A DNA stretch of 57,100 nt, the filler included, from Sphacelaria rigidula (lineage: Eukaryota), in the NCBI GenBank assembly GCA_964200075.2. It is 8 parts of 8 records of this genome, joined end to end, with 100 filler letters (N's around TTAATTAATTAA, not from the genome) between each part and the next. Parts side by side here need not be neighbours in the genome. Positions count along the whole stretch, not along the records: positions 28,603 to 35,652 come from CAXNAA020016755.1; 7 more parts are not named here. One strand, 5' to 3'. A model generated the notes under the pieces. The model made no database searches, was not told the DNA's origin, and saw only the letters and a program-made list of their open reading frames with translations. The position numbers and the translations under genes were made by a program. This document shows, one piece after another, positions 1 through 57,100 of this stretch; the first letter of the stretch is position 1; every line of letters starts with the position of its first letter.

Positions 1-1063
1 GGGGGGGGGTCAATGGTCGAACGAATGAGGGAAGACAAAAAGGGGGCCCCCCCCCCCCCCCCCCTCCCCCTTGTTCCGTGTCGTCCAGATTTCAACTCTG
101 TTGCTGAATTACGTTTCCGGGATTATATACATGACCACGGGAAACGCATAATGATGCCGCCGTTCTAGAGTTTCCTCATGAACACGTGCGTGCGAATCTA
201 GATCCACGACGTTTCTCTGGCGATAACAGCCCAGTCCACCCACGTCAAGTAAACATCGTCTCTTGCGCGGGGTCACGTTACTCACGCAGGCAAAGTGGGG
301 GGTAATAGCGCACTGCACGCGAATATGAGAGCACCTACCTTTATACCCAGCAAACAATCTTGTGGTGCAAGTGTATGTAGGCAGGAGGAAGCTGACACAT
401 CTGAATACAGCGAACGGCATGATGATGACTTTTCAGATCGCTTTCTCAAGGAGATACACCCGTAGCACGCACAACGCATGGGGAAGATAAGGACGATGAC
501 GTGCGCGGGGGGTAGGGGGGGCGGGGGGGGAGAGGTGACGAAAACAACGGACGAGGAGGGTCATGTGCACATCTACTAGCTGCAACGAGCGTTGCGGCGA
601 GCGTGCCTCCAAACCAAGACGTGCGTATTTTGGTGAACGGAAGGTGACCGTGGACTACATCCGCTCGTTCATTGCAACGATTGCGGGTGGAATTATTGGG
701 CTTCAGTATACTTTCTTCATCGTACACGTACCCCGCGACGATCGAGCCATGACAGGGAAGTCACATACTTTCTTTTACATTATCCGGGAGGACGGTATTG
801 TACAGCATGGACGTTACTGCCACTACTATTACGCGCGGAAGCGACGGAATCACGGCCACAAAAGCAAACTCTATTGGAAAAAAGAAATACGTATCTACAA
901 TATTTTTTGGGGATCGGATCTCGATTCTTGGTAAAGCCAAAGTTAGTAGAAGAACAACCTCGGACCCTCACGCCCTTTGCTTTTCTTCTCGGCGCTCCAG
1001 GGGAGGAGGGAAGGGAATCAAAATCGCATGTGAAGCTAGTTCCACGCTTATTCTTCTTCGAAA

Positions 1064-1259
1064 CGAGTTACTTGATCTTAAGAGAGGGGAAGCAAGTTAC
1101 TCGAACTAAGTGAAGGGAACCAAGCCACTTGATTTTAGTTCACCTGAGGGGCAAGTACTTGGGCTGAGTGTAGGTGAACCGAGTCATTTGATATCAAAGT
1201 AGCTGAGGCAAGTCACTTGCTTTTACTGTCGGTACTTGGTTGGTGAGGTCAGTCACTTA
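1064..1259. repeat. Degenerate tandem array of the palindromic motif CAAGT-N-ACTTG, about 29-bp period
   Basis: Motif variants start at 1064, 1093, 1121, 1152, 1180, 1209, about 1230 and 1249. Confidence 0.6.
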
Positions 1260-2145
1260 AAGTCAGAATAAGGGAGGGAAGTTTGTCCTATTGATATTGT
1301 TTGGTAATGCTGGGACCGACTCGGTGGACTGGTTCCATGGATCTAAACACAACCTTTGCCTTCGAGATGGAGGCGTTATATGTAGGTTATTGCACTAAAC
1401 AAATATGGGTACCTCGATCAAGTTGTGCACTTCAGTGCATAGTCTAAGTTACCTTATATGGGCATGGAGCGGACTGTGTTGCGTTCTTCTCGGCACCGAG
1501 TTCATTGATTCGGGTCGTTCAGGGGTCTGTCGAAAAATATTTCGGGACACGTAGGCCCCAAGATCGATTATTTGAGTTGTTGATGGGGGGGCACCCATCC
1601 TGCTGTCCCCTAGTTTGCAACCGAGGCGTTGGTGGATGCGGTCAGCTGCAGTGTACAGAGATCACAGCTGGAGCAAGCCCTTCATGTCTGCCGTTACGTT
1701 AAGCCGTGAGTCCACAAAAAAACGCAGACGAGCTACATGGGCGGTCTGAACACGACCCGAAACAATGTTTTAGATCCCAGACACATGCGGATGATGGCAC
1801 CAACCCCTCTTCACGGACCACTCCATGTCGCCATTAATTTAGGCGTAACTCCCGGGCGACGCACGCGTGCATACAAAACACAATCGCCTACCTCGAAATT
1901 CGGCAATCCAGCCCCGACGAGGACCCCTCACGTCTACGTGCACGTTCAGCGGCAACACGTTCCTGCACTTGAACGTGGAAACGTTCTTGCAAGTCCAAAA
2001 CTCCTTGCAATGCACTCTTAATTTGAATATCGTCCAAAACATCACAATTCCATTCCCCCGCCGACGAAGACGCCAGCACCGAGAAAGACGTTCGAGGGGC
2101 ACGACCAAACATCACGTGGTGCGGCGTACTGTCGTAACGACGACA

Positions 2146-4503
2146 TTATGCTGTATTAAACGCCCATTGCACCGCCGGCAACACGTCCATCCACTCGGAA
2201 GCCGCTCTGCGCTGCTCGGGAAGAAAAGAGCGAAGAGCACGAACTATTTCCTTGACCATGCGTTTGCACGTACAGTTAGACCATGGAGAATACGCTACTA
2301 CAAACTGGTGATCAACACGCAAAGTCTCTCGCAATCGGGCCAAGATCGCATTCTTGAAATGCGTGGCGGCATCACCCACCCACACACGGTGCACCACCAA
2401 AGTTTTGCACCAATTCAGCAAAGACGCAGCAGTCGATTCAGCAGTACACACTGCTACTGGTTCCAGAGCCACAAAGTTGCTCAAATCATTCATGATTACC
2501 AAAATGTATCGGAACCCACCATCCTCCGACAAACCTTGGGAAGCTAGCGGGCCACTCTCGCTTACGCACAAGACGTCAGAACGAACGGCTTCATTCGGCG
2601 TGGTCCCATGGACCGTTTCACCGAGCGGGCGGGGAACAACATCGCCCGCCCTCGAGTCAGCACAGTGAAGATAGTGGCGAACAAATTCGCGCACATGCAA
2701 CGGCTTGTCAGAACTCGGAATCCACAAAACGTTTCGACCGCGCACATGCACACGAAATAGACCTTCATTGTCCAAAATAGCAGTACCAACGCCCGACTGG
2801 AAAGATGGCACATCCACATCTTCGGCCTCAAGGTCTTTTCGTTGCGCTTGGCGGACAACGAAATTGGACGGCATCGAGTCATCAGGTTCACACGAACCAT
2901 ACACAGCCACAGCGCGCGCAGGCAAAGTGGTGATATTTACTCTGCGCGACAGGAAGTCACCCCACGCGTTACGTTCACCCGAAATATGACAGATCGTGTA
3001 CCGATACTGGCCTAATACACCTTTCCACGCCTCCAATTGCTGTGCCAACGCCTTCGACATAGACGTCACGCATGCCTCCGGGTTGAAAATATACGCTAGA
3101 TTTCGGTGACCCGTGAAAATATGCACGGCATTCCACAATAGATGTTCGAGACGACGAAAAGTGCTCACGACCGCAAAACCTTCTTTGTCAATGGTTGCAC
3201 AACGCAGCTGGGGACCCTTGAAATTACCACTAAAAAAAGTCAGCGGTTCATGCGTCATGTCTTCAACCGGCAACCGTTGTTGCATTTGTGCATCAGGCAC
3301 CTGCGTTACAAAACTAACCCAATGACACTCGGATGCATCCGGAAACATCAGCACCGGGCAACCGGGGCGGGGATGGAACAGCGTCACAGCATGAGCCACC
3401 AGATCTTTTTCTGCCGCCCGTGCCTGCAGCTTGTCCTCCGTCCACGATGCGGGCATAATAACGCAGTTTTTGGCTACCCGCTTCGTGCGCCTTGAAGCTC
3501 CCACCATGAGTTCTTCTACGAAAACGCGCAAGGGCGCCACTACTTCGGCCATACGTGGCAACGAGGTACGCGACCAGTTCATTGCGTGCAGGAATTGCAT
3601 TAGTTCTGCTGCTGTTTCTGGACGCCGCATGTCAGACAAACCTTGCAAGCGGACTGGGTCATGCAAGACGCGACCGTGTGAATATATTTTCCCACACCAC
3701 ACTAATTCACTTGCAAAAAAGGTACACTTGTGGGCAGCTGCAAACAGACCAACACTCTCTAAGCGAGCCAAGATTGCATCAAGCATATCCGACAGTCCGT
3801 CTTCCGTATCCGCGAAGAAAAAGACAGTATCCACCCAAATCCTGCATTTCAAGTCATCTGAAAGGTCTACCATGACACCTTGAAAATAGGAAGTAGCATT
3901 CAACACGCCTTGCGGTACTCGTTTCAGGGTAAACATGCCAAACGGGGTCGTGGTGGTGAATATCTCTTGCGCCTCTTCGGCCAGCGGCATCTGCCAGTAC
4001 CCCTGTAGGAGGTCCAACTTACCGAAGCATCGCGCGCTCAACAGGTCTATCATGTCGGATTCGTGATTGGGCATGACACCCGACGACTTCTCCACCTGAT
4101 CATTGACGGCTCCGTAATCGCTGACAAGACGGAAATAGTCCTTCTTCGGCACCGCCATCGCTGGACTGGACCACACCAACTGTAGGTTCCTGAATACCAA
4201 CCCAAACGCCACAAGAGCTCCCATGCAAGAAGCTAGCCAACTGGAATTTCCCGGATCATACCTCCTCGGTTTTGCCTTCACCGCGGCCGCCCCTGGCTTC
4301 AGTGTTACCCTCATGGGTCCCACGTGCGCAGGGGGATCACTCATCAGCGCACGACGCAACGCGTTAACGTGGCGATACAATATGCCACGCAAGCGCTCCG
4401 CTTTTGAGACGTTGAGGTCATTTGCCACAGCATCGATCACGCTTCCCTCCAGGGCAGCCATTCGCGCGGACTCCTCTTCTGCCTGTGAACAAATCGGGGC
4501 CAC
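2146..4503 (-). pseudogene. pol: pol (RT-RNase H-integrase) of gypsy element 1, inactivated
   Basis: 785-aa ORF. The RT catalytic motif reads WVDT (second Asp lost). The N-terminal HHCC region of integrase appears internally deleted (WIPSSDKPL joined directly to HVREFVRHYLHC). The integrase C-terminus continues in other frames to about 1680. Confidence 0.88.
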
Positions 4504-4584
4504 GCTCCACTAAGCGTTCCACCGCCTCATCAAGCTCCTCGGACACCTGCCCCCCCGCCTCCTAGAGAGCATGAACCGACAAGC

Positions 4585-6355
4585 TCACTCTGCGACTGGC
4601 AAAAAAAGCAGGCGTCTCGACACTCGACCCGGGCGACGAAATTTCATTTTCAGGGACTCTAACAGCCGATCATACGGATCGACTCCGAGTCCCCGAAGCA
4701 TCGGTAAGCCCAACAGAACGACACCATCCATCCCCGGCATGATCGCAAACGATATCGGGCGTAATTTCGCTGGCGCCCAGGTAGTCCTGAACGCCAACTG
4801 TAGGGGGATCGTACGCTCCGTGACATTTATACGTTGCCCCGATGCGGTGATAGCCTGCCGCGCTCGGAGCGAGAACGGAATGCGGATTTACTCACCAGGG
4901 AGTAGACGCTCTAGCATCTCCACAATCACCATCGACACGCTCGTGAAATGAGCGCCTGAATCCAACACAGCGTTGACCGATATGACTCCCCGCGCCCGTT
5001 GATTTGGAAGATGTAACTCTGCAGGAATATGTTTTTCTTGATCCTCGACTGGCAACTGCTCCGCCAACTGATTTGTCGTGATCCCCACTTGGCGCCACGG
5101 CTGCGCGTGCGGCGCAGGCATAGACGCCCCCGCTGGGGTCACCGGCACCGCCGGCGGGTATGAAGCCCCGCACGCAGAACCAAATTGCAGCGGTACTCCG
5201 GCCGACGCAGCAGCGGATCCAAGTTTCAGCTGAAATCCGGCCGGCTCAGCAGCAGGCGTCTCGCCTTGCTCTGCTGCCGGCGGCGCCGGCACCGAGCCCC
5301 ACACTGGAGTGGTCGGTTCCGCCTGCATCGCCCGTTGCGGAGCAGCAGCCCCTGCGGCTGAGCCGGACCCAGAACCGGACCCCTGCTGACGCCGTTGCCC
5401 CTGCTGCTGCTGCTGCTGCTGGGAACTCGACTGTACACCTCCATTGCTGGAGGATCCGCCTCCGCCACCACCCCGATTACCTTTTCCTCCTTTGTGATTG
5501 CGAGGGCGCGCGGTACTCGTCTGCCCAGACTCCCCCTCGGAAGGCGTTGGGCACTTGCGTGCGTAGTGGCCTACCTGGTCACACTGAAAGCAAGGGGTAT
5601 TGGCGGCAGCACTGCCTGCGGATTTTGATCCGCGGTTACGTGAGCTCGAAGACTGCGGCGACGAAGTGGATGATTTCCCGAAAACTTCAATCTTCCGCCA
5701 TGCCTGAGCCTCAGCCACCACGGTATCCGTGACTAAGTACGGGTCTGACTTCCAATTGATTTCGTGCTGTAATTGCACAAGTACGGCGTGTTTGAATTCC
5801 GCCGGTGCCAGACCCTCCACCATCGCTTTCGTGATCGCACCGCAGCGGGCCCTGGACGGAATTTCCCATCGGAAGAACGGTAAACCATCTCGACGTTGAG
5901 ATTTTTCGAAAAATATGCCTTCAACTTTCCAATGATTGGCTCCACCCTCTCACGCATGGTCTTCCCCTTGTGGTTCATGGCGCCAGCCTTCGCCCCGCCG
6001 CGGACGCCTGTGTTAGCTTTACCTCAGCTCCCGCCGCATGCCCTGCATGCTACTTGATCGCTGCAGCCAATTACAGCGGCGTTATTGTGTTCTTCTCATG
6101 AAATCTTCTCGCAAAAACGCGTTGGAGGGGGGTAGGCACGAGTTGCACCATGGAAACCACCTGATGCCTTACCGCACCCCCCGCATTCGCATGCTCCACC
6201 CGCTTCTTGTATCCCACGGATTTCGTATAAAACGAACGAGAAGCAGACTCATAGTAAAACTTCCCGTAACTGGGATGCCGCAACTCTTCTCTCAGAACAA
6301 CTGGGGTTGCGGTCGTCTCCGCTGGCTCTTCGGCCGGTACCTCTGTAGTCGACAA
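4585..6355 (-). pseudogene. gag: gag-protease of gypsy element 1, frameshifted
   Basis: Consecutive ORFs 6071-6355, 5733-5978, 4888-5823 and 4585-4797. They contain a C-x2-C-x4-H-x4-C knuckle, a G/S/Q-rich linker, LDSGA and the C-terminal protease motif VVLLGLPML. Confidence 0.85.
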
Positions 6356-6561
6356 TTCCGAGCGGACCTAATCGAAGGCTGCTGAACCTTCTCGAACTCC
6401 ACAATTCACACCTGCCTTCGTCGCCGCACCACACAGCCGTGGGGTCCTATAAACTCCCGCTGCACGCAGCTCCAGCAAATCTCCAGTCTGGATCAATCAC
6501 GGGCCAGCCGCCTTCACAGCTACCTCAGCTTGAAACCTCCTCAAGCGTCCGTGACGCAATA

Positions 6562-6841
6562 TGTCCAAAGTTGTCCAGACTCCTCTCTACTGCCAGCAGA
6601 TTGATAGTACTGCAGCGTCCAATGCTGTTGAGGGACTCCCCAGTTCCACTGGCCTCAGGTTTCAGTTGTTAGCCTTCACAACACCCCTTATTATCCCGGA
6701 GTGCCACACAGGCACATGCTCCATAAACCACATCAGGGTATCACCCCTGTGTCCATGTCATCATCCATATCATCACTACAGATCCCAAGTCATCATCCAA
6801 TCATCACTATATACTCAACATGACGGCGTGATTTCGTCACA
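6562..6841 (-). repeat. Putative 5' LTR of gypsy element 1 (280 bp)
   Basis: The minus strand reads TGTGACG...TTGGACA (TG..CA termini), followed 2 nt later by TTGCGTCACGGAC as a candidate primer-binding site just upstream of gag. No second LTR is present to confirm it. Confidence 0.5.
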
Positions 6842-7051
6842 GTGCGAATCATGTACCAAGAAGTCATCCGGTATGAATCGCGGATGTTGAAGTTGCACGT
6901 TCAAGATCATACCGCACGAATCACGAACTGGGGCAGGGGGCAGCGCGGAACAACAAATCGGACACGTAGCCCCCCCCTCCCCCCTCAGCAACTCATTGTA
7001 GGCTGTCATCCAAATGCAAGATAATCAGTAGGCTTCGGGCCGAACAATCTT

Positions 7052-7151
7052 NNNNNNNNNNNNNNNNNNNNNNNNNNNNNNNNNNNNNNNNNNNNTTAAT
7101 TAATTAANNNNNNNNNNNNNNNNNNNNNNNNNNNNNNNNNNNNNNNNNNNN
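7052..7151. other. Artificial assembly spacer N44-TTAATTAATTAA-N44
   Basis: Identical 100-bp spacer occurring 7 times in the window; it has stops in all six frames. Confidence 0.98.
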
Positions 7152-9228
7152 CTATTCATGTCGGGGAAAGCGAGGATCGTTGGTGATGCTAGGGAAGACT
7201 TGAGTGTCTGGAATGCTGTTTCCTGGTGATCACCCCACGGAATAGTCAACTTTCGTGCATGACATGAGGCAAATTCTTTGTTGCGAAGAATGTTGGTCGA
7301 AGGGGCGGCTTTTATGCTGTACTTCTCGACAAACTGTCTGAGATACCCGGTGAGTCGGAGAAACGAACGGAGTTCCTCAACAGTGCGTGGACGTGGCATC
7401 TTGGCGACTGCGGTGAGTTTGGACGGGGCCGGTTGTACCCCTGTGCTATCGAGCAACATGCCAAGAAATTCCTGAGACGGAGCTGCAAAGCTGCACTTGG
7501 CAAAGTTCACCGAGAATCCTGCAGGCGACAATCGTTGCAAGATTATGGTCAGTAGTGCCAAGTGCTCATCCCAAGTAGGGCTGGCTATGAGGATGTCATC
7601 TAGCCAGCTGTGTACACCGGTCAGGTTGCCTATCGTTGACTTTACCCTACGAGTGAAAGCTGCCGGGAGTGCTGTAAGTCCGAAACCCGCCCTGGTGAAC
7701 TCGAAGAGTAGGCCGTCCGCATCTCTGAACGCCGTTTTGTGGCGGTCTTTTGCGGCGATCTCGACTTAGTGGAATCTTGAGGCTAGATCTAGTTGCGTAA
7801 AATACCTCTTGTCTTTGAGACCATCAAAAATAGACTGCATGTCACCCAGCCCTCCGCTATCAGACACTAAAAGCTTGTTCAGAGTACGCCAGTCGATGCA
7901 CAGGCGTAAGGTACCATTTTTGTTTTTACACAAAGACATTCCGCGGCCCATGGAGAGGTTGAGGGGCGAATAACTTCGCGGTCAAGAGCCTTATGAATTC
8001 CTTCCCTGATCATTCGGCGTTCTTCCGGCGAGAAGCGGCGTTGTTTTGCGGCGAAAGGCGTGCTACTTTCGTCGATCAATGGTAATTCTAGCTCACCATT
8101 AATGCAGGCTGGCACTCGCTTGGGATCCGTGGGAAACAGTCCTGCTTCCACAAAATCCCGTTGGACGCGCACCAGTTCCGCCTTCTCTGCTCCCCCAAGC
8201 TGCCCCATGTTTGCATCCGACACACGGACCTGGCTAGGTTCTGAGATAAGTTGACCCCGCTCGGGGCACGATGGGGGTGCGGGCACGGTAGGTTGGTCTA
8301 CCGTTGATGGTGTGTCATCGAAAAGTGAGTGAAGGCGAGCAGGATCGCGCACGTTGAGGGCTATCAAGCGCGCGATTGTTCCGCGTGTCTTCACTTCGGC
8401 TTTATCCTTACCTCTGTTTACTAACTTACAGTAAAATAGAAACCCTGGTATCCACCACAACAATCCTTTGGCTATCCCCACCAACGCTTCACCGTCCAGG
8501 TCGTACTTAGCCAAGGGCAGGATCAGCACTAGCTGCTTATCCTGGGGTTAGGGTCCCATGATGACCGATTCCACCGCCATGCTTACGAATCCATCGATGG
8601 AGACGGAATGCTCGGCCAGCTTGACGTTCCACTCCCTCGTGCCGTCGTCTTCCCAGGCAATGTCGCTGTAGCTGGGGAATTTACAGGGCGCGGCAAGAGG
8701 CACGGCTAGCGAACAAACTTCGTTGAGCGTTTCGAGGGCCGAGATGTTCGGTTTAGCATGTCGGGGGCTATCATTGGTCAAAAACGGGATCCACGGTGCG
8801 GACGGGGTAGGGCGAAACCCTCCTGTGGCTTTGAACTCGAGAGTGCTACGGTTTGCCCTAAAAACCTCTGCCCCAAGAATGAACCCGTAAGGTAGGTCCT
8901 CTACCACCCTGACTGTTACTTCACGAACGCGAGTATCCTTAGCGAACAAGATAGGTATCACGACTGATCCAACTATAAACATCGGGGGTACCTTGCTCCG
9001 TGAGGGGTTGGCAGCGCGAAGGGCGCCAGCATTGTTCGTGTCCAGCTTGGCATGTATTACTTCTGCTTTTATGAGGTAACGCCGCAAAAAACCAGACATG
9101 TAATTGCCCCCACCTGCCCCGGTGTCCAACAGTACTTCGAGTGGCCACGACTTCCGAGCCCGGTTCCGGCGCCAGATCTCTCCCGCCACCCACAGTTGGT
9201 TACCGAGACGGCCTGCGATGGCTGCCAA
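7152..9228 (-). pseudogene. pol: pol (protease-RT) of gypsy element 2
   Basis: ORF fragments 8548-9228, 7879-8529, 7766-7951 and 7152-7561 join through stops and frameshifts into protease plus RT with a WLDD motif near 7595-7606. Confidence 0.88.
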
Positions 9229-9276
9229 GTCCTCCTCCAGCAGGTTCCCCAGGTTGAGAATACCTGGGGCGTCCCC

Positions 9277-11215
9277 TCATTTTTCGCTGTTGCTGTCGGA
9301 GGACGTCCCTTCTTCTTCGCCTTCCCGTCCACCATCGCTACTCTCGTTGATCAGGCCTATGTCGATCGCCGCTAGGTATTGGGATTCCGTAAGAGCTGCG
9401 AGGCGCTTTCGGGGGACAGCGGCTCTACGGTGGGCCCGGACGCTCCTGTAGTGAGCAGGCGAGATAATGCCGTGCGTGTACGGACAGGGAGTACCGTCAC
9501 GGCGGCGGCAGGTACCTGTGAAAGCGTGGCCGAAGCAGATCTTGTTCCTGCGGAGGTAATCGATGACCTCGTCTCGGTCGCCAGTCGGGGAGGAAGCGGC
9601 TTGCTCGTCACGGGTGCTCACAGCCGAGGATGAACTTGGAGGCGGGGGTGGTGCAGCAGGCGACAAAGACACTTCTTTCGCAGCCGCTACCCAACCTTGG
9701 CTCTGAACTTCTCTGGTCGACCGTTGCTTCTATTCAACAAAAGGAACACCGTGCTGTCCTGGGATGGCCCCTGGTGTGTTGGCGAATGCTGCCGCCAGGG
9801 TCGGTGTCTGCTGCTAAGCGCGCTTGTTCAACTGCGGTTGCGGTTGCGCGTACTCTATCTGTGGTAAGATTCTGGCAGCGGACGCAGGGTCTGCGGCAAG
9901 ACGGGGCATCAATCCTTCATTTTCACCGCGGAGCGTAGCGAATTGCGCGGGGGACATTTGTTGAATATCCTCTAGCGAGAAAAGGCGATCTGGCCCTACC
10001 GTGCGACCTGTTTTTTTTCTGGGCGGGCTTCCTGAAATGTGACGAGGGGCGCGCAGTGAGAACATTGATAAACTCTTCGTACAACCCTTTTACCACTTCA
10101 CCACGGCGGCGCATAGGTCCCCCCAGGGGGTTTTGCAGCTCCTCTGCCATGTCGGTGAGCTTGGTGTCTGCTACACTCATTTTCTCGTGGAACAGTGATT
10201 GCACGCCCTCCCTGCGAGCTTCATCGGGCAAGACGGCTCGGACAATGCATTCATATAGTTTGTTCAGTTGCTCTTTCGTGATGAAAGTCCAGAAAAAGTC
10301 AGTCTCAGTGGCATGCGGACGGCTTGCGCTAGCTAGGGTGGCTTTATAAGCCAACCAAACTCGATCAGCCACATGCTTCCAAGATTCACCGTTTTTTAGG
10401 GTTATCTCCTTCAACGCTTCTCGTGCATTTTCGGCGGAGTTACTGTTAAGGGCTTGTTCACGCAGCGACAGACGCAACCAATCGGTAGCCGTTTCCTGAT
10501 TATGGCGGACAATTTCCGTTCCGCCTGAGATTCGGTACACCCGAACGTCGGTGCCCGATAGCAGCGCTGTGGCAGTAGTACTACCCTTTGCAAGCAAGTC
10601 CAAGAGTAGGTCACGGCGGCGGGGCGAGTACTTGTCGACTTTAGTGCCCCACCTTCCTCCACCCAGCGGTACGTCTTCAGGGAGCTTCAGCGCGGCACGT
10701 TCCACGTGACGCAATGTGCTCCAAATCTTTTCTTGGATACATATTGCACTGTTCGCTATGGTTAGCTTACCTGGGAAAGTGCCCGTGTACACTGGCATCC
10801 TTGAGGTGTTTGCAATGCGACTCAGCACCCGTTCGCTCACCTTAGCCAGTTGATTGGCTTCGGCCACTTCCACCCCTTCCTCCTTGTTGACGCTTCCCTC
10901 CGTCTCGTGTCTGTCCCTGGATGACCGATTGTCACGGTTCGTTCTGGGACGGCTCGTGGAGCGGTAAGTCACGCGGGACAAGTTGCGGCGAGGAAAGGTA
11001 GAACGAGAGCGCGAGGGGCGGAGGGAGCTACTGCGAGAACTACGGGGGTCTCGTGAATCGGAACGGCTACGATGACGGCGATGAAAGCGAGAGCGGGAGC
11101 GAGAGTCCCGGGAATCGGAACGACTGCGGCGTGCCGAGGAGAACCGGGAGTCTGAGCGGCGTCTATCGTTCTGCCTTCCCCGTCCCTCACTACGTTCAGC
11201 GCCCCTGCCAGACAT
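9277..11215 (-). pseudogene. gag-like protein of gypsy element 2 with N-terminal RS-rich tract and a CCCH zinc finger
   Basis: Lies directly upstream of the protease. The 430-aa ORF starts with an Arg/Ser-rich tract, and a downstream fragment has CFGHAFTGTCRRRDGTPCPYTH (C-x8-C-x7-C-x3-H). Confidence 0.7.
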
Positions 11216-11555
11216 TTTTTTTCACGTGTAATATGCTTTACTTATCAACTAATACAGCTTGAAACAGTACAGCATAAACCATCGGTGGGGCGCGAGTGTT
11301 TCGTCAATCCCCATGGTCACAATGAGATGTGATCCAAAAAAGCAGAGATGCGCAGCGACACAGTTTTTGTTTGCCCCATATCAGTATGAGGCAAGAAAAC
11401 AAGAACCGATAACAACGGCCGAGAGAGGGAAAAGGACGCCGACAGGGCAGAAGGGGGAAAAACGGAGGCATCGCGTGGATTAGTACATGTTTGCAATGAC
11501 AGTCAGCGTTGTCAGCGTTCAAGGACTGGTGATCTTTTGCAAGGACTCACTATCT

Positions 11556-11685
11556 TGTTATGATGCTTTTCCATTTTGAGAATGCTCAGTCGGCGAACAA
11601 CGTCTCATCATCACGAAGAGGTGCATTTCAGGGGAACAGTTGCGCCTCGTTTGGGAACAGTTACGTGGGGACCTCGGTTGTAACA
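11556..11685 (-). repeat. Putative short 5' LTR of gypsy element 2 (130 bp)
   Basis: Bounded by inverted TGTTA...TAACA about 340 bp upstream of the gag ATG. No second copy is available. Confidence 0.35.
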
Positions 11686-11919
11686 ATTGAGGTACATATG
11701 GTAATGCCTGTCGTCTATCGGTAAAAGCTCATGCGGTCAAAGTGGGGCACAGAACAAACAGCAGAGTAGGAAACTGCTTGTGACTTCCAACATGCAGGTG
11801 TAAGAAGCATTACGTGCACACGAGGGCTACACAGACAGTGCGATAGCCAGCGGGGTACAACTACCCATGGGCGGTAAAGGCAAAAATCGCAACGCCTCAG
11901 GCGGGACAGTAACCGCAGA

Positions 11920-12262
11920 GCAGCAAAACAAAATTGCATTCTTCTTTAGGTGGAACAGTAACCACACAGCAGGGTAACTGACAGCACAGCGGAAACAGCC
12001 GCAGCAACTCCAACAGCAAAGTTAATAGTAGCAACAAAAGCGACAGCAACACAGCAAAGCAGCAGCGACCGCAGCGGCCGTAACAACAGCAGACGATAAC
12101 AGGCAGAAGCAACGCCACCACCAACAACAACAGCAACAGACGATAACAAAAGCGACAGACGGTAACAGCAGCACAATAACAGAGACAAAGGACAACAACG
12201 AGAACCGCAACAAACAAACAACGAACAGCCACAACAACGGATAACAACAACGCGGCTGCACA
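11920..12262. repeat. Degenerate (CAA/CAG)n low-complexity tract
   Basis: Runs of aac/agc/aca triplets; gives poly-L/V/C nonsense ORFs on the minus strand. Confidence 0.8.
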
Positions 12263-14202
12263 GCTTCCGCAGCTATCTGGAACTTGATGTCCCAAAACAC
12301 CCCGACGTAGTTGTAGGCTCTCTGGTTCGTTGAACTCGTGCAATCTCGTTCGACCTTATTGCATTTTATCGATTGTTTTGGCTAGGTTATTTCACTTTTG
12401 CTTTGGACGTCTGCAGCGGCGTGCTGATGAACCATCCCAGATGAACTCGTGCATAAAGCCGTTGGCGGTGCTCTGCTTGGGTTGTATGTAACGCAGTGCA
12501 ATGCGGCGGGAAACAACGCAATACCACGCACAGACAGGACGACAAAGCCTACCTAGTCCATGCTTACTCTTTACTGTTCCACGTAATTGTGATTGAGGTA
12601 ATCCGAAAAGAGAGTACAAGCATACCCTGGTGCAGTTTTTTTTGCTATTGAAACCAATGAGGGCACGCAACTGTGAAGCAGCGCGGTTGTGTTGTTTCGT
12701 ACTCGTGGAAAGAACGGCTTATGTTGCAATGTGGATTTTCTCACATTTGTGCAAGGCATACTATTCACCATATATAACTGGAGTGACGCGACAAAATGAC
12801 ACCTCAAACCTCCCCACAAAATATTTTTTTTTCGGAGGCACATGCTACGTCTTTGGAGATCATGCCGGAGTTGACTCTACACAAGCACGGTTGGACACCA
12901 TGTCATGGTTCGATACTCACCACCTAGGTGGGAAGGTGCCAGTTCAGTGGGCACCGGGGGCTAGCGGGCCCAAATACAATCGTTAGTATCGAAGCCATTG
13001 AGCTCGATTTACCATGTGGGGAGTCAACCCACACACCAATGACCAGACGCCATGCCCATGGTTCACGCCGGAGACAAGACCCATATGTTGCGTGCAATGC
13101 GTGCTTACATTGCGTGAAGACCAAAGACTCCTCTGAGATAGCAGTCCGTGATAGCGTTGACGCTTCTTGTATTATTGGCAACCGGCTGGTAGCTGCTAAT
13201 CGCGCGTTGAGATAGGTTCCCAAAAGACTGTGCGCTGAGTAGGGGAACACTGTCGGAATCAATCAGACTCAGAATGGCCCATGATCTGTCGGGCTAGACA
13301 ACGAAAGAGTATGACACATGGAATCTACTCGACTGGACAATAACCGATAAATCCGGAACAGGAACGTTTGCCCACGTGTGTGCCTTTTTCAACTCGCCAA
13401 CGACTCATTGCACGGTCTTATTTTTGCTGCTGACTAAGGCGAAGGCAATGTTCAATTGTTTTCAACTGCTTTGCTCTCATGTTCTCGTGACATTCGCTGC
13501 ATAACCGCTGTCTTCCTGCTCCCAAATCAACGAGAACGCAAAGGAATACCATGAACGCAGGCTTTTGTTGTTCCGGTTCCTGTTTGAAATTTTCCATCAT
13601 CTTGATCAGGCTTTTGTGGTTCGGGATCGACACCCCGCGAAAAAGAGCCAGTTTGGGCGACTTTCGATGGCAATAACACGCGCCACAGGTGTCAGATGAC
13701 ACCCAAACCTGAAAGGAAATGTACCGCTGCACCTTCTTCGTGCACTGCAAAAGAAAGCGCGTGATAAGATTCCTTGCCACCAGAGAAAACTCGTCAAAAG
13801 TGGTGAAAAATGTGAAATGATACATATACACAACATAATATAAATATATATAGAGAGGGAAATGTACCAATTAAGATACAGAGCCATTTAAGATACAAGT
13901 TGTTTTAATCGTTCATATCTCTGCGAAATATTAACCGTTTTCCGTTCTGTTTTTTTCTGCGTGTGCACAAGAGCACAGCGCTTTGTTTGAGTTATTGCAT
14001 GTGTCTCAAGCATCCGATAACGTAGTCTTACAGCACTGCGAGTAAGCGCGTATGTGTCATCCTTCTAAATCAGATTTTTGGTCGATCGGCTGCTAAGCAT
14101 GCAGAGAGCAGAACGTGCAGCACAGGCCGTATAAGCGGTACACAGCGGTCGTCCTAGCTTCCGTGCTGCAGCTACGACCTTTGACATCTCCGTCGGTGCA
14201 CT

Positions 14203-14302
14203 NNNNNNNNNNNNNNNNNNNNNNNNNNNNNNNNNNNNNNNNNNNNTTAATTAATTAANNNNNNNNNNNNNNNNNNNNNNNNNNNNNNNNNNNNNNNNNN
14301 NN
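14203..14302. other. Artificial assembly spacer
   Basis: N44-TTAATTAATTAA-N44. Confidence 0.98.
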
Positions 14303-14408
14303 CTCCGTCTCGAAAGGGATGCGTGTTCAATGGTCAAACGACAAAGGCAAGCAACAAATGCGTACGCCCCCCCCCTGCCCGAGGGTTCTCGGGATGCCTT
14401 GGTCGGGG

Positions 14409-14438
14409 TTAGGGTTAGGGTTAGGGTTAGCGTTAGGG
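14409..14438 (+). repeat. Interstitial telomere-type repeat (TTAGGG)x5, one unit TTAGCG, inside a dispersed repeat
   Basis: Read directly. It is preceded by TGCCCGAGGGTTCTCGG, a motif also found in the MITE at 55565-55865. Confidence 0.85.
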
Positions 14439-14622
14439 TTGGCGGCATCCCCATAGTACCAACCATTGTTTACGTATATTTGGTCAGATCCCCTCTTTAT
14501 GGATGATGACTGCCCTGATCTGTCGTAATGTAGACACTGTATGGATCTCGCAAAATGTTCCCCGCAACCTGCATGTGGCGATACGTGTGTGTGTGCTGTT
14601 GTACTTCTTTGTCTCTACGCAG

Positions 14623-14721
14623 GTATCGTGATGGCGTTGTACGCCCTGCTGCGGTCTAAACCAGACTCTTCGGCGGAGGAGATAGAAGCAGGCCTGGACG
14701 GCAATTTGTGCCGCTGCACTG
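14623..14721 (+). CDS. Internal exon of xanthine dehydrogenase/aldehyde oxidase (second 2Fe-2S domain)
   Basis: 99-bp phase 1-1 exon with a pyrimidine tract plus CAG acceptor and a GTGAG donor. It encodes (G)[32 protein letters not shown](G), with the GNLCRCTG signature of the xanthine oxidase family. Confidence 0.92.
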
Positions 14722-16264
14722 GTGAGCTTGATATTGAGGAGTCTTGTTGACGGGGTACTTTTTTTTTCATATTTTTGTTCACTTGAAAAATAAATGTATT
14801 TTTTCTTTCACCTTCTCAAAAACGTAGGTTGCTAAACCCCCCCCCCCCCCCCCCCCCCCCTGTCTGAGAAATACATTATTAGTCTTCGACTTTTTGTTTT
14901 TNNNNNNNNNNGTTTTTGTTTTCTTATTTTTCTGTGCAGTAAACAAAAATGGTCTTTTTCTTTCCACCTCCTAAAAGAGGAGGGTGCTAACCCCCCCCCC
15001 CCTCCCCCAACGCTAGATTTTGGGAGAAATTAATTATGTTTTCAGTCTTCAATTAATCTGTTGCCCGACGTGGTGAATATTTTTGCTCTCATTTGTTTTC
15101 GGACATTTGTTTTCGGACATTTGTTTTTTCCCCCCTCCCAAAAATTGGAAAACTTCGGGGAATAAAAAACAGACCCACAAGACAGACAGACCTCTTGACA
15201 GTATCGTTCCACTGCTTCCTTGAGTACGCAACAGGGGGCTGATTCGAAAGAGTCTACGCGAACTGGTTGACATCATGCATGGTTCCACCCCAAAATCTTG
15301 AATTTCGTGTAGGCTGCCAAATTGGAATATTTGGGGGGCTGACAGTCCCAGATGCCCACACACCGTGTGCAGGACACGTTTAAGTCTAAATTTCCGCCCT
15401 CGGGGCCGATTTTCGTTCCGCCAATTCACCATTTGCCCAGGATATCCTTGCCCCCCTTGGCCGAGGGACGTCGGTAAACCCTAGGTTGGGGTTAGGGTTC
15501 TGGGTCAGGGTTCTCGTCATTTTCAAAGATGTGTCAACCGTGGATTTGGCGCTACGAACTTGGGCAAACCCTCCTCGTATGGACGCTGGAGGTCAATTGT
15601 CGACCAGTTGGGGTGAGGGCTGCTGCAGGGTTTTGACAAGAGCAAAGTATGATTCAACCATGGAAACTGTTGACCAGTTTCGCTGAATCCTACGTCGCTT
15701 AGTTGGCTGATCGATTGATCGATTGATCCATTGATCGATTGATTGATTGTCGCACATTCAGTCATGGGCCACGAAGCCAGCCGTTATGACCATTAGGCGG
15801 AAGATATATCAATCATGTGCCCACGTGAAGAAACACGGTAACACTCGCGGAGGAACTCCGAGAAAAAGGTACTCCAGCGGAGTTACAAGATTAGAGCGTT
15901 TCGGAAAATCCCGAAATTGTCTCAGGATCAAGGCGCAAAAACGTCGGGATGAAAACATGAAAAACATTCAGGATGAAATCTTTCAAAAACTTCAGGACGG
16001 AAGCTGATATGACGTGACTCGACGTTACGTCATTGTTCGCTGTGGTTGGCCGCAGGTTGCCCCACCAAGTGTGCAATAAACCATCCTATTCGAGAATGCA
16101 CAAATCAGCACAGCGCTGCATTGTTGCGGGTCTCTAAGACTGACAGAACAGTATTATCACACGGTATCCTGCCGTCCGTAACACCATGTCCCGTAACACA
16201 TGTCCCGTAACATATCATCCCGTGCCATACCATCCCGTATCGCACCGTCCCGTCCTGAACTCTA

Positions 16265-16440
16265 CACTGCACTGCGCTGCACTGCACTGCACTGCACTGC
16301 ACTGCACTGCACTGCACTGCACTGCACTGCACTGCACTGCACTGCACTGCACTGCACTACAGTAAGTGCAGCATACAGTACAGTACATTATGCAATACAG
16401 TGCGTTATACAATACAGTACAGTACAGTACAGTACGGTCC
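16265..16440. repeat. (CACTG)n pentamer microsatellite grading into (TACAG)n
   Basis: About 18 CACTG units at 16265-16358, then degenerate CAGTA units. Confidence 0.95.
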
Positions 16441-17545
16441 GCTACATTACAGTGCAATGCAGACCACTGCAGTACATTACGGTACAGACAGCACGGGAGT
16501 ACTTTTAAAAAAATCACACAGTCGCATGGCAGCGAGTGTGCACTCTGCTATCCAGAACAGTGGTAAAAGATGTTACGAAGTCTAAAACGGAACGGCAGTG
16601 CTGCTGCGAGGTAAACTACGAGTCGTTCACACCGTCGTCCCCCAGCTCAGCATAGACGAGACGAGGCTGGGAAGAGTGGGGAGCTGTACCACGAAGGCAA
16701 CGTCTTGTGTGCGGACTGAGCATTTAAATTTCACGCAATACATCCAAGCGAATGCTGATACCATGGCGGAGGCAGGGAGATCCCGAGTCTACAACGACAA
16801 GTGTTGCTACTTCGTGACTGGTTCATTATGATAAGGATGTAAGTTGTGGTGGATATCCCACGTTGCTTGTGAGCGTATATTGACTGTGAACTGGCGATGA
16901 CATTGGTGTGTGTGTGGGGGGGGGGAAGAGGGGGGGAGGATTCCTCTCCGTCTCATCCTGAGTTCTGAAGTGTGATGCTACGGTAGGTGTGCACAAATAT
17001 TTCTTGAGGTTGGAATTGTTAGGAGCCCTTCATCTCATCCAAAATACGACTTATGAAAACATGTGAGGGTATGCTAAGATTACCATTCCAATGTGCTAGG
17101 AATATCCTGAATGAATTTGCAGACGGGGATGCCTTGACCCATATTCTTGTGCATCTAGAATCGTTGGGAGTCCCTGCATCAGACAAGATTTTGCGCAAAA
17201 AGTGCATCCCTACCGTAGCGTTGACCTGAAGCAGCACTGCAGAATTCAGGATGGAGGGCTCAAAAAAGGAGGCGACGATCCTGAAGTTCTTCAGGATGGA
17301 ATTTGTTCGTGTATGTGTACGGCATGTTCACTTTGAATTTTCATATGAAATAGCAGTAGCGGCCGCCACGCCTCGATGGTCGCATGGTTCAGCTGGCACC
17401 ATTAGGGGAGGGGAAACGCAGGAGGGATTGAGATCAGATGCGTCTACGGCGGCTTTTTTTTTTTCTCACAAGTGTCCGACTGATTTCCGCCGTTGAAATA
17501 GTGAGAACGTGACTGAGTTTGTCAGACGACAGTCGACGCGAGGCT

Positions 17546-17869
17546 AGTTTACCGGCGTTGGGCTACAAATTCTCATGGTTGACACAATTTTACAAGTATC
17601 GCTACCCCTAACAACCCTAACCCCAATCCGACGCATATCGAGAACCCTCAGGCAAGGGCGGCACATTCATTCTCCAGGCAAAGTGTGGCCTTGGTAGACC
17701 CCGAATCGGCGCCTGCGGCGCCTACGGCGCTGATTTTACCGAAAACGCGTTCTGTGCACGCGAGGAGCACACGGGACTGCCAGCCCTACTAAAGATCCCA
17801 TTCTCGTTGTACACACTCAAATCAAGCAATTATCAACCATGGACACTTGTAGCCCAACGCCGGTAAACT
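17546..17869. mobile_element. MITE (324 bp) with about 37-bp TIRs and internal telomere-like CCCTAA units, copy 1
   Basis: AGTTTACCGGCGTTGGGCTACAA...TTGTAGCCCAACGCCGGTAAACT (23 bp perfect inverted match). A homologous copy lies at 55565-55865 in the opposite orientation. Confidence 0.88.
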
Positions 17870-19739
17870 CTACCGGTCGACACGGTCCGATCCAATTCGC
17901 AAGGCCGAAATGTAAGGAGGCGTGTGCCGAAGGAGAGATGGGTTGATCGCTTGAGACCACGGACTCTGCGCGAGGAGGAAGAGGAGGGGGTAAACGTTTG
18001 ACTTTTAAACAAAAAAACAGCATAGATATTATAGCTGAGCTTTGCTCCCTCAGCGTTCCACCGGTGCGGTCTCTTCGCTTGTAGAAGCCCTGGAAATGGG
18101 CCTGTTCGGGTTTTTCACGGGACCGGTACTAGACGTTGAGCTAAGGTGACGTTTTTGTGTTTTGTGTTTTTCCAGTATTTAGTTCAGTTTCGTTTCCTTT
18201 TCCTTTTCGTTTTCTTATCTTTTTTCCAACTTATTCTGTTTTGTTTTTCTCTCCTCCTCCCTCTTCCTCTTTTGACTCTTTTTTTTGTCAGTAAAACCTT
18301 TCCTGTCTGTTCTTTTCACTGTTTATTTTTATTTTTATGTTCCCCTATTTTCTCGACTGTCCTTCACCGTCAGCTCGTGTATGCTACTGGGTACCTTGGG
18401 TTATGCAGCCTATCTGCCCTGTGAGCACGGCTCAGTGCCTACTGGGTCAATCACCATGTGTGACAATCCGTCGATTGAATAATCAATCTAACCATTCCAA
18501 ATAATTGAACCAGTACCGTCCAACTTGACTACCCGCCGGTTTTCCCGACGCAACTCGTGTACAAGCACGAAATGTTCTTCTCTGTTCGGTTCGGTCATCC
18601 AAGAACAAGATTTCATTCTTCCGTAAATACCTCACACGCATGGAAATTCCTTCCGGCTTCAACCATGGTTTGTCACTTTGCCGGGTCACGCGTCGTTCTT
18701 GACCCGTCTTCACATTCCAAATCCAACGTGTTGAGAATAAAAACATGGATGATCGTATACAAGGAAGAAAACGCGAAAACGAGTCGACTCTGCGTTTGCT
18801 CCTCCTGTTTTTTTGCTAATATTATTCTTTATTTCCTTGTTTCTCTTCGGTTTGTACCGTGTACCCGAATATGTCCTTCCCCCATGCGACACGACAAGGG
18901 TACCGGCCGATTCTAGACGCTGCAAAGAGCCTTGGCAGCAACGGTGGTGCTCCAAGCGGCTGCTGCCAGGGAAAAGGAGGATCATGTCCCTGCTTCGATT
19001 CAAAGGTGGCTTGACCAGGGTACACCCACAAAATTCATGAACGACGTAAACTCAGTTGAATTGTTCATTTTTTAAAGGGTTTTTCCTTCTGTAGTCATTT
19101 TCTTTTCTTTCACGGGAAACAAACTGGAATATATATATATATATATATGTTTATATACATTTGCTGGCTTTTAGATTTTTTTGCTTTTTGGAAACATTAC
19201 AAGAAGCTTTCATTTTGTAGTTTCATTTTTGTTTCATTTTTTTGTTTCATGTTTGAATTGGTTGGAGTTAATTTCTGTTACGTTAAAAATTATATCTGTT
19301 GTATTTGTTGACGTGTTTTTTGGAGGGGGAACGATATCGTACACCAAGCTCAGGATTTCCCCGGGCATCCTTGCGTAGTGCAAATAAATGCGAGTAAATT
19401 GCCGGAACGCGGAGAGGAGTAAATGACGGGCGACAGCAGGCGTTTTTTTTTTTCGCTCTGAGGTTCCAGTGTTTGCTTGCTTCTTTCCTTCGTGTTTCCA
19501 TCTTTTCCCTTCCTCGAGTGTCCGTAGAGAGTGGCCTCTTCAGGTATGTTCATTTATATTTGCTTGGTTCGTTGTATATCTGGTTGCCATTTCTTTTCAT
19601 CTCTCATCTTCATCTCTATTCTTTCTCGAATGTCGTCTGTTCTAGCGAGTGTCTCCGTCTTGTACGTCGGTTTCTTACTGTGCATCTATTTTGTGAATAC
19701 ACGGCCGGATTCTTGAAGGACAAGTGAATGTGCGACAAA

Positions 19740-20152
19740 CAATGAAATCCAATGAAATCCAATGAAATCGATTAAATGGATCAACTTAATCAACTCAACT
19801 AAATCGATCACATCAATCGAGTCAACCAATTCAGTCGCGTCAATCGAGTCAATGAGATCAATGAGATCAATGAGACCAATGAGGTCAATCAGATCAAGCA
19901 ACTCCATCAGATCACTCAAATCACTCGAATCATTCAGCTCAATCAACTCTATCGACTCAATGGACTCAATGGACTCAATGGACTCAATTGACATAATCAC
20001 ACCAATCAAATCAATCACATGGGATGGTATCGAACCAATCATATGAGTCAAATCAAATCAAATCAAATCACATAGATCATATCAGCCAATGATTCTCTTG
20101 TGATCCACGACTGGATTCGGAACAGAATGAACTGAAATCAATCAAGATCAAT
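19740..20152. repeat. Degenerate AATC / 9-bp periodic low-complexity tract, probably expanded retroposon 3' tails
   Basis: Units such as tcaatgaga, tcaatggac and aatca. The preceding CACGG..GGAT..GAATGTGCGACAA motif recurs next to AATC tails near 15705-15790 (minus) and more loosely near 18425-18490 and 25965-26025. Confidence 0.7.
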
Positions 20153-20217
20153 TTTGCACTCTCGCACCCCCCGTGACGCGAACTACTGTAGTATCAGGCA
20201 ATTATGGACGTCATCCA

Positions 20218-20598
20218 GTGTGTTTCGCGTGTGTGTTGTCATCCTATTTATTCTGAACGTCGGTCTACATTTTTCGGTATATGTAGGCGCATCAGCAGGG
20301 GTCACACAGGAGGAAGGTCAACACGGGATTTCTTTGTTGTCGTTCGGTTTTTTAGTTCTCCGCCTTCCTTCTGCGGTGCATGCCTTTCTATTTTATCGCG
20401 ACCGGGGTCCGGCAGTCCCTTTCCCTCGTCGACTTGTTGAGTCGAATTTTGTGTACCCACGACATGGTCGCTCGCCACTGTTGGGCATTGTGTGGGAATA
20501 AATCCCAGATCGCTCCAAGATTTGAACCCTCGACCCAACCGTTGTCTAGATAATTGTCAACCTGTAGGCAATCACGGCCACACTACTCCACCGGGATG
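20218..20598 (-). mobile_element. tRNA-derived SINE, family 1 (apparently full length)
   Basis: Minus-strand head CATCCCGGTGGAGTAGTGTGG (A-box-like, 20578-20590) and GGGTTCAAATC (B-box-like, 20519-20529), with an (AC)-rich 3' tail. The body is shared with 26560-26798 and 24960-25070. Confidence 0.7.
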
Positions 20599-20779
20599 TC
20601 GTGTCTCTCGTTGATAGATTATGTCCCTTATCCAAAACATCGAAAGTCCTCCCTCTTGAAGCAGCATACCAAAAGCCCCCCCCCATTTCGATCTAGTATG
20701 GGATCAGGGCTGAGTTCGGAAGTAGTGACAGTAGCGAGGAAACGATTGCTAAACTAGGAGATAGATGATGGCCAGAGAC

Positions 20780-21352
20780 GGCGAATCAGGAAGGAGATGG
20801 GATATGTGAAAGGTTTTGTGTAATGTATGGAAGAAACGTAATGAGTGCCCAAGTGTCGGAGGTGTCTCATTAGGAGTAGGGACGATGTTCTGTCTCGCAA
20901 GCGATGCGTGACCAAGGGTCAAACGAATAAGACCGACAACAAATAAGTACCCCCCCCCCCCCGTTCAGCCTGGTCCGGCGAGAACCCGGCGTCCTCCGTC
21001 TCGGCTTTGTATGGACGAACCCTCGATGGGGTTGGCGTCGGTTGGCGATTACGCTATAAAACACGCTACTCACTGCGTAAGCAAGGCAACCAGGTTACCG
21101 ACTTTTTCGCGCGCTTTCGTTTTTTTGCGGTAACCATTATGGTAGTCGAGCTACATCATGTTGTGCAGCATGGGAGAACCTCAACTCCGCACGATGTGAA
21201 TGATCATAGTACGTAGTGTTCACATGGTAAGACACCCATGAGGCAGTGTACAGGCCGTGGCTGTCTCAGGAAGTGGCGATACCAGAAAATAATGCAACTA
21301 ATTGTAGGCTGTCGTCCGAATGCAAGATAATCAGTAGGCTTCGGGCCGAACA
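20780..21352 (-). repeat. Composite of abundant dispersed repeat modules joined at a G/C tract
   Basis: Modules recur at 6985-7051, 14303-14375, 21453-21500, 23045-23110, 27175-27680, 44915-45040, 47375-47570, 50345-50430 and 56860-56965. Confidence 0.8.
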
Positions 21353-21452
21353 NNNNNNNNNNNNNNNNNNNNNNNNNNNNNNNNNNNNNNNNNNNNTTAA
21401 TTAATTAANNNNNNNNNNNNNNNNNNNNNNNNNNNNNNNNNNNNNNNNNNNN
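21353..21452. other. Artificial assembly spacer
   Basis: N44-TTAATTAATTAA-N44. Confidence 0.98.
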
Positions 21453-23707
21453 TGGTCAAACGACTAAGGCAAGCAACAAAAGAGTACGCCCCCCCCCCCT
21501 ACCCCCCTGTACGTAAAATTCTTGTTTCAAGCTTGCCTCTCTGCGCTATTTTGGTTGATGGGTATGGATGGTATGCTCCTTGCACACACTATGTGACCAT
21601 GGGTCTGAGAGATCAAGCTAATGTGACGAAAAGTAGTCATTATTACAGTGATGCGTGACAAAATTCCACCTCGATTCACGATAATCCATGAAAACGAAAA
21701 AAGCAAACGAAACTTACCTTGATATAGGAGGCTACGAACTTTGAAGAGGAATCCTGCGCCAGTAAGCAGCGCGCGGCATCCTCCTTGAGCACACCTTCGA
21801 AATACCACCATGCCTCCGACAGCTGTTTCCGTAATCACGGGCCAGACAAAAAATAAGCACGCAGAAAAAAAAATGCCCATGAAAAAAACACACACGGAAA
21901 AAACAGACACACAGAAAAACAGACACACACATAAAAAATCACACACGAAAAACATGTGCACAAAAAACACATAAACAAAAAACACATACACAAAAAACAC
22001 ATACACAAAAAACACACACGAAAAAAAAAAAAAAACACGAAAAAAAACGCACTGTCGTCTTCTTGGGCGTATATATCATTTCCTGTTTTGGTCTTGAGCG
22101 ATGCTACGATAGGCTTGCACTTTTCGAGGGAAATATTTTCTTGGGGTGTGTTGCACGGATCATTTTGAGGATTGGCATCATTTTCACTTGAAAAATACTG
22201 AAGATGATGCCGCACGAAAAGGCCCCTGCGTGCATCTCCATGTCCTGTCTCCGGAGGTCTGGGTTGCACAGTAAGCCCCATATATTTGGGCTCCTACAAA
22301 AACAAGACCGAGAAACAAGAAATGCAACCCCTATCGTAGCATTGCTCTCTTGTGTGTTTTTTTTCGCTCTGCGGATTTGTGACCACAGGTACTAGATTTC
22401 TGTGTAAGGGCCAAGGTGACCGCGGGTCAAAACAGTCTCTGCGCTATTCCACGTGCCTGGAGTGCGCGTACCCCCGGGGGTGCGGTGTAACGCTAAAAAC
22501 ATAACCCGAGGATTGGTTAGTACGGTACGAATCACTTAGTCTAAAAGCAAGTAATTTCAGGGGGAAACAAGTCCTCATCCGCCCGACCCATGGTGAATTG
22601 ATGTTCCCGGCCTACCCATCCCACCATGGCTTGTCTAAATTGCCGCCGTTTCTTGAGTGTTGCCGTTCAGCATTAAAAAAATGATGTTTTTTCTCGCCGG
22701 AACAACATGATGGACAAGCCGCAACGCGAACGCACAGGCAGCGAGTATTCTCGATCTTCCTCAGACTACGGGTGAGCACGGACGGTACCTTTCTACTCCG
22801 TGATGTGACACCAACCCCTCCTACCGTATGAAATCGAATTTTGATCTCTGATAAAATAAAATAAAATATCGTCCACGATGAAAAAAGAGGTTCGGGAAAA
22901 TCAAATCTTGACTACAAAAAAAAATCCGGCATGTCGCCCATAATTTACTGTCCGACACGAGATATATATATATGAAGAAAAAAAAAATCTTGGGAGGGGG
23001 GGGGGTGGCTGGGGTCTTGTTAATTATGCGTCCGTTTTTCGTATGACCATTGACCTCACATGCCTACACAGCCGGGTAGAGCACGCTGGGTTTTGCCGGA
23101 CCAGGCTCGCAATTATCAATCACCATGCGCGAAGCAGTGAAGGAGGAGGGAGAGGGGGGGGTCTCATGATCCTAAAAAATGCAAAGAAAAACGATCACGA
23201 TCAATCAAATAACAGTAAATTCACAATGTTTTTTTTCTTCAAGATTTGCGCAAAATTCATACATGTTGAAGGGTTTCGCTATTCCTAAATTTCCGCTGAA
23301 GAAAAAATAATAATAAAATTTTCAAAAACGCGTATTTTTTTTCTTGCTCACGTCTCCGTGATCTCTCAGCACCCCATCCAACCCGTCGACATACGCGCTG
23401 TGCTCCGTCGCCCGACTCATCCGTCGCATCATCTCAGAAACCTGCGAGTAGGTTACGGGGGAATGGATACAAGTCACGTTATTTATTTGCGTCACATTGG
23501 CCCGAGCTTTAGAACCCGCGGTCGCAGCGTGCAAGGAGCATACCATCCATGCCCATAAAGTAAACAGCCAACGAAAGAAGGTGAGAAACAAAACATCTAC
23601 AATACACGGGGAAAAAAAGGTCCCTACACAATAAAAGATCTGTAAAAGACCGATTTAACTACAGGAGACAGTAAGTCAGCAAAAAAAAGCGAAAACAAAC
23701 AATTGTA

Positions 23708-24863
23708 CGAGCTGGGCCAGCCTAGAAACGGATTCAAGCTCTAGAAGCAATACATCATCGACACAGACGAGTTGGGCCGTGATCCACATATCGAATTAAT
23801 CATCCAATCAAGGGGAAGGTACCCATTTGCTCAATAATCTGGGTCATTTTTTTCTCGTTGATTATACCCCATGTCTACTAACTCCTATACCGTACGGAGA
23901 TAGCGCCCACACTAAAATCTACATGAAATCCCGAACGAGAAGTTCAGCGGATGATGACGATTATTGGTGTGGTCCTTCCCTGGAGCACAGGGAGACGATA
24001 GATACCCTCACTTTCACCTAATTCGTAATCTATCTGGAGATATGGCGCACATGACTTTTCATAATAAAATCAATATATTACGAGCAGAGGCACTAGATGC
24101 CTTGAATCTGGATATCGCGTCTAAGTTTTTGAGAATTGTGCTATGAAATTTCGTATGAAAAACCGCTAGTGTATAATATATATAAAATAGTTGATGACTT
24201 TTCCCGTTTTTTTCCTTGTTCTCGTGTTTTTTCGTGTTTTTAGTGGATTTTTGAGCACAAACGAACAATGCTTTCACGCCTTATCTCAAAATTTCAGCAA
24301 AATGTTTATAATTGTGATTTGAAACTTAGCATGGAGAACCACGAAGGTGTGCCGAATAACCAAAAAATGGGCCTCCAACTTCTATATTTTATAGAGGTTC
24401 ATGCGTTCTCGTGAAAAAATGTCTCTACCAAACTAGAACGCCCTAAACCAGCGAGAAAAAAAAAATCAACCCGACCCCCTGAGTTTTGTAAATCATGCCC
24501 TAGTGAAGACCCACACAAAATTATAATACACAAAAACCAAACGCGGGCCGGTGATTGGCCTGCGAGATACTGTTCCGAATTTATACCGACCCGGTTTTCG
24601 AAAGGCGAATGCGCCGGCCAATATTCAGAGTTGGAGCGTAAAATTTGGTATGGACAATGCATAGGGCATGAAGAAAAAAATTACGTCGGTACCAAGGAGT
24701 TTTTTTTCATGAATTAAAGGCAATCATCACTTTTCAGGCATGAGTAAAAAAAACTTCTGTAATGTCCATTACGAATTTCACGCTCCAACTCTAAATATTG
24801 GCCGGCGCATGGGCCTGCATGGGCCTACAAACTTCAAATCCGCCTCTAGGTTGGCCCAGCTCG
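23708..24863. mobile_element. Non-autonomous Tc1/mariner-like DNA transposon (1156 bp)
   Basis: TIRs CGAGCTGGGCCAGCCTAGAAACGGATT and AATCCGCCTCTAGGTTGGCCCAGCTCG, each flanked by TA (23706-7, 24864-5). No transposase ORF. Related sequence lies at 28603-28674, 35753-36290 and 37790-38690. Confidence 0.85.
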
Positions 24864-24959
24864 TACACTACGCAGTGTACACATATGAGTACATATATAT
24901 ATATTTGTGTGTGTATACACATTTCCGGGATTGAACTTTGAATTTCATATATACAACAA

Positions 24960-25070
24960 CAAAAAAGTCCTGTGTTGGCCTTCCTCCGGTGTGGCCCCGG
25001 CTGGTGCGCCCACATATACCGAAAGGTCTAGACTGGCGTCCATAATACGAGACGGTATGACAACACAACG
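24960..25070 (+). mobile_element. SINE family 1, 3' fragment
   Basis: CCTGTGTTGGCCTTCCTCC..GCTGGTGCGCCCACATATACCGAAAG..ATGACAACAC matches 20218-20330 (reverse complement) and 26700-26780. Confidence 0.7.
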
Positions 25071-26063
25071 CAACAGTATAAACAAAATGATATTTTTCAC
25101 GCTATATCTCCCATATGTTGCTTTTTGTTGAAATCACAACGAAAACAGAGCGTGTACCAGTAGAGTGAATAAAAAAACGATGTCGTGAACTGGGGCCAAG
25201 CAGGCAAGGCTGGTCATAACAGGAAAACACCACATCATCCCGGTGGACCAAGTGAAACATCATCGGCTAGTTTGGGCGGGGTAGCAGTAGTGCTGCGTTC
25301 GAATCCCGATTGGTGCAGTACTGTAATGGAATACTCTGCGGAGTTTTCGTCGAAAAAACAAAATCGGTGGAGTAAGTATATCATATGCATGTCAAGATTT
25401 ACCTGCATGTCGTTCATGAGGTTAGTGTCAGGCTCGCTGAGGACCCCCATTAGTCGGTAGCAGTCCCATCGAAACGCCTGCAGAAAACAAAGCACAAACC
25501 AAAGCAAAACAAACAAAACGCGGAAGGAAAAACGAAAACGATAACATTTCGGCAGAGATTCCACGTATGTTCTCAGCAGTGAGATGGCAAAAAAATAACG
25601 ACGACTGGCAAGGCTGCGGGTGGGTGCCGGACCAGCACACTCGATGGCAGTACCAGTGGTGCTGCCCATATAATGATACTAAAAAAAAAAAAACACAGCC
25701 AGTGTCGCCAGTACTTCCCTAATTGTGTACGTCCCACTATCAAAACGGCCTCATTACTCAACGAAAATTAATCTAATTGCGCCGCAAATGATTCCGAATC
25801 ACATTACTGAAGCCCAATCCCGTGAAAATGAGGCTCCGGAGCAGTGCCTGCAGCGGAGCATCACCGCGGACACAAGGTACTGGTCGGATCCAGCATATCA
25901 TATGCTTATCGGCTGCGCAAGTACTCATCCCTAACGAACAGGGTAGGAGCTACTGTCATGATACACTTTATTGATTGATTGATTGTCGTACTTCACCACT
26001 GACCCCCCAGGGATCCAGCCGTGGTTACATACATAACAGACGTACCGGAGACAAAAAAAAAAA

Positions 26064-26345
26064 TGGAACACTCGCCGGAGAAGGAAAGGAGAACAAAACA
26101 GAAGAAGGTAGAACAGGCCAACAGAGCCCACTAAAAAAAAAAAGCAAAAAAGAAAACGAGACAAAACAAGACTGAAACACTCGCCGAAGAAGGAAAGGAG
26201 AACAAAACAAAAACGGTGGAACAGACAAACAGAGGCCACGAAAAAAAAAAAAAAAACGAGACAAAACAAAGTGAAACACTCGCCGAAGATGGAAAGGAGA
26301 GAAAAAATAGAAGAAGGTAGAACAGTCCTGCAGAGCCCACTAAGA
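26064..26345. repeat. Three degenerate direct repeats of about 105 bp
   Basis: AACACTCGCCG(G/A)AGA(A/T)GGAAAGGAGA occurs near 26067, 26177 and 26275. Confidence 0.75.
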
Positions 26346-26559
26346 ATAAAAAAAAAGGATAACATAAAAAAGAGACAAACAAAAAATGGCTGGCCTCTGT
26401 CACACGGTTTTGTGTGATATTTCTCTTTTTTTACTGTTGCACAGAAAATGACACGTGCAACCTCCGCGGGCCGGTGGTGAGTGGTCAGACTTGTACATTT
26501 GCAGGTTCCAATCCGGACCAACTACGGTACTATGTTCTGGGGGTCGACATCCGGATTTT

Positions 26560-26798
26560 CATTTGACTCCATGGTCGACGAGGGAAAAGGAACGCTGAAC
26601 CCCTCTCGCAATGAAAAATAAAGGCAAGGACTGCAGAAGGAAGGTGGAGTACTTAAAACGAGCAAAAAGAGGAAAAAGCTCCTGTGTTGGCCTTCCTCTT
26701 GTGTGACCTCGGCTGGTGCACTCACATATACCGAAAGATGTAGACCGGCGACCAGAATAGATGGGATGACGACACACACACGCACACACACACACACA
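26560..26798 (+). mobile_element. SINE family 1, 5'-truncated copy with (AC)n tail
   Basis: Homologous to 20218-20440 (reverse complement); ends GATGACGACACACAC... Confidence 0.75.
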
Positions 26799-27174
26799 TT
26801 CCCGCCCTGCATTTTTTTTGTTTAACTCACTTCTAACGTTTATTCTTCGAGACGAGTCCGTAGTCTCAAAGTCGATCATCATCAACCCATCATCTCTCCC
26901 CCCGGTACTGCACACGCCGAACACTTTGGGAGCGTCGCACCGCTTGGATCATGACAAGTATTCACTCCCTCAACCGCCGCATCGACCCTCCCTTGTCGAA
27001 CAATCTCATTTTGCCAATCACGCCCCCCTGATGCTTTCAACGACGAAAAATAATTAAGATACTTCTGAGAAGAATTGAAAGCCGAGCTAGACGCATCTGG
27101 CGGGAAATATAAAACCCGCGCTTGTTTTTTTTTCGAGCAACGAGTGTTACTTGTAGCCTCACGCAGGTCACCGG

Positions 27175-27680
27175 GGGGAGGGGAGTACTCATGATCATGC
27201 ATGCCATAGTCATAAGACCATTGACCCCCGCATCCCTACAAAGCCGGCACAGAGCACGCCGGGTTATCGCTGAACCAGGCTGGCCATCAATCACCAAGCA
27301 CGAGGCGCCATTGTGTGCTCGGCGAGTCGCATGAAGGGTGAGCTAGATATTGCAAAGATTGCTTGGCCCGAAGCCTACTGATTGTCTTGAATTTGGATGA
27401 CATCCTACAATGAGTTGCTTCATTTTCTGGTATCGCCACTTCCAGAGATAGCCACGTCTTGGACACTGCCGCATGAGTGTCTCACCATGAAACCGCTACA
27501 TATCACGACCATATCCTTTGCGCGGACATTTAAGGTTCTCCCAGCCCGCAAAATATGGTCTACCTCGACCACCATCATGCTTACCGCAAGAAACGCAATC
27601 ACGCGCAAAAAAAAAAACCAACCTAAACTGGGTGCCTAGCTTAGGCAATGAATGGCGTGTTTTACAGCGTCATCGCCAAC
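27175..27680 (+). repeat. Dispersed repeat: G-tract-GTACTCATGATC module followed by the GGCCCGAAGCCTACTGATT module
   Basis: Homologous to 44915-45040, 21030-21352 and 6985-7051 (all minus). Confidence 0.8.
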
Positions 27681-28191
27681 TAGGGTATCGCAACAAATAT
27701 TCCGAGGCTGTGTTCTGTAGGGTATGAGATCTCTTACAGAACTTACAGAACCTGTCGGGTACGGCATGCGGGGCGTACAGAAACCCTCATCGGCAGCAGG
27801 GTATTTCTGTAAAGATATACCCGTACCCCGGTTAAGGGTAAAACATTATTGCAGATCTCACAGACCCTGTCGGGTACCAGTGTGGGAGACTTACAGAACT
27901 TACAGAACCGTCGGATACGGGTAATACTTGGGTAAAAGTACAGACTCAAACCTTGGAAATTTCGATGGACGTCGACGGGGTGCGAGAGAGTGTTCATTCA
28001 ATCCGCGACAGTGTGAGGTATGCACCGTACCAGGGCAGAAATGGATCAAAGGATTAGAATCCCTTGAGATTACAAACAGCCTAGTTCCGTTGTCCCATAA
28101 GTAAAGGTACCTAAATTTGGACGGGCCCTTAACGATGTCCGATCGTTTATTTTTATTTTTTCATGAACTCTACGGTGTTTTTTGGGTTAAG

Positions 28192-28502
28192 AAAATGTGT
28201 TCAAAATTTGCAGCTCGTGCTTGAACCATGCCGCCGAACGGCTGCACAAAAAGTAGTCGACCCAAAAATGGCCGTTTTTGGCCCCTTTCCGAGGGGAAAA
28301 AAAGTGTCGATTTTTTTCTTTTATCGCTCCCGCCTTCACTGGTGCTTGCTGCCAGGAAGTCCCACGCGATTACAAAAAAAAATCGACACTTTTTTCCCGT
28401 CGGAAAGGGGCCAAAAACGGCCATTTTTGGGCCGACTACTTTTTTTGCAGCCGTGAGGAGGCATGGTTCAAGCACGAGCTGCAAATCTTAAAAACATTTT
28501 TT
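28192..28502. repeat. Foldback: inverted repeat with arms of about 130 bp and a spacer of about 50 bp, running into the contig end
   Basis: TTTGCAGCTCGTGCTTGAACCATGCC...GTGTCGATTTTTTT is mirrored by AAAAAAATCGACAC...GGCATGGTTCAAGCACGAGCTGCAAA. Confidence 0.9.
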
Positions 28503-28602
28503 NNNNNNNNNNNNNNNNNNNNNNNNNNNNNNNNNNNNNNNNNNNNTTAATTAATTAANNNNNNNNNNNNNNNNNNNNNNNNNNNNNNNNNNNNNNNNNN
28601 NN
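28503..28602. other. Artificial assembly spacer
   Basis: N44-TTAATTAATTAA-N44. Confidence 0.98.
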
Positions 28603-28674
28603 CGGCCCAATTCGTTTCCGGTGATGAGATATTGCTCTGCCAGGTTAAGTCCGTTTCTGGGCTGGCCCAGCTCG
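28603..28674. mobile_element. Terminal fragment (TIR plus TA) of the mariner-like family
   Basis: GTCCGTTTCTGGGCTGGCCCAGCTCG followed by TA. Confidence 0.7.
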
Positions 28675-29860
28675 TAGTCATGGATGATGACGAAAAACGA
28701 CACCAGTATTCACCCTATGCTAGAGTCATACCCTTTGGTGATAGCGTATGGCAACAGCAGCGTCCGTTGTGAATACGTCTAACGTTAGTCCGTCTAGCGG
28801 CGCACCCCGAGCGTGTGGTTACAGCATGATAAATTGCGAGCAAGACCAGGATTGGTTTTGTCAGAAACAGCCCAGACAGTGGTGCGATATGCCTATTATT
28901 TTGTTTTTCAGGTACGGAACAATTGATCAGAATTCGTGTGCAGAGCAATCATAAAGCAGGAAATTTGGCTCTGTTAAGCGATCGGTTGTCGTTGCAAAAT
29001 ACGACAGTTGTTGGAAGAGCGCTTGTTTGCACATTCACGCCAAGGTCACCACACAGTCAAGACGTGAATGCAGCAATACAGTTTTGTGTGCCCAACGGGT
29101 ACGGTGGTTGCGAGCAGCAGTTCAGATAGTGCAACACAGTACAGGTTCGTGAATTTTATATCGCGGTGCGGGTAGTCCCTCTGCGTTATGCATACTTTTT
29201 CCAAGTGAAAATTGATGCCAACTCAGCAGGTAACCTACCCTCGTGGTAAAAAAGATCATTCCTCACAACGAAAGGGCGTCGTACAGCCCCCCTCTGCGCG
29301 GTGTATAGAGTGGCATTGTTCGTTTCATCCACCTCACCGAGGGTGAAGGTTGATTGCTTCAACGTTTTCATTGCTATGTGCGCAGGATCTGACCTCTCAC
29401 GGCTATAAAGCAAGCATGGTGTTGTCTCATCACACGGCGAAATCATAGCCTGCAGTAAAACTGAGCAACTGTGTTACATAGTAGAAGTCGGGCGTACAGC
29501 AGCTACGGCATACAAAAATACAGCAAAGCGGTGTAAAGAAGCATTTCATCTTCGCGTCAACCGTAATGTGGTGTATGAAGCAAGCACCAAGTTGTCTCAT
29601 CTCACACCTACTTGCACGCTCAACTTTCACATTTCGTTCTTGTACCCCCTTCGTGAAAGCAATATTTATTTCAAGGCGTGAGGAAGATCACCTACCAGAT
29701 CTAAAAACCCGCCGCATTCATATGGCAATGTTAATAGGGCGTGCTTAATGCATGGTGAGCGAACTTTTGTCTCAAGCACGTCGGTTTTTGAGCGACACGA
29801 GGTAACATGTCATCGAACAACAAGGCACGGTTGATGCAGGATAATGGTGAGGGATAGCTG

Positions 29861-30162
29861 CACGGGTGGCCACTGGGGTCTGTAACCTGGCCATTTTGGG
29901 ACCTTATCCACCTTTGGCAAGTTCCGCAGCTTGGGTAGACAACTGAAGAGCATTCGCACAGCATGGACAGGATCGAAACAAAACATGTCCCAGTCTATAG
30001 GCGGGTGACTCCCCCCACTCCCCTGTAGACTGGAACATGCTTTGTTTCGAACCTGTCCATGCTGTGCGAATGCTCTTCAGTTATCCACCTAATCCGCGGA
30101 CCTTGCCAAATGTGGATGAGGTCCCAAAATGGCCAGGTTACAGACCCCAGTGGCCACCCGTG
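29861..30162. repeat. 302-bp imperfect palindrome (hairpin or MITE-like, CAC...GTG ends)
   Basis: CACGGGTGGCCACTGGGGTCTGTAACCTGGCCATTTTGGGACCT is perfectly mirrored at the right end. Pairing continues with mismatches to a loop of under 10 nt near 30010. Confidence 0.92.
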
Positions 30163-33064
30163 TCGTGGCATTAAAATAACAACAGCCCGCCGCATTATGT
30201 TACGGGAATATGGGTATCAGCCTGGTTCGTGCACTGTGCAAGCGTTGTGCAAATTCATGTTTAATGACAGGATGCACACAGCAGATGGCCGGCTGTAATA
30301 TAAGTTTAACAGCAAGAGACAGTACATCAACAGTTTGATTCAACCAGTTTAGGTGCAAGATATCTCTGATTTTTAACAGGGTACAACAAGCTCCAATTAA
30401 GGGAGGCAGCATTGAAACGGCATCCTTCCGCACCATGCGATATAGACATACATGTGCTTATTGCAGACACATCGTGGTCCTGCATACATGCCGTAAAATA
30501 TCGGCTTCACGTAGACGAGAATAAGCGCTGCATGGAAGCGGTAGCTTGACTCAAAGCGACAGCATCAGCGCATCTGTTCGGTATATTTCGGGCTGCACAA
30601 TCAGTCCCACGTTTCACAGTAGTGAGTGATGGTTCACAAATTTGAATCTAACCCACATGCAACATAGACCAAGCGTCATCACCACGTTATCCAATGAACC
30701 GTGATATCAATTAAAACGGGCAGCACGACGTTATCAGCATGAGCCATCATTTCATTTTCCTTCATGGGTTATAGCTTGTTATGGCAGGGCAAAGTTGACT
30801 AATCACATCGCCAACTTCTTCAAACTCAAGAACTCGAGTAATGGAGGCAGCGGGGTCAGTGGAACTTTCGAATCATCCGTAGTTGAACTATAAAATGTAT
30901 AGACTATACGGATATTTCATGTTGACTGTACGGTATACAGTATGAACACCACCTGAACAGCTGTGACCGCTGTTACGGATATCCTTTTGCAGCGTGATAC
31001 CTTCCCGAGGGTGTGAGGTTACCGCAGATGATATGATACGACACAATAGTCCCGGTTATGGGAGCACCATGATACAAACAGAATAGTGTTGGCCATAGTT
31101 GTTGCTCCCATTGTGTGTGTCTAGTATGCAGGTCGAGTACTAGAGCGAAGCAACAAAAGCTTTTCGGTCATGCAAGTTATGGTGTCTCGCTAGCTCATGC
31201 AAATACGACTTACTTTTACATGACTACACATTTCACTATCTATTTGCGCACATCGTTCGTCTCTGACTGTTATGTCGACCTCCTGACATCTGCTCACTGT
31301 TTGAATCAAACATCTTTACAGTCTCACCGTTATTCTTGAAACAATCGTAAGCTCACAGCACGTGGGGGACAGTCCAAGGCAAAACGATACACGACAAACG
31401 TCAAGATTTCCTCGATCACAGCTTCAGGCCGATTCGATTTCTCTTTTTATCTTGGTGGTGTTGACTTGCACTTCCAAGAAGTAGTGAACACCAGCGTGTC
31501 ACCGGGTTGAATCGATCCCTGGAAAGAACCGGGTCGAACCAGATGTAAAAAGGCATGTTTATGTATTCCGCCTCTTGACGGATTACATCATCCTCACCCC
31601 TGATTGCAGTACCAGCCAGTTCCCGCAATCAGCCCTCCGGGCGCGTAGTGTCGTTTTGAATACCGACGGCCCATCATCGTACTACCCTTATCCACCACGC
31701 CACGCCGCGATACGTAACACTTTGGCCCCCAAACAGAAAGCCGCCATTCCTCGTCTAGCATTTCGCGTTTCTCGAAGAGGAGTTTAGTCCATTTTTACGG
31801 TCTCGGAGGATTCAAGACTGGCCTCTGGACAAACACAGAAGCTGCATAAAATACACTGTATCTGCAGCTGTTCACTTGAGAAAATCAGTTGAGGCCAACA
31901 ACCGTCACAGGGGAAACGTTGAGTGTCCAAGACGAGTGACGGCGCCATTCCCGCAAGCGGCAAACACGACAGCAAAACAATCTGAAACTCATAAGACTGT
32001 AAAACTCTTAAATGGGATGGTTGCCAAACAGCAGAGCCACAATCCGCCCTCATTGTCTCCGTGTTTCGTGTTTGCGGATGGGTCAAAGTCTACGGTCTCC
32101 CTTCACCTGATGCCATGCCACGGGGACCGGCCATTTCAGTCATATTGCGTTGTATTTTCCATCAGGGCATCTTCTTTCCCTCATTTTTTCACCTCTTTCT
32201 GCATTGTTTTGACTTCTTCTCTTTCTCTTCAAGTTTTTCTCCGCAGGTGTTTCGGTTTTGATTAACATGGGCAGATCTCCCTTGCTACACCGACGGTTTC
32301 TTTCGGTAATCGATTGCGTGCGACATTAAAGTGATCAATCAGCTATTTCACGTGCAATCAGAGGAGGGTACTAATGCTGGCATCAAAGAATGGAGCGTGA
32401 CGGGTCCCAGACCTCCTTCCAGCTTCGTGTCTCCATTCTCGACACTTTCTACGATAGCCCCCCCCCCCGAAACCAGCTAAAAGTATCACGAAACAAATGG
32501 CCATACAGCGACTGATGTTCGGGTTCAGGCTGCATGAAGCGCCTCATATTGGCGACACCAGAACGAACCCAAGCGTGGGATTTCCCAGCTTCTCGTTGTG
32601 CTCGGCTTTTCTCATTTCGATTAATGTGAAGATTTTGCCTCCCGAAACCTTGCACTTTTTTTTGGGGGGGGGGGTATTGTAGAAAGTGTCTCTCACACTT
32701 ACTTAGTATGTGAGACACGAAAACCCACACCATCAAGAGAAGGATGGAAAATATTGCAGTACGAATAGGAAGTCCACCACCAGCGTCGCGGTTCATCCGG
32801 GGATCGACTACTACACTACATCCACTTTTGGCGAACGCGTGCAACACATGATCATCGCACCTATATTCACGTTTGGACGAAATCTTCGTGGGACTTGGGC
32901 GTCGGATATCAGGTCTACACAACCTCACAAACACTTTTGCTGCAAAAAACCAAAAGCTCAGTCAACCGATCCTCGTCTATAGGTGCCGATGGTGCACGCT
33001 AGCGTTCGCCCGCATACGCCACGCCGAATCCAAACGTGATACGCGTAGCCGGTAGCATTATCCA

Positions 33065-35064
33065 TCACCCGTCGGACGTCCAAGGAGGGAGACCAGATAC
33101 TCGTAACTCCAACTTTACTTTCGACGTTTCGGCCTCGTCAGCTTGCACACCATCGATAACGCCAAAGCACCCGGACACCACTGCTGAGGATTCATGGAGC
33201 CATCTCGTACCCGCACCGCTACTACTGCTACTGGAGCTATTGCCACCACCTATGCTGCCCGTACCACTTGAATCGGAGGCCTGTTTCTCACACTCTGTGA
33301 CCGAAGTGCAACAGTGAGTTGAAAAAGAAACGGACGACTCCACCTTCATTCCTGTCACTGCACTTGCCCCTGGAGACACCTCGTCGTCAGACCCCAAGGG
33401 TATCTGTGCTGAGAGCAGCAGTGGTATTGCACCATCCCCCTCTGGATTGGGGCACGCACAACGGCGAGTGCCGACAACGGCCCGTGAACCAGAGCCCGAG
33501 CAAAATGCGCGTTTGCGCTTAATTTCTCGAACGTCAGCAACGCTTCCTCCACCATCCTCCGTCCGGCTACGGCGGTATGTCGCCACCCGAACATTGAATT
33601 CTGCGGTGTCGCAAACTGCAGTTGTGTTGGGCGTAGGAGCATGCTGTCGGTAGAACTGTGCCTCATGCTGGTTGTGCATCTCGGAGATACCCAGCTCGGA
33701 GCACCCCTTCTTGCCGGAACAACAATGGTTTACGCCCTCCATTCCCACACTGGCGTACTCAAAAGAGAAATCTGCAATCTTGCCCCCCGCAACACCATGC
33801 GATGGTTGCTTGAGACAGCCCTCGTCGCCGCACCCTTCCCTCACATGTACCATTCCCGCCCTGGCGTGCTCAGAGCAGAACTCCGCCTTCTTGCTTCCTG
33901 CTACACCGTACGACGGCTGCTTAAGACAGCCCCTATCGCCGCACCTCTTGTTCACATTTACCATTCCCGCCCTGGCGTGCTCGAAGCAAAACTCCGCCTT
34001 CTTGCTTCCTGCTACACCGTACGAGGGATGCTTCAGACAGCCCCTATCGCCGCACCTCTTGCTCACCAGGTCTATCATTCCCGCCCTGGCGTGCTCGGCG
34101 CAGAACTCCGCCTTCTTGCTTCCTGCTACACCATACGACGGTCGCTTGAGACAGCCCTCGTCGCCGCATCTCTTCCTCACACTTACCATGCCCTCCCTGG
34201 CGTGCTCGGCGCAGAACTCCGCCTTCTTGCTTCCTGCTACACCATACGACGGCTGCTTCAGACAGCCCCTATCGCCGCACCTCTTGTTCACCACGTTTAC
34301 CATTCCCGCCCTGGCGTGCTCAGCGCAGAAGTCAGCCTTCCTGCTCCCTGCAACGCCATACGACGATCGCTTGAGACAGCCCTCGTCGCCGCACCTGTTC
34401 TTCACATTTACCATGCTCGCCCTGGCGTGCTCGGCGCAGAACTCCGCCTTCTTGCTTCCTGCTTCACCAAACGACGGGTGCTTCAGACAGCTCCTATCGC
34501 CGCACCTCTTGCTCACTACATCTATCATGCCCGCCCTGGCGTGCTCACCACAGAACTCCGCCTTCTTGCTTCCTGCTACACCGTACGACGGCTGCTTCAG
34601 ACAGCCCGTATCGCCGCACCTCTTGTTCACATTTACCATTCCCGCCCTGGCGTGCTCGAAGCAGAACTCCGCCTTCTTGCTTCCTACTACACCATACGAC
34701 GAATGCTTCAGACAGCCCTTGTCGCCGCACCTCTCGGCCACCACATCAACCATTCCTGCCATGGCGTGCTCAGAGCAGAACTCCGCCTTCTTGCTTCCTG
34801 CTACACCATGCGATGGGCGCTTGAGATAGCCCTTGTCGGCGCACCTTTTGTTCACCACATTTACCATTCCCGCCCTGGCGTGCTCAACACAGAGCGCCGC
34901 CTCGTAGACTCGTGAACCGTACGATGACACCTTGGAGCAGCCCTCGTTGAGGCAATTTATCGTCGTGACGTCGACCGTCAGCTCCTTTTTCGCGTCCCCC
35001 TTCTCCGAGAACCTACCCCTGCTGGCAGCACGATCGCCAAAAACCCCGGAAAGCTGGTGATGAG
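33065..35064 (-). CDS. EsV-1-7 cysteine-rich repeat protein (about 11 tandem repeats plus a low-complexity C-terminal tail); terminal exon, 5' end probably spliced
   Basis: Uninterrupted frame (ORF 33065-35437). Repeats of 37-38 aa with consensus CGDxGCLKxPSYGVAGSKKAEFCxEHARAGMVNV(V)xKR at about 33721-34954 match the EsV-1-7 motif family expanded in brown algae. A candidate acceptor CTGTAG at 35070-35065 suggests the first ~124 aa of the raw ORF are intronic. Confidence 0.9.
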
Positions 35065-35652
35065 CTACAGTTGGCAACGACTGATTTAATTTAAAGAGAC
35101 AACGGCATTTCATGTGTTGCGCATAGTTCAGAAGATCACGAGACAGCTGCATCCAACAAGATGACACCCCATACACTCTTATTCGTATTAACATGATGTC
35201 CAAGGGTATTCGGCGGGTGAGGACGTCCTCTGCACTACGGTATACGCATCGGGGGCACATACGGAACCGGTATAGTACAAACAAGAATGCATGTGTTGCA
35301 GAAACACAAAGCCAAAATCTACACCCTGGACAAGACGGTTTGTGTCGAATATATAGTTGTCGATCATATTGGTATTTTGTCATGTATTGCCCCCCCAAAT
35401 TATATTGGTACCGTGGAATTATACCCATAATGTCCAATCAACATACAAGTATAGAACAATGTTCTCGTGAAATTGAGAGTTGAATATGGGATTGAGAGTG
35501 ACCTTTTTTTCGACCGGCGTGACAGTCACCTTTTCAATTGTTACACGACACGTTGGCTTCTTGCATAACAAGAGGCCCGTTGACCTTTAGAGCAGTAGAC
35601 CTGATCAACTGTTCGTTCACATTGGTTGACAGGGATGACTGCTTGATTTTAG

Positions 35653-35752
35653 NNNNNNNNNNNNNNNNNNNNNNNNNNNNNNNNNNNNNNNNNNNNTTAA
35701 TTAATTAANNNNNNNNNNNNNNNNNNNNNNNNNNNNNNNNNNNNNNNNNNNN
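35653..35752. other. Artificial assembly spacer
   Basis: N44-TTAATTAATTAA-N44. Confidence 0.98.
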
Positions 35753-36290
35753 TTTTTAGGGTTGTTCGATAAAATTTCGTGTAGTGGACCGCTAGTGCAT
35801 AATAAAATAAAATAAAACGTCTTGCTACCTTTTCTCATTTTTTTTCATTTTTTTTCGTGTTTTTAGTGGAGTTTTGAGGGAAAATGAACATTGTTCTTAG
35901 GCCTTATCGCACTGTTGTAACTCAATTTCTAGAATTTTGATTTGAAAGTTAACATGGGGAACTACAAAAGTGTGCCGAAAGAAAAAAAAATGGGCCTTTA
36001 TTTTTTTTTTCATAGAAGTTCGGACGTTCTCGTGAAAAATTGGTCCTGACCATAGTAGAACACCCTGAACCAGTGAAAAAAATGAAAAAAAATCAACCTA
36101 ACCCACTTTTTTGTTAATTATGCCTTAGAGAGCGCCCACACCAAATTTTAATACACGAAAACCAAACGTGGGCCGGTGAGTGGCCTGCGAAATACTGTTC
36201 CGACTTTCTACCGACCCGGTTTTTGATAGGCCCATGCTCTTTCATACATTAAGAGTTGGGCCCTGAAATTTACCGACGATAGCACGTTGG
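35753..36290 (+). mobile_element. Internal fragment of the mariner-like family
   Basis: Colinear with about 24130-24650 (TTTTTCGTGTTTTTAGTGGA, GTTCTCGTGAAAAA, GGGCCGGTGA.TGGCCTGCGA.ATACTGTTCCGA). Confidence 0.8.
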
Positions 36291-37063
36291 AGCTCTATCG
36301 AAGAGTAGTACGTGAGAATACCCGCAAAACAGCCCTGAGCAGTTCAGGCGCCCAGTACTGTATGCACCCCACACCCCGCCCGCCCCTGCAACCAAATGCC
36401 CAAGATTACGAGGGAGGAGCAGGGATCATGCCATTCCTCGACTTTGCGTGGGAAAAGCGTACCGCTCCTGTGTCGAAAAACAATAAAACAGTGGACAACG
36501 GAAAACCCACACCACTATATATAGACTCTGCAAACCACGCCAAACCACGCAAACACACCCTCTCCCTGAATAATTTCGCCCCACAAAATGAACGACGACG
36601 CAATAATCGTACAAGAGCGATAGGCGACAAGACATCGCATCAACTTTTGTCAGGAAGAAACACCAACATCATTACCGTATCCCCCGTGAGGAAACTATAG
36701 CAGATCTGCAGAGTAAACAGGAGCTCATGCCTACTGCTTTTGCCTGAAAAACTCGCAGTCTGTCTCCATGTGTAAGGGTGACGTGTAGCGTGTGACGTGT
36801 AGCGTGTGACATGCCGTATGTCACGCTTTCGCTACCAACTTCAAACTTCGCAATTGAACTGGTTAAATCGGTTCACCAGAAAAAACGGTTTAACCGTCAT
36901 AATAACTCCTCATTTTGTCGGTGAAACGGGTTTTCCCGTGAAACGGTTCATCCAGCAAAAACAAAACTTCACTTTTTTCCAGAACCGTAACCGGTTAACG
37001 CCTATTGGGCCTGTTGTTAAGAACCTGTTATAACCGGTTTTTCCTTTGCAGGTGCCCACCTCT

Positions 37064-37690
37064 ACTCAACGTGCATCATGGTACCTTAATCGTAACGCAT
37101 GAGCACAAAATTTTGCGAGATTACTGTCAAAACGTGTTTCGATAAGTTAATGAAGGAGAAGAAGAAAAAAACGTTTTCGTCGAATACGGCGTTGTCAATC
37201 ACAGGCTTGATGGCCAAATTTGTTCCGAAAACTAGGGGATAGGCCATTTTCATCTCCGCATTATTAATATATTTTTCAAAGTGGACCGCACTAGTCTTAT
37301 AAACATTTGTCCCAAAGGAGAAGATCTGAAACGTCCCAGGTGTTCCATTGTCGTCATCACCGATTTCTGGTGAAAAATGAGTGATCAGAGGGCATCACTC
37401 AACGTGCGTCGTAGAGTACCTTAATCGTAACCGATGAACACCAAACTTTGGAATATTACTATTAAAACGTACTTCAATGGGCCGAAGAAGAAAATAAAAT
37501 GAAAAAATAATTTTCGTCGAGTATGGCGTTGCCAAACACCGACTTGATGGCGAAATTTGTCCCGAAATCCAGGGGATGGGCGATTTCCATCCCTGCATTA
37601 AAGCTTCCCTCTCTTATCATTCTTCAAAACGGACCGTGCTGATCTCATAAACATTTGTACCTAATGAGAAGGTCTAAAACGTCCAAGGTC
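37064..37690. repeat. Two diverged direct repeats of about 330 bp
   Basis: ACTCAACGTGC..GTACCTTAATCGTAAC..TTTTCGTCGA.TA.GGCGTTG..AAATTTGT.CCGAAA..TAAACATTTGT occurs near 37064 and 37397. Confidence 0.8.
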
Positions 37691-37789
37691 GCGAGAAATC
37701 AAGTGCTGCGTAAAGTGTACCGTAATTAAAGCAGGGAATGTTTTGGCCGCATTTTTACGTCAATAGAGCCATACTCCACATCTACTCCT

Positions 37790-38690
37790 GCAATATGATT
37801 AGAATATTTTTCAATTTTGAAATGCTTGGGTGATGAAAGACCAAATTATCTCTCTCCGGATACTCTGGGCATTGTTCTACGTGTCGTGGTTCCCACGAAC
37901 CAGAGTTTTTCCCGTCAGGTACCGTGAGCGTACCTTGATTGGGATATTCACCTCTGATGAAATAAAAATACAACTTTTACATTTTTTTCGTTTTTCTAAA
38001 AACATTTCGTGTTTTTAGGGGAGTTTTGAGGAGAAAGGAACATTGCTCTTGGGTGTTATCTAAATGTTTTAGCCCAATTTTTGAAATCGTGATTCGAAAC
38101 TTAGCATGGAGAACGACAGAGGTATGCTGAATAAGAAAAAATGGCTCTTCACTTGGAGGGGGGGAAGGTTCGGGCGTTCTCGTCAAAAAATGGTCGTTAC
38201 CATACTAGAACGCCCTAAACCAGCGAAAAAGAAGACGAAACCAACCTGGTCCATTTTTTTTATTCATCATGACCTACAGTAGCGAGATCCCGCACAAAGT
38301 TTCAAAACACAAACACTAAACGTGGGCCGGTAAACGGCCTGCAAATACTGTTCCGAATTTCCACCGGCCCGGTTTTCAAAAGGCGAAATCGCAATTTTTT
38401 ACTCAGAAGTTGGAAAGTGAAATTCGGTGTGGATCTATCAACAGGGCATGAAAAAAGCTGTATGTGGGGTCCCAAAGTTTTTTTCTGCTTTTTTCATGAG
38501 TTGAGGGCAATAATCAGTTTTAAGGTTTCAGTAAAATGCCGGTAAATCACCAAAAAAAAAATTTGGGACCCCACAGACAGCTTTTTTTCATGCCCTGTTG
38601 ATTGTCCATACCAAATTTCACTGTCCAACTGAGTAAAAAATTGCGAATTCGCCTGCAAATTACAAATCCGCTTCTAGGCTGGCCCAGCTC
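37790..38690 (+). mobile_element. Right part of a diverged mariner-like family copy with a subterminal inverted repeat
   Basis: Colinear with 24100-24863; ends AATCCGCTTCTAGGCTGGCCCAGCTC. The left boundary is approximate. Confidence 0.78.
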
Positions 38691-38954
38691 TCATGATACC
38701 ACGATATTTTGATATTTCAATACCTACCGTACCCGTTCAGTCAGGTATTTTCGAAACTCAAATACCTACGATACTCACGAATACCTCGGTATGAGATACC
38801 CCGGTAAATACCGGGGGTATGCTCGGTACGGTAGCAGACCTGCGGTTCCCGTGAAGAAGTGGTCCGAGACCCCCCCCCTCCATTGTAGGGTGACCCTGTC
38901 GTCTCCAGGGAGACTATGTTACTTGTCATTGTCTTCATGACACTTTGCATCAAT

Positions 38955-39280
38955 TTTTACTTATTTCATTACTTTCTTCTCTTTGTCGTTCTTTGAAGCC
39001 CTCCCCTTCCTCGGGACGAGTCCGTGGTCGGAAGAGATCATGCCATATATCCCCTGGTACACACCTTGCATTTTCATCTCGCGGAGTGGGTCAGCACTTG
39101 CACCGCGTCAACTCACGTCAAACACACTCAGTCGACTACTTTGTTTGCTCACGTTCTCACGCTTTCCACGGTGGAAATAACATACTGTTAAAACGAAGAA
39201 AAAAACCTATGCATCATGAATCGAACTCCCGTTCTCTCCGCCCTGACGACAACTGTCGGACCATTACACCACCGGCGCGG
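38955..39280 (-). mobile_element. tRNA-derived SINE, family 2
   Basis: Minus-strand TGGTGTAATGG (A box, 39261-39271) and GAGTTCGATTC (B box, 39218-39228), with an A-rich tail. The body (CCCCTTCCTCGGG.CGAGTCCGTGGTC, CCCTGGTACA.ACC, CACCGCGTC.ACT) is shared with 56465-56600. Confidence 0.7.
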
Positions 39281-39339
39281 GGGCAACGAACTCAGTAGCA
39301 TATGCTACAATACAAGTCCAGATTAATTTCGCTCCAGAC

Positions 39340-40354
39340 GGGACCTCCGAGAACGGTATCCTCTCGAGAAACCAAGGATTAAAAGGCTGTTGTATTCCAC
39401 TTTCGTCGCTTCCTTCCATTGGTCAGCCTCTGGGAGTCCCGTGGCTTCCTCGAAAGTAGTAGGATTTTTTTGCTGTTGTGCGGTCGGGGTCAAGTTTACC
39501 ACGCGATTGAGTATTGATGGCAGCGTAGGCGTACTCGAAGACCATAACCCATTATTCATGGCATAGATCTACTAGGCTGGCCTTAGCAAAAGTAGAAAAG
39601 CCGGGATGAAGCGACACAGTGTACGCGAGACGGTTCGGTTCGCGTCGTGTCGGAGCATTTGACATTCCGATGCTCGGGTTTGTGGACGGTACAGGGTTAC
39701 CCCGAATCCCCATGAGCGACACTGGTGATGAAGGCGTATCGCCGGTCGCTCTCCCTGCATCGAAGGGCGATACAGTGGAATTGGAGTCCGGCGAGCTAGA
39801 TAGATGGTCCATGAGGTCGCTCCAATCGCCGGGCGTATCGATTTCCACCGGAGAATGAGGGGGAGACGCAGTGGACACGCGCAACTCTGGTTGCGATGCA
39901 TGTTGGTGGAAATCCCGTAGAGAAGGTCATCTTCACTTGTGTACCTGGAGTTTCAGACACGCAAGGTATCTCCTCCATCAGTACATACCGCAGGTGGCAG
40001 AGGACGTGTGGGTGACTCGATGAGGGCAACGTTCCAACTTTCGATTATCTTTTTGCCGACGGAGTCCCAGAGTCGGTACTTTTTTTTGTCGAAAGCGTAC
40101 CCCACCGGTCCGGTCGGAACAGCCTTGAGCTTTAACTCCGGGACATAAGTTTACGTCTCGATGTGCACAGAGGCCTGGATCCCAATGAGGCGAGTGTGTG
40201 ACAGATATGCTTCGACGCCGCAAAGCCGTTTGTACGACGTCTCCATATCAAGCGCGGAATGTGGCACGCGGTTTGGCACGTGCTCTGCAGTCATCAGCAA
40301 CTCACCCCAAAGGAATGTGGATAGACCACTGGAAGCAAGCCAACAACGAACCAT
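39340..40354 (-). mobile_element. Ty1/copia retrotransposon fragment (integrase C-terminus, linker, start of RT), degenerate
   Basis: MVRCWLASSGLSTFLWGELLMTAEHVPNRVPHSAL...VGYAFDKKKYRLWD...KIIESWNV, then NPTTFEEATGLPEADQWKEATKVEYNSL. Integrase-before-RT order is diagnostic of copia. Confidence 0.88.
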
Positions 40355-40817
40355 CCCAAATATGACCTACAAAACTGCGATTTTTACTTCAACTTCCCCC
40401 CCAAGCATTGTGCTTCCTCACCTCTATAGACTTGTGGGTTGGCGTCGAGAGGCAACGACACTAAAACACGCCGCCAGAACCTGAAACAAAAAATTTACAG
40501 GCTGCCATCGTACATATACCAGAGACTGCCACCAGACAAAGAAAAGTCCCGGACCGACAGACACACTAGACATGCAACAACCTAAATATCAAAATTTATT
40601 TTCCCCCAGAAAAACACAAGATGGATATAGATATGATATAGCAAAGTTGCCCATTTTTTCTGTTCTTCTGTTTGTTTGTTTTCTAATTTTACTCCTTCCG
40701 TTTCCTTATTCTCTGTGATTTTCTTCCCTTCCTGTTTCCATGTCTTCCTCTTTTCTTTTCCTTTTTCTCTGCATTTCCCCCCCCCTTTTTCTGCTTTATT
40801 TTGTTTTCTCCGCTACT

Positions 40818-41470
40818 ATAACACAGCCCAGACATGAACATGAAATAAAAAAGCTCGCCATCGTTTTTCTTCGACCAGTCATAGCACACCCCGGCAAAGA
40901 AATGAAATAAAAAGCTCGCCATCATTTTTCAACCAACCCTAGCACACCCCGGGCATAGACATGAAATATAGAAGCTAACCATCCTTTTCCTTTAACCTAT
41001 CATAACACAGCCCGGGCATAGAAATGAAATAAATGAGCTAACCCTCCTTTTTCTTCAACCTACCATGACACAGCCCGGGCATAGACATGAAATTAAGAAG
41101 CTAACCCTCCTTTTTATTTAACCTACCATAACACAGCCCGGACATAGACATGGAATGAAGAAGCTAACCCTCCTTTTCTTCAACCTGCCATAACACAGCC
41201 CGGACACAGACATGAAATGACGAAGCTAACCACCCCTTTTATTCAACCTGCCATAACACAGCCCTGACATCGACATGAAATGACGAAGCTAGTCATCCCT
41301 TTTCTTTAGCCTACAATAACACAGCCCGGACATAGACATGAAGTGACGAAGCTAACCATTCCTTTTCTTCAACCTACCAAAACACAGCCCGGATATAGAT
41401 ATGAAATGACGAAGCTAACTATCCTTTTTCTTCAACCTACCATAACACAGCCGGGATATAGATGTGAAAT
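40818..41470. repeat. 63-bp minisatellite, about 10.5 copies
   Basis: Consensus CATAGACATGAAATGACGAAGCTAACCATCCTTTTTCTTCAACCTACCATAACACAGCCCGGA. Unit starts at 40833, 40895, 40954, 41017, 41080, 41143, 41205, 41268, 41331 and 41394. Confidence 0.95.
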
Positions 41471-42802
41471 AGCGAGAAAAAACAGCTCTATTTTCCAATG
41501 TAAGAACGGAAACAACGGAGATCCTTCCCCCATATCACAACAAAGAGGAGAAGAATAAAATCAAAACCTAGACGTGTACGTAATAGCGAGAAGGTTGACC
41601 ACCTTACATGCAAATGCAAATACAGAAGACATAATGAGTACGGATAGGGTAGGGTCATCACCCCCGACATATTAAATTCACATGGGGGTTGGGGTCTCGT
41701 GGTGAGATACCCGTAGAACCTCACCGGTTCTCATAAGGCGGTTGAAATCTGGTCAGACATTTTCCTGAAATTTCCGACATTAGGTGCAAAAGGCGTCTAG
41801 CGAAGGGAAAGGGGGGATGGTGCATGACATAAACGTCAAGACCTACGGCACTCATGAAACAAACATCTCACCAACGATCGATCACATGACCTACGAGAAG
41901 AAGCACCGAGCGATACATGGACTTCTCGAGAGCTTGAAGGATGGAAGCTGGTACAAAGAGTGGGGGAATCGTTGGCCAAGGGTTCGGTAGCGAAGGTCTA
42001 CTCCGAAGCATTAGTGGAGAAGTGATTCATGGTAAACCATACAGGACAGGAAAAGTGATGTACGGGACATCCCGATGTGAGTAAGACCGTGTTTATGCAA
42101 GCCGTCCTTGAACCGTACACGGTGAAAATGACCTGCCTGGAGGAAAGTAACCAGTACAGCAGCAGGGCAAGAAAATCGGAGATACGATCGTGGGACGCCT
42201 GGATGATTTACCATGAAAATCGCCTAGCACAAACGCGGGGTGCTTGTGTCAAAGGTGTTGAACTTGTCTTCAGGCTACGAGCCCATGTTGGAGGCACTAT
42301 TTCGTGTCGGTGAGCCAGCAAAAAAACTGGAAGGCACCAGACCCCCAGCAAGTACTTGGATTGGGATATCCCAGTACGTTGGCTAGATCCAACCACAATA
42401 CTCGAAACGAACAAGTTGGATATACTCTCGAAAGAGTTCGAGAGAGAGGCGGTAAGGAAGGGCGGATGGAGAAGTAAAGAGTGGACGGATAAAGTACTAG
42501 TAGTGCTGGTATTCGGAGTCCGTAGCGATATGACGAGGATAGAGTTTAAAAGGAAATGCAGTGAACTTGGAGTATATTGTTTGACAAGATAGCAGAGAGG
42601 GAGAACACGTCTGAGTCACGCTAACACAGAGCGCGAGCAAGGAGTGGGAAAGGGTGGAGACAATTAAGGTGTCGGCATGGGTCCGAAGGGTAGGATGAAG
42701 GGTATGCATAGCTAATGAAACAACAAGCCTAAGACGTGTGACGGTTTAAGAGACAACCAACTAGACTACTGACCAGTCAGCGCTGACTGGTCAATAGTCT
42801 AG

Positions 42803-42902
42803 NNNNNNNNNNNNNNNNNNNNNNNNNNNNNNNNNNNNNNNNNNNNTTAATTAATTAANNNNNNNNNNNNNNNNNNNNNNNNNNNNNNNNNNNNNNNNNN
42901 NN
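42803..42902. other. Artificial assembly spacer
   Basis: N44-TTAATTAATTAA-N44. Confidence 0.98.
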
Positions 42903-43796
42903 GGAGCAGTCTTCCCCGGCCCCCTGCCGAGCCTCCCGCACAGTGCCCTTCCCCTCCAGCCCCTGTCGCACGACCCCGCCCCCCCCCCCCCCCCCTCCGT
43001 CCTCGCTGGACAAGTGGTCAGCAACGAACACGACCGACATCGAGGTCGCCTTTGTCCTACAGGGAATGGAGGAGGAAGTTCATGAATTCCCCGCGTTCCA
43101 CGTTTTGTGCGGTGAACGAGGCTAGATTGGTACATATATCTTCGTTGATATGATCTCGTCTGTGGTGTAGGGGACAAAAGAATGATGGTTACATGTGTGC
43201 GTGAGCGATACGATACATACATGGCTCTGTGGAACACTCCGAACAACACTGGACCGAGTAGCGACAGGTTCCCTCCCCACCGTGGCTCACAAGGAATCCG
43301 CTTGTAAACGTGAGGGAGTACTTGCGCCAAGTATCGACCGGTAGGGCAGCAACTTGTGCCAAGTGACGGTGCATGACCGTCATCTTCTTCACCCGTTAAC
43401 TATTGAGGGCGCAACAGTAGTAACATCGGTAGGTATGAGGGTATGGATCATTAGTCGCAAGCCCGGAGTAAGAAGCTGACTGGTGGAAACCTCCCATTCG
43501 CCGACACTCAGAAGCTGATGGCTAATCAGCTACCGCAATTAGAATAGTTTTAAGCTCGCGGTCGTGACGCCCGCCTCGGAATAATATCACCGGTTGCCCT
43601 TCGATGCCAGTATCCCTGATGCTGTACCCGAGAGGCTCCTGTCTGTTTGCGAGCATCAGCCTGAACGACGACATACCGTCTAAGCGTCACAACCAAGATG
43701 GTACGGTGAGTTGGGCGCCTCCTCATCTGCCGGAATACCGTCCTCAACGGTCTACATTGCTTCCCTCCATGAGGGTATGAAAGTACATGAGTGCCT

Positions 43797-44058
43797 TCGA
43801 TCTCGAATTCGCGCCGACCTTGAATCTCGAAGTCACGCCGACCTGGTGGCTCTAATTCATCCTGACCTTGGATCTCAAATTTACGCCGACCTTGACCTTG
43901 GATCTCGATTTCACGCACACCTTAGATCTTGATGTCACGTCAGGCCGAGCTTGAATCTCGAATGTACGCCGACCTCATCTCTGAGGCGGGGTCTCAAATG
44001 TACGCTGATGATGGATCTTGAATGTACTCAGAGATCGAATCTCGAGTTTCGCCAACCG
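43797..44058. repeat. Degenerate tandem repeat of about 24 bp (GATCTCGAAT.TACGCCGACCTTG)
   Basis: About 9 recognisable units. Confidence 0.7.
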
Positions 44059-44914
44059 TGGCTCTCCAATTTTTGCTGACGGTGGATGACGCCGCGAGCG
44101 TGTGTTGCGTTAACTTTACAAGAGCGAAACAGATACCCTATGTATTCACCGACGACCGTGTGATGATACCTTTTTCACAAGCAAAGGGCGCGTGCGCCGT
44201 GGGCGTATCGACGTCCCACTGTGGAAGACCTCGCCTGATTACCGACTACTCCCTCTGCTCTGCCTCTTTCGATCAGTCGGGGCGGCTGCGGGGAAGCCTT
44301 GAGGAGGGTCATAACGCAACGAACGACCCCGTGGTCTTGGGCGCAGAGCGGCATATCACCCCCTCTGTGGTGGAGTAGAGATTATTGTGATGGTGTCGTA
44401 CGGTTTTGTTTTCTCTCGGTCTAGTCGTCTCCGGATACTGAAAAGGGGCATGTGACGACGACTGCTACATGAAAGCTGCCCCTCTGGGTTTGTGTGCTTG
44501 CATAACCAACGGGGTGCTCGCGACATGGTGGAATGTGGTTCGGCGAATGTGGTTCGGCCGCAGGACAGTCACCAGCAGTCGGTTCGGAGACGCACGTGGC
44601 CCTTCTTTCGATGGGTAAATTAATTACACCACTTGACTTCGCTGTCCTCTGTCGGCGAACATGCGTTTTGGCTCATGTAAGAGAAGAAAAATCAAAACAT
44701 GAGGAAACGCTCGTCACCGCCAGTCACTATGCAGAGACTCTTGCGGTTAAGGGCTGCTGAGCCTGTGTCATATTTCCTGCAGGGGTGTTCTTGGACTGAC
44801 ATCAAGCCACAAAACGTCTGCGTTGAGGGTCTGCGGTATTGTGGTATCATCTGTTTTTTCAAAACCAATTAATTACCTTTTTTAACACTCCTGTGATTGG
44901 TCCGGGCGATACCC

Positions 44915-45040
44915 CCTTCCCCCCTCCCCCACGGCGAGCCTGGTCCGGCGAAAACCCGGCGTGCTCCGTCCCGGCTTTGTAGGGATGCGAGGTCAATGGT
45001 CTGATGACTATGGCAAGCATGATCATGAGTACACCCCCTA
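44915..45040 (-). repeat. Dispersed G-tract-bounded repeat module
   Basis: GACCTCGCATCCCTACAAAGCCGGGACGGAGCACGCCGG core, also at 56905-56963 (minus) and in diverged form at 27222-27285 and 23052-23110 (plus). Confidence 0.85.
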
Positions 45041-47374
45041 CGAAGAACATCACGGATATATCGGTTTGCCCAAACCCCCAACCGGTTCGAGAAGGTATTT
45101 TCGGACTCGTTGAGAGAGTTTCGAGCCAACAGACGAAAAATATGTTCGGAGGAGAACCATGAACGTGGCAACGACTTCCTGTGCCGGCAAAGGTGTGACA
45201 CCGAACCCAACATAGCCGCACATGGAGCGCTGAAGCCCCAATGCCCCCGTTTTGACAGAAATACTTGGCTCGAGCCGAGCTGTTGATTAGTCGAGTACGA
45301 TATGTTTGATTACCGTCGAGTCTGCTTGAAATTTTATCACAAAAGGTCATTAATGTTGCAAGATGAGCGCCGAAAATATTCACACAAGGGGCCAAAGACG
45401 GCATGTTCTCGGAGGTGAGACGACACCCGCGCTGCCGACATACTCCAACCGCGTTGGGATTTCCCTTGAACAGTCTGCTCAGTGCAGTTGAGTAAGGGCT
45501 AGCGCTGGAGCTTATGCGCGCGCACGATGGTTTTGTGCGCGCTTTTCTCAGTGTTCGGTGTGCAGATGCTGTGCTACTGCGTCGACACACTTCCCTGTTT
45601 GGACCGGTGATAATTGCTGGAAACATCCCACTACTTTCACTTGTTCGCAGATGTAGAGGGGGAGACGACTCCTCTTCCGACGTCGAGTTGAACGTGGCCG
45701 GTCTGGGGGTACCTACCTCCGTTTGCAAACTGATTCTACGCTCCGGTTTTTCGGTGCGCATAAGACGCGGCGAGACAGACGTGGGCCAGATTCACTGGGG
45801 AACAAATAGTTTCGCGGTTGAGGATCGAAGGTGGAAAATACCGCGACCCCAGCTGTTCCGTATACGGCAATGATGAGCGGCAGTAGATGACATGCCTACT
45901 CAAAGCGCGCTCCCGTTCTCCTCTCTCGCTTCTGTTCGTGTGTAATTTTTTCTCGTATATTCTCGGTAGAACTCGGCCACTGTGACGCATTAAAGTTCAA
46001 TTTATCTTGTGACCACGGGTGAGTCGTCCCTCGACGACCAGTTGATGTGCAACAATCGATGAGTCGAACAACTTTCGAAGCGCATACAAAGCTGCGACGA
46101 AGACGCAATACGCTGCAAAGTTTCCCTTCAATCCACGTGTAACGAAATATGTATGTAGATATCTGAAGATATATAGAAATATAGCGAAGATGAAGAGCAA
46201 CGTGCATGGTCATGCCTCGTTCACCCTATGAAACAGCATGACGGACATGATTTGCATGATCGCCAGGCGTCCTGCTGGTTGTAATCTGTAAAGCATGGAA
46301 AAATTTTAAAACCGCACCGTCGTCACCGCTCCTCTCCGCGCCATACTAGGAGACTACCGCTTGAACACCAGCCTGGACCCCGATTCCGACCTGACTAGAA
46401 TGGGCGGATAAACAGCGTATGCACTTCGGCGGTGATACGTTCCGACGAAAACTGGGTAGATCGGGCTTGCCTTGAACGAGAATCACTTGGCATGAGCCGG
46501 TTCTTCAGATCGTGACCTGAGAAACTTGAAACTCGGCCAGACCCTTTCGAACAGGGGCACACGGTCGCCTGTGTGATGATTGTTTTCAATCGCAAAAAAC
46601 TTTTTCAGCAAGTAGGCGCTATTTGGTGGAAGACAAGGCAGCCTCCAGTCGACGTGTGCAGCACACTGTGCACAATGCGAAAGACCCTTTTTTCCAGTGG
46701 GTCGTCTCGACCATACACGCAACTTCGTCAGCCCGGCCTATCTGATGCGATCAAAAATGTGAAATATTTGGATCCTTTCGTTTCGATGTATGTCCAGGCA
46801 ACAATTTCACTCAACCAGACTTTAGTTGGGACCCCATCAAATCGTATGCTCGACGATGACCCACGTCCCCGATTTTCCATCGTGAAGGGCATTCCAGCCC
46901 GTAACCATTAAGGGGTGGTGAAATGACCTCTAGGTCTCATTCGTGTTGGCAAAGCTCGAATTGGTTCGAGTACGCGCCGATGTAGAGCAGGGGAACCCGC
47001 TGGCGAGCACTCGAGGACTGCCATCCCCCACAAGGATCTGAACGCGGGCAGTATGAACGCTGACAACTGGCTTCATTTCAACCACGGATTTACGGTTGAC
47101 TCACTGGCGTGAGAGACTGCTTTCATTCACTACCGTCGATTCTTTTTGTTTTCCCCCGTCACCCAACATGAAGGAACTCTCCAGCCGAGAGGAGGCAAAC
47201 CTTCGATGAGAGGACGTTCTGTCGATTGTGAAAGTTAAGATTGTGTCGAGCGAGAACTATATTTGTGGAGACACCTGTGAGAAGGAAGCGCGAAAGTTAC
47301 AGTAGACGCGAAAGATTACTGTTGCTCCATCATCGCAGTTGTTGCCGACCGCCCCCCCCTCCGCCCCCTTGCCC

Positions 47375-47575
47375 TCCATGCGGCGCAAGAGGAAGGGGAT
47401 AAGACATTTTAAAAGTTTTCGTGGGATGTATGGAAGAAACGTAGTGAGCGCCCAAGTGTTGGAAATGTGTCCATTAGGAGGTAGGAACGGTGCTGCCTCT
47501 CGAAAGGGATGCGTGGTCAAATGTGAAATGACTGAGCAAGCAACGAATGAGTACGCCCCCCTCCCCTCTCCCCCA
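47375..47575 (+). repeat. Dispersed repeat module ending GAGTACGCCCCCC
   Basis: Homologous to 20780-20962, 14303-14375, 21453-21500 and 50345-50430 (reverse complement). Confidence 0.85.
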
Positions 47576-49951
47576 GCCTTTCCCGTGGCTACCCTCGACA
47601 TCATCATACGAGGCTAAGGAAGGGAGTGTACTTGAGCCTACGCAGTCTACGGTGTACCTCCGGGTATAAAAGGAAGACCCGTGAGCTGTGGAACGCGCGC
47701 GCCTACCGATGACTGCAGAAACCGTCTGCACCGAGTATTACGTAGTTCTGTGCTCATCACTCTTCCAGGGGCATCAAGTCAAGGCCTCTAACTACTGCAC
47801 ATTTTTCAGCATTCACTGTAGGACATGAAGGAACGCTCAGTCAGCACCCTGCAACAGTAGTTGAAACAGTACAGTCAGTAGGGAATCCACTCTATCGGCG
47901 GGTCAAGGTATCGTGCTGGCAAGAGAAGATGGGCATTCATATCCCCGTGTGATGCGTGAAGCCTGGTCCGCGTTGGCTCCACCTAGTCGTATCCCATACG
48001 TACCCCTGAAATGCCTTGAGACTATCCCTTGAAGCTTGACAATGTACACGAGAAGATTTGCAGGAACTGATCTCGAGAATCGATTCGTTTGCGCTTCTTA
48101 GAGGTGTCCCCAACTCGAAGTCTCTGATATATTTGTATATGTAATGCCGTGAAATGAACTAAATTATCTCGAGTTTGAAATACCATACCTCCATTAGGTC
48201 AAAAGCCGAGGCTCAGGAGTCAGGTTTCTTGCATTCATCGTCCACGAGATGAAATGTGATGAGCGTATGTTCTCCTGCGGCATGGTTGAGAGTTGAGCGA
48301 GAATCCGATCTCTCACACAGAACTTTGAGCTGGTGCTTGCTTTCTTGTTGCTCTTATCATCACAATCACCCGTCCAACTGCAGTCGCAATTATCTGCGAT
48401 CTGACGGAAATAAACTTGGTGACGTCAAAACTAGAAGTTGGAGTTCAATATAACATTTTGTTGTCGCGTCGGCGTCTTACAGTAATTCAATAGGGGACCG
48501 GTAGACGGTGTCTCACCAGCCGTTCTGAAGATTTCATGCACCTCTGTTAGCGATCCCCGTCTTGCTTCACTATCGTCGCTGTTCCATCGATCGAATCGCA
48601 CAAATACAGATACGTACGGTGGTCGGTCTTGGCATGACGCTTTACCTGGTTTCCCCCTTTCACTGGAGAGTTCGATGTCGTGACTCCGATGAGGTTGGTG
48701 AGTACTAACGTCTCGGTCATGCTGTTGACAATCAAGTCGGTGGCGAATGAATAGATGAGGATACCTAACGCAGCGAAAGCTTGCCCCCGTCCCGAGCTCT
48801 CTCTCCCCCTCTCTGCGAGGCAGTGATGATGGAGTTATCTCAGCTAATATTGGCGAATTGGCTGTGTGTTTTTTTCCCCTTCCACAAAATGTGTATGTTC
48901 GGTCAAGTCGGAGGGTCACGGGGGCGGGGCGGCAGAGGCCAACAGGAAGCGTGTACCGTCTGTTTCAGGATTACCATTTCGTCAACCATGGTCGAGTCCG
49001 ACAAAACTGCCCGTAAACCTGTTTTCACAACCTTGATGGAATTAAATCTCTGATCGCAACTATCGTTTCTTCTCTGTTTTGTCGAGGCCACTGGGTGATG
49101 ACCATCGAATCATGGAACACGTAAGGCGGGGAAGGTGTGTACTCGGGGGTCTCATCCCCGGTGACATATCGAGAACAACCGATCTTGTACCCCGGCCTCA
49201 AAAGCGCCGCTCCTGGTCACTCGGAAAAGTCCCGGATACTGCACATACTATACTTTTCTGGACAAAAAAGACTTTCGTACAGTGGGCGGTAAGACCAGAT
49301 CAGAGGAATATGCCCTTGATTCGGAAAAGTAGGTACCGTACTCCTTTGAAGTAATACCAAAATCCTGCCGCTAAAAAGTTGACGCCTTGCCCTTGTCGTG
49401 GTTTTGCGAAGGTCCGACGAGTCCCAGCTAAACGATTCATGGCTTCATGGGCTGAATTTTTCATGACTCGTGGGACTCGATTCATGCTCCCTACTGATTT
49501 TCCAGCATTGACTCGGACTCAAGTCATTCTGGTTCTGATTTCAATAACTGACTAGTAGGATTCAAGTCGTGCTCGTCCCGTCTCCCACGTACGCAGAATG
49601 CGCAGGATGGGATACTCACTGTTGTGCCTGTTTTCTTTCGGCTGACTGCCACTGTATACGTGACGGCGCATCAACAGTAATCAACTGCTTACTCAAAATA
49701 AGCATGCAGTCATCAGGGCTCATGGCCGGTACTGTGCACTCGGCGAGGTTGAAGAGTATGGTCCTCTATTCCTGTCTGTGTGCGGGTGTAGGTACCATAG
49801 TACCTTTACCGAAGTGGAGGATTTCGTACATGACAACCAGTATACCATGAAATGAGTCGCACGTCCTCGTGACCCCCCCACCCCCCCCCCCCCTCTCCCC
49901 CCCCCCCCCCCCCACACCACCACCCCCCCCCCCCCCCCCCCTCTCCTCCTC

Positions 49952-50051
49952 NNNNNNNNNNNNNNNNNNNNNNNNNNNNNNNNNNNNNNNNNNNNTTAAT
50001 TAATTAANNNNNNNNNNNNNNNNNNNNNNNNNNNNNNNNNNNNNNNNNNNN
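49952..50051. other. Artificial assembly spacer
   Basis: N44-TTAATTAATTAA-N44. Confidence 0.98.
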
Positions 50052-50638
50052 AACCCCCTTTGGTCCAAGGGGTATCCACGCAACTATTGCGTCATTCCAC
50101 GTGCCTGGGCTGCGTGTACCTGGGTTGAAACGCTGGAAACAAAGCGTAGGCAGCGATTCGTACGATTCGAATCAAATACACTGAAATCAAGTATTTTCCA
50201 GACGAGTCATTGATTTGTCCGACCCCTGAAAGTATTACATGATACGATATCATCTCGAATCACACGCACCCTCATCTGCTCATCTTGCTATCAGCAGTTT
50301 GTGTCCTAAAATCAACGATCACCACTCCCGTCGAGAACAAAGGGGGTTGGGGGGAGGGGGGGGGGGTACTCATCTGTTGCTTGCCTTAGTCGTTTGACCA
50401 TTTACCACGCATCCCTTTCGAGATGGGGCAACACAGGGGGGAGGGGGAGCGTGGGGGGGGGGATCGACTGAATCCGAGCTGAACAACAAGATAGCTACGC
50501 GGCCGACCGGGTACAGGCCATTATTATCATTTTTTTTTTTTTTCTTGATCGCTTCAGCCTATAATTGTTTTCACTTACACATTTTTCGTTTTCGCCGCTC
50601 GTACGGACGGACGACATTCGTGCCTCGCCGCTGATCAG

Positions 50639-50731
50639 GACATGCCTGGCTTCCGACTGGGACAGAAAATCGAGGGCAAGTGCGGCATGCGCGCGTCGAT
50701 GACAGCCGAGCTAGTGTTCGACGGCGTAGAG
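50639..50731 (+). CDS. IVD: Acyl-CoA dehydrogenase (isovaleryl-CoA dehydrogenase-like), internal exon A
   Basis: 93-bp exon with CAG acceptor and GTAAGT donor; encodes DMPGFRLGQKIEGKCGMRASMTAELVFDGVE (KxGMRxSxTxELxF motif). Confidence 0.88.
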
Positions 50732-52679
50732 GTAAGTGAGGAGCTCTTGACGATCGCGAGTTTCTTTTCATTTCTCGAGGATCGAATGTTTTTGCGGTCA
50801 TTCTGCGAGACGAGGGGAGGGGGGGGGGGGGCAATTCCCTGATGCAGTAGATTAATAATCACATCGGTTACCGTCAACAATTCACACTTGTTTGCATGTG
50901 CGTGTGCGTGTGCTTCTGCGTGTGCGTGTGCGTTTGGTGCAGTCGCCGGCCGTGTCCTTGCTTCTTCCTCTGTATTTGCGGCGACTCCGCCCGAAACGTT
51001 GAGGTTGAGTAGACATCTTTGTTTCTCTTCAGGTTTATATATATATGTATATATATTCAACTTTGACAACGCACAGTAACCGTGTGCGTGACCCGGAGGG
51101 TTTTCATACACAAGTTCTCTTTCTTGACGTCATCAATCAACTTTCTTCCTCACGAAACGGTGATATGGATCTTTGGTACTCTGCACCACAATCTCGGTTC
51201 ACACTGTACCTACCTTCCCCTTATTCTGCTTGGAGAAGGGGAGGCGGGGGGAGGGGTCGAGTCAGAGTTTTGCACGAAAGAGACATTTTTGGAGTAAGCG
51301 TCGCTACAAGCGTAATTTTCATCCAGAGTGTTCCTAACACATTATCTTCATACTTCCTCTGTCACATAAGTTAGAACCGAATTTTGGCGTAGATCGTATC
51401 TTTTCAACGGAGGCGCCTACGATGCTATAATTAGTTTTATCGGAAAGATATTTTTTACAGCTAACTGATGCAAAAAAAAGAAGGATTTTCGATTTTATTA
51501 CATCTCAAAGTATGGGCCAAAAAGTCCCCAAAATTCACCAATTTCGGCTACATTTCGAGAATGTTTTTGAGAATGTTTTTGAGAATTTTTAGTGTAGAGC
51601 ACACCGGGGTATCCGCGCGGCAGAGGGCGGGAACGTTGGAAAGGACGGTCAAGTACGACAAGGAGGCCTTCACAAAGGCTTGGGACTATCTGGCATGAAG
51701 CACGAGTGATGGAGAGAATGATTAACTTTTTTTTTCCCCATGTTTTTTCCTTTTTTCGGCACTTTTTTGTTCGTGGAAAAGGGGTAAAAAACGGCCTTTT
51801 TGGGGCCGACTTCTTTTTTTCTGGCCGCTACTCCACCTGGAGTGATACGAATTGAAAAACAAACAAACATTGTATTTAACTAAAAAAACGCCAAGGAATT
51901 CAATACAAGAAACGAAGACCGGTAAGGACGTCGGTGAAAAATTCGGTCCTAACTTATGTGACAGGGGAAGTAATAGTATCAAAACACCAAACGCATGTGC
52001 ATACCTAGGCTTGCACATTCGGGACAGCTTGTGAGCTGCCCCGAAGAACTAACCAACAAGGACTCTCAAATCTGTTGGTCCAAAAACACAAAAATACGTG
52101 ACCGCGGGGTCAGAGAAAGCGAGAGCGCAACCTTTGCAAGCCACTCCGCGTGCTCGGCGTCCGGTGCTCTAAGGAGCAAACGTGGGACCAAGAGTCGAAT
52201 GAGCTAGATCATGATGCGGATCAGCACACTAATAGGTAGTAATATTTAGGTAGCTCATCAGCTGTTCGACGTGTACAGGCTTGGGAACGCGTTCACTCAC
52301 AACAGAAAAATACCAACCAGACCACCTGCGAAGGTTGTGTACCACCGTCCTTCCCATTTCATGGGATATTGTATACCCAGGGCTTCACCGTAAGGCTACC
52401 GTAGACCCGTTTTGTCGGGCACGACGATCTGATAGCCATGGATCAGATACGTGTCTCATCCTATCGACTGCTACGAATGATTGATCTGGGAACCTGACTG
52501 CAGGAGTAGTTTGTCCTCCCTTTGTCCGGAAATATAAGCAACGTTGAGAAGAAAAAGCGATTCAAGTCCGGCCTTTTTTTTCTCATAACTTTTTTTTCGT
52601 GACTTTCTGTTTCTTTTTGTGTTCATTTGCTTCACTTCGATAATAAAAGCCATTTAAAAAATAAGACCATCGGGCATTG

Positions 52680-52795
52680 AAAATAATAATAATAATAATG
52701 ATTATGATTATTGTTGTTATTATAATAATTATTACATTATGATAATAAATATTATTATTATTCATTTTCATTATTTTTATTATGAATAATAAAAA
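52680..52795. repeat. (AAT/ATT)n degenerate microsatellite, intronic
   Basis: Read directly from the sequence. Confidence 0.85.
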
Positions 52796-54483
52796 TCATT
52801 TTTATTGTTTCCGTCACATTAGCTCGATCTCTCGAACTCGTGGTCACAGCGTCCAAGGAACATACCATCCATACCCATGAATCAAGAAGCCAACAGAGGA
52901 AGACTAGATACAAGAAATCCTACACGAAAAAGAAGCACCTACACTGCGAAAGATCCGTAGAAGACTGGTTTAACTACAGGAAGCCTTCTGGAAGCTACAG
53001 AGTTTCGGCGTGCAATCTCGCTGATTTCCTTGCCACACACTGCTGTCGGTCTACATAGTGTAGTAACATCGAGTAGTGCGGTAATCGAAATGTCACATGG
53101 ACAGGAACCAAACCCAGATAGATCTACTGTCTAGAGTGCTGTTCAAAGAGATCCTCTGATGAGCCTGCGCACTGGACAGCTGAACACCATAAGATAGGAA
53201 TATCCAAAAATGACAAGGCATAACAAAGACACGAGCCGATGTCAACGGGGACAAAAACGAGGAAACATGTTCTCGTGTGGGTTCTAGTCAAGTAGCACCG
53301 TCATGGAAGCACGATAGACAAGGGCGTGTCTAGGCTACGCACGACATAGCCTTATCAACAGAAAATAGAAGTTGTTCAGAGTGTCCTATATTCGACCAAG
53401 AAAACGTGGGATACCACCTGTACGTAGTGGCCACAGTGAAAACATTCTCAAAATCGAATGTAGAAATTCTCTATTTCGCCCCCCGACCGAATCCGCCACC
53501 CTGCTCTGCTCTTCTTGGCTGCAGGGTCCTCCTTGGTTGCGAGGTCGGCCTCCTGACGCAACCATCTGTCCTCACCAGCGTTCATGGCCGATGCTACCAC
53601 CCATCCTGTCCAGCGTCCATGGTCCTATATATTATCGTCGTCGTTCGTATTCAGTATCCCCTGTGCCTGAACACCTGCTCCTTCGTTATGCACCCCGGTT
53701 CTAGTCTTGAAATATATGGTCCGGGTGGCCCACCCACACCCATCTCGTCTGTCGACGGCCGCTTCTTATCCATCCTTGTCGCTGAAACCATCCTGCACAC
53801 CGGCACACGCTACCGTGTATCAAAGGCGTGGGTGCCAGCTTTCGACAGGAGTGCCATCTGCTTCTGCGCGCACAATGAATGAAACGCAACATGCCCGCAC
53901 TCAGAGTGTTGGACACATGATACTGGTTTTACTCGGGACATGCCCGCTCTCAGTGCGTTTGCATGTTGTATTTAGTGCTCAGCACAGAGGTGTGTGTGCC
54001 TGATTGATACTACGCTGTCCCAACTCTACCACCACGCCACGGCCTTACCCAGGGGCAGTAGCAAGAAGGAGTCTCTCCTTGAGGGTGAACCCGGCTTTAC
54101 ACCCGCTGAACAGATCTTCCACACGCGCACCGTTATTCCACGGTAGATTTTTGCGCTTTCATCCAGGCGTCAAGACGCAGGCACGGAAGCAGGCAGACTC
54201 GATTCCGTAGCACGGTCTGTAATCGAATCTCAGGGCTGCACGCCTTGTCATATTTTCGGGCGCTTATCCAATGGCGATACCGCTTAGCGTCCCGAGGCCT
54301 GCAGTGCCTTTGCTTTGCTGCTGTTGGGTATCACAGAAGGGTGTGCGTGCGAAGAGGGTGAGACGTTCACGATATATATATATAGTATAGTATAGTAAAA
54401 GTTTAAAAACACCGCCCATTTGTTAGTATTTTACTTCTGGGTGAGGTGTGACCACTGCTCAACGTTAAACACCCCGCGTGCAG

Positions 54484-54593
54484 GTGGGCCGGGAGAACAT
54501 GGTGGGAGAGGAGAATGGTGCTACGCTGTGCATGATGAGGAACTTGGAGATCGAGCGGGTCACTCTGGCCGCCATGGGCGTGGGGATTGGGAG
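54484..54593 (+). CDS. IVD: Acyl-CoA dehydrogenase (isovaleryl-CoA dehydrogenase-like), internal exon B
   Basis: 110-bp exon with CAG acceptor and GT donor, in phase with exon A across a 3752-bp intron; encodes VGRENMVGEENGATLCMMRNLEIERVTLAAMGVGIG(R). Confidence 0.88.
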
Positions 54594-55372
54594 GTGTGGG
54601 TGTAGATAGTCAGTCGTGTGATTGGCGACGTATATCGTGGGTGGCGTCCTATCTCTTGTCGGCATATCTTGGCGAGTTTTCTGTCGCTAATTTCTTGTGC
54701 CGTTTGTCTTCTGGCGCCCCCCTCTTCACGTGATGCGCACTTCAGCGCGTCCGGTGGCTCCACGTAGATTGGTTATTTCATACTATCCTGGCACCGGGGG
54801 CCGAGCTTGCTTAGCTCTTGGATTCTGCCAGTTTTGACATGGTCCATTTTGCATGAGTTTCCTGTCCTGTGAACGGGGTAATCAGTAGGGTTCACGATGC
54901 GGAGGGCTGCGATGCAGTAGCGACGCATTTGTTTTGTGTGTTTCTTTTGCGTCATGTGTTTTGACGGTTACACGCGGGGGGATCTAGTACCGTAATTGTT
55001 GGCGTGTCGGGGTTATACGTCGAGTATGTGGCTCGATGCCGGAGGTGTGGTCGTGCGTGCACGTTCAATCCTCTCCCTTGGCTACTTGACAACAATGGTG
55101 CCTTTCTATCCAACCCTAATCGGCTGTCAGCCGTGTCCTGTCATCAGCCTCATGAAAGATGACAGTTGTTTGTGCCCATCGAACTGATCCACCGGTAGCC
55201 AGAAGCAGAGCCCTAAGATCGAAGACATTTCAGAGCACGCAGCTGTTATTCCTCAGTTTTTGTTGTAATCCATATTTGGGCTATTTGTCTCTCTCGGATT
55301 CCCATCATGAGCGAGCAATCCCCCTCCCCTCTCCCCTCTCCCCTCTCCCCTCTCCCCTCGATACCGTCTCAG

Positions 55373-55448
55373 ACGATGCGTGGAGGTGATGAACGCCTAC
55401 GCAAAGGAACGGCGAGCTTTCGGGAAGCCCATCAACACATACGGTCAG
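55373..55448 (+). CDS. IVD: Acyl-CoA dehydrogenase (isovaleryl-CoA dehydrogenase-like), internal exon C
   Basis: 76-bp exon after a pyrimidine tract plus CAG, with GTCAGT donor, in phase with exon B across a 779-bp intron; encodes (R)RCVEVMNAYAKERRAFGKPINTYGQ. Confidence 0.88.
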
Positions 55449-55564
55449 GTCAGTCCCCGTGCGGCTACTCTCAATCTTAGCCTTGTTCTACATTCATACA
55501 TGAGACGGCCTCAAGCTGAGCTTTGGAAAGTACACAAGTGGAACGCCAGACATTGATTCAGTAA

Positions 55565-55865
55565 AGTTAACCGGCGTTGGGCTCTACATATGTTCATGGT
55601 TGACACATCACTTGATTTGAGTGCGTGCAACGAGAATCGGATGTTTAGTAGGGATGACAGTCCCGTGTGCTCCTCGCGTGCGTAGAACGCATTTTCGTCG
55701 AAATCGGCGCCTAGGGGTCTACTAAGGCCGTACTTCGCCTAGGGAATGCCATGTACCGCCCTTGCCCGAGGGTTCTCGGTGTGCGTTGGGTTGGGGTTAG
55801 GGTTAGGGGTAGCGATACTTATAAAATGTTAACCATGGACATTTGTAGCCCAACGTCGACCAACT
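55565..55865. mobile_element. MITE with internal TTAGGG units, copy 2 (intronic, inverted relative to copy 1)
   Basis: AGTTAACCGGCGTTGGGCT...TTGTAGCCCAACGTCGACCAACT. The interior is the reverse complement of 17546-17869, with TTGGGGTTAGGGTTAGGGG at about 55791-55809. Confidence 0.85.
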
Positions 55866-56384
55866 ACCCTCCTCCATTGTTTTCTGTGAATCAATCTACT
55901 ATCTATTCAGCACGGATGAAGGTGGACAGCCGTGATCACTACGAGCAGCTATTCAAACTTTCTCATTCTTGTAACAGTAGACAGGCTGCCGTCGGTCACC
56001 CCCCGCCGTCCGCGGCTTATTCCTGATTTTGGGGGGTCTCTACCTTCCACGCAGATATTTACCAGTGATGTATGATCATCTGAAGATGTGAAGGGAAGCC
56101 GTATAATATGTCCGCATTGATGATTATTTTTTCTCCTGCACCACTACGCTTCTTTTTTTTTCTTCATCCTTGGATAAGTCCACGTGCGTGTCGTACCGTA
56201 CGGTCGTACAAGTAGCATGATCCAAGCAGACGTCGAAGAACACCGAGCGCTGAAGTTGAGCCTGCGTTTTATTTTTTTTGTTCTAACGAGCATATTGTTG
56301 AAGCGCAGTAGTTCATCTTTTGTGTCCAGTATGCGCGTTTTGAGAAGAAACATCTGTGGAAACCGGCAGGCATTGCTCTTATTA

Positions 56385-56762
56385 GTATTGTTGTTATTGT
56401 TATTGTTGTTATTGTTATTGTTGTTGTTGTTGTTGATGATGTTATTATTATTATTCTGTCTCAATTTCGATCCGTCCCCTTCCTCGGGTCGAGTCCGTGG
56501 TCTCAAGCAATATACCCATCTCTTCCCTGGTACATACCCAAAATTTTGGTATCGAGTATTGGATCATGACTAACACTCCCGCACCGCGTCGACTTTCCTC
56601 CAACACACTTTTCTCGCTACCCATGCCCTCACGTTTTCAGTGACGGAGATCAGATACTCATCACAAAGCACCAATTTGCATGTGCCGGAAAATAAAACAA
56701 AATAAAACACATTATTCCGATCTAATTGGTTACGTTGTATCAATTTGACCACCGGGACGCGG
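56385..56762 (-). mobile_element. SINE family 2 copy with an (AAC/AAT)n microsatellite tail
   Basis: Body matches 39000-39115. The minus-strand head starts GTCCCGGTGGTCAAATTG and the tail is the (TTG/TTA)n tract at 56385-56455. Confidence 0.65.
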
Positions 56763-57100
56763 CGGCGTATAGGAAGGGTACAGTAAAATGCCCGCGAGTG
56801 TCTGCCGAGGACCGAACACCCTTTTCACTCAACCGCATTTTTCACCCCCTTCCCCCCACGCGAGTCGCCGAACACATGACGGCGCTTCGCGCTTGGTGAT
56901 TGCGAACCTGGTCCGGCGAAAATCCGGCGTGCTCCGTCCCGGCTTTGTAGGGATGCGAGGTCAATGATCTCATCACTACAGGCTGGTTCACGGTGATCAC
57001 CCAAAATTGTGTCATCAGCAAATGCCTTCCGCAATACGCACCCAATAGTCGCATATATGGTATCATACTGACCGCAATGAAGAGACGAAGAGGGTGACAT

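Follow-up and report, generated by a model that had tools for sequence, protein, structure and literature searches.

The window, that is, the whole 57,100-nucleotide stretch of Sphacelaria rigidula DNA that was analysed, contains on its minus strand a gene for a tandem array of EsV-1-7 units. The gene lies in a stop-to-stop open reading frame of 790 codons (33065-35437). Eleven units of the Pfam family PF19114 (EsV_1_7_cys) are recognized in this frame with a score of 501.6 bits (cut-off 25; E 1.8e-154), which bears out the family assignment of the initial annotation, and the gene has no Pfam domain other than PF19114. All 98 matches of the array protein in one search carry PF19114, as do all of the 120 matches listed in a further search, and the best match is a S. 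rigidula protein with 55% identity. This is a real gene and a new member of a known family; taken alone it is an ordinary family member, though an unusually long one. When all six reading frames of the window were searched with a unit HMM, no further EsV-1-7 gene came up (next best E 0.09), and Rfam returned no match for the whole window.

The most likely coding exon comprises the array and a C-terminal tail, and starts at the in-frame ATG nearest to the first unit, a candidate 5′ end to which a second in-frame ATG is the alternative (Table 1). No run listed is recorded as RNA; contigs in three runs guessed to be RNA cover unique parts of the gene at 33068-33707 and 34921-35020, and the flanks left uncovered in these runs were given no weight. 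The array occupies residues 162-601. Residues 1-161, upstream of the first unit, match none of the other 218 collected proteins, while the tail matches 17 of these, all of them S. rigidula paralogues. The gene is followed, about 375 bp downstream, by a MITE-like repeat.

Table 1. Features of the EsV-1-7 gene, in window coordinates
Feature	Position	Strand	Description
Most likely coding exon (array and tail)	33065..35113	-	nearest ATG upstream of U1 to stop
Start codon (candidate)	35111-35113	-	nearest in-frame ATG upstream of U1
Alternative in-frame ATG	35150-35152	-	in-frame Met
U1	34844..34954	-	divergent first unit, C-x4-C-x15-C-x2-H, 4/4 ligands; unit HMM domain E 9.6e-10
U2	34730..34843	-	38 aa; second Cys ligand replaced by Tyr
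U3-U10	33833..34729	-	eight intact C-x4-C-x16-C-x2-H units
U11	33722..33832	-	degenerate; third Cys replaced by Ser, His by Tyr
U12	33635..33721	-	remnant unit, C-x5-C ... F-Y-R-Q-H
C-terminal tail	33068..33634	-	189 aa, acidic, pI 5.23, three conserved motifs
Tail motif SVADVR-x-x-KRKRA	33509-33520 (KRKR)	-	conserved motif
Tail motif MKVE	33338-33349	-	conserved motif
Tail motif SNVKLE	33107-33118 (VKLE)	-	conserved motif
Stop codon	33065-33067	-	end of the reading frame

Units, tail and predicted fold

Units U1-U11 span 33722-34954, which matches the array that the initial annotation had placed at 33721..34954. Its count of about 11 C-x4-C-x16-C-x2-H units agrees with the 11 Pfam units, but the exact pattern is found in only 8 of 12 units (U3-U10), and a remnant twelfth unit is present as well. 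The degenerate ends that it described are there, with a divergent U1 and a degenerate U11. Units 2 to 11, which it had called almost invariant, do share a similar scaffold but have lost three ligands (Cys2 in U2; Cys3 and His in U11). Altogether U2, U11 and U12 (3 of 12 units) each miss at least one ligand, and eight or nine modules hold a full set of putative C-C-C-H ligands. The invariant C/C/C/H columns suggest that each unit probably binds zinc. In the subfamily, the tail begins with a conserved U12, and at least 70% of 14 aligned members keep a Cys where U12 of this gene has Tyr.

Unit length alternates between 37 and 38 aa from U3 to U9, and U10 has 37 aa, resulting in a two-unit higher-order repeat of 225 nt. 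Tandem Repeats Finder reports a period of 111 nt with 10.2 copies (82% matches, score 1375) and a period of 225 nt with 5.1 copies (85% matches, score 1567). DNA identity is 94% between U3 and U9, 91% between U5 and U7, and 89% between U6 and U8. This pattern indicates that recent amplification of a two-unit (38+37 aa) tandem block built the array, and the scaffold is near-invariant mostly because the array is young. The array has 11-12 units compared to 3-7 in S. rigidula relatives, and unit number differs among close relatives. It is basic (pI 9.04), as is the family in general (median 9.22 over 180 proteins, 96% of them above pI 8).

The tail aligns collinearly with its S. rigidula counterparts, which share its end point. 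Both the tail and its KRKR are conserved in an alignment of 14 proteins, which comprises this gene and 13 of the 17 S. rigidula matches. The KRKR is NLS-like and may direct the protein to the nucleus. An ESM Atlas search with the tail as query gave no usable match. The tail matches none of the 45 collected proteins that carry a nuclease domain (see below), and this domain is absent from the window gene.

In the AlphaFold model of the array, each unit comprises two 3-residue strands and one helical turn. The units are thus predicted to be small beta/zinc-knuckle modules and not alpha-solenoid repeats, a model at odds with the helical solenoid in which each TALE repeat presents one residue to the DNA groove. 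Foldseek returned no match for the array model at E<=0.001 among 37 at E<=10; the non-significant rows are PHD, PZP and LIM tandem fingers and the nsp13 zinc-binding domain, with a best E of 2.3. In a wide structural search with VIA, none of 48,161 chains reached Z>=2, a search in which matches to single units may be missed because the model comprises 440 residues. A PDB sequence search with the array yielded a chance match only (E 0.36).

Variation among units and across the family

The residues that the initial annotation had read at three variable positions in the ten units U2-U11 are exactly right: K,K,T,R,E,R,E,R,R,E at position 4, R,H,Q,H,R,Q,R,H,Q,Q at position 9, and S,F,G,A,A,A,A,F,S,F after the third ligand (position 24). 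These positions belong to a set of at least seven variable columns (4, 9, 24, 33 and 35-37). The linker, which had also been described as variable, varies more than positions 4, 9 and 24. The codons at these three positions are all single-nucleotide neighbours of one another. Together they show 12 changes compared to 7.8 expected from the synonymous rate (ratio 1.54, P 0.098), which is no significant excess over neutral expectation for 10 units and positions chosen post hoc. The initial annotation had itself named variation no greater than the neutral expectation as counting against its proposal. The residues at positions 9 and 24 are mostly identical in the nearest unit pairs, so that few of the changes are independent. 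Purifying selection acts on the scaffold, where the first two codon positions show 23 changes, whereas the rate at four-fold sites predicts 78 (ratio 0.29). Overall, pN among units is 0.16 and pS 0.31.

Position 9 leads the family in mean within-array entropy, with 1.90 bits in 47 proteins of at least six units. It also ranks highest in 78 non-nuclease (algal-type) proteins (1.82) and in 18 nuclease-fused proteins (1.73), is top or joint-top in 33 of 96 arrays, and is occupied by R, Q or H in 58% of 1049 units. Among the three positions that had been singled out, position 9 therefore stands as the most unit-specific in the family, but positions 4 and 24 rank only 11th and 16th of 38 by within-array entropy in algal-type arrays. 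Scaffold positions vary too across the family. Among 69 arrays from giant viruses, taken as an independent set, diversity peaks at position 11 (1.92 bits), followed by position 9 (1.82 bits).

Between viral orthologues, pN/pS is 0.30 at position 11 and 0.42 at position 9, which suggests that position 9 is under purifying rather than diversifying selection. This signal is only moderate, since position 9 is among the fastest-changing positions over all 89 matched unit pairs, low-identity paralogues included, and differs in 28 of 78. A near-invariance of position 9 between orthologues, seen in a small sample (1 of 25 differing), was overturned by 18 disjoint pairs, in which the same 28 of 78 differ. 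In reciprocal-best units, position 9 differs in 1/18, 4/22, 6/14 and 2/5 by identity class, which is about the average of the variable positions. Diversity within arrays, together with constraint between orthologues, at positions 9 and 11 would fit unit-specific contacts.

Viral relatives and the proposed function

Of the 219 collected proteins, 45 share a conserved domain of about 170 aa at the C terminus. In IMG/VR, 582 of 606 pattern matches encode such relatives (at least 582 giant-virus stretches), and in all 80 loci that were kept, 1-13 EsV-1-7 units lie upstream of the nuclease-fold domain. Residues D343 and D358 of this domain are invariant, and E356, E359 and H362 are at least 90% conserved. 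Searches of Pfam (E<=10), NCBIfam, PHROGs and PDB profiles assign it to no family. Its AlphaFold model has a pLDDT of 89.2, and the best structural match is the catalytic domain of the homing endonuclease I-Bth0305I (3r3p; rmsd 3.2, 93/97 residues aligned) with a Z of 8.4, to be read against the best Z of 7-8 that is typical in VIA even for unmatched models. Vsr (1vsr) is matched at Z 6.5, and the 50 entries listed (Z 5.0-8.4), from 73 of 1000 chains at Z>=5, are almost all PD-(D/E)xK nucleases. The best Foldseek E is 1.1e-3. By fold and motif, the viral domain is predicted to be a Vsr/EDxHD-like PD-(D/E)xK nuclease fold. Vsr/EDxHD-like nucleases and mariner transposases are both families that act on DNA.

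Our literature search found no published account of a fusion between EsV-1-7 units and a nuclease. In I-Bth0305I itself, according to the available part of the report, DNA-binding modules at the N terminus precede the same catalytic fold (PMC3239194), and an EsV-1-7 domain is noted in an Ectocarpus mariner transposase in a source likewise available in part (PMC12477816). The accessible portions of published accounts call the function of EsV-1-7 proteins unknown, in agreement with the statement of the initial annotation that their ligand is not defined.

We propose that the array is a modular reader of nucleic acid, probably DNA, and give this a probability of roughly 0.5. The array is basic and comprises about twelve modules of 37-38 aa, each of which probably holds one zinc ion; its conserved Lys/Arg residues would confer a general affinity for nucleic acid. 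Contacts specific to each unit would come from the linker at 35-36 and from the loop that follows the zinc knuckle (positions 7-11, and position 9 in particular, mostly R/Q/H). The tail would target the protein to the nucleus and act as an effector or regulator. Zinc binding and DNA binding are inferred from these features, as are the nuclear location and any per-unit code. The window gene carries no nuclease, so the argument for DNA rests on its relatives. The nucleic-acid-binding role put forward in the initial annotation thereby gains indirect support, from the viral nuclease fusion, the mariner transposase and the basic charge of the arrays; none of these results concerns the antiviral or transposon surveillance that it also suggested. 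These basic charges would suit RNA and DNA alike, and transcripts or viral RNA could also be bound; RNA as the ligand is nevertheless unlikely, given that the fused enzymes come from families acting on DNA.

A rather less probable reading than DNA recognition, though one with some chance of being right, is that the arrays are scaffolds for protein-protein interaction, in which treble-clef-like zinc adaptors comparable to LIM and PHD use variable loop residues to pick protein partners. LIM and PHD fingers bind proteins, and PHD, PZP, LIM and nsp13 zinc-binding domains are the only fold rows, albeit non-significant, that the array model recovered. In addition, ArfGap, which is not a nucleic-acid context, occurs in 20% of the members of one ESM Atlas cluster of viral EsV-1-7 proteins, and R, Q and H are equally able to contact proteins. 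The recurrent fusion to a nuclease-fold domain and to a transposase argues against this, as do the uniformly basic arrays and the placement of 1-13 units before one conserved catalytic domain, a build typical of modular DNA readers.

The initial annotation went further than modular reading and proposed a TALE-like code. Taken strictly, positions 4, 9 and 24 of each unit would read one base or a short motif, with specificity reshuffled by diversifying selection. The family-wide diversity of position 9, dominated by R/Q/H, and the varying unit number among close relatives would fit such a code, but the low ranks of positions 4 and 24, the non-significant excess of changes among one-step codons, the few independent changes between nearest units, the constraint at position 9 between viral orthologues and the predicted beta/zinc-knuckle modules all speak against it. 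The proposal is not supported, the scaffold identity being largely the result of recent duplication, and it is very unlikely in its strict form. A simple one-repeat-one-base code is unproven, while a modular DNA reader is plausible. A last reading, likewise very unlikely, is that runaway tandem duplication in a rapidly growing family left a gene that has no function and is decaying. Ligands are lost in U2, U11 and U12, the array is longer than those of its S. rigidula relatives, its variable sites are close to neutral and a MITE-like repeat lies nearby. Against this stand a frame open over 790 codons, purifying selection on the scaffold, tail motifs that 13 aligned paralogues share, and contigs from the three guessed-RNA runs that cover unique parts of the gene.

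Modular DNA reading may be placed in a wider picture, which we regard as possible but well short of likely. EsV-1-7 arrays would form an unrecognised class of modular zinc-based DNA-recognition repeats, used in giant viruses as "zinc-finger nucleases" (1-13 units with a Vsr/EDxHD-like cutter) and in brown algae, by co-option and expansion, as nuclear regulators. Specificity would reside in the loop at 7, 9 and 11 and the linker at 35 and 36. Duplication and shuffling of units, of which this young array of 12 units would be an example, could then change the specificity. The viral fusion of EsV-1-7 units with a nuclease fold hints at DNA recognition by the repeats. If the arrays read DNA module by module, a large share of regulatory innovation in brown algae could become accessible to DAP-seq or ChIP. 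The array-nuclease genes of giant viruses would then represent mobile or defensive endonucleases of a new type, and the repeats could serve as a new protein scaffold for programmable DNA targeting.

Comparison with known modular proteins

The closest system is the EsV-1-7 family itself (Ectocarpus virus EsV-1 gene 7), which has the same repeat and the same tandem-array build. In the available parts of the sources, the family is described as expanded and clustered in brown algae (10.1101/2024.02.19.579948, 10.64898/2026.04.27.720984) and, in a preprint, as the largest orthogroup across the brown-alga genomes compared. The same partial sources place the developmental regulator IMM (Ectocarpus IMMEDIATE UPRIGHT), with five repeats, in this family. 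The window gene is not IMM, as its upstream part matches nothing, it has 11-12 units compared to five, and it has the tail that, among the 218 other collected proteins, occurs only in the 17 from S. rigidula.

LIM and PHD/PZP treble-clef fingers resemble the array in that a zinc knuckle and a short turn provide the ligands and the modules are in tandem, a likeness that shows no relationship at Foldseek E values of 2.3 or above. TALE arrays are similar in their tandem, near-identical units of about 34-38 aa, few variable positions, degenerate ends and variable unit number. However, variation in this array extends over at least seven columns and is greatest in the linker, no hypervariable di-residue was found, and its units are probably zinc-dependent beta modules instead of two-helix solenoid repeats.

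Poly-C2H2 arrays such as KRAB-ZFPs share tandem zinc modules, a conserved basic linker, a restricted polar alphabet at unit-specific residues, and lineage-specific expansion in gene clusters. Unlike in those arrays, no positive selection was seen at the EsV-1-7 variable positions. The C-C-C-H order, the x4/x16/x2 spacing and the predicted lack of a recognition helix also set the units apart from the beta-beta-alpha C2H2 finger with its C-x2-4-C-x12-H-x3-5-H pattern, and no zf-C2H2 match was found by Pfam in the array protein. For the giant-virus relatives only, I-Bth0305I (PDB 3r3p) offers a parallel, in which a C-terminal catalytic fold follows N-terminal modules; the viral N-terminal modules, in contrast, are EsV-1-7 zinc units and not NUMOD/HTH, and there is no match at the sequence level. 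In their array-plus-nuclease build, these viral relatives resemble engineered zinc-finger nucleases.

Anatomy of the array gene

The EsV-1-7 array lies in a minus-strand stop-to-stop open reading frame (ORF), with candidate start codons at the in-frame ATGs 35111-35113 and 35150-35152. Pfam matches this ORF to PF19114 (EsV_1_7_cys) over 11 stretches at 501.6 bits (E 1.8e-154), which confirms the family assignment of the initial annotation. The gene adds an unusually long new member to this already known family. Tandem Repeats Finder gives a 111-nt period at 33739-34886 (10.2 copies, 82% matches), and a 225-nt period fits slightly better (5.1 copies, 85%). The array was delimited into twelve units, U1-U12, numbered 5′ to 3′ along the gene. 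By this delimitation, the initial annotation had the coordinates of the array and all three residue strings (positions 4, 9 and 24 of the unit) exactly right, but it overlooked the ligand losses in U2 and U11 and the twelfth unit. A unit HMM run over all six reading frames of the window picked up no second EsV-1-7 gene. Two plus-strand ORFs run antisense to the array, at 33641-34915 (424 aa) and 33672-34829 (385 aa); these are probably by-products of the repeats, in frames without stop codons, and not genes.

Features of the array gene and its surroundings
Feature	Position	Strand	Basis
Stop-to-stop ORF, 790 codons	33065-35437	-	ORF calling in the window
U1, four ligands kept, x15 spacing	34844-34954	-	Unit delimitation
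U2, second Cys to Tyr		-	Unit delimitation
U3-U10, exact C-x4-C-x16-C-x2-H	33833-34729	-	Unit delimitation
U11, third Cys to Ser, His to Tyr	33722-33832	-	Unit delimitation
U12, remnant unit	33635-33721	-	Unit delimitation
C-terminal tail after the array, 189 aa	33068-33634	-	Tail comparison
Tail motif KRKR	33509-33520	-	14-protein alignment, Sphacelariales subfamily
Tail motif MKVE	33338-33349	-	14-protein alignment, Sphacelariales subfamily
Tail motif VKLE	33107-33118	-	14-protein alignment, Sphacelariales subfamily
Element of ~250 bp, ~375 bp past the stop codon, with terminal inverted repeats of 57 nt (74% complementary)	32441-32690
Retroelement ORFs: one RVT_1 + RNase H; adjacent ORF CCHC zinc knuckle, gag-like	2149-4509 and 4891-5949	-	Pfam

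The AlphaFold model of the array (pLDDT 80.7, pTM 0.41) predicts in each unit a pair of strands, three residues long, at positions 12-14 and 31-33, with a single helical turn at the C-x2-H ligands. No solved fold matched the model in Foldseek, where the best E was 2.3 (PHD, PZP and LIM rows), and a wide VIA search returned 0 chains at Z≥2. In the stretch of the model that leads from the zinc knuckle to the first strand, positions 7, 9 and 11 alternate, and they would share one face if the conformation is extended.

Duplication history and variable positions

Units of 38 aa and 37 aa alternate, as do two types of linker, and the closest unit pairs by DNA identity are U3-U9 (94%), U5-U7 (91%) and U6-U8 (89%). 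Therefore, the array is a young higher-order repeat of a two-unit block. In P0002, a collected S. rigidula family protein, the linker types alternate in the same way. Because nearest unit pairs are mostly alike at positions 9 and 24, the residue strings represent few independent changes. The codons are one-step neighbours at position 4 (AAG, AGG, ACG, GAG), position 9 (CGN, CAY, CAR) and position 24 (TCT, TTY, GCY, GGT).

The neutral rate was taken from four-fold sites on a neighbour-joining tree of U2-U11 (13 changes over 10 sites), and changes at codon positions 1 and 2 were tested against it by column class. Positions 4, 9 and 24 show 12 changes versus 7.8 expected (ratio 1.54; P 0.098, with columns picked post hoc), linker columns show 22 versus 10.4 (ratio 2.12; P 0.001, with an alignment that is ambiguous at the 37/38 indel), and all other columns show 23 versus 78 (ratio 0.29). 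Since the duplications, purifying selection has acted on the scaffold, and the variable sites evolve about neutrally within the array. It had been proposed that positions 4, 9 and 24 form a TALE-like modular recognition code, with variation above neutral expectation; this low-power test does not bear the proposal out in the array.

Across the family (218 other collected proteins; 1132 units including the window's own 11), mean within-array entropy is highest at position 9 in each of three sets: 1.90 bits in 47 proteins with at least six units, 1.82 bits in 78 non-nuclease proteins with at least five units, and 1.73 bits in 18 nuclease-fused proteins. This position is top or joint-top in 33 of 96 arrays, and carries R, Q or H in 58% of 1049 units. 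The entropy ranks of positions 4 and 24 are 11th and 16th among algal-type arrays and 6th and 7th among nuclease-fused ones, which makes neither of them special. Between orthologue-like pairs, the picture for position 9 is mixed. It differs in 1/25 of a first small sample of orthologue-like pairs, in 28/78 matched units from 18 disjoint pairs (among the highest of all positions), and, when 62 reciprocal-best unit pairs are split by identity class, in 1/18, 4/22, 6/14 and 2/5 of them; this divergence is close to the average of the variable positions.

Weak partial matches to the plant zinc-finger model PF24906 (Zf_WRKY19), at profile positions 1-13 of 24, occur in four family proteins (P0014, P0015, P0033, P0054). 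These hint at a resemblance between the unit's first half and a land-plant motif.

The tail and its genomic surroundings

Of the 218 other collected proteins, 17 match the tail, all of them from S. rigidula, and none matches the region upstream of U1. The stop position and three motifs (SVADVR-x-x-KRKRA, GMKVE and SNVKLE) are kept across 14 aligned tails, which argues that array and tail form one uninterrupted coding exon. KRKR is a putative nuclear localisation signal, whereas both MKVE and VKLE fit the psi-K-x-E consensus and would be candidate sumoylation sites. The tail is acidic and the array basic (computed pI 5.23 and 9.04). Paralogues have 3-7 units versus 11-12 in this gene.

Among 30 other long ORFs of the window, Pfam found retroelement matches only, and no viral hallmark gene. 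This argues against an inserted virus as the source of the gene, which looks like a host gene.

Contigs cover the unique gene parts 33068-33707 and 34921-35020 in three runs that are only guessed to be RNA, which is a hint only. Summed contig depth, which is not copy number, is ~800-17,000 over the array bins (33724-34974) versus ~10-220 in the unique gene parts in all four runs; as a hint only, this points to numerous near-identical EsV-1-7 units at other places in that organism. Over the inverted-repeat element, summed depth is extremely high in all four runs (up to 1.3 million in run X5), and the element is probably a high-copy MITE. The window also holds 15 runs of N: regular pairs of 44-base runs, which mark withheld sequence, about every 7150 bases (for example 35653-35696/35709-35752) and one 10-base run (14902-14911). 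One of the pairs sits ~220 bp upstream of the ORF, where it may conceal sequence of the promoter or of a 5′ exon.

Viral nuclease-fold fusions and a proposed role of the array

A conserved C-terminal domain of ~170 aa occurs in 45 of 219 proteins (P0043, P0083, P0079 and 42 others). In its alignment, D343 and D358 are invariant and D327, R341, P342, E356, E359 and H362 are at least 90% conserved; these residues fall within the motif RPD...IIEVDExQH. The AlphaFold model of P0043 (mean pLDDT 89.2) has no Foldseek row at E≤0.001. The best row is McrC (E 1.1e-3), and the other top rows are Hjc resolvases, a 'restriction endonuclease-like fold' protein, R2 endonuclease, BstEII, cap-snatching endonucleases, Can2 and Bax1. 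With VIA, 73 of 1000 chains reach Z≥5, and the 50 entries listed (Z 5.0-8.4) are almost all PD-(D/E)xK nucleases; the best match is the catalytic domain of the homing endonuclease I-Bth0305I (3r3p; Z 8.4, rmsd 3.2, 93/97 residues), and Vsr scores Z 6.5. Since best Z values of 7-8 are common even for unmatched models, this match is moderate, not strong, and with moderate confidence the predicted fold is a Vsr/EDxHD-like PD-(D/E)xK nuclease. The domain has no family in Pfam, NCBIfam or PHROGs, and a profile search of the PDB found nothing for it either. One member is named 'Endonuclease' in UniRef, and the ESM Atlas clusters, almost all from Nucleocytoviricota, carry the automatic name 'Endonuclease family protein'; PF19114 is present in 61% of the 819 members.

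When IMG/VR was scanned with a motif from this domain, relatives were found to be encoded by at least 582 loci (582 of the 606 pattern matches listed). All 80 loci kept have an ORF with 1-13 units ahead of the domain, most commonly 7 (24/80). Within the 69 arrays that have at least four x16 units (421 in total), diversity peaks at position 11 (1.92 bits) and position 9 (1.82 bits); positions 36, 25 and 24 come next. No position gave a sign of positive selection when 16 independent pairs of orthologues were compared (90 pairs of units, pooled pS 0.338): pN/pS is 0.42 at position 9, 0.30 at 11, 0.19 at 36, 0.17 at 35, 0.66 at 25, 0.52 at 28, and 0.16 in the nuclease domain. Positions 9, 11, 35 and 36 combine high between-unit diversity with constraint between orthologues. 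This would be the signature expected of unit-specific contacts, and idiosyncratic packing between units would give the same pattern.

Our main reading, held at roughly even odds (about 0.5), is that the array would act as a nuclear, modular binder of nucleic acid, probably DNA, with the conserved tail as its effector. Arrays of the family are basic (median pI 9.22; 96% of 180 above pI 8; about +2.6 net charge per unit). A protein-interaction scaffold is an unlikely role for the array, and RNA binding is distinctly improbable. A strict TALE-like code is harder still to credit. Least probable is a decaying array.

No publication on the giant-virus array-nuclease architecture was found in a literature search. 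With this architecture, which is abundant in giant viruses, the DNA-recognition hypothesis can be tested directly. An N-terminal EsV-1-7 domain is also described as a gain of the Ectocarpus transposase TcMar-2_Ec32 (PMC12477816). In I-Bth0305I, N-terminal DNA-binding NUMOD motifs are described as preceding the Vsr-like domain (PMC3239194), whereas in the viral proteins this place ahead of the catalytic domain is taken by the EsV-1-7 array.
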